A stretch of 64,000 nucleotides of DNA, from assembly GCA_047495785.1 (NCBI GenBank), contig JBLDXI010000078.1, forward strand, positions 1-64,000, written 5' to 3'. The notes below the pieces were generated by a model. The model made no database searches. It worked only from the letters and a program-made list of their open reading frames with translations, and had not been told where the DNA came from. Made by a program: the position numbers and the translations under genes. The stretch is from Lepidodermella squamata. Lineage: Eukaryota > Animalia > Gastrotricha. This document shows, piece after piece, positions 1 through 64,000 of this stretch; the stretch's first letter is position 1, and each line of letters begins with the position of its first letter.

Positions 1-113
1 TGTTGAGTAGATCGTAAAAAGAATACCAGCAACATATAAATGGCCGTGATGTGCGGAGGACTTCAACGCCGGTTCGCACCATCAATCTTTGCAGCATTCA
101 CATTAGCGTTTAA

Positions 114-1841
114 TTAGCCACCTAGTGCCTTCACAACCTCGACGTGGCCATTCTTGATGGCGATGTGCAGTGGCGTACGGCCATCTTTCTCGGCCATATT
201 CACGTCGGCGTTGAACTCGGCGGCCAATACCCTCACCACCTGGACGTGGCCCCTCTCAGCGGCGACGTACAGTGGTGTTTCGTCATCTTTCTCAGCCAAA
301 TTCACGTTGGCGCGGAACTCGCCAGCCAACACCCTAACCACCTCGACCCGGCCCTGGAAGGCTGCGATGTACAGTGGCGTCCAGCCATCTTTGTCGGCCG
401 TATTCACGTCGGCGTTGAACTCGCCAGCCAACACCCTAACCACCTCGACCCGGCCCAGGAAGGCTGCGATGTACAGTGGCGTCCAGCCATTTGTTCTGGC
501 CATATTCACGTTGGCGTTGAACTCGGCGGCCAACACCCTCACCACCTGGACGTGGCCCCTCTCAGCGGCGACGTACAGTGGTGTTTCGTCATCTTTCTCA
601 GCCAAATTCACGTTGGCGCGGAACTCGCCAGCCAACACCCTAACCACCTCGACCCGGCCCTGGAAGGCTGCGATGTACAGTGGCGTTTCGCCATTTTTGT
701 CGGCCATATTCACGTTGGCGCGGAACTCGCCTGCTAACAACCTCACCACCTCGACCCAGCCATGGAAGGCTGCGATGTACAGTGGCGTCCAGCCATTTGT
801 TCTGGCCATATTCACGTTGGCGTTGAACTCGCCAGCCAACACCCTCACCACCTCGACGTGGCCTTCACGGGCGGCGACGTACATAGGCGTCCAGCCATCT
901 GTTTCGGCCATATTCACGTCGGCACGGAACTCACCAGCCAACACCCTCACCACCTCGGCGTGACCATGCATGGCGGCGCCGTGCAGTGGCGTCCAGCCTA
1001 AAATGTTAGCCATATTCACGTCGGCGTGGAACTCGCCAGCCAACACCCTCACCACCTCGACGTGGCCTTCACGGGCGGCGACGTACAGTGGCTTACGGCC
1101 ATCTTTGTCGGCCGTATTCACGTCGGCACGGAACTCACCAGCCAACACCCTCACCACCTCGGCGTGACCATGCATGGCGGCGACGTACAGTGGCGTCCAG
1201 CCATCTTTGTCGGCCGTATTCACGTCGGCGTGGAACTCGCCAGCCAACACCCTCACCACCTCGACGTGGCCTTCACGGGCGGCGACGTACAGTGGCTTAC
1301 GGCCATCTTTGTCGGCCGTATTCACGTCGGCGTTGAACTCGCCAGCCAACACCCTCACCACCTCGACGTGGCCATTACGGGCGGAGATGTGCAGTGGCGT
1401 CCAGCCATCTTTGTTGGCCATATTCACGTCGGCGTTGAACTCGCCAACCAGCGTTCTCACCACCTCGACGTGGCCTCTCCCGGCGGCGGCGTACAGTGGC
1501 GTACTGCCATAATTGGTTGCCATATTCACGTCGGCACGGAACTCGCCAGCCAACACCCTCACCACCTCGACGTGGCCATTCTCGGCAGCGACGTACAATG
1601 GCGTCCAGCCGATATTGTTGGCAATACTCACGTTTGCGTTGAACTCGCCAGCCAACACCCTCACCACATCGACGTGGCCTTTCCCGGCGGAGATGTGCAG
1701 TGGCGTCCAGCCATCTTTGTTGGCCATATTCACGTCGGCGTTGAACTCGCCAACCAACGTTCTCACCACCTCCACCAGGCCATTCTCGACGGCGATGAAC
1801 AGAGGCGTACGGCCATTTGCATTACGAAACTCAATGTCTGC
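114..1841 (-). repeat. Tandem array of ~17 x 102-bp (34-aa) ankyrin repeats
   Basis: Mirror of 20732-22459. Confidence 0.97.
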
Positions 1842-2069
1842 CTCGAACTGTCTAACCAGAAGTCGTTGTAGCCTGCCCGAGCAGCGAGGTACAACAGCGG
1901 AAACCCTTCTTCGTCTTCGCAGTTAGCGCTAAGGCCGACATCACTGTTCGCCAGTAACTGCACCAATTTCAACAAGTCCTTCCGCCGACATACGCAGTCG
2001 AACAGCTCCTAGTAATAAGTACATAGTAATTTACAACACATGGATCAAGTGTGAAAGGTAAAATAATCC

Positions 2070-2631
2070 CATAGAAAACTCTATACATGTCAGAAAGTAA
2101 CGATCTTCCTATAGTAAATAAATTCACAGCATAACGTGGAAAAGTAGGCACGCGACCTTCGTTTTAATACTCATCGCCGTACTCCGCCCATTGAAATTTT
2201 TCGATTTTCAATTATTTTCGAAAATTCCGAGAGAAAATCTTTGATTTCCTAAATATTCCAAAAAAAATTCCGGAATACTAGAAGCGCTGCTCTATCGAAT
2301 GAATCCCGTCTCATGCGACGGTTCATCTTCCAACTTTTTTTTAAATTGTCTCAAAGTTGGTCACTTTTACGAACTATCGAGTCTTTCAAGGCGGTAAAAA
2401 TTTTTATTTTACGCCGAAAAATTCCGAGAAAAATGATATGATCTTATTTGACTTTTGCCCGGTCCAACGATATAAAACTTGAACAAATCAGAATTTTTGT
2501 ATTTTTTAACCATTTTGTAGCTACTTTTAACTAGCTCAGTTTATTATCAACCTAACGCGTGATAGACAATTCAGAAAATTGTGATATTATAGGAAGATCC
2601 TTACTTTCCGATCTGTATAGAGTTATCTATG
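2070..2631. mobile_element. P-element-like MITE, 562 bp, intronic
   Basis: Termini CATAGA...TCTATG, ~44-bp imperfect TIRs (CATAGAwAACTCTATACA...GATCTTCCTATA), perfect 8-bp TSD AATAATCC at 2062-2069 and 2632-2639. The P-like label is inferred from CATAG ends plus an 8-bp TSD. Confidence 0.85.
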
Positions 2632-5600
2632 AATAATCCGAACATACCCTAACAGCATCTTCGTTTGGTTCCGCGACTGATTGGTCAGGCTGAAGAATTT
2701 GCATGGATGTCACAATGCAGATGCCATTTTTGGATTACTATAATCATACCTTCGTATATCGCATGGGTGCTGATTTCAACAGAAAACTGTTCTGTTGAAG
2801 CAGAGTTGAGGTCGGTCGATCGCCTGGAGTTACGGCGAGCATTGACAAAACGAAATCCCGGAATTCATCCGAATAGCCGCGGGAAGGGTCAAATGGCTTC
2901 ATATTATTACTAAAACATAACACATTTCAGCCTGCTGAAACTGATTCAACTCGCCGGTTTACCTCAAAACATCCACCGTTGTGGTGAACTGTAAAAAAAT
3001 ATTGAAACTTGTTGAGTGATTTCGTAGGTTCATTATCATACCGGTTCTTTGAAGTTGGCTAGTTTGAAGAGCGCAAATCCCAACGACCAAACATCACTTG
3101 CAGGTGATTTCGGTTCAAAGCTCCATACCTCAGGAGGTGAAATCCCCCACTTTGCTAGATAATACGTTTTGGAGCCCCTGTTTGGAATATGACATAATAA
3201 CGGTTAAATGCCCCTTTTCAGTCTTACTTTTCCAATTTCCCGAGGATTCCCAAGTCAGCTAGTTTCGCCGTGCCACGGTCATCGCTAAGTAGTACGTTTC
3301 TTGACGTTATGTTGCGATGAACAATACTTTGGCCGTGAAGATAAGCCAAAGCTGATACGACTTGGCGTGACCATATTTGAAGCATAATTTCCGGGATGGG
3401 TGCTGTTTCAGTCTCGACCAAGCTTTCGAAACTTCCTCCCTCACAATACTCCATCACTAAATATTTCATCGTGCAGTTGTGAGAATAAAAATCTTGACCG
3501 GAATAGGTTCCTGTAGTCGGAATATTATTACTAAGAACTAATGGATGTAGGAATTTACCTTCGAAAGCGTCAAACACCTTGACAATGTTTGCATGGATGA
3601 TATTGACCATTAACAAATCCTGAAATTCGAAAAATTAAAAAAAATTTATTTAGATTTACAGACTCTTCCCAACATAAGGCGCCGTTGTACAGCAATATTT
3701 TTACAAAATTTGTGTCATTTGAGACAATGGTCACCATCCTTAAACATCATTTTAGAACGCTGAAAACAGGTCTATATAGTAACTTTTCGAGCCGCACATT
3801 TTCCAGTTTTTTAATTCAAGTCTAACTCGTCGAAAACTGGGCCTAAATGACATAAAACAGCTTAAATTGCCGAATTTTTAGTAGAAAATGTGATTTTCGG
3901 AATCAGCGATTTTTTAACCCTAGAAATGAGTTGAAAAACAATTCAAAAAAATTCAATTCGATTCACAAAAATTTATTTTTTGCTAATTGCCGGTTGCGGT
4001 TGGCTAATTGAGAGAAAAAACGGTAACCAGTGTGCAGAGCGTCATCGATTACCCACCTACTGGGTTGTGTTTTTAATGGCAAAATCGCAATTTTAAAGGG
4101 GGCAACCATTGTGTTGAAAATTTCTCAGTTTTCTGAATGGGTGAATGACGGCGCCCGTATGAAAGTAAGTAAAAATGGAGACCCATCCCAAGGCATATAT
4201 TTATTGATGGGAACTCACTCTTTCGTGGAGAAGTTCAGCAATTCTGTCAAAGTCTTTATCAAATTCCTTGCGAAAGTTTGTAATGTTGGTTTCTTTGATA
4301 ACTACTTGCTCCTGAAAGCTCCCGTTACGTTTGTACAAATAAGATTGTCGTAGGCTGCCATGACACAGGAGTTTAACAACAGTGAACTCCGACATAGATC
4401 GATACGTCCTTGGTTCCATATTCAATACGAAGCTGAAAATGATGACAGAATGAAAAGCAGGCAGAAATAGGAATAAAGCTTCAATAATGAGCGACATTAT
4501 AATTCTCAGAAGTATCAGCGATAAGAAAACGGCGATACCGCGGGGGCTCGTCATATCATATCTGCCAGAAACGCGCTGAAATTTGAAACATTATGTGTAT
4601 ACCCTTATCTCATGGAGAGGTTCGCCGGTGTTACAGAGAACTCTTTGCTTCTTTATCTTTACGACGGCTTCGTTGAACCTTATTCATCTTACATCTCCAT
4701 AGAATGAAAAGCCGACGATTTTATATCACCTTGATGTATTGCTCATAAATAAAAAAATAAAATAAATGATATCGCGTTTAAATGGAAGATGAATAATCCT
4801 TATGACGCAAAAGGCCAGAGTAACTTGTTTTTAAAGTATATCCACGGACTCAATAGTCATCGGCTATTTCTTTCCGTTCCTTCACACTTTTCTAATTTTC
4901 ATTTTTACTTTCGACTTGGTGATTTAGAAGCGGAGTCGGAAAATGAGGGTTTATAAAAAGATACTTGATCTAACTTCCTGAAGTCACTTGAAACGGAATT
5001 AATAGTTAAGGGTTAAGGATGTCATCAAAACTTCACGAATAAATTTACTCCAATAATAGGAACTGATACAATGCTGTCTCTCAAAAGTAAAATGTTTCCT
5101 GAGAGACAGATGGGAATAATGCTACCCAAATGAATTCGCTGCTCAAGTGCGACACCAGTGTGCGACTTTCAGGGCAGATGGGGGGTATCATCCCCCCAGC
5201 TCGGCCGAAACTTCGACATTTTCCATTCAATTTTCATCTTTCACGCTTCGCGTTTCACATTCACCTTTTTTCATTCATTCAATATTCTCACGACTGTTTT
5301 TTGCGTGATTCCATATCGGCACATGCCTAATAGCGTGATCTCGCAAATATTTTGTTATACGATAGGCTATGAAATTTGCAGCCTTTTTTAAGGGGATTGA
5401 TCGAAAAGGTTCCAGTGGCAAGGCTGGAATAAGGTTTCCAAACCAACCATCCCATGATAGTTGGATTGAAGGTTCAAACTAATCTTAAACTCAAAACTCT
5501 CCAAAACCATTTAGAAATTAAAGCGCTATAAAGCTTTTATTTTTAGAGTAAATCTGAGTCATATCAACAATTTTTCCAAAAATTCTCATCTGGATTCGTT

Positions 5601-6240
5601 TCAATCAACCTCTATGAATTCATCATTAATGGTTGTACTTGGCGAGACTCGATCAGGGGAATAAATCTCAGAGTTCAAAGAGCCTTTGGGCGAGGAATTT
5701 ACTTGCGATGCTGCCGATCCTCGTTTGGTCGAAAGCTGTGCTGATCTCCTGTGCTGATACAAGTGAATTCGCAGCTGAGCGGCGTTCTCAAACAGCCGCG
5801 AACACGTGAAGCACGTCATGGCAAATTTCTCGAAATGGTGAGCTCTAACGTGAAGCCGAAAGCCGTTACGCGTGGTATAAACCCGGCGTTTGGGACAGTA
5901 ATCGCATACAAAAACTGAATTCAAAGGCTTCTTGGTGTGCAAATTTGACTTCATTTCGACGCAAGATTCGGATAAAGGGTTGACCTGTAAGAACAAGATG
6001 ATTAGCAACGTGATAGTAAAAGTTACTGAACCTTACCAGCGGCCTCTGGGAATCTTCGGAACTAAATGGTGCAGTTTCACATGGGGTTCGAGTCCTTGAG
6101 TAAGGTTGAAAAGCTGATTTCCGCTCTGAGCTGAATGTTACCAAGTTGGAATCTGCTACCTTGGAAGCCCATGGTGCTATCGTGGTTATTGAAATGATAG
6201 TCGCCTTTTTTCGCGATAGATCCAACACCCCTGTATCCAT
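5601..6240 (-). CDS. Two-finger C2H2 zinc-finger protein, left-arm copy
   Basis: Mirror of 16333-16972. Confidence 0.88.
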
Positions 6241-7261
6241 TTTTTCAAGATTTAATTTTTAGGTCTAAAGATACACAAAAACTTGTATGTAATTGAAATA
6301 AAAAAGTCTTTCATTACAAATTGACACGAAGTTATAACTGCGCAATGAAAATCAACTAGGCGATTGGAACGAAAATAAAATAATTCAAGGATGGAAAAAA
6401 ACGAGAATACATATACGCTAGCTGGGCACGCGACTGCTACGTGGCATCACCAATAACGCAATAAAAATGTCGGTGAGGTCAAATCGTCAAAACATTCCAA
6501 ATTTTTTACATTTGAAAAAACGTTTTGAATAAGGCGTTGAACACTTCTATAACCGATATAACTCAAGACTCTAGAGGTTTTCTTTTCGTAGTGAAACCGT
6601 CCAGCAGCCGCTAGTAGATTAGAAATTAGAAATTAGAAGCGTAGGTTATCCTTCCAACGTTTCTCCAATTTTTCCATCCGTTTCGGTTTTCAAAACATTC
6701 AAAGTTGAAATGAGAGCCAAAAAGAGGAATTGCATTAAAGCGGAAATGATCACAATTCTTACCAGGCTGCGACCCACAGCTATATAATAACGTTAGTTAT
6801 CGCTATTCTGTGAAGATTTGTGAAGATTAAAGTGTTTACCCTCTCTCCTGTCTGCTTAGTATTGCGCTGCAACGCGCTGCGATCATTTTTTCCCGCGTTT
6901 TGAGTAATTTCACTGAACGCGAAATAATGATGGACCTCATCGAGGTCTAGGGGCACTTTCGAATCGAGCGAAACTACTCTAATCATCTGTTACGATTTGA
7001 TCAAAAAAAATACGCGATGGTTTGGTTCGAAATTTCCTGAAAAATCGTATTTCCGTTTATCGTTAATCGAGACTCATCTCATCACTTGAATATTACATGC
7101 TTGTCCGTGACTCGAAAACGGACACCTTAGTCTGAGCAAGCCATGTGATGCCGTTTATCGAAATAAACAACCCCTGCACACGCGACCTAAATTCGCAGCA
7201 GGAATTAAATGAGCGTTTTATTTCATTCATTTTTTTATTTTAAAATAACCATTTTACATAA

Positions 7262-10200
7262 ATGACAACATTGGCTATTATTTGTGTTATTATCGGTCTG
7301 ATTCAGTCAGCCGATGCAGCTGCGTACGTGCGATGCATCTCGCGGACGAATGACGCATTCAATGGCTGCAAAACCCAATGCTTGATTCTTCAAGAGTATC
7401 AGGTGCTCTAAATTTGTCCAATAATTCCCAACATTTCTGATAAATTTGCTCTTCCCCAGCTCGGAGGAACTTTTGCGACCTTGTCAGCATGCAAAACTGG
7501 AGTGAGTTTCATTCGATCATTTCTGGTTCGTATCGCATATTGTTCCAACAGTGGGCTCGAAGCTGTTTCAACTACAAAACAATCAACATGAGATGTCTGC
7601 CTGGCAAGATGAGCTGTTCCGCTGATGAAATCGAGGTTCCATTATCAAATCGAATTGATAAAATAATTTATGTTTAAACAATTCTTTTATAAAAAATCTC
7701 AACAATCGATCGAAATTTTTTCTTTAATAGTATCGCTTGGAGAATAATTTTCTGAAATATCCTCGCTTTTCAGATCAAAAGATACATCGGCAACATTTTT
7801 GGCGCCATGTACAAATCCTGCCGTGCCGAAATTCGGAATTTTCTGGTTTCTACCCGCAAACGTTCTGGTAATATTTAAATTGTGATTGTGTTTCACAGAC
7901 CTTCCCAGCTACGCAATGCGATGACAACAGAAAATCCATCTGCATCCCATTTATTGGCAAATGTCCCAACAACTGGGTAAATTCTACCATTTCATTGTTG
8001 AAGTTTCTAATACTTTTCTTTTTTGTAGACCTTGCTGGCATACTGGGAAGAAGGTACTCAGGCTTGTATGACTGCCGCGAACAGTAAGATTGAATTTCGA
8101 TTCTAATCGTCGTCCCATTAAGCGGCATTTATCTTTGAAGTCGTCAGAAATACGAGCGATTTTTCAACAAACCTGCGATGCTTTTCAAAAAGCGATTGCT
8201 CCTTTGTTGGCTGCCAGCCAACCCAATGCGACGCGGCTCTCATGACTAGGGTTAGTGATTCGTTGAACGAATTCAATTAATATTGCTAAATTATGAATTT
8301 AGGACTATAGCCCGGAAACGTTTGCTGATAAAGCGCGCTGCCTGACTGGGGTGAGTCGAATTTTTCTGAAATGTTCATGAATTTACGGCTCATTATTTTA
8401 CAGCCAGCCGCGTTGTGTTCGACGTCCAGCGAATTGGTTTGCCGTAGCCGATGCCCGTCTCCGTTCACACTAGTAAATACTCTGGCCAAACCCTTCTGTT
8501 ACTATCTTCATGCCATCACTTTCATTTAGGTTACAACTTTCGTTAACAGCACCGATTTTACGAGCAATTACGCGAACTGTCTGGCGAAGCAGGCGACTAT
8601 GAACGGGTTTGAGATGATAATTTTTACAAAATATTGGCCTGAAGGCCGAGCAATGTGCGGTAGGATCCTGAAACCGAGATGTTTTCTAGTCCCCAGCCGA
8701 AGAAACCAAATGGTCCTCCCTGTTGTTTTTCAGCCTTCCTCTTGTTGAATTCCTGAAGCTGGGGTTTGCACCCTGGCCTGGCCGAATATCCATCGATATC
8801 ACCCATATTTGGGTTTTATTCAGTGGCAGATATCGGGGGTATTTTCGGGCTCAAGTTTTATAACCAAAGGTTCCCCCTTTAGGCCTTTTGGTGTTTTCAC
8901 ATAGTTCTATTGAACTAGGGGCTGCGATTCAGGTTCATAAGTTAAGAACTATCCTAAATACTAATTAAATGTAACAAATTGAAATCATGGTGCACTGTCA
9001 ATAAAGTCGAAGTTCCTAAATCCTCGTTCCCGCCGTGAAAGGTTTGAGAACTATTTCTGGGCTGCGGAACTTCCAAATGTTCTAATCAAAACAAAGGCCA
9101 TTATGTATATATTAATTCTTATTGCTAGGTATGTAAGATGTGAAGCTTCCGACGGATCCGTCAATTGCCGAAAAACCATTTGCTTACCGACTGAAACCCG
9201 CAACCCAGCGGCGGCTTCATTTTCATCCCTGTACAAGTGCCAAGTCGCGAAGAGGCAGTTTTTCATCTATGGAGGATCTGCCGACCTGACTCGAGGCGCC
9301 GCTTCTGCGCTATGCGTCGCTAACGAAGCCAAACCAGCGATGCAGAAGACCAGATATGATTTCGATGATCAGAAGAGAGCCATCGCGTTAAAATTGTCTC
9401 AGGCCGACATGGCCACAGCCGATTTCACAACGTGGGTTGGCTTGAAGAAATACGCCAATTTATCACTTATTTGGGACGACGGAACAACTTATGATTTCAA
9501 GCCCTACCAATGGAGTTCGCCCGTGGTTGTTACAAATGCTTCCATCTACTTTGAGCCAATCGATATTTGCGTCGGCATGATGTATGACAACTATTTCACG
9601 GAATTTCGCTACGATGCGATTTTATGCAATGGCACGTCAAAATTCGCCATCTGCGAGAAGGTCGCAGAGGTTAAAACCGGGGTCAGTTTTTCGAAATGGC
9701 TAAAACTGGTTGACTCTAATTCCCGTTTCATCAGATCGTGAAAATGTGCTTTGATCCTATCAAAGGTGGTGGCTGCGAGGAAACCTGCCCAGCAGGCAAA
9801 TTCGAAGTAAGGTCGTGACATATTTTTCTAATATAAAAGCTCAAATTTTGCATTAATAGGTTAGCACGTTCGGTGAAACGGAGTCTCTACAATCTGATAA
9901 TTTGAATACGTGCCAGATGAAAATTCAGGCAATTTATCTGAGCAATTATGTTTTCATCCCTTCATTTGTCCGTATATTCAAATTTTAGCCATCATACGTT
10001 CGATGTGTTGATGCTGCGACCAATTTCTCCGCTGTTTGCATTCCTTATGAATTTTCATGTCCCCCTGGAACGGTAGGTTCAACGCGAATTATTGCATATG
10101 GAAGGTTGTGAATTTTTGGAAAAATGTCGATAGACACTGGACTCTTCTAGCAGTACGATAATTCGCTACACCACGTTCGAAATATGTGCTACACCGTGAG

Positions 10201-10937
10201 TTTTAGAATTAAAATATATCCCTATAATCTAATTCTTTCAACGGGTTCGTTTGAACTTTGAACCTGAATTTAAAAAAAACGGACGGTTTCTACTTGGTAA
10301 TTAAGGTCAACCCCTCCCCTTGTACCCCTGGTACCTCACACACTGAAGCAGGGTATTTCGCTTTATTCTCGTTTCATTATGGGTTTTCTGTTTCAGATTG
10401 TTCAGCTGCGTTGCGCCGGATCAATCAATCAACTGTCGAACGAGCCGATGCTTCGAAGGCGAAACGAAATATCCATCGTCTTGGAACAATCGAATTTGCG
10501 ACTCAGCCAGCAAGGAGTTTCTGATTCTAGGAGGAAGTGAAATGACACGAACTGCAGCTATCGATCTATGCCGTAGCAACAACGCTCAAATTGCTATGCC
10601 GAAAACCTTTGAAACGAGAGAGGCTATCTTGCTGGCTAGCAGTGAAAAAGTTGAACAGGATCAACTTAACCCTGACAATTACAAAGCGTGGATTGGCTTA
10701 AGGAAACCTGCTGGTGATGATAACAACATGATTTATGAAGACGGCACGATTCGCCCTTTTTCTTACATTGATTACTTTCCCTACTTCAGTACAACGCCAG
10801 TGGAGCTTTGCTTCATTGTGAAACATGCACCAACGCCTGAAAATTATCCAGGTACACCTGGTGGGTACTTCTATGTACTGCAGAACTGTACCGATACAGC
10901 TCCTTATGTCGTCTGCGAGAAATATATTATCATGTAA
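7262..10937 (+). CDS. Secreted multi-exon protein with Cys-rich modules and two C-type-lectin-like domains
   Basis: Signal peptide MTTLAIICVIIGLIQSADA; many short exons with RC-x-C modules; CTL domains at ~9250-9660 (TWVGLKK..LIWDDGT..C..C..AICE) and ~10510-10930 (AWIGLRK..YEDGT..C..C..VVCE). Splice phases checked for several, not all, junctions. Confidence 0.8.
8651..8730 (+). mobile_element. Diverged partial copy of the hAT-like MITE family (mirror 13843-13922)
   Basis: CAATGTGCG-GTAGGATCC...CCCAGCCGAAGAAACCA resembles the copies at 43060 and 58660. Confidence 0.5.
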
Positions 10938-11006
10938 TATAATGAGCCGATTCTTCGATATTCGATAAATTGATCCTAACCTTGAACTGAACTTCTTCTT
11001 TTCATC

Positions 11007-11566
11007 GCAAACTCAGGGTATTATTATTTAGTGTGGCTATCCTCCTGGTTAGTTCGAATTTGAATATGGTTCAGCTTACAGCTAATAAATAATGTTAAGT
11101 GGCTGATTGATAGCGCTGCAAAACGCGTTACGAGCCTTTTTCTTGCGGTTTTCAGCAAATTTGCCGATCCATCTAAATACTAAATAATAAATCGATAAAT
11201 CTCATGGAATTGCGTTTAACACTTTAACTGCCCAAATTACGGCTAAAGTACCGTTGCGGTCGTAACTAAGTATCGGTATTTCTTATCAACTATAAGTTTC
11301 GTTATTTTGTACCGACATTTTTGCGGTTAGAAAATGCCGGTACTTTGTCACGTCATTGCCGGTATTTAGTACCGAATCGAGATTGAAAACTGAAGCACGG
11401 GGCACCTATATCAAAAGTTATAGGTGCAAACCAAATCATTGATGGGATTTTCAAGCTTCCGACTGAGAAATGGCTTCGGAAACCAGATTAGTGCGCGAAT
11501 TAACACTGGTTTTGAACAAAACAATATACTATATCGAGATAATTATGCTATAATGCGCCTAGTTGA
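11007..11566. other. Unique 560-bp spacer of the palindrome
   Basis: No self-complementarity; AATAAA near 11084 and 11186 on + could serve the left-arm lectin gene. Confidence 0.93.
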
Positions 11567-11635
11567 GATGAAAAGAAGAAGTTCAGTTCAAGGTTAGGAT
11601 CAATTTATCGAATATCGAAGAATCGGCTCATTATA

Positions 11636-14600
11636 TTACATGATAATATATTTCTCGCAGACGACATAAGGAGCTGTATCGGTACAGTTCTGCAGTACAT
11701 AGAAGTACCCACCAGGTGTACCTGGATAATTTTCAGGCGTTGGTGCATGTTTCACAATGAAGCAAAGCTCCACTGGCGTTGTACTGAAGTAGGGAAAGTA
11801 ATCAATGTAAGAAAAAGGGCGAATCGTGCCGTCTTCATAAATCATGTTGTTATCATCACCAGCAGGTTTCCTTAAGCCAATCCACGCTTTGTAATTGTCA
11901 GGGTTAAGTTGATCCTGTTCAACTTTTTCACTGCTAGCCAGCAAGATAGCCTCTCTCGTTTCAAAGGTTTTCGGCATAGCAATTTGAGCGTTGTTGCTAC
12001 GGCATAGATCGATAGCTGCAGTTCGTGTCATTTCACTTCCTCCTAGAATCAGAAACTCCTTGCTGGCTGAGTCGCAAATTCGATTGTTCCAAGACGATGG
12101 ATATTTCGTTTCGCCTTCGAAGCATCGGCTCGTTCGACAGTTGATTGATTGATCCGGCGCAACGCAGCTGAACAATCTGAAACAGAAAACCCATAATGAA
12201 ACGAGAATAAAGCGAAATACCCTGCTTCAGTGTGTGAGGTACCAGGGGTACAAGGGGAGGGGTTGACCTTAATTACCAAGTAGAAACCGTCCGTTTTTTT
12301 TAAATTCAGGTTCAAAGTTCAAACGAACCCGTTGAAAGAATTAGATTATAGGGATATATTTTAATTCTAAAACTCACGGTGTAGCACATATTTCGAACGT
12401 GGTGTAGCGAATTATCGTACTGCTAGAAGAGTCCAGTGTCTATCGACATTTTTCCAAAAATTCACAACCTTCCATATGCAATAATTCGCGTTGAACCTAC
12501 CGTTCCAGGGGGACATGAAAATTCATAAGGAATGCAAACAGCGGAGAAATTGGTCGCAGCATCAACACATCGAACGTATGATGGCTAAAATTTGAATATA
12601 CGGACAAATGAAGGGATGAAAACATAATTGCTCAGATAAATTGCCTGAATTTTCATCTGGCACGTATTCAAATTATCAGATTGTAGAGACTCCGTTTCAC
12701 CGAACGTGCTAACCTATTAATGCAAAATTTGAGCTTTTATATTAGAAAAATATGTCACGACCTTACTTCGAATTTGCCTGCTGGGCAGGTTTCCTCGCAG
12801 CCACCACCTTTGATAGGATCAAAGCACATTTTCACGATCTGATGAAACGGGAATTAGAGTCAACCAGTTTTAGCCATTTCGAAAAACTGACCCCGGTTTT
12901 AACCTCTGCGACCTTCTCGCAGATGGCGAATTTTGACGTGCCATTGCATAAAATCGCATCGTAGCGAAATTCCGTGAAATAGTTGTCATACATCATGCCG
13001 ACGCAAATATCGATTGGCTCAAAGTAGATGGAAGCATTTGTAACAACCACGGGCGAACTCCATTGGTAGGGCTTGAAATCATAAGTTGTTCCGTCGTCCC
13101 AAATAAGTGATAAATTGGCGTATTTCTTCAAGCCAACCCACGTTGTGAAATCGGCTGTGGCCATGTCGGCCTGAGACAATTTTAACGCGATGGCTCTCTT
13201 CTGATCATCGAAATCATATCTGGTCTTCTGCATCGCTGGTTTGGCTTCGTTAGCGACGCATAGCGCAGAAGCGGCGCCTCGAGTCAGGTCGGCAGATCCT
13301 CCATAGATGAAAAACTGCCTCTTCGCGACTTGGCACTTGTACAGGGATGAAAATGAAGCCGCCGCTGGGTTGCGGGTTTCAGTCGGTAAGCAAATGGTTT
13401 TTCGGCAATTGACGGATCCGTCGGAAGCTTCACATCTTACATACCTAGCAATAAGAATTAATATATACATAATGGCCTTTGTTTTGATTAGAACATTTGG
13501 AAGTTCCGCAGCCCAGAAATAGTTCTCAAACCTTTCACGGCGGGAACGAGGATTTAGGAACTTCGACTTTATTGACAGTGCACCATGATTTCAATTTGTT
13601 ACATTTAATTAGTATTTAGGATAGTTCTTAACTTATGAACCTGAATCGCAGCCCCTAGTTCAATAGAACTATGTGAAAACACCAAAAGGCCTAAAGGGGG
13701 AACCTTTGGTTATAAAACTTGAGCCCGAAAATACCCCCGATATCTGCCACTGAATAAAACCCAAATATGGGTGATATCGATGGATATTCGGCCAGGCCAG
13801 GGTGCAAACCCCAGCTTCAGGAATTCAACAAGAGGAAGGCTGAAAAACAACAGGGAGGACCATTTGGTTTCTTCGGCTGGGGACTAGAAAACATCTCGGT
13901 TTCAGGATCCTACCGCACATTGCTCGGCCTTCAGGCCAATATTTTGTAAAAATTATCATCTCAAACCCGTTCATAGTCGCCTGCTTCGCCAGACAGTTCG
14001 CGTAATTGCTCGTAAAATCGGTGCTGTTAACGAAAGTTGTAACCTAAATGAAAGTGATGGCATGAAGATAGTAACAGAAGGGTTTGGCCAGAGTATTTAC
14101 TAGTGTGAACGGAGACGGGCATCGGCTACGGCAAACCAATTCGCTGGACGTCGAACACAACGCGGCTGGCTGTAAAATAATGAGCCGTAAATTCATGAAC
14201 ATTTCAGAAAAATTCGACTCACCCCAGTCAGGCAGCGCGCTTTATCAGCAAACGTTTCCGGGCTATAGTCCTAAATTCATAATTTAGCAATATTAATTGA
14301 ATTCGTTCAACGAATCACTAACCCTAGTCATGAGAGCCGCGTCGCATTGGGTTGGCTGGCAGCCAACAAAGGAGCAATCGCTTTTTGAAAAGCATCGCAG
14401 GTTTGTTGAAAAATCGCTCGTATTTCTGACGACTTCAAAGATAAATGCCGCTTAATGGGACGACGATTAGAATCGAAATTCAATCTTACTGTTCGCGGCA
14501 GTCATACAAGCCTGAGTACCTTCTTCCCAGTATGCCAGCAAGGTCTACAAAAAAGAAAAGTATTAGAAACTTCAACAATGAAATGGTAGAATTTACCCAG

Positions 14601-15311
14601 TTGTTGGGACATTTGCCAATAAATGGGATGCAGATGGATTTTCTGTTGTCATCGCATTGCGTAGCTGGGAAGGTCTGTGAAACACAATCACAATTTAAAT
14701 ATTACCAGAACGTTTGCGGGTAGAAACCAGAAAATTCCGAATTTCGGCACGGCAGGATTTGTACATGGCGCCAAAAATGTTGCCGATGTATCTTTTGATC
14801 TGAAAAGCGAGGATATTTCAGAAAATTATTCTCCAAGCGATACTATTAAAGAAAAAATTTCGATCGATTGTTGAGATTTTTTATAAAAGAATTGTTTAAA
14901 CATAAATTATTTTATCAATTCGATTTGATAATGGAACCTCGATTTCATCAGCGGAACAGCTCATCTTGCCAGGCAGACATCTCATGTTGATTGTTTTGTA
15001 GTTGAAACAGCTTCGAGCCCACTGTTGGAACAATATGCGATACGAACCAGAAATGATCGAATGAAACTCACTCCAGTTTTGCATGCTGACAAGGTCGCAA
15101 AAGTTCCTCCGAGCTGGGGAAGAGCAAATTTATCAGAAATGTTGGGAATTATTGGACAAATTTAGAGCACCTGATACTCTTGAAGAATCAAGCATTGGGT
15201 TTTGCAGCCATTGAATGCGTCATTCGTCCGCGAGATGCATCGCACGTACGCAGCTGCATCGGCTGACTGAATCAGACCGATAATAACACAAATAATAGCC
15301 AATGTTGTCAT
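11636..15311 (-). CDS. Secreted Cys-rich / double C-type lectin protein, right-arm copy
   Basis: Exact mirror of 7262-10937. Confidence 0.8.
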
Positions 15312-16332
15312 TTATGTAAAATGGTTATTTTAAAATAAAAAAATGAATGAAATAAAACGCTCATTTAATTCCTGCTGCGAATTTAGGTCGCGTGTGCAGG
15401 GGTTGTTTATTTCGATAAACGGCATCACATGGCTTGCTCAGACTAAGGTGTCCGTTTTCGAGTCACGGACAAGCATGTAATATTCAAGTGATGAGATGAG
15501 TCTCGATTAACGATAAACGGAAATACGATTTTTCAGGAAATTTCGAACCAAACCATCGCGTATTTTTTTTGATCAAATCGTAACAGATGATTAGAGTAGT
15601 TTCGCTCGATTCGAAAGTGCCCCTAGACCTCGATGAGGTCCATCATTATTTCGCGTTCAGTGAAATTACTCAAAACGCGGGAAAAAATGATCGCAGCGCG
15701 TTGCAGCGCAATACTAAGCAGACAGGAGAGAGGGTAAACACTTTAATCTTCACAAATCTTCACAGAATAGCGATAACTAACGTTATTATATAGCTGTGGG
15801 TCGCAGCCTGGTAAGAATTGTGATCATTTCCGCTTTAATGCAATTCCTCTTTTTGGCTCTCATTTCAACTTTGAATGTTTTGAAAACCGAAACGGATGGA
15901 AAAATTGGAGAAACGTTGGAAGGATAACCTACGCTTCTAATTTCTAATTTCTAATCTACTAGCGGCTGCTGGACGGTTTCACTACGAAAAGAAAACCTCT
16001 AGAGTCTTGAGTTATATCGGTTATAGAAGTGTTCAACGCCTTATTCAAAACGTTTTTTCAAATGTAAAAAATTTGGAATGTTTTGACGATTTGACCTCAC
16101 CGACATTTTTATTGCGTTATTGGTGATGCCACGTAGCAGTCGCGTGCCCAGCTAGCGTATATGTATTCTCGTTTTTTTCCATCCTTGAATTATTTTATTT
16201 TCGTTCCAATCGCCTAGTTGATTTTCATTGCGCAGTTATAACTTCGTGTCAATTTGTAATGAAAGACTTTTTTATTTCAATTACATACAAGTTTTTGTGT
16301 ATCTTTAGACCTAAAAATTAAATCTTGAAAAA

Positions 16333-16972
16333 ATGGATACAGGGGTGTTGGATCTATCGCGAAAAAAGGCGACTATCATTTCAATAACCACGATAGCACC
16401 ATGGGCTTCCAAGGTAGCAGATTCCAACTTGGTAACATTCAGCTCAGAGCGGAAATCAGCTTTTCAACCTTACTCAAGGACTCGAACCCCATGTGAAACT
16501 GCACCATTTAGTTCCGAAGATTCCCAGAGGCCGCTGGTAAGGTTCAGTAACTTTTACTATCACGTTGCTAATCATCTTGTTCTTACAGGTCAACCCTTTA
16601 TCCGAATCTTGCGTCGAAATGAAGTCAAATTTGCACACCAAGAAGCCTTTGAATTCAGTTTTTGTATGCGATTACTGTCCCAAACGCCGGGTTTATACCA
16701 CGCGTAACGGCTTTCGGCTTCACGTTAGAGCTCACCATTTCGAGAAATTTGCCATGACGTGCTTCACGTGTTCGCGGCTGTTTGAGAACGCCGCTCAGCT
16801 GCGAATTCACTTGTATCAGCACAGGAGATCAGCACAGCTTTCGACCAAACGAGGATCGGCAGCATCGCAAGTAAATTCCTCGCCCAAAGGCTCTTTGAAC
16901 TCTGAGATTTATTCCCCTGATCGAGTCTCGCCAAGTACAACCATTAATGATGAATTCATAGAGGTTGATTGA
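16333..16972 (+). CDS. Two-finger C2H2 zinc-finger protein (~195 aa), probable repressor
   Basis: Exons 16333-16536 and 16589-16972 (GT-AG, phase 0); fingers CDYC..HVRAHH and CFTC..HLYQH; N-terminal VLDLS resembles the PxDLS CtBP-binding motif. Confidence 0.88.
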
Positions 16973-19941
16973 AACGAATCCAGATGAGAATTTTTGGAAA
17001 AATTGTTGATATGACTCAGATTTACTCTAAAAATAAAAGCTTTATAGCGCTTTAATTTCTAAATGGTTTTGGAGAGTTTTGAGTTTAAGATTAGTTTGAA
17101 CCTTCAATCCAACTATCATGGGATGGTTGGTTTGGAAACCTTATTCCAGCCTTGCCACTGGAACCTTTTCGATCAATCCCCTTAAAAAAGGCTGCAAATT
17201 TCATAGCCTATCGTATAACAAAATATTTGCGAGATCACGCTATTAGGCATGTGCCGATATGGAATCACGCAAAAAACAGTCGTGAGAATATTGAATGAAT
17301 GAAAAAAGGTGAATGTGAAACGCGAAGCGTGAAAGATGAAAATTGAATGGAAAATGTCGAAGTTTCGGCCGAGCTGGGGGGATGATACCCCCCATCTGCC
17401 CTGAAAGTCGCACACTGGTGTCGCACTTGAGCAGCGAATTCATTTGGGTAGCATTATTCCCATCTGTCTCTCAGGAAACATTTTACTTTTGAGAGACAGC
17501 ATTGTATCAGTTCCTATTATTGGAGTAAATTTATTCGTGAAGTTTTGATGACATCCTTAACCCTTAACTATTAATTCCGTTTCAAGTGACTTCAGGAAGT
17601 TAGATCAAGTATCTTTTTATAAACCCTCATTTTCCGACTCCGCTTCTAAATCACCAAGTCGAAAGTAAAAATGAAAATTAGAAAAGTGTGAAGGAACGGA
17701 AAGAAATAGCCGATGACTATTGAGTCCGTGGATATACTTTAAAAACAAGTTACTCTGGCCTTTTGCGTCATAAGGATTATTCATCTTCCATTTAAACGCG
17801 ATATCATTTATTTTATTTTTTTATTTATGAGCAATACATCAAGGTGATATAAAATCGTCGGCTTTTCATTCTATGGAGATGTAAGATGAATAAGGTTCAA
17901 CGAAGCCGTCGTAAAGATAAAGAAGCAAAGAGTTCTCTGTAACACCGGCGAACCTCTCCATGAGATAAGGGTATACACATAATGTTTCAAATTTCAGCGC
18001 GTTTCTGGCAGATATGATATGACGAGCCCCCGCGGTATCGCCGTTTTCTTATCGCTGATACTTCTGAGAATTATAATGTCGCTCATTATTGAAGCTTTAT
18101 TCCTATTTCTGCCTGCTTTTCATTCTGTCATCATTTTCAGCTTCGTATTGAATATGGAACCAAGGACGTATCGATCTATGTCGGAGTTCACTGTTGTTAA
18201 ACTCCTGTGTCATGGCAGCCTACGACAATCTTATTTGTACAAACGTAACGGGAGCTTTCAGGAGCAAGTAGTTATCAAAGAAACCAACATTACAAACTTT
18301 CGCAAGGAATTTGATAAAGACTTTGACAGAATTGCTGAACTTCTCCACGAAAGAGTGAGTTCCCATCAATAAATATATGCCTTGGGATGGGTCTCCATTT
18401 TTACTTACTTTCATACGGGCGCCGTCATTCACCCATTCAGAAAACTGAGAAATTTTCAACACAATGGTTGCCCCCTTTAAAATTGCGATTTTGCCATTAA
18501 AAACACAACCCAGTAGGTGGGTAATCGATGACGCTCTGCACACTGGTTACCGTTTTTTCTCTCAATTAGCCAACCGCAACCGGCAATTAGCAAAAAATAA
18601 ATTTTTGTGAATCGAATTGAATTTTTTTGAATTGTTTTTCAACTCATTTCTAGGGTTAAAAAATCGCTGATTCCGAAAATCACATTTTCTACTAAAAATT
18701 CGGCAATTTAAGCTGTTTTATGTCATTTAGGCCCAGTTTTCGACGAGTTAGACTTGAATTAAAAAACTGGAAAATGTGCGGCTCGAAAAGTTACTATATA
18801 GACCTGTTTTCAGCGTTCTAAAATGATGTTTAAGGATGGTGACCATTGTCTCAAATGACACAAATTTTGTAAAAATATTGCTGTACAACGGCGCCTTATG
18901 TTGGGAAGAGTCTGTAAATCTAAATAAATTTTTTTTAATTTTTCGAATTTCAGGATTTGTTAATGGTCAATATCATCCATGCAAACATTGTCAAGGTGTT
19001 TGACGCTTTCGAAGGTAAATTCCTACATCCATTAGTTCTTAGTAATAATATTCCGACTACAGGAACCTATTCCGGTCAAGATTTTTATTCTCACAACTGC
19101 ACGATGAAATATTTAGTGATGGAGTATTGTGAGGGAGGAAGTTTCGAAAGCTTGGTCGAGACTGAAACAGCACCCATCCCGGAAATTATGCTTCAAATAT
19201 GGTCACGCCAAGTCGTATCAGCTTTGGCTTATCTTCACGGCCAAAGTATTGTTCATCGCAACATAACGTCAAGAAACGTACTACTTAGCGATGACCGTGG
19301 CACGGCGAAACTAGCTGACTTGGGAATCCTCGGGAAATTGGAAAAGTAAGACTGAAAAGGGGCATTTAACCGTTATTATGTCATATTCCAAACAGGGGCT
19401 CCAAAACGTATTATCTAGCAAAGTGGGGGATTTCACCTCCTGAGGTATGGAGCTTTGAACCGAAATCACCTGCAAGTGATGTTTGGTCGTTGGGATTTGC
19501 GCTCTTCAAACTAGCCAACTTCAAAGAACCGGTATGATAATGAACCTACGAAATCACTCAACAAGTTTCAATATTTTTTTACAGTTCACCACAACGGTGG
19601 ATGTTTTGAGGTAAACCGGCGAGTTGAATCAGTTTCAGCAGGCTGAAATGTGTTATGTTTTAGTAATAATATGAAGCCATTTGACCCTTCCCGCGGCTAT
19701 TCGGATGAATTCCGGGATTTCGTTTTGTCAATGCTCGCCGTAACTCCAGGCGATCGACCGACCTCAACTCTGCTTCAACAGAACAGTTTTCTGTTGAAAT
19801 CAGCACCCATGCGATATACGAAGGTATGATTATAGTAATCCAAAAATGGCATCTGCATTGTGACATCCATGCAAATTCTTCAGCCTGACCAATCAGTCGC
19901 GGAACCAAACGAAGATGCTGTTAGGGTATGTTCGGATTATT

Positions 19942-20503
19942 CATAGATAACTCTATACAGATCGGAAAGTAAGGATCTTCCTATAATATCACAATTTTCT
20001 GAATTGTCTATCACGCGTTAGGTTGATAATAAACTGAGCTAGTTAAAAGTAGCTACAAAATGGTTAAAAAATACAAAAATTCTGATTTGTTCAAGTTTTA
20101 TATCGTTGGACCGGGCAAAAGTCAAATAAGATCATATCATTTTTCTCGGAATTTTTCGGCGTAAAATAAAAATTTTTACCGCCTTGAAAGACTCGATAGT
20201 TCGTAAAAGTGACCAACTTTGAGACAATTTAAAAAAAAGTTGGAAGATGAACCGTCGCATGAGACGGGATTCATTCGATAGAGCAGCGCTTCTAGTATTC
20301 CGGAATTTTTTTTGGAATATTTAGGAAATCAAAGATTTTCTCTCGGAATTTTCGAAAATAATTGAAAATCGAAAAATTTCAATGGGCGGAGTACGGCGAT
20401 GAGTATTAAAACGAAGGTCGCGTGCCTACTTTTCCACGTTATGCTGTGAATTTATTTACTATAGGAAGATCGTTACTTTCTGACATGTATAGAGTTTTCT
20501 ATG
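19942..20503. mobile_element. P-element-like MITE (mirror copy)
   Basis: Mirror of 2070-2631; TSD GGATTATT. Confidence 0.85.
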
Positions 20504-20731
20504 GGATTATTTTACCTTTCACACTTGATCCATGTGTTGTAAATTACTATGTACTTATTACTAGGAGCTGTTCGACTGCGTATGTCGGCGGAAGGACTTG
20601 TTGAAATTGGTGCAGTTACTGGCGAACAGTGATGTCGGCCTTAGCGCTAACTGCGAAGACGAAGAAGGGTTTCCGCTGTTGTACCTCGCTGCTCGGGCAG
20701 GCTACAACGACTTCTGGTTAGACAGTTCGAG

Positions 20732-22459
20732 GCAGACATTGAGTTTCGTAATGCAAATGGCCGTACGCCTCTGTTCATCGCCGTCGAGAATGGCCTGGTG
20801 GAGGTGGTGAGAACGTTGGTTGGCGAGTTCAACGCCGACGTGAATATGGCCAACAAAGATGGCTGGACGCCACTGCACATCTCCGCCGGGAAAGGCCACG
20901 TCGATGTGGTGAGGGTGTTGGCTGGCGAGTTCAACGCAAACGTGAGTATTGCCAACAATATCGGCTGGACGCCATTGTACGTCGCTGCCGAGAATGGCCA
21001 CGTCGAGGTGGTGAGGGTGTTGGCTGGCGAGTTCCGTGCCGACGTGAATATGGCAACCAATTATGGCAGTACGCCACTGTACGCCGCCGCCGGGAGAGGC
21101 CACGTCGAGGTGGTGAGAACGCTGGTTGGCGAGTTCAACGCCGACGTGAATATGGCCAACAAAGATGGCTGGACGCCACTGCACATCTCCGCCCGTAATG
21201 GCCACGTCGAGGTGGTGAGGGTGTTGGCTGGCGAGTTCAACGCCGACGTGAATACGGCCGACAAAGATGGCCGTAAGCCACTGTACGTCGCCGCCCGTGA
21301 AGGCCACGTCGAGGTGGTGAGGGTGTTGGCTGGCGAGTTCCACGCCGACGTGAATACGGCCGACAAAGATGGCTGGACGCCACTGTACGTCGCCGCCATG
21401 CATGGTCACGCCGAGGTGGTGAGGGTGTTGGCTGGTGAGTTCCGTGCCGACGTGAATACGGCCGACAAAGATGGCCGTAAGCCACTGTACGTCGCCGCCC
21501 GTGAAGGCCACGTCGAGGTGGTGAGGGTGTTGGCTGGCGAGTTCCACGCCGACGTGAATATGGCTAACATTTTAGGCTGGACGCCACTGCACGGCGCCGC
21601 CATGCATGGTCACGCCGAGGTGGTGAGGGTGTTGGCTGGTGAGTTCCGTGCCGACGTGAATATGGCCGAAACAGATGGCTGGACGCCTATGTACGTCGCC
21701 GCCCGTGAAGGCCACGTCGAGGTGGTGAGGGTGTTGGCTGGCGAGTTCAACGCCAACGTGAATATGGCCAGAACAAATGGCTGGACGCCACTGTACATCG
21801 CAGCCTTCCATGGCTGGGTCGAGGTGGTGAGGTTGTTAGCAGGCGAGTTCCGCGCCAACGTGAATATGGCCGACAAAAATGGCGAAACGCCACTGTACAT
21901 CGCAGCCTTCCAGGGCCGGGTCGAGGTGGTTAGGGTGTTGGCTGGCGAGTTCCGCGCCAACGTGAATTTGGCTGAGAAAGATGACGAAACACCACTGTAC
22001 GTCGCCGCTGAGAGGGGCCACGTCCAGGTGGTGAGGGTGTTGGCCGCCGAGTTCAACGCCAACGTGAATATGGCCAGAACAAATGGCTGGACGCCACTGT
22101 ACATCGCAGCCTTCCTGGGCCGGGTCGAGGTGGTTAGGGTGTTGGCTGGCGAGTTCAACGCCGACGTGAATACGGCCGACAAAGATGGCTGGACGCCACT
22201 GTACATCGCAGCCTTCCAGGGCCGGGTCGAGGTGGTTAGGGTGTTGGCTGGCGAGTTCCGCGCCAACGTGAATTTGGCTGAGAAAGATGACGAAACACCA
22301 CTGTACGTCGCCGCTGAGAGGGGCCACGTCCAGGTGGTGAGGGTATTGGCCGCCGAGTTCAACGCCGACGTGAATATGGCCGAGAAAGATGGCCGTACGC
22401 CACTGCACATCGCCATCAAGAATGGCCACGTCGAGGTTGTGAAGGCACTAGGTGGCTAA
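20732..22459 (+). repeat. Tandem array of ~17 x 102-bp ankyrin repeats, GC-rich, intronless
   Basis: Unit consensus ADVNMAxxxGxTPLYxAAxxGHVEVVRVLAGEFx; repeats 6=8 and 13=16 are identical in protein. Confidence 0.97.
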
Positions 22460-25400
22460 TTAAACGCTAATGTGAATGCTGCAAAGATTGATGGTGCGAA
22501 CCGGCGTTGAAGTCCTCCGCACATCACGGCCATTTATATGTTGCTGGTATTCTTTTTACGATCTACTCAACATCGACGCAGTAGATCGTCGCAATGGGAC
22601 AGCCTTGCGCTGTGCGCTGAGAACTGTCATGCGAGAGCTTTCTACAGATTAAGCGCAAGACTACCGAAATACTCAAACTGCCAAAATAAAAATAGCTCCC
22701 GCCAACATATACCTCCTGGACACAATGACTCAAGAATATCTGGGGAAACGTTGGTGAAACTTTATAGAAAATGACGCGCTGATAAATTGCTATTGCCCAG
22801 CGCCAAACTATATTCCAGAAAAATATGGCTCAAATGTTGCAGAATAAAATCGAAGCTGGATGCGTCATTTCGCCTTGCATCGAGTGTAAAGACGCTAGAT
22901 CGGCGAAAACGTGGCCATGGAATCCGAATGTGACGAAGCAAATTTGACTTTGACGAAAGCGCACCTGGGATTTCAATGTTTTTTTTTATCAAGAAGTAAC
23001 AGTCAAGCGAAGTCCACATTTGCGCGTCATGCGCTAATAAAAGGAAAATAAAAATATTAAATATTAGACATCCGAGAGCTGAAGATATGGTGACCGTAGA
23101 GAATCGTAAATCAGACTTTGTCTGGGTCAAATTGCTCCCGAGAGGCCTTGTTACCGTCATTCGGGGCTATCGCAGGATACGGGGCTATTCGGTAAAAAGT
23201 TTGTTCAATTACTAGAATTAAGCTTACTCAAAAACTATAAAGTCAAAGTCGATAAATTTGTGCAGGGAGCTACCTCGATAGATGACACTTATTCTATCAA
23301 AAGTAGGAGTTCAAAGAGTAAACGGTTATGAAGCTGCAGGCTCACCTTTCAGGTGTAAGTTTAACTCAAGAAAACCCCTGTGTTGCATTGAATTACCTGG
23401 ACCGGAATAGATGATTGCAAGGCTCTCGACCAATTACTTCTGAATCTACGGACGCTTAGGACCTTTGGAAAATTTGAAACTCCCCGATCCGATGCATATT
23501 TTTGTCAATTTAATTGAAACCGAATAGCCCCATCGATAAGCGAAGTTGAAGGGTAATTCTTCCAACATGATTGAATATTCTAATGAGCTGGGTTGTTGGT
23601 ATGTTTCTCGGTAAATTACGCAGACTTTGAATTTAAGAGGCTTGGTAAACTTGTGATTAGGCTTATCGGGTGACAGGCTGATTATGCATTCGGCAATGAA
23701 AATTAAAAATTAATTACAAGTCCCTCGATAAAAGCACTGGGTCGGGAGCCAGACTCGGTCTTTAAACAAGGGAAAGCTATAACGAGGGCTGTAATTGAAT
23801 GCAGGAGCTAAAAATAGACCGTTTCTACGCCTTGAGACAGTTGCCATGCCAACGCGCAGAAAGAGACGGACACCGATTACGTGTCATTACAAATTTCGCT
23901 CGCTAAAGGCCGTTAAACAATGACACTATGAATCATTAGTCGGCTTTGATTTAACTGGTTGGCCTTGTTTTTTTACTCTGATTTCAAGTCCTGCCTGGGG
24001 TTAACGAACAAAAAAACCTGGAATCTCATTATTTCAATTTACTTCAAAAATGCCCAGCTCGTCCGATTTCGCAAACAAATTTCATTTGAAATCACAGCTC
24101 ATTTGACAAAATCAATCACCTTGGTCAAGATTGACCAGAATACTTCTGAATCACCAGCAAATTCAGCCAAACATGCTCAAGATAATGATGTGTTCAATTC
24201 TCAATTCATAACTCATGCTTAATTCGTAGAATTATTTAAAAAACAATCTGAAATTTGAAACAATTAGGATGAAAAATGTATTTTCGACAATTTTTTCGCG
24301 GTTAACCTGACTTTTTCTTTTTTTAAATTCATCGAATTAATGGCATTGAGCAATCACGGACCGATTTCACGGCATAAGACGTGTGGTTCCGTCAAGAGGG
24401 CGTTTAGATTGAATGGAATACATTTGCATCTTCTCAGGCGTGATCTCATTTTCATTCGACTGGCCTATTAAGATCCGAGCAAGGTAAAAATCGGGCAGAA
24501 GCTCCCGCCGCCCCTCCTCGGGATGTTGCGATTTTCAAAGTCAAAATCGAATTATTAAAAGTTGTAAAAAAACCCGTAAAATTAATTGCCAAGGCGTAGA
24601 GCAATGAAATCGTAGTGGCAGCCAGTTTCATGTTAGATCAGGCCTATCGACTATCGAAAATCGGCTAATAATCCAATAACTTAGGACAACTGGAACGAAT
24701 GAAAACGATCTAATTTTATGAGAATAAATCCATTTATCGAAATCAAAATAAATCGTAAAACCAGGACGCGATTCTTCATGATTACGCAACACAGCCGGGA
24801 ACAAAATTGGGGAAACAGTTTCCTTAAAAAAATCACGAATTAAATCCTAATTTGATCATGCTAATAATGCTTGTAAATTGCAAGAGATTTTCTGGCCGGG
24901 AAAAAGCTAAAAAATGAAAAATCAGGGCAATTCAGATGAGTCTTTTAGTTGATCAGCAATTGGCCTGAGGGAAAATCAGAAAATCAAGGAGAGTTAAGAT
25001 TGACGGGCATTTTTATAGTTATTGAAATAAATTGCTGATTTTGTCTGATTAATTGGCGTAATTTCTGATAGAAAAGTTTAACAAAAAAGCAGGAAGACTC
25101 GCAGCGCGACTTGAGTGGCAGCTAATCCCCACACTCTGTTGCATAATCACAGCCATTTCAAAGCCACAAGAGCAGCTTAATGCACTGATGATCTTTCAAC
25201 TCGTTTGAACTAAACTTGAAATAACTGGATCTCCCAAAACCACGACAACGCGCCGCTAGGTTTCCAGGAACGCTTTATTATTTTTATTTTTCACGCTTAA
25301 TTTTTTTAATCTATCAAAAAATTATTATTTGTTTAAATAAAAATTTACAACTAATTTATTTAGCAGGGTCCAAAATTACGGTCTACAAACGAGGGAGTTC

Positions 25401-25564
25401 TTTTAAGGAGGGTGCCACTAACGAGGGAGCACTGTATTCGACTGCAAATTAAGGAAGACTATCTAAATTAAGTCATATTTTGACAATTAAGTCTTGTTTG
25501 CATAAAAACGGATGTTACATTTTTGCAGTAAAAAAATAATTGGGGCGAAAAAAGCTAACAAATG

Positions 25565-25646
25565 AACTCTTGCGGAATCGAACCGCTGACCTTTAAATGA
25601 TCTCGCCATAAACAACTATGATAAAAAACCACTCGGCCACACGTCC
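25565..25646 (-). pseudogene. tRNA-derived relic / SINE-like head with Pol III A and B boxes
   Basis: Minus strand GGACGTGTGGCCGAGTGG (A box) ... GCGGTTCGATTCCGC (T arm, B box); anticodon arm and acceptor stem are degenerate. Confidence 0.6.
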
Positions 25647-25807
25647 TTGCTTATTTACTTATATTAAGATGTCTTTATATGTGTAAATAATAGCCCCACA
25701 CCTGTCCGAATAGCCCCATCCGTGGGGCTATTCGGAATCCTGGTGCCATTGGAATCAGGACCCTTGGAAACGTGTAAAAAAGCAAAAAAACCAGGGGGTC
25801 ATTTTTT

Positions 25808-26109
25808 CATTGTGTTTGAGGTTGTCAGTTGAAAAAAATCTGCACGCTGATTGGTCAGTTGGCTCGTATCCATGACTCCGCCTTGCTACTTGATCGTGCG
25901 ATCTATATAATTTGTGGCTTTTATTATTTTTATGAAGGCCGTATCGAAGCACGCGTTTCCAACAAATGCGTAAAACCATTCATAAAAAGATATTTTTTTG
26001 CAAACATTTTATGGATCGCACGATCAAGTAGCAAGGCGGAGTCATGGATACGAGCCAACTGACCAATCAGCGTGCAGATTTTTTTCAACTGACAACCTCA
26101 AACACAATG
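25808..26109. mobile_element. Fold-back MITE (302 bp) nested in the pogo-like element
   Basis: ~90-bp near-perfect TIRs CATTGTGTTTGAGG.../...CCTCAAACACAATG; T-only flanks (TT or TTT TSD). Confidence 0.85.
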
Positions 26110-26244
26110 TTTGACGCATACCAAATAACCCCAAATGACGGTACCGATAGCCACCGTGAGAGCATCTCTCTCGTCATATATGGACTATAGTTAGGTCAGA
26201 GCTACTTGGACAGGTGACAAAATCCATCAATAGTGAATCAGCTT

Positions 26245-26618
26245 TAGGGTTGGGTCGCGTTTCGGGTTTTCGCAAAGTTCGATTTTAGGGGCCTTGCACC
26301 ACGCCTATATTTTTTCGTCGAAAATTAGTTCAGTCACACCTGTGTAGCAGAAGTACCAAGGGAATGTGAGGTTGACCATATGGGGTCCTTTGGTTATACA
26401 ATTCGTGCCTGAAAATATCTCCACAAGATGAGCGATGTCCAGCCCTAGTCGGCTGAGGGCTGGGGATGGCCGGCCAAGTTGTGGTACATTTCATTTGAGG
26501 TGTTGAATCTGACTCTGATCCTCAGACTTGGAAATATTTTCAGGCACGAATTTTAATTTGAGGCGCAAGTTTCCTAAAATCGAAATTTGTAAAAACCCGA
26601 GACGCAACCAAAAACTAA
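26245..26618. mobile_element. Older fold-back element
   Basis: Imperfect IRs GGTCGCGTTTCGGGTTTT..CGATTTTAGG / CCTAAAATCG..AAAACCCGAGACGCAACC plus inner AATTCGTGCCTGAAAAT / TTTTCAGGCACGAATT; ends approximate. Confidence 0.6.
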
Positions 26619-26661
26619 CACTAAACTTAACCCCAAATCCTAATTCCGTCTTCTGTGTCAG

Positions 26662-27610
26662 GTGACTGAATCGATGCTGTACCCAAATTCAGCGTCCCGC
26701 ATTAACGGCACACGTGAGTCCTAACTTTCTTCTCGTCGTGGATTCTGGATTCTACTTTTCTGGATTATTTGTGTCCAGTGACTATTCCAGACAGCCAGAA
26801 GCCACACATCCGCTGTTTCGATTCCGCGACTGGCAAATTCAACGACTGCAGACCACAAAGCTCAGGCTGTTTCATCAGCAATGAGACTCAGCAGTACTCC
26901 ACTGGGGTGTACATCAATCGCGATACTTGTCTGATTGGGGTATGATCCTGGCGACTACATCTGCTCGGCATTGACTCAATATCATTTTTGAACAGAATGC
27001 TGTTTCCTGCAAGGATTCATCCAGCCCTTGCTATGCACCTTGCCCTCAGGGTCAATCTCAGGTAATAATCGACCATCAGCCAATTTATATCATGGTAGCG
27101 AGTGAATTTTCCTCAATAGGATAAGCTGGATACGGGACTGCAGACCTTTTAACTCAACCACGACAAGTGCATCAACGATATCTCGCCCCTTGTGAGTTTG
27201 CTTTAAAGAATATTCAAGTCTGTTTCTCAAATGCATTTCATTTCTTACAAACCAGTCCCCAGCAAACGGCAGGTGGCGTTTACGTTAAATGGCGACAAAG
27301 CTGCGGGCGCGGCGAAATGCCTCGCGAATAATGTCACGATAGCCAAGGTCACGTCAGACGATGACATGGCCCTCGCCTCGCAAGTCACTTCACTAGGGGA
27401 TCTGGCTTCTGGATCGGCCTCGCCCAGATAGGAGGATCTCTCAAATGGGACGATGGCACCTATTTCGAGTATTACGGCTCGCTTTGGTTCGGGCCGGCAT
27501 TCGATGCATGTGTTGTCATTATCTATCGTTTCCCTACCACCGATTATCAGTTCCAGAATATTGCATGCAATGAGACTATTCCTTATGTTTTATGTGAGAG
27601 ACTTTTGTGA
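26662..27610 (+). pseudogene. 5'-truncated member of the Cys-rich/C-type lectin family
   Basis: Exons HIRCFDSATGKFNDC.., NAVSCKDSSSPC.., CTL FWIGLAQ..LKWDDGT..C..C..VLCERLL*; frameshift at the G-run near 27397; no signal-peptide exon found (TEs lie upstream). Confidence 0.7.
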
Positions 27611-27893
27611 TCATTTTCCTTGCCAAAATGGGTGTGGATGATCGAGTAGAAATGGATGGTTATGATGCAGCTTTATTATGTGCTGCTGCAAGACTGATTT
27701 TGTCTTATTGAGCCGAGAAGTAAAACTTTCTAATTTATTGTGATCTTTTCGAGGTGGGAAAGTCTATTTTTCAACAACTTCCTCTTCAGGCTTTTGAAGT
27801 AGCAACCGTTTGGCAAATTTTCGGATTTATGATTTATTTGTTGACGGCAATCGTCCCAGTGTAGGAAGAAGCGGGGGGACGAGGGGGTTTTAA

Positions 27894-27992
27894 GACAAAG
27901 TTTAAGACTTTTCGGTAAATCCCCTCATCCCGCGAAAAGTCGCGCCCCCAAAAAAGTAATCCACTCCTCCCTCCTTTGCCTTGAACTTTGTC
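27894..27992. mobile_element. Small TTAA-flanked MITE (Kolobok/piggyBac-type target)
   Basis: TTAA|GACAAAGTTTAAG ... CTTGAACTTTGTC|TTAA. Confidence 0.5.
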
Positions 27993-29182
27993 TTAAAGGG
28001 AAATGCAGGGCGCTAAGTAATCCTCACCGTTTAGCCTCAGTATCAGTCATGATATTAGAACTACAAGGGCTGCAACTTTGCATTTTCAGAGCCAGAAAAT
28101 TACTTTCAGCAGATTCTGCGGAGAGCATTCAATGAGCATTAGTTGAATTGGCACTTCAAGCTTACGACGAGTTCGATTTCGTTGAGGGCGAACAAGAAAC
28201 CTCGCATCGGCCCGAATGAGAAGGGCTGGCTCCGAGCTTGTTACAAATTTTACACTGTAACAATCAATCGGACTGATTTTGAAAACCAAGATCGTCATTT
28301 TTAGGGGTTTCAGAGCAGTACACGAAGTTGGATCCTCGAACTATTAGGAAGTATTTTCGGGCCTGAATTTTATGACCAAAGGAGCTAATTTTAGTGGTGA
28401 ATCCGAAAAATTCCCTCGCGCGTATTTCTTTGCTTTGCTTTGAATCTCCGCCAATGCAGCACATCCGGATTTCCATATTGTGGAAAAGGTTTGCGAACCG
28501 CTGCTTATTATTCGGAAATTTGGAATTTATTCGAAAAATGGGAATTGTCCCTGCTTGCGTCTTGAAAATTGGTGTCATCCACCGCCTCTGAGCTGGGCCT
28601 AGTCGGAACACAGATCAATTCATAACTACTTGAATTGAAAAAAATCGAAAAATCTCAATTTTTATAAATTCGCGTACTTTTCCTTGGAATTCGAGCGTGA
28701 ATCAGGCTAATTATCAAATTATCAATCCCCTAAAGGCTATCAACTCTCAGAATGCCGAATGCCTATGATTACTCCTCAGGGTGGGGACTTACGACCATAT
28801 TGGACTGTTTTTTATGAAGTCTTCGAGGTATAGGAATCTGGCCCAAGCTTCGATCAAAATTCATTTGAAATCCAACGGCCAAAAGTCGAGGAATGAATCA
28901 ATTAGATGAAGTTCAGGCATAAACAGATGGCGTGTCATCCAAATCGGGTTGAAATTTAAATAAATTGGTTGTATTTCGGCTTTTTTACCTCCCCGACATT
29001 TTTTTGCTTTATTGATGATGCCACGTAGCAGTCGCGTGCTTATATTATAGGTTCTCGTTTTTTCATTGATTTATTTTCAGTCGCGTAGTTGCGTAGATTT
29101 TATTGCGCAGTTAATAGGTGTCGACGTTTCATTCGAGGCTTTTCAAATTTAATTTTGATTTCCGCACTTGAACTTGATAGAT

Positions 29183-29852
29183 ATGGATACCAGCCATTTA
29201 GAGGTGCTGGATTTATCTCGAAAAAAAGCGGCTATCATTTCAATTTCCACGATAGCTCCATGGGCTCTCAAGGTAGCAGAGTCAAACTTGATCACAATCA
29301 GCTCAGAACGGAGATCAGCTTTTCAGCCTTACTCGGGGACTCGAATCCCATTTGAAAATTCAACAGCTAGTTGCGAAGATTCCCAGAAGCTGCCGGTAAG
29401 GTTCGGTGACTATTACTACTATCTCCTTGTGAATCATCTTTTCCTTGCAGGTCAACCCTTTATCCGGATCTTGTGATGGAAGCGTCGAATTGAACTCAAA
29501 TTCAAATTCAAATTCAAACACCGAGAAGCGTTCGAATTCTGTTTTTGTATGCGATTACTGTCCCAAACGCCGGGTTTATACCACGCGTAACGGCTTTCGG
29601 CTTCACGTTAGAGCCCACCATTTCGAGAAATTCGCCATGACGTGCTTTACCTGTTCGCGGCTGTTTGAGAACGCCGCTCAGCTGCGAATTCACTTGTATC
29701 AGCACAGGAGATCAGCACAGCCTTCGATCAAAAAAGGCTCGGCAGCCTCGCAAGGAAATTTCTCGCCTAAAAGCTCGTTGAACTGGGAGATTACTTCCCC
29801 TGATCCCTCGCCAAGTTCAAGCTATAATGAACAATTCATTAAGGTTGATTAA
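29183..29852 (+). CDS. Diverged paralogue of the C2H2 zinc-finger gene
   Basis: Exons 29183-29395 and 29451-29852; finger region identical in protein to 16333-16972, flanks diverged, short NS-repeat insertion. Confidence 0.88.
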
Positions 29853-30279
29853 AACGGAGGAGGATTATTATAAACAATTGTTGATATATATGACTCAAAT
29901 TTACTTGAATAAATAATAAAGAATTCTTCTTTTTCGGAGAGTTTCGAGTTGAAGATTGGTTTGACGCCTAAATCTAAACTCAACTGCGCCCAGGTCATTG
30001 GCCAGGTCGGGGACCTCTTCCCAACTTTACCTTATACAATCCTTGATCAAAAATATTATACAGTTCTATATTTTTAGACAAAAGACGTTTTTCTGGCGAT
30101 GACCTCTTGGCTTATTATCGGTTTGAAATTACGTCTTTTTATTCATAATTTATCGCATATTTGGACTTTCTCTCAAGGTCGTTAGGCAATAAACGCTGAC
30201 AGTTCATTTTTTGCTGAATTCTTATACCAGGCTAAAATCAAAACTATTGAAGGGCTATTGAAAAAGCAAGTCGGCAGAT

Positions 30280-32658
30280 TTAAGTCACATTTTTAGTTGT
30301 CGGGTGAACAAAATTAATGATTAATGATGAAACAGTTACAGGCACTTCAGAGTAGAACAAATATGGATATCTTGGCACGATGCCAAACAAGAAAATCGGC
30401 GTGATACTAATGAGAAAAACATATGAAAATAAGACAAATCGATCCATAACATCAGCGATGAATTCCCACCGTTGAATGCGATAGATTTCCAGTGTAATTT
30501 GCCGCTCATGATCAGCCTTATCGCTGCCGAACATTTTCTTATCAGGATTCGTCTCAGTCGCGATCTGAATGTCGTGTTGGAAAATCGAATAGAAGCTACT
30601 GCGTAACATTTTCTCACACTCGTCGTGCTGTTCTTCTTTAGTCGTTGGCAGTCTTGGCTTTTTAACGCGAAAAACTGGCGCGAGAAAGCAAGCGGCTTTA
30701 TACAACCACTCCGGTACAACCTGCTGCCGTCTCTGGTCGCGGCTTTTCCGGAAGCAAATGAAGACCAGGCCCTCGCCTAACATAGCTAGGCATATGTAAA
30801 GCATCGATAGATCGATGTAGTAGCACAACAACGGGATCTTGTCCGAGGTTCGAGGTATGTCGTCGATTATCATAAGCTGGAAAACGCCATAGGCCAAGAG
30901 GCAGGTGAAGGACAGCTCCAACTTTTCGCTGTCATCAACCGCAGCGGCGAATGTCGCAACTTCCGCCAGCGAAATTATCAAACTAGGCACGATAACATTG
31001 ATAAGGTAATACCCAATCTTCCTCTGAAGAACGAGGTCGAATTCAACCCGGGAAAACGTATTGGTCGGGATGACGTACTGGACCCGTTTCACCCGTTGAT
31101 CTGTACTAACAAGTGACCACTGTTCGTTCTCGATCCACCACCTTTTCTGAATTGTGTCGCCGAAGTGGAAAACTTGGAATTCGACTGTGTACCGCCAGCT
31201 TTCCATGATCAAAGTGCAGTTTTGGGTGTCGAACGGGAACAATCGAATGTCGAAGTCGCAGAAGGCTTTGAAGGTCCCACCAGGCCGGTATGAGATGTAA
31301 CCGTTGCTTGAGACTCGCACCATTTCCTGGTCGTGCATGAGTAACAGCTCGTAATGTTGTTCAGAGTTTATCATGGCGATTTCAGGGATCCAGATTTGTC
31401 TCTGCGGTGTTGTGACGCTGGGTACGCAGCAGTGGGGAAAGGTTCGGTTCCAGGTGTGAAATTCATCGAACCAATACTGAAATGGAGGACAGGAATGGGA
31501 GGAGGTTTTGAAATTATCGATAAGAAACCTACAAACAGCAGGTATCCAGACAGTTTCAGAGCTTTGTCTCGCTCAATCTAAGAAAATCATTGGTATATAA
31601 AATTGCAATAATTAATCCAGATTTTCTTTCGACGAGCCTTCCTTTTGAAGAGTTCGAGCATAATTTCTGACATCTATGATAATTCTATTTCTGAGGCTTT
31701 GATGGATTGGTGATACTACTCTGATGGATGATGGATTGTTTCCGTCATTAGGACTTGCACCCAGTCCAGATAACCCCTCAGATACACAGTAGCTCATAAA
31801 CTGAGACACGGTACCTCATATTCACGGTGCGAAGGACAGGGATGCTGGGGTGTCGCGACACCCCAGCTCTGGGACTCCAAACCCGAGGAAGGCAGAAGAA
31901 ACCACAGGGGGGATTCTCGGCCAGGTCCCAGAAATTAAGCAGAAAACACCTCAGCTCCCGGATCCTACTTCACACACTGGCCTCTAAATATTGTGATAAT
32001 AAATTTTATCTCACTGTTCTCTATCCCCATTCGTCAAGCTTTATATGTAGTTTCATTTATATGTATAACTCTAAAAGGTTCAGCTTCACAGAAATTCGGG
32101 ATTCAATCTTAATCTTACTCTATCAATTGACCTTGGGACATAAAACTGCGACTTTATCGGAAAGGCTCGAGACCACTGCGAGACCAGCGTAACAGTTGGG
32201 GTTAACGATCCCTAGATTCCGTTTAATTGGAATAAATTGAAGCGGAGAATGGTGAATGGTTCAGGGGTTAGGCAAAAATCTAAACCGGTGTCGCCGAAAA
32301 AGTTGTCAGAACGTTTTTAACGGCTAAAAAATCCGTGTTTGCTTACCACATCGTTGATGGTCGACAAAACGAGGCGAACTTCAATGTTTATCGGCTTGTT
32401 ACTGCGCTTCAGAGGCCTCACCCAAGTCTCATGTTTGCCAAATACGTCTCGCGCGATGATATCCTCACTAATAGAGACATTGCGACACAGCGGCGAATTA
32501 GCTGAAACGGCCTGCTTTAATTTCTGCGGAACTATAACTTCATCGCCGTTTTCGTCTATCGTAACATTGTACCATAAACTCTGGCCTGAAGTTGCTGCGA
32601 TCACGTGAATCACGAAACAGTAGAGAATTTTCGCGAAATTATTCGAGGTCAAAATCAT
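30280..32658 (-). CDS. Cys-loop ligand-gated ion channel subunit A (nAChR-like, non-alpha)
   Basis: Exons 32658-32347, 31577-31533, 31476-30280; signal peptide, VRP, IWIPEI, Cys-loop CDFDIRLFPFDTQNC, M1-M4, M2 SEKLELSFTCLLA; no vicinal CC in loop C. Confidence 0.93.
31823..31979 (-). mobile_element. hAT-like MITE copy in intron 1 of channel A
   Basis: Shares TIR CAGTGTG(C/T)GAAG and the palindrome TGGGGTGTCGCGACACCCCA with the 43060 copy; TSD not preserved. Confidence 0.75.
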
Positions 32659-33628
32659 GTTTTTTGACAAGATGAATGTCTCAATGTATGCTGGCTTGCG
32701 GCGATCTGAGAACAACAAATTGTGTAGTTAATTGAGCTGGTTCAATTGCTTGCGGTTGTTGTGATAAGTGCGTCACGGAAAAAAATACGCTTTAATATTT
32801 TATGATGGCGAGCCGTCGATTTGATTCGATGTCAAGTGCGATCACTTTATTTTTTATTTTATATTTAACCAGACATGAATTAACAAATCTAAGGACAAAT
32901 ATCTTATTCAGCTATTATAAGAGTGATCTGGGGTACTTCCTAGAAATTTCTCGAGATCAATCTAAAATTGAATTATTTTTCCGAATTGCGGAATTCTCAC
33001 CATTCGGTTCAGATTTCAAGCCAAGGTTAGTGATTTTCTTGTCTCATTATTTCGATACATTAATTCCATCTACTGCGCCTACCACTCAACCATCAGGCAG
33101 CTTCTATCTCGATGAAGTCAGAATATTCTGTTAATCACGTAGGATCATGGCTAGGAAAAGCTAACAGCCCCACACTTATGTCTCTAATCAGCCTAGCATG
33201 TGCATTGGCGACTCAATTTTGCTTCGGGATAAAAATCAGCAAATAAACCTAGTTCATTCCTAGCCGCGTAGAGAACATGAAGAACTCGCACTGGAACTTT
33301 GAAATATGAATTCAAAGCGGTTTTTGAGCAGGATCTTCTCGCTAAATGCGAGATACCACAGTCCATTCAGCCATCCGAGCATTCGGCCACAGTCCATGGT
33401 CCCGTTTCACTCGATCATCAGCCAATTTTAAACTAATTTCAACCAGAAATGCGTTAGCTCATCTTTAGCCATTTGGTAATGGAACTCGCTCAGCTTTAGC
33501 AATAAACTCAGGTTTTCCCTAGGCCCATTCTTGAGCATTTTTTCGTGATGTTTGGTCAATTTGAAAGGGCAAAGAGTTCAAGTTAAGAAACGAGAGATTC
33601 GAGATGTCGAGAGCCTGTCGGCTCCGTT

Positions 33629-33897
33629 CACTAGGAAAAAAATATAGCTTTTTAGCTCAGGACCCCTCGAAATGCTATTGCTAGAAATCTCGTTCCCGTA
33701 CCCTTATTTAGCTATTTTTAGCTATTTAGCCATGTTCAACCATTGTGTGCGTAATCCTTTAATCCTTTAACAATGAATTGTGGCTAAATGTTCATGGCTA
33801 AATAGCCGAAAAAGCTAAATAAGGGTACGTAGATGAGATTATTAGCAAGAGCATTTCGAGGGGTCTTGAGCTAAAAAGCTATATTTTTTTCCTAGTG
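33629..33897. mobile_element. CACTA/EnSpm-type MITE (269 bp)
   Basis: CACTAGG...CCTAGTG termini, ~105-bp imperfect TIRs, TT on both flanks (2-bp TSD). Confidence 0.88.
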
Positions 33898-34311
33898 TTA
33901 TTGACGTCCGTTTTCAAGGCCTGTGGAATTGAGTCCTTAATTAAGTTGGGCTGAATCTAGGGTTTTTCCATCGGCGGTTGGTCCATCCTATCAATTCCAT
34001 TGCTTCATTCACGCCGAGTTAACTTGCTGAAATTTTTAACATCAAGGCTGCTGAATGACCTCACATTTGAACCTACAAAGCTCGCAATCGCTTCCAATAT
34101 CGCAGTTCAGCTGCCACACCCTGACACATCTCAATCATATATCGAAGGCCTCTTAATCTTTAGACGAAACTCAATTGGGCTGATCGAAAAGCATCAAGTC
34201 AGTCAAGCGGGATAGAACAGTTGATAGTGGATGCGAGCTAGAGTTTGTGTAACGCTTTTTGAAACACTGAAAGCGATATGATTGATGATATGACTGTATT
34301 TAGTCTCTTAG

Positions 34312-36789
34312 CTAAACTGTCACAGGCTGCTCAGAGTAGAACAAATATGGATACATAGGCACAATGCCAAACAAGAAAATCGGTGTGATGATAATGAGTG
34401 TGATATAAGAAAACAAAACAAATCGGTCCATAACATCAGCGATGAATTCCCATCGTTGAATTCGATAGATTTCCAAAGTAAGCTGCCGGTCATGATCCGC
34501 CTTATCGCTGCCGAACATTTTTTTATCAGGATTCGTCTCAGCCGCGATCTGAATGTCGTGCTGGAAAATCGAGAAGTAACTATCGCGCAGCACTTTCTCA
34601 TATTCATCGTGCTGTTCTTCCTTAGTCGTCGGCAATCGCGGCTGTTTCACGCTGAAAACCGGCGCGACGACGCAGGCGACGTTGTACAGCAACTCGGGGA
34701 CGACCTGTTGGTGCCTCTGGTCGCGGCCCTTCCGGAAGCAGATAAAGACCAAACCTTCGCCTAACATAGCTAGGCATATGTAAAGCATCGATAGATCGAT
34801 GTAGTAGCACAACAACGGGATCTTGTCTGAGGTTCGAGGTATGTCGTCGATTATCATAAGCTGGAAAACGCCGTAGGCCAGGAGGCACGTGAAGGACAGT
34901 TCCAATTTCTCGCTGTCGTGAACCTCAACGGCAAAAGTCGCAACTTCCGCCAGGGAAATTATCACACTAGGCACGATAACATTGATAAGGTAATACCCGA
35001 TCTTTCTCTGAATGACCAGGTCGAACTCAACGCGGGAAAACGTGTTTGTCGGTATGACGTACTGAACTTGCTTCAGCCTTTGATCCGTTCTGACCAGGGA
35101 CCATTGTTCGTTTTCAATCCACCACCTTTTCTGGATTGTATCGCCGAAACGGAAAACCTGAAATTCGACAGTGTACCGCCAGCTTTCCATGATCAAAGTG
35201 CAGTTTTGGGTGTCGTAAGGGAACAGGCGAATGTCGAAGTCGCAGAAGGCTTTGAAGGTCCCACCAGGCCGGTAAGAGACGTATCCGTTGCTGGAAACTC
35301 GCGCCATTTCCTGGTCATGCATCAGCAGAAGTTCGTAGTGTTGTTCTGAGTTTATCATAGCAATTTCAGGAATCCAGATCTCCTTTTGGGGGACGGTTAC
35401 GCTAGGCACGCAGCAGTGGGGGAAGGTTCGGTTCCAAGTGTGAAATTCATCGAACCAATACTAAATTATGGAAACGTGAGATGGTCTCGAGTTTATTTGA
35501 TTAGGAACTTACAAAAAGCAGATATCCAGATATCTTCAGAGCTTTGTCTCGCTCAATCTGTGAATAGGAAATGATTTTTCACTTTTCAATATTCAAGAAG
35601 TGGATGAGCCTTGAGCCTTAGATAAAGTTCTACATTCCCTGTATTCCCTGAGGTATAATAGGGTTCCTGAGATCAGACTGGATTTTACTAACTAAAATAA
35701 CGAATTTTGAATCTTCCAGGATTTTCCCAACATTTGGCCAAATTTGTCGAGGATCTTTTGAGAGGGAAAACTTTTTTCATCCGACCAATGTCTTTTTTTT
35801 ATCCGAACAATGTCTTATTTCATCCGACAACCAAAAATGTGACTAAAACCAGCCGACTTGCTTTCTCATATTTTCAGTACAGTAAAAAAGTGACTACTCG
35901 GATCGCCATGAATCTTTCACCATAATATTCCGCCGGTCAGGGGCCAAAATAGGGTGCATAAAAGGGGTATGCCCCTGCGGAAAAATCGAACTTGGGAAAA
36001 TCGAAAAAAACGATATTTTCATGTCGGATGATTTTAGTCACATTTTTGGTTGTCGGATGAAAACAGACATTGGTCGGATGAGAAAAGTCACACCCTTTTC
36101 GAGGTACTAGACACCTCATCCTGTAGCCTGTAGCCCGAATGTACCAAAATGAGGGGGAGTGAAAAGCCCGGAGAAGAATGTCAGCAATTTTGATTGAACG
36201 CAGAAAGACGGGATGAAAGTAAACTGAAAAGAAATTCAATTTTTGGGATTACAAATGTTCAACAACTTTGACATCAATCGAAAGATTCAAGATTTTCTCA
36301 TAATTTTTCAAATTACTGATTACAGATAGCATTTTAGGAAAATAAAAATCCCGGACAGTATAGGATGGTTTGGTTATTTTGTGGCCATAGGATTCTTTAC
36401 TGAACACTCAATGTCGTACTGCTTTTCAGGTTCAGGCATTCTCTACTCAACGGTTACTAGCCTGTAAGTTTCCGGCTTACCACGTCGTTGATAGTCGACA
36501 GCACGAGGCGGACTTCAACGCTCATTGGCCTGCTGCTGCGCTTCAGAGGCCTCACCCACGTCTTATGCTTGCCGAATATGTCCTCCGCAACGACATTCTC
36601 GCTGACCGTGATATTTCGACAAATCGGCGAATTTGGCGGAACGGCTTGCTTCAACCTCTGCGGAATTATGACTTCATCGCCATTTTCGTCTATCGTAACA
36701 TTGTACCGGAAACTTTGCGCTGAAGTCGCTCGGATCATGTCGATAAAAAATAAAAGAATAATCGCGAAATTTTTCCAGGTCAAAGTCAT
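34312..36789 (-). CDS. Cys-loop ligand-gated ion channel subunit B (tandem paralogue of A)
   Basis: Same three-exon structure; Cys-loop CDFDIRLFPYDTQNC; M2 identical to A. Confidence 0.93.
35770..36088. mobile_element. Fold-back repeat in intron 1 of channel B
   Basis: IRs built from CATCCGAC units (CATCCGACAACCAAAAATGTGACTAAAA and its complement); a related fragment sits at ~30260-30310. Ends approximate. Confidence 0.7.
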
Positions 36790-38229
36790 TTTTTTCGTCT
36801 CGGCTCGCGGCGATCTCAGATCAACAAATGTAAATTGAGCTGGCTCAGTGGCTTGCGGTTGTTGTGATAAGTGCGTCACAGAATATATGAAAAGGCTTGA
36901 ATATTTGATGATTGCGAGCCGTTGAAGAATCGATTCGATATCAAGTGCGATCGCTTGTATTCATGTAACCAGACATGAATTAACAAATCTAAGGACATTC
37001 AAGTACGATCTCTGTGATTTTCTAGATAATTCTTGAGAACAAGCTAAGAATTGCTATAAAAAGAACAAATCATAACGTGTGAAATTCACTGTTTATTTGA
37101 ATCTTGCACATTGTCCGAATCCTTGTTTGACTATGTCAACAGGATAGGTCTCGCCGTAGTCTGTTCTAAGAGTAGTTTTTGGCAGCGATTCCTAATTGCT
37201 AATGCCTAGGAATCGATTACAGAAAACATCGATTTTTTTTTATGTTAGACGTCTTAGTAGCGAACTCTGAAGATGTCTGCTACCAAAAGCCAAAGAAGCC
37301 CAATGGTTTGAGGCACTTAAACAGCTGAGATCGCCAATCTCTCCTTTAGTATCCAATAATTTTATTAGGAAAAAAATGAAAAATATTTTGTTTCAAATGT
37401 TTTATCGCAATGTTTATTTTCGAGAATTTTCCAGATTGATTTTCCAGGAAATTATTGGGCAATAAAAAATCGGAAAATTACCATTGCAGTCCCGATCTTT
37501 GGTAAATTTTGAAATTTTTTCCAGCTCTTATATATGAAAAGGCAGTTGGAAAAATTAAATGTGAAGAATTGTTTAAAAAAAAATTCGAATAAAATATCAT
37601 ATTAAATTTCAAATTAAAACTAAAATAAAATTATTAAAATAAGTTTTATTAAAAAAATAATTTTTATTAAATTTTCGGGGCTTGCATACCGCCTAATTAT
37701 GACCAAAATTGGAAGCTCGATTCCTACAGCTTGGTTGATTAGCTAGTTCCTAGTTCCGAAAAATTTGCGAATCTTAAAAATTGGGATATTTCAATATAAT
37801 GCTTAAATTTGCTCAATTTTCGTTTGCTCAATTGACATAGAACCATTCGGATTCGGATATACCCAAAGTTGTGGGTGGTAAAAAATTGCAAACTGAAAAA
37901 ACCAAAATGCGGTGGGTGTATTTATTGGATAGCTATAACAGTTTCATAATTGTCTCGAGTGCCTCGCGCCCACCAACGCTCGTACATATCCTCGATTTAC
38001 GAGCTAAAAATAAATGCTGAACAACTCCCCCTCCATTTCTAAAAATTCCGCCCAATAATTGAAGATGAGAAATGTGTGGGGAAAAAATTAATTCAATTAT
38101 ATCGCCAACGTATCAATCATTTACGGAAATTTCGCGCTTAGAAACTAAAATCAAAGTCCCTAGCAACCGATGTTGAAAAATCGACAACAATATTTTGCAT
38201 CATTTATTCACAAAAAAAATTGTATCGAT

Positions 38230-39997
38230 TTAAAGTCCGGAGTTATAACCCATCGGAATTCCGAAGCCGAAATCGTTCGGGCCAATTTTGTTGTAGTAAT
38301 GAAACGAGCACTGAGTTGACCCAGATTGGAACGAAACCCGCCTGCCATAGCCATAACTATCGACCTTATTCTTGTTATTATGCTGAAACCGCAGCGTTGG
38401 AACAAGCGAGTACAACGACGCCATCTCGCCAAAGCCGCTTCGAGGTATAATTAACCTGTCCATGCGGGTCAGCGCGTACCAATCTAAAAAGGTCTTCGCG
38501 CCGAACAGCCATAATTCACTTTTATTAAGGCGGCTGTCAGGTCGTGACCTAGACGAGTGAACGGTCACTAAATTGGCGCAATAATCCGCGCTGTTCGCCA
38601 CCTTAATAAAATAATTAGAAGCGGCATGACCTAATTTTTGCTCGAGGCCCTGCGTGAATAGTGACCTAGTTTCATTTTCTGACCTGTCCATAGTCAGGAA
38701 AATTACTACATTTTTCGGGCCGCTTTTAGTGATAAAATCAGCTGCGATTTCGCCGAAGCACGTGACCTGATTGCCGGACACCCGAGTCGCATTTACGTCA
38801 CCTCGCCGAATTTGAACGCCGATTTTTAGGGATTCGGACCAGAATTGTTCGCCGCCTAATGGGTCGACCAGGCATTTTTTGAATAAATTCGCGAGTTCAT
38901 CGCCAGGCCGGGGCAGGAGAGTTCGAAAGGCTGCTGATGCCAGAATTGATCCGTCGATTTTTTCTTGAATAAAATGCTGGAAAACAGGGCGGAAACTCGG
39001 GTTTTTCAGTAAACCAGCAATTCCTGTCATTGAATTTGCTCGAATTTTGACGAAATTTCGATTTGATAAGTTTGAAGGTAATTTCGGGTTCGCTGCCCAT
39101 TTTTCCAACACTTTCTCGCCTGGCTGATTTCGGAAAATTACCGCAGTACCATTATCAGTTTTTCGGGATTTTTCAACAATTTCTTTATATCTTTCGGGAG
39201 CGATTTTGTAGGCCTCGAAATTGATGCCATGCGGGAAGTAATCGGTCAATTTGTTGCGATAGTTCCATTGAACGTGGAAAGGTCGATGAAGGCCGATTGC
39301 CAGGTAGAAAATGCTGGCCATTCCTCGTAAACGATCAGCAAATCCAACTTCTTTCATACTTTCCGAAGCGATAAACTAAAAAAGAATTCGGAAATAATAT
39401 TAGCGACTTCGTCAAAGTTTTTAAATTTCAATCAAAATTCAGAAAACTGGGCAAAGTTGGACAAATTTGAAGCAAAGATAAACAATTAGCTCAGCGGAAT
39501 TTTTAAGAAAAATTAGCGAATTATTTGTGAGACATGGGCAATTATTCAAAAAATTTAAAATCGCTGAAATTATTTGAAATTATTCAAATTTTTTTATTTC
39601 AAAGATTTCGACGAACTAGAAAATAAAAGAGTTCGTTCGTTCTCACCTGAACGATTTCTTCATTCGAATTCATTAGCTTGTAAGAAATTGGATCCAACCA
39701 GAATTTCCGGATGTCCTCCACGAATCGCTCAGTTTGCTGGTTCCGAATTGCCAGATCAGCTTCAATTTCCTCATCGGAAATCAGTACACCAGAACCGAGA
39801 CTGCTTTCATTTTTCAACAAAATTGCATCAATCATTCGATCCCATTCAACCTCCTTCTTCTCATCAGGAACTCCGACATGATTTTCTGGGGCGATTTCGA
39901 TAGTTTGGCTTGGAAAATCTTGAATAAACAATAAAATAGCGAACAGGCAAGCAATAATCGCAAGAGCGACTGTATTTTTCAAATTTACTCTAGCCAT
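38230..39997 (-). CDS. Type II membrane GT-B fucosyltransferase-like protein (alpha-1,2/1,6, NodZ/FUT8/GT37 superfamily)
   Basis: N-terminal TM anchor; exons 39997-39647 and 39375-38230; GFADRLRG, motif I IGVQIRRGD, motif II IFLTMD, motif III DWYALTRMD..SGFG. Confidence 0.8.
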
Positions 39998-40565
39998 TCA
40001 TGAAGCAGAATAAAATCATGATAATGAATTCGAAAAAAATTCCCATCGATTGGAGCACGTGAAAAAAATCGATATTCAGGAGTAGAATTTTTTTACATTT
40101 TTTCTACGATTATTTGATTAAATATTTCGAAATTATGATGAATAAATAATTAAAATATTTATTTTCAGAAATTGTTTTATGAAAATTGTGAAAATTAAGT
40201 TTTCAGTTGAATAAATGAATTATATAGCCCCTCGATTATCGAATTCTTTACAAAATCGATTTTAGCACCAGCCAGTAACAGATCAAAAATTGTCTGAGAT
40301 GACTCATTGTATTTTACTCAGGTGGATGTGTTAAAAAATCTTTGGCATTTCTTCAAGGTAAATAAATCGCAATTCGCAATAAGCATTAACACGATGATTA
40401 ATTATTGCTGCTGCAATCTGAGAATAGACGATCAGTTTTCCCGATCGATGCGTGCTCTATAGATACGTGCGAGTAATCTAAACAATTTGGACAATTTGCG
40501 GCATGAATAAATAACAGCGCAGGGTGTTGAATAAATAGCAACCGGCCAGCTATCACCCTGGAACC

Positions 40566-40573
40566 TATATAAA
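40566..40573 (+). promoter_or_regulatory. Candidate TATA box
   Basis: CCTATATAAA about 100 bp upstream of the ATG at 40673. Confidence 0.4.
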
Positions 40574-40672
40574 CCAGCCAAGCGTGGCACTTGAATCCGT
40601 TAATCACAGCATTTTCTCGAATTACTCGCAATTTTTTGGTATTATATTAAGAACGGAAATAACTGGGTCACG

Positions 40673-42616
40673 ATGCCGAATTTAAACGCGACGGCTTCAA
40701 TGAAGAATTTCACGCCTCGAAATGCGGCCATGGCGCCTATTCCGACTAAAACTTCGTTTGGAACTTCGAGTGGCAAAGCTACCCCACGCGAGCCAGGCAA
40801 AAATCCGAACGATTACATCGAAGAAGGTAGGAAAAATTATGGAAAAAATTCACGCATCTTTTAATGATTGAAATTTGATAATCTTTGAAAAATTTTATGA
40901 TCCCAGGAAGCTATCGAATTGAAAAAGGAAATTTCTCATGCTAAGCTTTTGCCAGAATTCTCAAAACTTCAGGAATCAGAGCTTTCAAAAATGTATTGCT
41001 AAATTTTGAAAAACAATTGAAAACTTTGGCAATGCAATAAGGTCCAAAGAGGCTTGATCGAAGCTTATAAAAAAGTAAAGAAAAAGCATGATTGATCGGA
41101 ACAATCGTAGATTCAAGCTAAGAAGATTTATTTCGATTATTCATCATTTTCATTCCCGAGAATTTGATTAGATTCCAAAGTTTCAATTTTCCAAGCGATT
41201 GAATTAGGTAAATTAGTTGAAAAATTTTTTAGAATCGGAATTTAAAAATTGAAAATTTCTTAATTGTTTCTCAATTTTTAGCATTTTCACCAAAATTTAA
41301 ATAATTTCGAAATTTCTCGTATTTTCAATTTTCAGATTTTTTGAATGGCAATTCGAACTTGAAATTGGGTTAAAAATTACGTGGATTATTTAATTGAATT
41401 ATTCTCCATTCAAACTTTGTCAATAATTTATGAATTTTCAACTCAGAAAAATGGTTATTCGAAATAATTTTTCTGTCATTTTTCCACATTTTTCCACAGC
41501 CAAACAAGTCGTAGCTCTGCTGTACAGCGCTTCTCGAGGCGACGTAGCTGCTATGCGTGAATTTCGCAAGAAAGGCTACGACATGGCTAAGGCGGACTAC
41601 GACGGGCGCAGTTCGCTGCACCTGGCCGCAGCCGAGGGCCACCTGAATGTCATTCAGTACCTGGTTGAAGAGTGCGGCCTCAATGCGTTCCCACGTGATC
41701 GGTGGAACTTCACGCCGTTGGACGATGCGACGAAGTTCGACCGGGCTGATGTGATCACTTACTTGAAGGACAAGGCTAGCAACTACGGCACGGCTCAGGT
41801 CACGGAAGGTGAGTAATACAAAATTTCAACTATAGCATATTAGAAATAGGATTGTCGAATAAATTATTAGACATTTTTTTCTTGATTTTCAGGAATTAAA
41901 AAAATCAATTTTCGAAAATTTTCAGATATTTTTTACAACTTCACAAATATACATTTCAAGTATAAGTTTAAGTATAAGTTTAATTTAAATTTTTTAAATG
42001 TTTGATTCCAAGTAAAAAAGGACATTGAAAGTATTCTGAAAAAATTTCACAAAAATCTCTAATTTTTCCAAAAAGTTGTATTCCGCCAAATCTAGATAAT
42101 TCTATATCGAAATTCTAGAATAGAACATAAATGCATGCATTAATTCCCTAAATTTTCGAATTTTTTCTCGAATTTTCGATTTTTTTAATTTCAAATTTCA
42201 GTGATTTTTGAAAAATTTCAGTTTCCCGTCTTTTCCCGACTTCCTGTAAAAAAAATGTTTCTTTATTCTCAGCAATGTTAGTTCAGGTTGATTTTGAAAT
42301 GGCCTCTTTTTCAGAAATGCAAGTGGTTGCATTGCTGTTCGCAGCCTCACGCGGCGACACAGCCGCAGTTCGCCACTTCAAGACCATCGGCTACGACCTG
42401 AACAAGGCCGACTACGACGGGCGGACCGCCCTTCACCTGGCAGCAGCCGAGGGCCATCTCGAGACCGTGCGCTACCTGTTCGAGGACGGCCGCGTTAACC
42501 TGGCAGCCCGAGACCGTTGGAACTTCACCGCCTTCGACGATGCGATGAAGTTCAACCGCAAGGACGTAGCGGCTTACTTGCAGTCGAAATCAATCGAAGG
42601 CTACAAGCGAATTTAA
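40673..42616 (+). CDS. 254-aa protein with two tandem glutaminase-type C-terminal ankyrin domains and no catalytic domain
   Basis: Exons 40673-40826, 41500-41808, 42315-42616 joined by phase-1 GT-AG introns; LLxxASRGD..DYDGR(S/T)xLHLAAAEGH..RDRWNFT matches the GLS/GLS2 ankyrin signature. Confidence 0.85.
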
Positions 42617-42730
42617 CGCTATTCAAATCGGAAATTCATCGAAAATAATGGTTATGAGCTAATTCTCAACCCCGATGTTTCGTAGACTCAATAAAAACAA
42701 GTTTATCAACTTTTATGGGCAAACAATCGT

Positions 42731-42919
42731 CAGTGACCCGGGAGCTTGGGTGTTTATTACTTTCTTCCCAGGACCCAGCCGAAGAAGCCACAGGGTACCC
42801 CTGTGATTTTTTTCAGCCTCTATCTGGTTAGAGGTTAGAGTCCTTAGAGTTAGAGTTAGAGTTCGAGTTAGGGGCTGGGGTGTCGCGACACCCCATCACC
42901 CCTATGCTTCGCACCCCGC
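42731..42919 (+). mobile_element. hAT-like MITE copy with an internal (TTAGAG)n tract
   Basis: CAGTG start, GGGGTGTCGCGACACCCC palindrome, CTTCGCACCC end. Confidence 0.65.
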
Positions 42920-43059
42920 TCATTGTACCAAACCATTCCCAAACCCAAAATATTTTTGCAAAACAAAAGGAACAAAAGGAACATGAGGGGGTAGCGGGGT
43001 ACGGGGGTACATCGAAAGGGTCCTAAAAAACACGGAAAACCACAGAGAGGACCGATTGG

Positions 43060-43219
43060 CAGTGTGCGAAGTAGGATCCGGGTGTTTTTTAGCACCCAGA
43101 TGAAGAAAGGATGAAGAAACCAAAGGGCCCCCTCCGTATGGTTTTTTCAGCCTAACTCTGGTTGAAGTCCCGGAGCTGGGGTGTCGCGACATCCCATCAC
43201 CCCTGTATCTCGCACCCTG
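43060..43219 (+). mobile_element. hAT-like MITE (160 bp) with 8-bp TSD
   Basis: CCGATTGG|CAGTGTGCGAAG ... CTCGCACCCTG|CCGATTGG. Confidence 0.9.
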
Positions 43220-43769
43220 CCGATTGGTTAGATGAATCAGATGCCGAAGATACCCAAAAGTAGCCCCTCCCTCGAGGATCCTACCTCATCGACCGGTTGA
43301 TTACAGCTGATAATTATCACCATATTCACACGATAATTGTGAGAAGGAACGTGGCCAGGGGGAGAAAATGAACAAGCAAAAAACACTTGCCCCAATATTT
43401 TCGGGTTTCATGCATAAACACGATACGCCAAAAAGTTGTAGGCACACTAAAGCGGCTGATTCAACAAGCTCAGTGTAATGCCTCTGCGCATTTTGAATTT
43501 CTTAACAAAGGCTTCGTGCTATCATGCAGCGAGGGATCTCTTCGGGTGACCATTTTCATTAGCGCTACGATGGCAATTGTTTTCATGATTCATTTCGCCT
43601 GGCAGCTGAATGCATCGAAAAGTTGGCAGGGTGAATATTTCATCCCGCGATGCAAAAAACATGGGACAAGTGCTCCTCGAGTTTCTCGCTCTCACTCACT
43701 TCATTCATCGCCATTTCATCTTTCAACTCAACTAACATTTTCAATTTCTTGATCAACTTTTGAATTACC

Positions 43770-44180
43770 ATGGCAAATCAGCTTTTCATAATAGTTTGCG
43801 CTCTGTTGGTAAGATATTTTCAAGTACTTCCATCGTGATGATCCTATTCAAGTGCTATGTGTATCACAGGTTGCTGCTGTTCTGATTGCTGTTGTGGAAT
43901 CTGTGGAATCACCCACGCTGTCGCTGGAAGAGCGTCTAGCAAAGGCAGGCACGAGGTGCCAGGAGGATGGCAAGAAGGGCCACTGGACGATGGTCAGTTC
44001 GTTTCAATTGATGTGCATTTCCGGATAGTGAACTCATCAAATGGAAACGCGAATTCAGTAACGTTAAACTGAATATAGAAGATGAGAGATCGGTTGAAGA
44101 GCAGCATGTCACAGCCTTATCATACCAGAAGCTTCCATATTCATGTATCAGCCTTTAAGAATTTCATCCCATTATATTGA
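43770..44180 (+). CDS. Possible small secreted peptide
   Basis: MANQLFIIVCALL|VAAVLIAVVES across a GT-AG intron (43809-43868) reads as a signal peptide; the 3' exon is uncertain. Confidence 0.35.
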
Positions 44181-45044
44181 CGAGTAAAAGGTTGTGGAAA
44201 AAGTATTCCATGTATTTGTCGAAAATCTGAATTTGTGCCTTATCCGTGATCACCGCTAGGGATTAGGGATGATGACCAAAGGGAGGACCCATTTGCCGAT
44301 TTGTCAAGTCCCTACCCATTCTGCGGTTCTACTTCGATCTCTGCGAGTTCATTTCTAATCGAGCAAGTAGATTTCTCCCAGCATTTTGTTTAATTACCCG
44401 TAACATATTCAGGGAATTTACAGATGACTACATTTGCGCAAAAATTTAAGAATAGTAGCATGGCAAATGGCACACATAACCTTCAAGCGTTTGAAGGTTC
44501 GTGAACCTAAGCCTGTTACCCGATGCGTCTTTGACATCTTCCATCAACTTGAAGCTTGGCAAGTGAGTCATCAGTCAATACCTTTGACCTGAAAATACTG
44601 CGATTCGACGTGCGATCCTTCTGATTCATGTTTTCGTTTATTCTTTCCGAAATTTCGGGAAAATTCTGGTTTCGGCAGCGCGAGAAAGATTTTCCCATTT
44701 AAACGGCAGGAGTTTTCGGGTGATGAAGTCTTGAACTAGCTCTAATCGTTGCATTTCAAGATAGGCTTCAGAAGTGGACAACCGGAAATTTCATTCAATC
44801 CGTACTTACAGGCCTTTACTTGCAGTCAGAATCAATCAAAGGTTACAAGCGAGTTTACCTAGCATTTATTTCCAAACGAAGAAACGATTCGGACGATGTT
44901 TATCTATTTTCGTGTAGATGAAATAAGTTTAACCCGAAAATTCAGTAAAGCGAATTTACATCATAACGAACCTATAAAAAGGTTCACAAGAGAGTGATTC
45001 GGCAGCTTGAAGTATAAGTCATCAGATTTGTTGTCACGTCAGGT

Positions 45045-48000
45045 TCAGGGTTGAATGTATCCTTTAATCCAATCCAAGACTCGGCAAACCCTGGAATATA
45101 TTCCAGGCGAATTGGCCACGCCGCAAGAGTTGCCATAGGAAACAATTCCAATCTGGCGATAAGGCCCATTTCCGTCTCGCCTGCACATCAAAGGCCCGCC
45201 AGAATCGCCAAGGCACGTATCGACGCCCTTAACCTCCGCTCCGGCACACATTTGGGCATCTGTTATCCTGTCGTAGCCTCCTAAAACTTCGCAGGACGCC
45301 GCCGAGGAAATGGTCAAATTGACTTTTTTCAGAGTATTAGACATACGCTCGCCCCGTTCCGTCATACCCCAACCAGCGGCTGAAACTTGAACACAACTGT
45401 CGACGCGTTGGTTATCCCTCGAGTACGTTCCGTCGCACATTGACGAGTCGGGCAGGCATATCAAGCGAGCGGAACTTGTCAAGACGACCGGTGACTCTAG
45501 CTTAATCAGGGCGACATCGAAGTTGTAGTTGTCCGATTTGCTGTAGTTAGGATGGATGACGAAGCTTCTCGATAGACGGCGAACATATTGGCTTGTTTCA
45601 CTTTCACTAGAAAAATTAGTCCGGCCAATCTCCGCTATTATCCCTACCAAGCCATTCCTGTTAACGGTCAAGCAATGGGCTGCAGTTAGGAGCCATGACG
45701 GAGAGATGAGAGAAGCGCCGCAGTACATGGGCTCGCTTTGTCCGGAATACGTGATTTCGAGTCTAGTCATCCACGGGAGTTCGCCAGGTTCAGCGAAAGC
45801 TCCGCCCATTATTTTTGGCGTCGCCCCGATTCCACAAGCGCTGTAGTCGACTTCAATTCACAATGTAATAAAGCGCGTTCCATAAGTTGCGCAACCATTT
45901 GTCATTTCGAAACGTTTCGAAGGAAATTGATCTAATTTTTCAAATTATCGAGGAAAACCTGAAAATCCCAGATAGTAACTGGTTCGATAATTTTCGGTTT
46001 TTACCTGATTGGATCAAATCTCTTAGAATTTTTTCAATCCAATTTTCATGATTGCTATTCTCATGGCATTTCGAATTGCGGTCAGATATTTCTGGCTATA
46101 GACTAGATTAAAACGTTCCATATCATTTCAGAGTTTCTGTTTCCTTTTCCGTTCATTTCCTTCTCTTGCGTTACTTATGGAACTCGCCCTAGAACATGAA
46201 ATGTCAGGTTCTCACCTTGTGCTCTTCCGCATCTCGGCAGCTCGTTGCTCCATTCACCATCCGCCTGACAAGTTGTTTCTGGGCTAGACTGCCGGGTGAA
46301 GGCATAGCCTGCCAGGCATTCAATCACGATAACGCTACCAGTGGGGAGAGAAGTATCTGCTTGGACAATTCGTCCACTTGCTTTCAGCTTCAATAAAGAA
46401 TTCGGTCTGCTGGGGACTGTGCAAGGCTCGCCGGTTGCCTAGTAGCCGTAAACAAATAGGCGTTTTAAAACAAAGGACAATAGCTGTTAGCAGAAATTTA
46501 TTTCGCAATTCTGCTTCATTCTGCTTCATTCCAATTATATATTAAATATACCCGCAACGTGGTATGGGGAAATTCTTGAAAAAAACGATGAAACAGCGCA
46601 AAACGCTACACTGTTACACCCAAGCGTAAAATATCGCGCAAGCATTAACGTAACTATTTTGTTGTTTGCGTGCTGCCGAAACGCTATCGAAGGACGAACC
46701 TAACCTCTAACCCTATCCTAAAATACATTTACGGGTAGATAGCAGACACCCCGAAACGTCTTGAATATAAAGAAATACCAGAAATATTTGGTCCAACCGA
46801 GCAAAATACGGAAAATTAACGAATAAGGTACAGGAGTTTCCCAAGTAAATTTATAATTTATTCGTTGAAATCGCAGTTTAAGCTCATAGCGAGCGAGGTT
46901 TTGCTGATGATGGAAAATAGAATTCATGAATTTTCTTTATGCCGGACCTGATTTGTTATATTCATGTTGATATCAATTTATGTTGGAACTTACAGGTGCT
47001 TGCTGCCGTAAGACGCAAGACCCAGGCTGAGACCATGTCAAGTTCGAGAGGCACGTTATCACCGCATTGCCATGCAGCTGGAAATTTCTATCGCATGATA
47101 TGTTTCGCGTAGCTCCGACGTTGGAGAGCCCAGAAGATACGGTGCCGTTTCGTATCGTAGGTGGTTGACCGCAAACTTATAGAAAATTAATTCCTCAAGC
47201 GATCAACGCGAAATAAAAAATAAGGTTAGGGATTAGAGATAGGTCGTTTTACGTGGACCATAGTGGAAAGTGGATGAAATTGACCTATGATTTCCGAACT
47301 CAAGAGCTGAGTCAACTGGGATTTTTTGATGATTAAAACTGGTAAAGTCGAATTGCGATTAAAATGAGTCGTAAATATGTTCAGATCGTTAGAGTTTAGT
47401 TCAAAAAAGAAATGCGCGCATTATTAACTTACTCATAGGGCTACTACATCTTCCATTAATCGCCGGGCGAAAAGGAGGTAAGCAGGTGGCGAAATTGATA
47501 GAGGCGGAGTAGTTATAACCTGCGTTGCATTTGACGATAACGGCGTCTCCTTTCTCCACTGCAGTACTTGGGCTTAAAACTTCACCGGTATCAACCAATG
47601 TATCCGGGTCCGCTCGGCTGACGTAGCCTGATCGAACGGCAGGTACGTAACATGACTGCTCAGGAGTATCCCTCGGTCGTGGTACATCAGTGTTCTCAGT
47701 GATCCAATCAAGTACCTTGCATGCTCTGCTGTAGATGCTAGGAACGTCGCCGTTGCACGAATCATCGCCGTTTGAAATTACGCCAAGCAGATAATTCTTC
47801 CGTGAAATCGAACACATGAGCGGACCCCCAGAATCTCCAAAACACAAGTCGCTGTTATCTGTTGCGGATAAACACATCTTCGAGTCAGTGATGGTGACTG
47901 ATTTCGAGAGGCTGCGTGAATACTCCATCGAACAATTTTGATATGACCGAACCTGAAGATCTAGCTTCCTCGGGATCTCAGATAATCTAGCTGAGATACA

Positions 48001-48767
48001 AAATTGACATAAAATGTTTCGCTGTTGGTATTATTTTAATACTGCGAGCGAAATAGCCCCAGCCGGCTGTAACCCCCGAGTCGCATCCGTCGATTAAATT
48101 CGCAGTTATCGCGTTGTTGCGGCACATTTTGTTCACATCTGGCAAACAAATTGGTTTGATTTCCTCAGAAAATCTTGGTACAGGGCTTATCAGTCGCAAC
48201 AGAGCAAAATCATGGTCAAAGAAATTCTGACTCCCGTTGTATCTCGGATGAACAAGTGGTGGGAGAGACGCCGGAGATGCGTAGGAATTCTCCTCATACC
48301 GAACACTGATGTTGTAGCGACCAAGTAAAGCTTTGATGCTGTTTATCAAAAGTTTAAAACGTGCAGGATCAAACATGGAAAATAACTGAAAACTACAAAA
48401 TTGGAGTCGTTCCGTTATTCCGAACGCAATGAGCTGCTGTAATCAGCCATTGCTTCGAGATGAGAGAAGCTCCACAGTAGCTAGGCGATGATTCGGCACT
48501 CCAATATATCTCCAGGAAGACCTTTAACAAAAGTATCCTTTTTTGAGCATATCAGACAAATACAAATATGCGAACCAGCCAAGGATACTCATTTGGTTCT
48601 ACTGGATGGCTAGCTGGGCCTCTTGATTTCGGCCTAAGAAAAGGTTTACCAACACCACACTCGAGATCTTCAGCTACCTCCCCGGAAATGACTCCAACAA
48701 AAGCGATGGCTACGATCATAGAGAACGCAGTGATCACTACGTTCTCTATGGCTACGATAAGGCGCAT
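45045..48767 (-). CDS. Secreted protease: trypsin domain - 3 CCP/sushi - trypsin domain
   Basis: Both domains have TAAHC, DxAL and GDSGGP with S1 Asp; CCP modules at ~47660-47450, 47175-46995 and 46440-46216; splice phases allow a single transcript. Confidence 0.85.
48717..48750. mobile_element. 34-bp palindromic P-like mini-element in the protease signal peptide
   Basis: GCTACGAT|CATAGAGAACGCAGTGATCACTACGTTCTCTATG|GCTACGAT: 8-bp TSD and one mismatch in the palindrome. Confidence 0.9.
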
Positions 48768-50189
48768 TGTAAAATTCGCCGTGCTACAGCGTGCAACAAA
48801 AATTAGATGATGTAAATAAGATAATACATAAGAGAAAAATAAGATCTGCTGTGAATTTCGTGTACACCATGCGTAAAATCTCCAACTTGTAATATTTTCT
48901 CATGTTTTCATTCACGTTTTCATTACTTGTACAATACACAGATGCAACGTGTGTGTAGAATCTTTTACAATGCTGAGTTGATGGGTTGTTGTGTGGGCGA
49001 CATTCAAAGGCAGTTCGAAACATCCGGAATAATGAAAATGAATATAAACTTCCAAGTTCTAATAAGTTCTGGCTTTTGAGGTTCGAATAAGTTCTATTAT
49101 TTTACTATTACTATACTACTATTACCACAAATGCAAAGGCTCGGGAGACACGCGTTTGCATTTACGGAGGGTTGCATTTATAGAGGGCTGATAAAGAGCT
49201 AGCAATGAATCATAAGTGCGTCGCTAAGTTTTTTCTTAGTTGCTAAGGCGACGATGATTTTAGTGGTTAGCCATAGTTTAAAATATGCCGGGACAAATTA
49301 AGTAAACCTGCAATGATTTTAATGGGTTGTAGTATTTGTAAATGCAAAAAACTCGAATAATCGCGTGCGCACGAAGTAATTCGCAATCTCTTAAATAAAA
49401 ACAACAGTCTGTAAAGATCGAGAGGTTTGGTGTTGGGTGAGATAACACCGCGCGACCGTCGAGTTGAAAAGCTAGAAATCCGCCCGCAGAGTTGAAATTT
49501 GTTGCTAACGCCGCCTGCTTTTTCACCTTAATTAAAAATTATCAAACTGAAAGTTTAATTTTAATGAAAAATAATGTTTAAACAAATAAAAGGAACTAAA
49601 TCGCTGGCAAATACTGAGGTTTTCCATTAAAAGAGGTTGCATTCATGGAAGGCGCACTGTATTCAACGAATCTTACCAAATCTATGACTTGAGCTGTCAC
49701 AGCAAGAACTTGGGTAATCTTGAGCGCGCACGGGCACGCTTCGGATTTGAGCCTCAATATTAACACATTCGCTGCCATAGACATACTATGCGGTGAAAAC
49801 CCAACCTCGTAAACGTTGACCATCCGTTTCAGCCTCATAGAGTTGAAATCAGCGTATTCAAGCGCATCAAAAATCCTCAGAATAACACCACAGTCTTGCG
49901 GATTGGCACCTTTTCTGTAGCAAAATTACATTCAACTCTTCAGCGATGGCATTCAAGCGAGTTAGATCCGGGGGAGGGCGAAATTTCCTGTTTTTCGCGC
50001 CCACGGAGGTGCACTTTCGAGTCACAATTTTAGGTTTATATTCCAGTGATACTTGCTCTAATGCCCATTCTTCATGTTTAGCCGTTGAGCTTTACAATAA
50101 ATGCAGATGAATCTTCATATAAAGCCTTTGAAAAATAAAAAAGTAAAAAAATGTATATAACAAATTATCCTCAAATTGTCTTTTGAATC

Positions 50190-50520
50190 TGATTGACGCT
50201 GATTCTTGATGCTTTCAACTGAGCGGCCGCTCCTTTCTCGGATGTCAAGCCTCGCCCTGCAATTTGACTAACATTCGAGGCAAGGAAGATCGAAAAATCT
50301 CTTTTTTTGAAGTATTATGATTGTTTTCAAATTTTCAAGCCGACAGCCTGGTCACTTACATCGACAAAGCCCTCAGCTTAATGTCATTAGATTTTTCCTT
50401 TCAACTTACCGCCTAAATTACAGCCAGCAGTGACTTGCTCTTCATCGAATGGATCGGTCTGCTGTAATATCTGGCCTCCACCCTTCCCCAATGATGCATC
50501 GGCAACAATGCCGAAAATGG
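50190..50520 (+). pseudogene. Fragment of another Cys-rich/C-type lectin family gene
   Basis: Three exons homologous to 59690-59990 (TCCTTTCTCGGATGTC, ACTTACATCGACAAAGC, CSSSNGSVC); conserved RCF reads TGA-TGC-TTT at ~50207. Confidence 0.7.
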
Positions 50521-51202
50521 AGCTCGAAGTGGCAAGTGGCAAGGAACCGATCCTTCTCAACATGGAGAGGCATGTCGCAATCGCCCGGCCGAATGCAAGA
50601 CGAGCTGTAAGATAGGCAGCTCGTCTGAAAAAAAACTTCTGAAGTTTGAGCAAAATAGTTTACTGATATGACCGAATCTTGCCAATACTTAAGGATTGAA
50701 AGTTTCCCATTTCAATCGATGCGCATGACTCCGCCTTCTCGCTGGCGCTTGCTAACCAGCTGTGCTGTCCAACGTCGCTCTCTGGGCCAATGAGAACCCG
50801 CGCCCAACGGTAACGCAGGCGGACATGAAAATTTGCGTTGCCCTTGTTTCATTGGTACAACAAATTGATATTCAAATTGTCATTGAATTGCGTTTCAAGC
50901 AAGTTGGGTGTTAATTTCCTGTTTTTTTGCGCCCCCGTGCTATTAGCCAAGGAAATGCACTTTCCAGTCACAATTTCAGGTTCATTTCTAATTTTGGAGA
51001 CAGACTTGTCATAAAACTTGACGAGGCGAGGAATAGCCCGTACCGTCCTGTTATCACGCGCCCTCGTGCAATTAGCCCGCTTTTCGGGTGACGGTTTTTC
51101 GCGGATTTCCTCATCGCGGATGGAAAAAAGAAAGCTGCAACCCCCAGTGATTGATTTCATATTTCGCCTGCTGCTCATTTTCGCTGGAATTCGCTTCCAA
51201 GA

Positions 51203-54200
51203 ATGTTAACCCTGAACCTTATTTTATGGCTAACGATGCAATCGATTCTTTTCGCAGGAGCCCAAAATTCGAAAATGGAGGTTATTCCTATAACCACACC
51301 GATGCCCTCAACAATGAGTGTAGTTACCTGGCGAAACGAAAGCGTCAACGTCACATCGACAAGGCCGAAAGTTTTAAGGGTGCTCACGTCGCTAATGTAT
51401 TCAGGCGGCAATCCTCTTGGTCCGATCGGCGTTCTAGCTCAAAGGCTTGCTGTCGAGAAGTTAGCTAGTATGCCAAACTGGCTGCCAGGGTACGACTTAC
51501 AATTCGACTTGATCGACGACCGATGCGAAGACACAGCATCGATTGTTGAGCTTACGAGAAAGATGAGAGATTACAGCGATGGCGATTACGAATCCGTTCT
51601 ACCCCTTGTAGTCATGATGGAATCAGCCCAAGAAGGTCAAATGAAGATGGTCAACATTTTGCGAGGTTACAATATGATGGGAATGAACATTTATCCCATG
51701 CCTCAAATTTTCGATAAGAAGCATCGCTACCCCAACTATTTGCCGTTTGGCGAGAGGCAGGACTACTTTGTACCAGCCGGGGTCGAGTTCATCGATAAGA
51801 TGGGTTGGAAACGGGTCGCAGTTTTGGCAGACACCAACACATTTACTAACATGGTAAGGGGAATTTTTTTGTCATAATGCTCACTGAACCTTTTTCCCAG
51901 ATGGATCCTATAATGGTTCGGGAATTCGAGGCTCGAAACATCTCCCTGGTTTATATGGACAAGTTCGGAGAGGAAGCAGATGACGAAGTCGAAATGAATT
52001 CGGTATTTACGGCTTTGAAGAAGAAAAAGCCGAGAATCATCATGCTGGGGTTAGTTCGTAGTGCGCTGCCCATCGCTTGTTACCTTCACAAGTATGATAT
52101 GTACAGCCCCGCTTACGTTGTTTTCTCATATGGCTGGACCTACTTCGATGAGAATAATGATATCCCTGACTCATTGTCTTCATGGTGTACCAAGGAAATG
52201 ATCCTGACAGTCCTGCCTAGGTTCATTTTCTTTTCAGATGGGTTCATGGCTGACATTTTCGGCGATGATTTCAAGGAATCGCTCGGGGAAACTAAGGATT
52301 CGTTCCTCAACTATGTCCGCCAGGGCGTGAATGATACCTCTACGGCTATTGGCTACGAATACTTCGCGCCTGTAATCTACGACCGTATTGTCATAGCTGG
52401 CCATTTGCTCAATGAAACTGAAAATTACTTGAATTCACTCAATTCGACTTTGGCAGACTGGACGCTCGATTCCACAGATTACAATCAAAACAAAAATTTC
52501 ATGATTGATCTTTTTCGGAAGATGTCTGGAAAACTGTCTCTGAAAGGCATCAAAGGCGAATGGAGCTACGATCCGAAAATTGATCTCCCTACAGGTTACA
52601 TGCCAATCATTTTTACTCAGGCGGTAGTCGAAAAAGGTCGCAGTAGGTCTGTAAATGTTGGCCACTACATTTCGAAAAGAGCCAGTGGCAAAATGACAAT
52701 TTACGATGGGAAAATCAATTGGTACACTGATGATGGGTCCCCACCCAAGGATCGGCTAATAGTTCTGATTCTTAACATGCCTATGGTTACGTTAACAGCT
52801 AACATCAGTCTGCTTACAATTGGGGCAGCCTTTTCTATGTTGTTGATCTCGCAACTGGTTTTTGCCCTGGCTAGATCGAAGTATGGAGTTTTTATAGAGG
52901 CAGTCTTCTTAAAAGGGAGTTTGATCGCAGTTGCCCACGTTTTCGCAATACCTATAGGATTTCTCCAGAATCCTTGCCCGAATATCACTGCAATGATTCT
53001 TCTTATCGCTCTTGGGTCTAATGGTGCTTTCACAAATGCGTCGGACGGCGAAAACTTCGGTTAGCAACTCGCAAACTTCGGAAAAGTGAAGCGAAACGTC
53101 GGACGGTGTTATCAGTGGCAATTCGGACGCGCGCGCGCAGCGAGACGTCCGACGTTCTATTGTTCTTCTCCCGAAGTTAGCGCGCATACCTCTCAACGAG
53201 CGCACGCACTTTTATATAGCGGAAAACGGCCGGGTACAGCAACTTTTTTTTCATTTCGGTCCCAATTAAAAAAATGTTTTCAAATAAAGGTAGATGACGT
53301 AAAAAGCAACACGAGCATATATAATTTTACTATTATCGCATTTATCAAGCCAAACATGTTGTTCTATAGTAAAAATGAAAGCAAATCAAGTCGAAGCACA
53401 GTATAAGGATGCAAAATGCGAAAATCAGAAATGAGAAAATGAATTTACATTCATGAGATGTTAATCATTTTAGTGCGAATATTAAAAATCGACAGAAACC
53501 GACTGCTGAAATTTAGAATTTTCGATTCAGCATTTTTGACTGCCAGGCAACCATGCCCGATTCGGACTGGAACCAGATGGTTAAATTCGAGCGCAACTGC
53601 TGGCCGTGGTCGAAACCCTTTTTCTCGGTGACGCGAATATTCTCTGGGACGAAATTCGGAAGCGCGCCTTCTTTCTCGATCTCCTGCCACGTGTCCCACG
53701 CCTCGCGATCGCCGATGTTGTAGTTAGAAACCTCGGCCATTGCGAAATTATGAAGCGTACAGATGGCCAGCACGGCGTCTTCTGCCATTTCTGGGCTCAA
53801 CTCCATCACTTTCCGAAGTAGGCGGAATCTAGCTGATGCAATGCCGAATGCGTTTTCGACGACACGCCGACCGCGAGATAAACGATAATTAAAAGTTTGC
53901 TTATTAGCCGGCAAATTTCCGGATGTTTGTCCGGGATAGGGTGAAAGGAAGTTCCAGTCTAGCCCGAACGCCGCATCGCCAACAAAATAATGGTTCGCCT
54001 TCATATTGCCACCAGGTAGAGGAATAGACTCTGTTGGCGTGGTGTTGCTGCAATATTCCAGCAGGCCGCTATTCTTGAATACCCCGCCGTCACTGAAACG
54101 GCCGTGGGCACCGACATCGACCAGGCAGAAGCGATACTTGGCGTCAACCACCGCCATTAGCACAATCGAGTAAGTTCCCTAAAAAAATAAAAAAATAAAT

Positions 54201-57102
54201 AAAAAAAAACCAAAAAAATTAAAATTAAAAATTTACAATTTAATTTTGAGAATATTTTTTTAAATAAAATAAAATAAAATAAAATAAAATAAAATAAAAT
54301 AAAATAAAATAAAATAAAATAAAATAAAATAAAATAAAAAATAAATAAATAAATAAATAAATAAAAATTGCTACCAACCTTATAATTATAATATTCGCTC
54401 CCAGATTTTGCCGGACGAACGATGACGCAGTGTTTTCCGTCTACCGCGCCGCAGCAGAACGGCAAATTCCAGTACTGGCCAAACTCGGCGGCGTTCTCTC
54501 GCCACGTTTCAGCGGTGGGAGTCGGCATGTAAATTGGCATTAGGGCGGTTGAGATCGCACGCATAGTTCTTTTCAAAATCGAATGAACTGTTGCCACGCC
54601 CATTCGAAACGAGTATGACAGGCTTGTCATCGACTCTCCAGTTGCTAAAAAACGAACGGTCAGCGCCATTTTTTCTTCGAGCGAGATGCCATGCCGGCCG
54701 AATATCGACGGCTTGGCAGTAATAGGCCGTACCAGTGCGACAAGTTTGTTGAATGCGGCAATATCGAGGCGATAATAATTTTGAAATCGCTCATTATCCA
54801 TCAGCAGCTCGCGGTGTAGACAATGGAAATGACCCAGCATTGGCCGTTGCCGATTCACCGGGTGAATGCCATAACGACGCACTTTTTTCTGTGCTCGTTT
54901 TCGGCGTAAATGCAACGCTAAGCCGATTAGAAGAGCCTTGCGTCTACGGTCGCGAATCATTTCAGGAGAAGAGAAATTAATTAAATTTTCTTAATCAGAT
55001 TAGTGGCATCCAGGTGAGCGAGGCGAGGCGAGCATGACGACGAGCGTGGCGGCCGCGCATTGACGCAGCGCCTGCCGCCATCTTGGCGGTGCGCCCTTTG
55101 ATTTCTCAACATGGCGTCCGAAAATGCCGCGATTTTGGGTTATTTAAACCAATCCAACATCAGCTAGGGTATCATCGCTCAACTCAAAACTCGCCGAAAA
55201 CTAGACTTTCACTCAGCTTTTACTCGAATTTGGCTAGTTTTTCGTTAAAATGAACGACATGCGCTATTATTTTCCGTCGTCGTCGTCGTCGTCGTCTCAG
55301 GTGACTTTCGATGACAGCCAACCGTACACGATGATGCAACCGTCTCAACACATGTCGTACTCGCAGTTGCCGCCAACACCGGTTCCGCCCAACAATTCTC
55401 GCCCGTCCTCGTCGGCTTCTTCGTCGTCGTCCGCGTCTTCTTCGATTTCGTTCGAGCAGCATCGCTCCGAGGTGCATGCCGCTATTATCGAGTTTGTTCG
55501 ACACAACCCGTCGCTTTGGCTGCCGTCAGACGTCAAATACAGCGACGTAGTCTTCAAAAATGCCCTGTGGGCTACTCTGGCCACACGCCTTCCGATGAAG
55601 CCCGCGACAGCGTCAGCCCCGGCACAGCCGTACACCTACAAAGAAGTGAGCGAGGAGTGGCAGCGTCTTCGCGACCGCTTCACTAAATGCCACAAGCAGT
55701 ACGTGGCGAGCGGCTCGGCAGCTGAGAAGACTGTCCGTTTCGCCTTCTACGAGGCGATGACCTTTCTGGCGGACGTAGTGATGTACAAAAACAAGTGAGT
55801 TATTTTATTTATTTTTTTTTAAATGAAAAATGTGCGGAAAATCGGAAACAAATTGCTTAAATTTTTCATATTTTTCAGAACGAAGTCGAATTTACCTGTT
55901 TCTTCGGCGTTACCTGCGTCAGTTGCCCGGCAACTTCGCCCCGACACGCCTCACACGCCTCAAACGCCTCAAACGCCTCAAACGCCTCAAGTCAATGCTA
56001 CTGGCGATTCTTCCGGCGACGCTGGTCAGTTGAACCCTCCGCCCGTCTTAGCCGGCGTTCAAGACTCGCAGTCGAACTTCATCGAACAGTCGACACCGTC
56101 AGCAGCAGCGGCAAGCAGTGGTCGGAAGAAGCGGAAGGCGGAAGAATCTGAAGAACTTGACCCACTTACCCGGGCGATAATCGCCTCGCTCGAGGGCGAG
56201 CCGCTCTTAACAGAGCGCCGTCGCGCTATTAATGAACAATTTGCGTCGATTTTGAATATTATTGATGAATCACCTCTCAGCAAAAGCGAAATATCGCGCT
56301 TGTTTTTCGATATTAGTGATTTAGTCCGTCGCACGGTGTTCAACTAATTGTAAATTGTTTTGTAATTTTTTGTTGAATTTTTGTCTTAAATTGTTGAAAT
56401 GTGTTGTAGTATATGGTGTTGTAATTTCCGCTGTTGTTGAGCCCAATAAAACTTTTCCGCTCTTCGTTAGATTCTTTTGTTTAAACTCTTCGGTTCGGAC
56501 GCACTTCGGACGGTAGTTTTGCGGGTCTCCGATCCGACGTTCATTGTTTTGCGTGCGCGCGCTGCGTCGGACGCGCTATTGTTCAAACTTCGGGCGCGCA
56601 GGCCGAAGTGCGCGCGTTTGTGAAAGAAAATCTGAACGTCGGGCAACTATTACGCTACTTCGGTCGCCTATTACGAAACTTCGGGCGCCGAAAACGTCGG
56701 ACGCTCGTCGGACGCATTTGTGAAAGCACCATAGCTTTTATCGCCCGGTCTGTTGTGAGGAAGCGACGCGCTGCGAGGAATCACCCCGCAGTTTTTCTGA
56801 GGCGCATCGCATCCGCTGTGTACGTACTGGCCACGATTATCGTCGCCGGCGTGGCTATAGGACTGCTTGTCAGCCGCTCAAGTCAAGCTTTGATCATTCT
56901 TGGCGCGATCATAGGCTTGCTGTTTGCCGTTGTCAACAACGTCCTGATTTTGCTGATGAAACTCAAAAAACCCATCAGATCGCGGGGTACGACTCCATCA
57001 CGCATTGAGGATGTATACGCTCAGCCGAATGGTTTCCAGGCACGTTCCTGGATCAGCCCTTCCCCTTTGAGGCGTATTTATGCCCCACCAGATATGCACT
57101 GA
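51203..57102 (+). CDS. GABA-B-like class C GPCR (Venus-flytrap + TM domain) interrupted by a transposon
   Basis: Signal peptide, WLPGYDL..DDRCE, MGWKRVAVL, DGSPPKD; intron 51854-51900; TM helices before 53022 and after 56731. Confidence 0.82.
53513..54960 (-). CDS. Harbinger DDE transposase (HARBI1/DDE_Tnp_4-like), ~415 aa
   Basis: Exons 54960-54379 and 54178-53513; GAVDGKH, YYNYKGTYSIVLMA, VGDAAF, FNYRLSRGRRVVENAFG. Confidence 0.95.
54262..54365. repeat. (AAAAT)n/(AAAT)n microsatellite in the transposase intron
   Basis: Seen directly; explains the FILFY run in ORF 54157..54960. Confidence 0.95.
55250..56347 (+). CDS. Myb/SANT-like (MADF) DNA-binding accessory protein of the transposon, ~337 aa
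   Basis: Exons 55250-55794 and 55879-56347; IEFVRHNPSLW..KNALW..EWQRLRDRF Trp pattern; NLS-like GRKKRK. Confidence 0.9.
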
Positions 57103-58659
57103 TTTTATCTTGAAATAAAAATGTTCAAAGTTCAGATTGGCAGAGAACAATCTGAAATTTTATTTTATTTTGACCATAGTGGCGTCTTTGAAAGCGGAGC
57201 ATTAATGTCAAAGGACAAGCAGGACGTGAAGTACAGGGGGAATGAGGGGAATTGTGCGCCCGTTTGGCAGGCTAAGGTGGAAAAGAAACAAAAAGACCAC
57301 AGGGGGGCCCTTAGGTCATAAAGTTTGGGCCCGATAACATCCCCTAGTATAGGAAGATCCTATACCTCGCGCACTGGTGGCGAGTGATTCGGGTCTTTGT
57401 TATGAAAAAGTCTTGAGCACTCGTTGCATTGCGTCTAATTTCATTTGAAAACAAGTAAGCAATCGCCGATTGCCAATCCCAGACTGGAAAGCCCTAAGCT
57501 AATTTCTAGATACTAATTATGAGACCTAAAAAATGAGTCATTTTGTACAACACGGCGCATTTTCGCGACCTTATTTCGAAGAGGTTAATCAGCCCGATAC
57601 TGGAACACGATTATTGCCTTCGATCAATTGTCCATTGTCAAAACCAGTTTGAAAAAATCAGTAGGCGAATTAAAACAAAACAAAATATGTGGACTAGTTC
57701 ATTGTCTGCTCCTTGTTGCACAATCGCTAGCGCGTGCTTCCGCGCCATGAATTTTTGATCGCTAACAAGCAAAAAATGCTTCTTTACAACAATAATAATT
57801 CGGAGCTCGAAGCCGGTTTTTTGCTACATATCATCTGATTGACGTGACAGTTTAAAATATAGAATTTAGTTTTTTCAGCCTAACATCTAATTCGGTCTGA
57901 ACATTTTCCGCTGGAATTCCAGTTTTAGGTTTTATCTCTTTTATGATTCTTGTATTCATATATATTCTCTTGTACTTCTGCTGAAATGAGTTCGCAATAA
58001 ATTATACCAGCTTCTATTTCTATTTTGCCCATTCAGTGGCTCAGCTTTTCAAAATGAGCTGGTGAATTTAATGTTTGTCTGAAACTTAGATTGCAGTCAC
58101 CTCTCACGCAAGAAATGATTCCCACAGTATTTGTCCACAGTATTAACCAGGTCGGAGTTAATTAAACAAAACTCGCCTGAATAATTGTCCACCTTTAGTT
58201 TAGAATATTATTCCGAGGCAACGGAACCAGATTCCTTCGAAAACCTATACTTGTTTAATCTTCATCTGCTTTTTTGTGTTTGTGTGTTTGTGCGTTTGTG
58301 GTATAATTTTATTTGCTAATCTAACGAAATTGATATATTTTTTAGTCAAATCACATATTTTTAACACGAATGGGTTGATTAATTTAAACGGGTTATTTCC
58401 AGCATCAGGATTATTTCAAAGCTCATAAGCCCAAGATAGGGCAGCTTGACATGTTAGGGAAAACTACATACAACATATATTTGCAGGATGGGTTCAGATC
58501 TAGGACAGGATAAGTGTTACGGCAAAACTTTATACGCAACAGATTTTCTTGTTCGATCTTCCTTTTCCAGCCTTATAAGCCATCATGACTGCAAATGAAA
58601 TTTCAAGATATTCCCATTGCTATTGTCTATTGTCTGTACAGATTCAAAATCATTGATCA

Positions 58660-58768
58660 CAGTGTGCGAAGTAGGATCCAGGAGCTGAGGTTTGTTCTAG
58701 CACCCAGGCGAAAAAACCAAAGGGACCCTCCGACTGGAAGTACTGGAGTCGCGACAACCCAGCACCCT
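58660..58768 (+). mobile_element. Truncated hAT-like MITE copy just upstream of a lectin gene
   Basis: CAGTGTGCGAAGTAGGATCC...GTCGCGACAACCCAGCACCC. Confidence 0.7.
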
Positions 58769-58853
58769 TAGCTATAAATTGACGCCTGGTACTCGTCTAG
58801 AACTTTTTTCTATCATAACATTTTCCTATTCAAATATTTATATTCTGAATCAA

Positions 58854-61800
58854 ATGGCTACTCACATTCGCAGCATTATTCTGGTGGGGCTAGCCAGTTC
58901 GGTAGTCTCAGTTGAGTACAAGCGCTGCTTCTCCCGCGTCAATGACAGCTTCACCGGTTGCAAAACGGCCTGTTCCTTCCTCGATGAAGTTCAGGCAAGG
59001 GAAAAATTTCGACTTGTGAATTTTCCATGAAGGCTCTTGTTTTTCAGCTCGGACTTGCTTTACCGTCATCCACAAGTTGCTCAGATGGGGTGATATTTTG
59101 AATCCTAATTCAATGTGATGAACGTGTTTTTTTCTAGTCGGCTAGAAGCTGCTTCAACTACAAAACAATCAATATGCGTTGCATCCCTCGCAACCTGGGC
59201 TGTTCATCAAGTGATGAAGTAATGGTTAGTTTTTTTCAACTGTAGCAATTTGCGTTATTTATTATTTTTAATGAGATTGCTGAATTCTTGGGCAATAACT
59301 TTGAAACGCAGTATAAGCTGTGCGGGTCAGCAATTAAACATTTCCTGGTGAGAAATTTGAAGTAAGATCACGAGAAAATGCCATTTCGCCATTGTAGAAT
59401 GTTCAAGCGGCGGTTTGCGACAACAAAGGTCAGCGAACCTGCATCCCAATCAATGGCTCTTGCCCGAATAGCGGAGTGAGTACTTTTTCGTACAAATCCC
59501 AAAAGGCTCCTTCTTCCTCTCTCAGAAAGTTGTGCGCTATTGGTCGACAACGTTGTCTTGCATGACTCAAGAAAATCGTAAGTTGCCGATATGCGATCGT
59601 CACAAACAAGACGATGAGCATTGAGTCAAAATGAGACTTCACGTCTTTTCATTTCAGTTAAGCGTAATGATGGCGATTTTGTTCCGCACAATCGCTGTTT
59701 TCTTCAGAGCGACCGGTCCTTTCTCGGATGTCGATCAACGCCTTGCATTGCGACCAATACGACTCGGGTAATAATTTGAAGAATAAATAATACATCATTT
59801 ATTTTATAATTTCCAAGTCCTACAGCAGCGCGACTTACATCGACAAAGCTCACTGTATAAATGGCGTTAGTTTGAAAATATGCGCAATTCTTAATTATCC
59901 TGGCTCATTTTACGTTTCAACAGCCGGCAGCAGTTTGTTCCTCGTCAAATGGCTTGGTTTGCCGCAATAACTGTCCACCCCCAATGTCAGTGGTAGGTTC
60001 GAGTGAGATGTAATCGTGTCACATGACTATGTTTTCGCTAATGTTTTAGGTTTCGATCTTTAGCTCGAAAACTGACTTCGAGAGCAACTACGCCGATTGC
60101 CTCCTCACGCTGGTTTAAAAGAATTTGCCCATCGTAATAGGATTTGACACCTCAAAATATCGCTAGGAGCCTCATCAACTCTGCGCTGATCAAGCAGCTT
60201 ACACCTTCGTGAAATGTATCCTCGTTTCGAATGTTACATCTTGCCCGGCCGGCATCTTCGCCGGTGCCATCTTCAATACACTGAACGGTTGCACATCAGG
60301 TAAATGTTGATATTTTGTCGTCAGAATATTTCATTACCTTCAAATTTGACACCCAGCACCCCAGGCCATGTATCCCCATCGTCGCTGCTTTGAATCAACA
60401 GGGCTGACATTCTCAGGTTGCAAACAAGCCCCGCAGCTGTGCGATGGCAGCAATGTAGGATGTTTTTGGTGGCAATTAGCTGATTTTAACAATTATTTTA
60501 CAGACCCTTAGTCCTACGGTCTACATTACTAAAGCGGAATGTGAGGCTGGGGTGAGTATGCGCTTTCAGCTGGAGATTTCCTCATTAGCATACTTTATTA
60601 TGGCGAAATAGTTGATTCGACTGTGCTACGACGCGACAACTGGTGGTACATGTCGTGAAACTTGCCCGACAGGAACCGGACGATACGACGTGAGAATGAT
60701 ATCGGCTCAAAATTTAGCCCATTTAAAAGTATTGTTTATCAGCTCGGTGAAGTTGGATCTCGAGACTCCCTCGCTGAATCTTTCGATCAGTGCCGAACGT
60801 TGATTCAGGTAACAACTTTACATTAGGTATTTTCGTTTTACTTTTCTCATCAAATCAGGGCAAACACATCAAATGCGTTGACAGAGTGACGAAATCCTCT
60901 GTTGTTTGCGCTCCGCAAACCAGGGACTGCCCAGCCAACTCGGTACGCTTGAATTTTTTCAATGCTGATCAGCACGTGAAACCAGTTCTCTTCATCATAG
61001 ATCGCCCTGGCCAATGGTCAAATTTTCGACAGCTTCGCGATTTGTAAAATGGAGTATGCCTTTTTAAACTAATTCGGTAGCCTAAATCTGACTTCAAATT
61101 CGAGCTCAGCAGGGTCGAATTACCTTAGCCTTGCCTCGGCTATGCATTTTACGCTGAGAGGTATCCCAAATTGAATTATTTAAATTTTTTGCACGCAATT
61201 AACGATTTCTCAAATTTATGGGGGCATCGAAAATATCAGCAATGAATGGAATAGCGCGAATAGACCTCTCCAAAGCGAATTTCAAAAAGAAAAGAACTTT
61301 GTTCATCGGCATCCGACATGAGACGTAGCTAGGACGCCGCAGCTGGGCTTTTTACGAGAAAAAAGTGAAATGAGAGATAATGAGGTCGAAGGTCGCGTTT
61401 TGAAAATAATGAGATGAATCATCTCATTATCTTTTGGCGCCAGATGTTGTGATGAAATTTCGAGAAAAAAAGAGTCTTTCATACGCCGTAAGTGCTACTT
61501 TGCAAGTGAAAAGATGAAAAAAATGCCACGATTAAAAAGATGAAACCATAGATCAATTTTAGAAAATCATGATTTTTATTGCTTCGGTAAATATTTTCAC
61601 TATCACAAGGGTAAAGCTGAGCAAATCGGACGAAAATCGTCAAAAATAAAACGGAAAATAATTAGTCTTTTTTTGAATTGCTTTAGACTTGAACGCAGTG
61701 ATAAGGAGGATGCTCCAAATTCTTCGCGATAAAATCTCACGGTTCTTCGTGCCAAGATGTATTTGAGGCGGCACAAAGTCGGGAGAATGATCGATTTTTC

Positions 61801-63554
61801 TTTGATTTTATTCAACTCGCCGCCCATACGATTTGCCAAATCATCCAGCTTTTTGAAAGTAATCAAATCTTCACGGTACTTCGCTGAAAGAGCCACCTTA
61901 ATGATGGCCACAACGTCGCTGGTAATTTAGCAAAGTAAATTGACCAGTCGAAGGTTGACGATAGTAAATTCAATAGCAGGCTGTCATCCAATAACTCCAG
62001 ACGAGAGTTTGCAAGGACAATTGCCACGACAATAACTGAGAGGAACCCTCTCATTCTTGAATCTTCTTCAGTTCCAACTTCAATAAATTTCCTTCTAAAT
62101 TGAAAGTAGGACCAGGTAAAATTGAAAAATCCGGCAGAAGCTCCCGCCTACAGAACATTTTCCATCAAAAAATGTCAAGTAAATAAATTGATAAAAAATC
62201 TTTTTTTAACGTGACCAGGGCCAAGTTCAGGTCCATTCCAGCTAGCTCTATCAATTTAGATGGTGAAAAATGAAGCCCAGCAGAGGAACAAAGTGAACTG
62301 GAACTTGTCAAGTAGGCCAACTTTGGTTCAAGAATGATTACCAGAATCCATCGATAAATCACTAGATTCTTTCCAGAAAGTCGTCGGTAAAAGTGCCAGT
62401 AACATCAGCTACGGTAAGAATGGCAAAGGCCGGTGATTTTGACCAAAACTTGTATAAGAACCAGCCATGTAACACCCGGGTCGGAATTTACACCAGTCAG
62501 CCTTAAAAGAGGCTTTATTACGCTCGGATTTCGAGTAGAAAAAGACGAAAATTATTGTACTAAAATGAGAACTAACACTTTTACTCAAGCTGTGTTCTCT
62601 CTTCAAGTTGCGCAACATACATAAAATTTTCGCATTTTAATGAAAATTGAATCGTTTCCTTGATTTTGATCAGGAAATCCTGAAAACTGAATCCAGCCTA
62701 GACCTTTCCGTGGCTTATTCAGAAACTTCGAAATCTTCTCCGAGGCTGGAACCTGGATCCAGCTTGGTAACTATGGAACCGGAACATTTCTTCTCCTTTT
62801 TGAAATTGACCCCGCTTTAATTTATAAAAATTTCAGGGATTATTTAATTTTCTTTTCTTTTCAAACCCTGAAATTTTAATTTTTACAGTATAAGAATATT
62901 CTTGAATATTCATGCATGAGACCAGCATGACACCCCCGTTTGCATGGCGGGGTTCAAGCTGCTGCGTCCTAGCTACGTCTCATGGCATCCGAGATCTCAA
63001 TTTTCGAAAACGCGGTCTGCGACTTTCAGGAATTATTGGAACCTTTTTGTGTTTCCCAGTTACCACCGATGCCAGGCCGCCGATGGTTCGCCAACATGTC
63101 GGGCCAGCGCCGGGGGCTGTTTGACCACCGAAACCGCTTTCCACCGGACACCTTGTTCCCAAGCGCGTCAAGCTGCCAAAACGCCGTGAAAACATTTTTC
63201 ATCACAGGGGGCATAGGAGAAATTGCGAAAGATGAAGCTGTGTTCAATTGCGCAAACGAAAATGGTCGCATCGCGATGCCGAAAACTAGCGATGAGTTAA
63301 CGGAAGCCAGGAAGGTTAACGTGGACAGGTCTACGGTTGATTCATGGGTTGGCATGGTTCTGTCTAAAGCTAAAGAACTCACGTGGCAAGACGGGACAGC
63401 GTACACATTTAACAGGGCTGATTGGCTCTATCGCGGCTCAGAAAGATGTGTCAGGTTTGAGCGCAATACTGCCACTGGCAATTACCTGTTCAGAACCGAC
63501 TCTTGTAACAACATGTTTTCCTATGCAACATGCGAGACGTATATGCCTGGATGA
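58854..63554 (+). CDS. Secreted Cys-rich / C-type lectin protein, paralogue of 7262-10937 (apparent 1-nt frameshift at ~63135)
   Basis: Same 141-nt first exon and matching downstream exons (RSCFNYKTINMRC); GC-AG first intron; terminal CTL SWVGM..LTWQDGT..C..C..ATCE. Confidence 0.75.
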
Positions 63555-63829
63555 AGAAAAGGCTCTGAACGGGTCTCAGGTGCACATCTGCTGCTCTATT
63601 TCTCTGACGATCCAATACATTTGTCGTTTCAATTGACACTTATCCCGAATTAGATAGATAGATAAGTTAGCAGATAATATGATGTGATTGTGAAGTCCAC
63701 AGCTTAATCCAGGATCCTGGTCAAGTTTAATTTTGAGTACTAAATCCTGAATTTCCCACTACCAATTTTTTAACTTTGTCCTGTCTTCTTTAGAACGCTT
63801 TTTTATTACCGCATTTCTCTTTTCGAATA

Positions 63830-63958
63830 TTTAAATTTTGAAGCAACAAGTCTTCGCAATATTCTTTTGCTGGGACTAGCCAGTTTGGCTGTTTCATTCG
63901 AGTACAAACGCTGCTTCTCCCGGCTCAACGACACTGTTCGTTTTTCGAGGGAGTTCAG
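63830..63958 (+). pseudogene. Damaged first exon of a further family member
   Basis: ILLLGLASLAVSFEYKRCFSRLND followed by a deletion of the GCKTAC segment; no ATG seen; window ends. Confidence 0.6.
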
Positions 63959-64000
63959 GTATGTGAACATCTTTTTATATAATATGTGTTGACATATTCA

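Follow-up and report, generated by a model that had tools for sequence, protein, structure and literature searches.

The window, by which we mean the whole stretch of 64,000 nt analysed here, corresponds to positions 1-64000 of the 91,984-nt contig C78 in an assembly of 121.2 Mb and 151 contigs, some of the others several Mb long. A group of genes is found twice in its first 22.6 kb, in mirror-image orientation, and comprises a kinase-ankyrin gene, a putative zinc-finger gene and two lectin-like open reading frames (ORFs). These features and their mirror copies are the following:

20798-22459, plus strand: ankyrin-repeat array of 16.5 units of 102 nt, last exon of the kinase-ankyrin gene; mirror 114-1775, minus strand
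18957-19349, plus strand: protein-kinase domain exon of the kinase-ankyrin gene, covering Pkinase profile positions 54-148; mirror 3224-3616, minus strand
2744-2923, minus strand: weak match to the C-terminal end of the kinase; mirror 19650-19829
2070-2631: MITE with the kinase exons on one side and the ankyrin exon on the other
16565-16972, plus strand: C2H2 zinc-finger ORF, weak matches below the Pfam cut-offs; mirror 5601-6008, minus strand
12832-13470, minus strand: C-type-lectin-like ORF; mirror 9103-9741, plus strand
11636-12175, minus strand: C-type-lectin-like ORF whose Lectin_C match is weak (E 0.0011) and falls short of the Pfam cut-off; mirror 10398-10937, plus strand

The kinase exon lies upstream of the ankyrin array on the same strand, and the array is GC-rich. 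The two lectin-like ORFs (12832-13470 and 11636-12175) are paralogues of one another, with 31% identity (E 3e-20); a word search with the one adjoining the junction (10398-10937, mirror 11636-12175) gave no relatives. The remaining genes of the window are of kinds usual for animals, including Cys-loop channels, a trypsin, an ANF-receptor domain and a Harbinger-type transposase.

The original prediction described an exact gene-bearing palindrome with arms of at least 11 kb around a 560-bp spacer, and this was borne out when the arms were compared base by base: window positions 1-11006 are the reverse complement of 11567-22572, with 560 nt between them. A repeat search of the window returned arms at 1-11010 and 11563-22572, 552 nt apart, of which the strictly exact arms are the same intervals trimmed at the sole mismatch. 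This mismatch, the only difference between the arms, sets a G at 11007 against the complement of an A at 11566, and three further bases pair beyond it. An exact inverted repeat of 11 kb cannot have originated by chance, and identical arms necessarily share the frameshift mentioned in the original prediction. An uncorrected read error beside the junction could account for the G/T difference at 11007; alternatively, this base may mark the start of non-homologous sequence followed by a chance match of 3 nt. The parts of the structure, as we read them, are these:

1-11006, unstranded: left arm, exact reverse complement of 11567-22572; starts on base 1 of C78 and is probably a spurious copy
11006-11007, unstranded: fold-back point and novel junction; the left arm ends here with the detached last 7 nt of a MITE
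11007-11566, unstranded: spacer of 560 nt, read as native; first ~209 nt found nowhere else in the assembly, remainder MITE
11215-11573, plus strand: MITE-like element (~358 nt) whose copies on contigs C36, C31 and C29 are 92-94% identical to it
11567-22572, unstranded: right arm, the locus in its native form; continuous with its flank and colinear with C36:57.7-74.1 kb

Junctions and outer edge of the arms

The MITE-like element crosses the boundary between spacer and right arm (11566/11567) intact and ends 7 nt within the arm, and the left arm holds the reverse complement of only these last 7 nt, detached from the remainder of the element. At the single differing base, the right side (11566) agrees with the other copies of the MITE. 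Because the element is intact across this boundary, the spacer and right arm can be taken as the original arrangement, and, the right side being native, the left arm is therefore the copy and 11006/11007 the only novel junction. Of the 4 nt that follow this junction, 3 match their mirror counterparts; the assembly lacks the native left-hand continuation of the spacer, in which any priming microhomology would have to be read. Two segments of one locus have thus been joined in inverted orientation across a jump of 560 nt, a distance in the range (<10 kb) of most chimeras formed during multiple displacement amplification (MDA). The same anatomy, with one native and one novel junction, would also be produced by fold-back repair in vivo, and in this respect the junctions are also consistent with a real germline palindrome.

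The best match to the arms outside C78, at 74-93% identity, is a paralogous gene cluster on contig C36; over positions 11635-22459 the right arm is colinear with C36:57704-73669. This colinearity resumes past the outer edge, where 22647-23042 corresponds to C36:73722-74129, and no rearrangement breakpoint was seen at 22572/22573 in the comparison with this paralogue. Since the two loci are colinear on both sides of that position, the outer edge is no breakpoint in the underlying sequence. The palindrome stops at 22572 simply because the mirror of that position is the end of the contig.

The two ends of the contig

Whether position 1 is a contig end was raised as a check in the original prediction, and it is: base 1 of the window is base 1 of C78, and the left arm is cut there. 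No telomere repeat was found at this start of the contig, and a natural chromosome end at position 1 was rejected on that ground. Natural palindromes are bounded by two different flanks, and the left arm here has no unique outer flank of its own, ending instead at the first base of the contig. The arms, the spacer and window positions 22573-25000 each lack a 100% copy on any other contig of the assembly, and no such copy of positions 25001-64000 appeared among the matches listed; a second flank is therefore without any sign in the assembly. Together, arm and spacer measure 11.6 kb, which is below the mean HiFi read length of 13.4 kb given for L. squamata data (PMC11660948). Comparison of the whole of C78 with itself yielded only two long near-exact inverted repeats, each of which touches one terminus of the contig.

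The second of these lies at the right end, where the terminal 1,044 nt (C78:90941-91984) repeat C78:87566-88612 in reverse complement. The terminal tail differs from the internal copy by nine single-base indels, all of them in mononucleotide runs, and by one substitution. Contig C42 provides a second version of this region, as C42:1-6692 equals C78:84264-90949 at 100% identity and, beyond the overlap, C42 runs on for megabases without folding back. The internal copy agrees with C42, and the errors therefore sit in the tail of C78. On this comparison of contigs, the tail is demonstrably a dead-end chimeric read that retains uncorrected HiFi-type errors, since C42 contradicts it. The junction has 8/9 inverted microhomology (TTTCCAAGT against the complement of ACTAGGAAA) and lies 2,328 nt from its partner. 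The overlap of 6.7 kb shows that C78 and C42 are neighbours that the assembler left unjoined, and the tail shows directly that fold-back reads were present in the data set and were left by the assembler at contig ends.

Origin of the palindrome

The published assembly of Lepidodermella squamata comprises 122,829,359 bp in 157 contigs with a GC content of 43.3%, and was built with hifiasm 0.15.2 from HiFi reads (BioProject PRJNA1063365; mean length 13.4 kb, 83x coverage) after phi29 MDA of a single animal (PMC11660948). Its chimera screen discarded a read only if the two ends fell on different contigs, chimeras were left in for the final assembly, and no chimeric contig was reported as detected (PMC11660948). 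A screen of this design cannot see fold-backs inside one locus. Given the agreement of the assembly statistics, rather than any feature of the sequence, the assembly examined here is very probably one derived from phi29-amplified DNA with no screen for inverted chimeras.

Inverted joins over short distances are the dominant class of chimera in this chemistry. In MDA material 85% of chimeras were inverted, most join points were <10 kb apart, and priming occurred on 2-21 nt of complementarity (Lasken & Stockwell 2007, PMC1855051). In two amplified PacBio data sets 12-46% of reads were palindromic, against ~0.5% in unamplified control data, and such reads gave rise to inverted duplications in the assemblies (Warris et al. 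2018 'Pacasus', PMC6218980); in MDA-amplified nanopore data from tardigrades, more than one-third of the mitochondrial reads were often of this kind (Vecchi et al. 2026, PMC13265396). The structures on C78 resemble these phi29 chimeras (PMC1855051, PMC6218980, PMC13265396) in that segments of a single locus are joined inverted and <10 kb apart (560 nt and 2,328 nt), in the short complementary stretch at the right-end junction, and in their occurrence as an inverted duplication in the long-read assembly of a microscopic animal. They differ in that the chimeric status of the 11-kb arm of C78 is deduced from the assembly sequence and not seen in reads.

Taken together, the position at a contig end, the single novel junction, the outer edge that is no breakpoint in the colinear C36 cluster, the false fold-back at the other end of C78 that is contradicted by C42, and the match with an MDA-derived assembly favor an artefact. 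Two readings had been offered in the original prediction, a young or homogenised real palindrome of recognition genes and an assembly artefact; it is the second that this evidence favors, and the first has become improbable. We infer from the assembly sequence that the 22.6-kb palindrome is very likely a chimeric fold-back read kept at a contig end, with no real duplication of the genes. The left arm (1-11006) would accordingly have a chimeric origin and is most likely no part of the genome of the animal.

The most likely sequence of events would begin during phi29 MDA, when a growing strand moving leftwards through the right arm may have come off its template 7 nt into the MITE, primed anew 560 nt away on a strand of opposite sense, and copied back over the locus. 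A single long HiFi read from this chimeric molecule could have been the only read to reach past the spacer at a coverage gap, and the assembler would then have kept it as the terminal read of C78; the contig would begin where that read begins and owe its first 11.6 kb to it. The junction at 11006/11007 would thus be backed by a single read or very few. The absence of errors in the left arm probably reflects correction by ordinary reads of the true locus, which would overlap the arm in reverse orientation; the 1-kb tail at the right end would be too short for such overlaps and would stay uncorrected. This account of read correction draws on general knowledge of hifiasm and is offered as inference rather than result.

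The principal alternative is a real germline palindrome, produced by a very recent fold-back duplication or homogenised by gene conversion, whose left arm is merely cut by the contig end. The parthenogenetic gastrotrich would in that case carry a cluster of kinase-ankyrin and lectin-like genes in a very young or actively homogenised inverted duplication whose arms measure at least 11 kb, and this might be one among many such palindromes formed by fold-back repair beside transposon ends; we regard this as unlikely. It would be consistent with the exactness of the arms over 11,006 nt, which, unlike the right-end tail, are free of sequencing-type errors, so that many reads could back the left arm, and the match tables hint at another palindrome on contig C4. 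The position of the palindrome against the contig end could also be accommodated, as an assembler can halt part-way through the second arm where a palindrome is perfect and its arms exceed the read length; however, 83x coverage by 13-kb reads should normally span an 11-kb arm and extend the contig into the left flank, and that flank is nowhere among the assembly matches. Nor does a real duplication sit easily with an outer edge at 22572/22573 that the C36 comparison reveals as no breakpoint, with a demonstrably false fold-back at the other end of the same contig, or with data that were very probably phi29-amplified and not screened for inverted chimeras.

The palindromes P1-P8 of the human and ape Y chromosomes are kept identical by gene conversion between their arms. 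Like the structure on C78, they have long, near-identical, gene-bearing inverted arms and a unique spacer (PMC6218980). However, the Y palindromes possess both outer flanks, show twofold read depth over the arms and recur among individuals, whereas on C78 one arm lies at the contig end and the assembly contains no second flank.

A fold-back formed by other means than amplification chemistry, either as a somatic or mosaic event in some cells of the sequenced animal or through an error of library preparation or assembly (for instance a missed SMRTbell adapter or a graph mis-join), would have a geometry identical to that of an MDA chimera, and palindromic reads occur at ~0.5% even in unamplified controls (PMC6218980). 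This origin appears less probable still, because the inverted microhomology at the right end is typical of strand re-priming and because MDA chimeras would be far commoner if the data were amplified. Among its variants, the missed adapter was rejected, as such reads fold back without a genomic spacer and the spacers here are 560 and 2,328 nt. Finally, a fold-back or giant transposon that has very extensive terminal inverted repeats (TIRs) and carries host genes is effectively refuted: although fold-back-like MITEs and TIR elements do occur in this genome, as inverted pairs in the match tables, the arms are single-locus host genes confined to C78, their best other match is the colinear C36 gene cluster rather than copies of an element, no element boundary lies at 22572, and no multiple copies with shared ends and target-site duplications were found.

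Implications for the assembly and its gene counts

The draft genome of Adineta vaga offers a cautionary parallel, though no more than that: palindromes were reportedly described there at first and later ascribed to assembly error. As with C78, palindromic genes in the assembly of an asexual microscopic animal invited a biological reading, and the two cases differ in the organism and in the sequencing technology. The value of the present case lies in quality control, since C78 folds back at both of its ends, demonstrably falsely at one of them, although no chimeric contig was detected according to what is very probably the paper on this assembly (PMC11660948). Terminal fold-backs would need to be masked before gene copies, palindromes, inverted duplications or contig ends are counted in it.

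For the animal itself, the palindrome most likely means nothing: the three or four genes that seem to be duplicated would each exist once. The palindrome is most probably no genuine biological feature, and stands chiefly as a warning about this assembly.

Right end of C78 and its overlap with C42

The terminal 1,044 nt of C78, the contig that carries the window, are the reverse complement of a segment 2.3 kb further in, giving two inverted fold-back copies (L036 is the right-end piece of C78):

C78:87566-88612 (L036:3566-4612), inner copy
C78:90941-91984 (L036:6941-7984), terminal fold-back tail

The tail contains nine homopolymer indels, and its junction lies at an inverted microhomology of 8/9. 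C78:84264-90949 (L036:264-6949) overlaps C42:1-6692 at 100% identity over 6.7 kb, and the assembler left the two separate. C78 is therefore the left neighbour of C42, a multi-Mb contig.

A candidate palindrome on C4

On C4, another contig of the assembly, transposon matches form three mirror pairs at 2927750-2947461 around a common centre at about 2,937,615, as judged from match coordinates only. These coordinates suggest a further candidate palindrome, each arm of which would measure at least 9.8 kb. Because none of the genome searches run gave a C4 match past 2,947,461, this candidate may also touch a contig end.

Colinearity with C36 and genes of the unique part

Window 11600-53000 is colinear with 57-216 kb of contig C36, with uneven identity:

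11.6-23 kb, 74-93%
30.3-41.8 kb, 88-96%
45.0-48.2 kb, 96%

C36 and C78 would be related either through an old segmental duplication or as a strongly diverged second haplotype retained in the primary assembly. The unique part of the window encodes two Cys-loop ligand-gated channel ORFs, a trypsin ORF, an ANF-receptor-domain ORF and a Harbinger-type (DDE_Tnp_4) transposase, in these intervals:

30280-35409 (-)
45045-45809 (-)
51203-53064 (+)
53513-54960 (-)

The kinase-ankyrin family and a MITE in the window copy

A MITE with terminal inverted repeats of 47 nt (window 2070-2631) separates the ankyrin exon from the kinase exons. Relatives in other parts of the genome are frequently paired in inverted orientation at a distance of about 150 nt, and these pairs look like a fold-back-type element, not a misassembly.

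The kinase-ankyrin genes form a large family, in which an N-terminal protein-kinase domain precedes a long ankyrin array that is GC-rich and built of 102-nt units. Window 114-3616 (-) belongs to this family, which has many matches on C34, C36, C17 and C4; the paralogues number in the dozens, with clusters on C34 and C36. RIPK4/ANKK1 share this domain order.

Follow-up and report, generated by a model that had tools for sequence, protein, structure and literature searches.

An ankyrin-repeat array behind a kinase-like domain in the gastrotrich Lepidodermella squamata: gene structure, recombination between units and placement of the variable residues

Gene structure and state of the copy

The window, that is, the whole stretch of DNA analysed here, comprises 64,000 nucleotides of Lepidodermella squamata (GenBank assembly GCA_047495785.1, contig JBLDXI010000078.1, positions 1 to 64,000 of the forward strand). 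It contains a gene that is predicted to consist of six exons, separated by five GT-AG introns of 599, 50, 53, 53, and 741 nt, and to specify, in this order, a NEK-like kinase domain that has lost its catalytic residues, an ankyrin cap, and 17 repeats of 34 amino acids that are close to the consensus. The spliced frame is open for 355 amino acids, up to a 1-nt frame change that lies between repeat 0 and the array. An initial annotation of this DNA had described the array as coupled to a pseudokinase; a kinase domain with an HRN motif does lie upstream in the same gene, but in this copy it is out of frame with the array. The coordinates of all features are collected in Table 1. The neighbouring gene content includes a Cys-loop receptor gene, whose relatives come from metagenomes only, and trypsins; with the GT-AG introns, this content points to an animal.

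Table 1. Features of the pseudokinase-ankyrin locus and of the inverted repeat around it (positions within the window).
Feature	Position	Strand	Basis
Second identical gene copy, in the left palindrome arm; its array at 105-1838	114..4419	-	tblastn, 100% over all exons; self-blastn
Spacer between palindrome arms, unique, about 0.5 kb	11025..11549		self-blastn
Exon 1: start codon, kinase N-lobe	18154..18354	+	translation; GTGAGT donor at 18355
Exon 2: kinase core	18954..19345	+	Pfam Pkinase, E 6e-18; alignments to PDB kinases and to P0203
Exon 3: activation segment and subdomain IX; PPE for APE; DVWSLG	19396..19531	+	preceded by a 50-nt GT-AG intron; translation open
Exon 4: 26-nt micro-exon	19585..19610	+	53-nt GT-AG introns on both sides; required for frame
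Exon 5: end of kinase domain (subdomain XI)	19664..19823	+	spliced translation
Exon 6, opening part read in the frame of the kinase: N-terminal ankyrin cap, then repeat 0 (EEGFPLLYLAARAGYNDF)	20565..20714	+	translation
1-nt frame change between repeat 0 and array	20712..20722 (near 20713)	+	three-frame translation; read contig
Ankyrin units 1-17, 34 amino acids each	20735..22456	+	single open frame; repeat finder, Pfam, translation
Decayed repeat remnants past the stop, including a decayed 18th unit	22460..22640	+	further stops and frame changes

The kinase domain departs from the canonical motifs at several places. In exon 1, the glycine loop is degenerate (LCHGSLRQ) and the VAIK lysine is retained (VVIKE). 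In exon 2, HRNITSRN stands in place of HRDxKxxN, so that the catalytic Asp and Lys are gone; DLG stands in place of DFG, and an insert of about 30 amino acids precedes beta-5. The DxG motif (as DLG) and the Mg-binding Asn are kept. Of the key residues K72, D166, and D184, the second is lost, while the first (in VVIK) and the third (in DLG) are present. The label "pseudokinase" is justified at the sequence level, because the change from HRD to HRN is one employed to make kinase-dead mutants. A tblastn search with nine kinases revealed no second kinase domain between 11000 and 20760.

Matches of exon 2 to PDB entries are unspecific; STE20-type kinases, CHK1, and NEK1 score about equally, pseudokinase domains are also found, and there is no RIP-family kinase among the best PDB matches. 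The nearest single-domain relative, P0203, is 38% identical and shares the insert before beta-5. Its motifs are intact (HRDIKPHN, DFG, GEGGFG), and among PDB entries it matches NEK1 best (E 4e-24, the others being at 1e-19 or weaker). By way of this NEK1 match, the pseudokinase family is probably NEK-derived.

At 20757-22442, Tandem Repeats Finder detects a single array with a period of 102, 16.5 copies, 81% matches, and a score of 1909. Counted in frame, in 102-bp steps that start at 20735, it comprises 17 units (16.5 to 17 depending on the method), and Pfam recognizes 16 full ankyrin repeats (PF00023, E 7.6e-134; PF12796, E 7.5e-169). Repeats of about 33 amino acids with the TPLH/GH motifs, as in ankyrin proteins, are what the array consists of: its units read TPLY, TPLH, or TPMY, with the loop GEFxA(D/N)VN, and the 34th residue is an insertion at the junction of helix 2 and the loop (LAGEFNADVN). 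The 1722-nt frame is free of stops and indels. It ends in a TAA stop (22457-22459) that falls within unit 17, at the codon that specifies Glu31 in other units. The array was once longer, since decayed remnants with more stops and shifts follow the stop codon.

The 17-unit array and its anatomy are real, and in this respect the initial description of some 17 units of 102 bp agrees with the repeat finder, Pfam, and the in-frame translation. The accompanying statement that the units share their framework DNA almost exactly was too strong. Over units 2-16, mean pairwise identity is 0.81 for nucleotides and 0.71 for amino acids, and identity to the amino acid consensus is 0.79. Only 12 of the 34 amino acid positions never vary, and the units differ from one another at synonymous sites by a pS of 0.24.

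Because of the 1-nt shift near 20713, the locus as written cannot encode a fusion protein of pseudokinase and array; the kinase frame runs into a stop about 32 codons past the shift. A read contig across the shift (20451-20752) matches exactly at depth 46, as does a contig over the array stop (22315-22900), and the exact contigs at the shift and the stop have depths of 46-50. The shift is present in reads and not just in the assembly, the run in question being possibly the assembly's own source. A bypass could in principle be provided by a cryptic 53-nt GT-AG intron, 20669-20721, which has the usual length of the short introns of this genome and would restore the frame. The candidate intron is GC-rich, its donor is weak, and its excision would cost coding-like sequence that specifies ankyrin helices in frame. 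Transcription of this copy is hinted at faintly by a small number of exact contigs of low depth (22021-22103, 22262-22344, and 22596-22804), from a run that may be RNA. The RNA joints in the contig data are too unclean to support introns or transcription of this copy.

Together, these observations suggest that the copy is probably a recently inactivated member of a lineage-specific birth-and-death family. Inactivation would be recent because it is a single 1-nt frameshift that parts the kinase from the array, and constraint would have lasted until recently because the array frame has acquired neither a stop nor an indel over its length.

The locus lies in one arm of a perfect palindrome, a status that the initial annotation did not mention. 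By self-blastn, the reverse complement of 11567-22572 matches positions 1-11006 throughout, at 0 differences. Since the left arm ends at the start of the window, the arm length of 11,006 nt is a minimum. The frameshifted copy lies within a perfect inverted repeat with arms of at least 11 kb. The palindrome could be an assembly artefact of the fold-back kind or, if genuine, an inverted duplication of very recent date.

That part of what is seen is an assembly artefact, with a fold-back behind the 11-kb inverted duplicate and perhaps mis-assembly behind the blocks that recur within the array, appears quite unlikely. It would account for the 100% identity of the arms across 11,006 nt or more, around a loop of about 0.5 kb, and for the depth of exact contigs in the arms (41-50), which is not obviously doubled. 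The interior of the array is also without support from exact contigs: these cover 17998-20752 and 22315-22900, none of those listed spans 20752-22315, and at 20882 and 21774 the sole contig there carries a letter that differs from the assembly. However, the longest exact repeat within the array is only 152 nt, a length that poses no difficulty for accurate long reads, and the argument from depth hinges on the single-copy baseline. Young palindromes held identical by gene conversion occur in nature. Moreover, the array, its frame, and its pattern of variation are independent of the palindrome.

Recombination between repeat units

Comparison of the units with one another reveals duplications of different sizes. 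Units 6 and 8 have 0 nucleotide differences. Units 13 and 16 differ at 1 nucleotide, synonymously, so that they are nearly but not exactly the identical pair that had been reported. The block of units 11-13 is found a second time as units 14-16; over 306 nt the two versions show 16 differences, and these are confined to a patch of about 77 nt that runs from nucleotide 56 of unit 14 to nucleotide 30 of unit 15. Unit 15 is a mosaic: it equals unit 7 over nucleotides 1-42 and unit 12 over nucleotides 31-102, and the clustering of differences on which this rests is significant on both sides (Fisher P 0.001 and 0.0004). The identity of units 6 and 8, the recurrence of the three-unit block, and the composition of unit 15 from the front of unit 7 and the back of unit 12 had all been noticed on first reading, and each stands at the nucleotide level. 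In a four-gamete test, all four combinations occur at 61 of 300 pairs of informative sites, which together with the mosaic unit supports the reshuffling of units for which a recombination test had been proposed.

Two further features bear on how the array has been maintained. Units 1 and 17, at the two edges, diverge most, with 21-39 differences from all other units, and this is what is predicted of an array homogenized by unequal exchange. The base composition of the array is also distinctive. GC content at third codon positions (GC3) reaches 0.75 within the array and 0.70 within the part of exon 6 before the shift. By comparison, the kinase exons of this gene have a GC3 of 0.44, and values for four further genes of the window lie at 0.48-0.57. 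The high GC3 would fit GC-biased gene conversion in an array that is active in recombination; alternatively, the ankyrin module may be of separate origin. The duplications, which involve blocks of one, two, or three units, the mosaic unit, the divergent edges, and the contrast in GC3 all indicate that unequal crossing-over and gene conversion between units made the array grow and maintain the similarity of its units.

Variable positions, predicted fold, and selection

Amino acid variation between units is unevenly distributed. It is found at positions 4, 6, 7, 8, 10, 15, 18, and 19 of the unit and, to a lesser degree, at 1, 21, and 33. These positions were placed on a structure by an AlphaFold model of seven units, built on an alignment in which 9 windows taken from the array were combined with 32 ankyrin segments of proteins in databases. 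The model (pLDDT 98.5) has two helices per unit, at positions 12-19 and 22-31, and is a helix-turn-helix solenoid. Its best PDB matches are an extended DARPin (designed ankyrin repeat protein; 6mol, TM 0.92, rmsd 1.4, 48% identity), with which it shares a common fold, and ankyrin-1 (7uzu, TM 0.95). A single-sequence AlphaFold prediction of the 553-aa open reading frame had given an all-beta solenoid (pLDDT 85.6) with curli and antigen 43 as its best PDB matches (E >0.7); it was overturned by the alignment-based model and rejected as an artefact.

Given the placement of the helices in the model, positions 4, 6, 7, 8, and 10 belong to the beta-turn or loop, and 15, 18, and 19 to helix 1. In the model, the variable positions thus make up the concave face, the classical ligand-binding face of ankyrins. 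Amino acid change is concentrated on the beta-turn and helix 1, the helix-2 side being constant, and the structure prediction proposed in the initial annotation places the variable sites where that annotation had expected them.

Since surface positions vary in many ankyrin proteins, the pattern has to be read against a generic baseline. This was taken from the per-position entropy of 32 unrelated ankyrin segments, a position being called free at about 3 bits or more; 14 or 15 positions are generally free by this measure. The nine on the face side (4, 5, 6, 7, 8, 10, 15, 18, and 19) have a pN of 0.41, which is 1.7 times the pS of the array. The five or six on the helix-2 side (22, (26), 27, 30, 31, and 32) have a pN of 0.07-0.08. 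The two groups differ in the number of amino acid states per position (Mann-Whitney P 0.004), and the contrast in the ratio of non-synonymous to synonymous change has a Fisher P of 0.08. The asymmetry between face and helix 2 is real and goes beyond generic ankyrin constraint, because helix-2 positions that are free in other ankyrins stay nearly fixed here; it is not predicted by drift at free sites. The reported variation at the beta-turn and first helix is confirmed by the same figures.

The face can also be compared with positions chosen in advance from protein design. Six positions per repeat are randomized in DARPins, according to a passage of PMC6590788 that cites Binz et al. 2003. The DARPin unit has 33 residues and the unit here 34. 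In the DARPin numbering of Binz and colleagues in 2003, the randomized positions are reportedly 2, 3, 5, 13, 14, and 33, and the first five of these we take to be the variable positions 7, 8, 10, 18, and 19 of the array. Where DARPins have position 33, all units carry the same Ala, and positions 4, 6, and 15 vary as much as the shared five, with 1, 21, and 33 varying less. The claim that the variable residues are those randomized in DARPins therefore applies to five of the six, and variation extends beyond them. Such an overlap alone is unsurprising, because the DARPin positions were originally picked for varying in natural repeats.

On these six a-priori positions, omega relative to the array-wide synonymous rate is 1.5 by a tree-free count of minimum changes (Poisson P 0.04) and 2.1 on a neighbour-joining tree, the latter figure being inflated by recombination. 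The signal comes from 14 distinct units of one array only. A face pN/pS of about 1.5-2 is suggestive only of diversifying selection. An excess of non-synonymous change on the face, which a per-site dN/dS analysis had been expected to reveal, is thus suggested by both estimates of omega; against it stand the Fisher P of 0.08 and dN/dS over the whole array, which is 0.73. With the three codon positions almost equally divergent, the latter value also fits some relaxation of constraint.

It is therefore pertinent to ask whether this is an ordinary young ankyrin array, in which units have recently been duplicated and residues have drifted at free surface sites or under the relaxed constraint of a pseudogene. 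We regard this as unlikely, though to be taken seriously. The overall dN/dS and the near-equal divergence at codon positions 1, 2, and 3 are what it would lead one to expect; the copy is frameshifted; the entropy of the array correlates with that of generic ankyrins (Spearman 0.48); and the tree-free omega of the face is only 1.4-1.5, at P 0.04. Drift should, however, also have reached the free helix-2 positions 22, 26, 27, 30, 31, and 32, where pN is 0.07 against a pS of 0.24. The intact frame of 1722 nt implies constraint until recently, and several face codons differ by 2-3 nucleotides between near-identical units, for example, units 7 and 9.

The gene family and its comparison with known systems

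Other members of the family are indicated by the depth of read contigs. Contigs that are 90-95% alike over the kinase exons and the array have about 10 times the depth of the exact local contigs. At position 18976, for example, eight contigs with variant letters sum to a depth of 521, compared with about 46 for the reference letter. Contig depth, with summed depth as a rough guide, indicates many close paralogues in the genome. Outside the genome, no close relatives of the array were found in 5.8 billion proteins (best identity about 50%), and none of the kinase among 1.84 billion representatives, where the best matches are 30-53% identical and the top scores belong to multi-kinase proteins. 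Metagenome contigs likewise contain no close relatives, with identities of 36-39% only. Proteins P0010, P0018, P0099, and P0105, which were retrieved with the array as query and combine a kinase with ankyrin repeats, were dismissed as relatives, their kinases being only about 30% identical. The suggestion of an undescribed family is plausible insofar as public protein sets hold no relative above about 50%; the remainder of that suggestion is a proposal.

The reading that we favour, and consider fairly probable, is that the locus belongs, as a frameshifted copy, to a family of NEK-like pseudokinase-ankyrin genes that is multi-copy and lineage-specific and in which the array recombines and variation is held on one face. 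Judging from what is generally known of ankyrins, members of such a family would bind protein partners through the diversifying concave face. By analogy with other pseudokinases, the dead kinase may serve as a scaffold or output module.

Fungal NLRs, lamprey VLRs, and PRDM9 zinc fingers all combine repeats kept similar by recombination with a diversifying binding face, and this combination is a recurrent path to variable recognition. The ankyrin version of it on a dead NEK-like kinase in an animal appears to be undescribed as far as our searches reach. A more ambitious reading is that the family is large, arose in an animal lineage independently of Giardia kinases and fungal NLRs, is reshuffled and selected on its face, and forms a new class of variable binders or sensors, of which this locus is a freshly dead member. 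We hold this to be improbable. A family-wide study could reveal whether animals use the module for recognition, and could provide a source of natural DARPin-like binders. The present copy offers a well-resolved array and a clean gene model, but its frameshift and its possible origin as a fold-back duplicate make it ill suited as an example on which to base claims about function. The family as a whole holds greater promise than the present locus.

Kinases joined to ankyrin repeats, and pseudokinases joined to recognition, are both known elsewhere. In vertebrate RIPK4 and ANKK1, a kinase is followed by ankyrin repeats. The order of domains is the same as here, but the best PDB matches of the kinase here are to other families than RIP. 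Among plant immune receptors, the tandem kinases have at least two kinase or pseudokinase domains in one protein and employ a pseudokinase as a module of the receptor. The use of a pseudokinase is alike, whereas the locus here has one kinase domain.

The closest parallel for the behaviour of the array comes from fungal NLRs. In Podospora and other fungi, their ankyrin, TPR, and WD repeats are characterized by high internal conservation, shuffling, and polymorphism in repeat number (Dyrka et al. 2014, PMC4986451). In the ankyrin repeats, the polymorphic and selected sites lie on the concave face, on the inner helix and the beta-hairpin; of the ankyrin, TPR, and WD proteins of metazoans, only 0.8% were found to have highly conserved repeats (PMC4986451). 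The array here resembles the fungal repeats in that similarity is kept through recombination, units are shuffled, and variation is located on the face. The likeness drawn earlier to highly conserved fungal repeats is not sustained in degree. High conservation in fungi is defined as at least 85% internal amino acid identity across 100 amino acids or more, and the array remains below this at 0.71 pairwise and 0.79 to consensus, only some neighbouring units reaching it. The domain context differs as well: fungal NLRs carry a NACHT or NB-ARC NTPase of the STAND class before the repeats, whereas the sole domain upstream here is the protein kinase, a dead one and in an animal host.

It is on this parallel that one could build a dedicated system of variable intracellular receptors, immune or for non-self, in which faces are shuffled and the pseudokinase acts as trigger, as the initial annotation proposed. 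Variation restricted to the face, mosaic units, a multi-copy family, and the similar regime documented for fungal NLR ankyrin repeats (PMC4986451) are consistent with such a system. Nevertheless, we think it very doubtful. The present copy is broken, its internal conservation lies under the fungal threshold, and the one documented large expansion of comparable proteins, that of Giardia, is linked to cytoskeletal targeting (PMC3218828). A sensing, immune, or receptor role of the array is conjectural.

The Giardia expansion is the nearest counterpart in domain architecture to the family favoured here. Giardia has 198 Neks, of which 67% carry 1-26 ankyrin repeats behind an N-terminal kinase; key catalytic residues are missing from 71% of the Neks (Manning et al. 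2011, PMC3218828). The role proposed for these Nek-ankyrin proteins is localization or targeting to the cytoskeleton, not recognition or immunity (PMC3218828). The two cases differ in their repeats, which in Giardia are divergent and carry a TALM motif, while here they are consensus-like, of 34 amino acids, and read TPLY, TPLH, or TPMY in place of TALM. In addition, the Nek identity of the kinase here has indirect support only, by way of P0203. What they have in common is an N-terminal kinase that is mostly dead, a variable ankyrin array, and membership in a large, fast-turning, lineage-specific family.

Composition and structure of the ankyrin array

The kinase-ankyrin gene, a pseudokinase gene ending in 17 ankyrin repeats of 34 residues, is heterogeneous in composition: GC3 is 0.75 in the array and 0.44 in the kinase exons. 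This contrast may be due to GC-biased gene conversion, or the ankyrin module may be of separate origin. The array was formerly longer by at least one or two units. Its stop codon stands in place of the repeat's Glu codon, and decayed ankyrin units run on past the stop.

AlphaFold modelling of the array (20798-22456) without an alignment gives an all-beta solenoid (pLDDT 85.6, pTM 0.85), whereas with a 41-row alignment it gives a canonical ankyrin solenoid (pLDDT 98.5). The pair of folds is a caution about single-sequence models of near-perfect repeats.

Setting of the gene: inverted repeat, other repeats and short introns

The gene lies in an inverted repeat of at least 11 kb whose arms show 0 differences; both this gene and a lectin-like gene are doubled by it. 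The left arm is truncated at the window start. Either the inverted repeat arose as a fold-back artefact of assembly, or it is a palindrome of very recent origin. A dispersed repeat is carried by both arms, and these copies share 83-84% identity with the one outside.

Read-contig depth is 1,000 to 10,000 on parts of introns 1 and 5 of the kinase-ankyrin gene, against about 45 on unique sequence; these parts are high-copy interspersed repeats. The gene also contains a 26-nt micro-exon amid three successive introns of 50, 53 and 53 nt. Very short introns seem typical of the Lepidodermella squamata genome.

Features of the window
Feature	Position	Strand	Remark
Inverted repeat arms	1-11006; 11567-22572		
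Unique loop between arms	about 11025-11549		~0.5 kb
Lectin-like gene	7262-10937		
Dispersed repeat	5537-6232; 16341-16976; 29200-29916		~0.65-0.7 kb; both arms, once outside
Kinase exons	18154-19823	+	
High-copy parts of introns 1 and 5	18401-18901; 19904-20571		
Three short introns	19346-19663		
Micro-exon	19585-19610		
Ankyrin array	20735-22456	+	
Decayed ankyrin units	22460-22640		
Cys-loop ligand-gated channels	30280-31374; 34312-35409	minus	tandem paralogues; one long ORF each

Cys-loop channel paralogues

The two channel genes are about 85% identical in DNA across 1.25 kb. The database proteins nearest to them are unnamed, come from metagenomes and are no more than 60% identical; Pfam Neur_chan_LBD and Neur_chan_memb are found in relatives.
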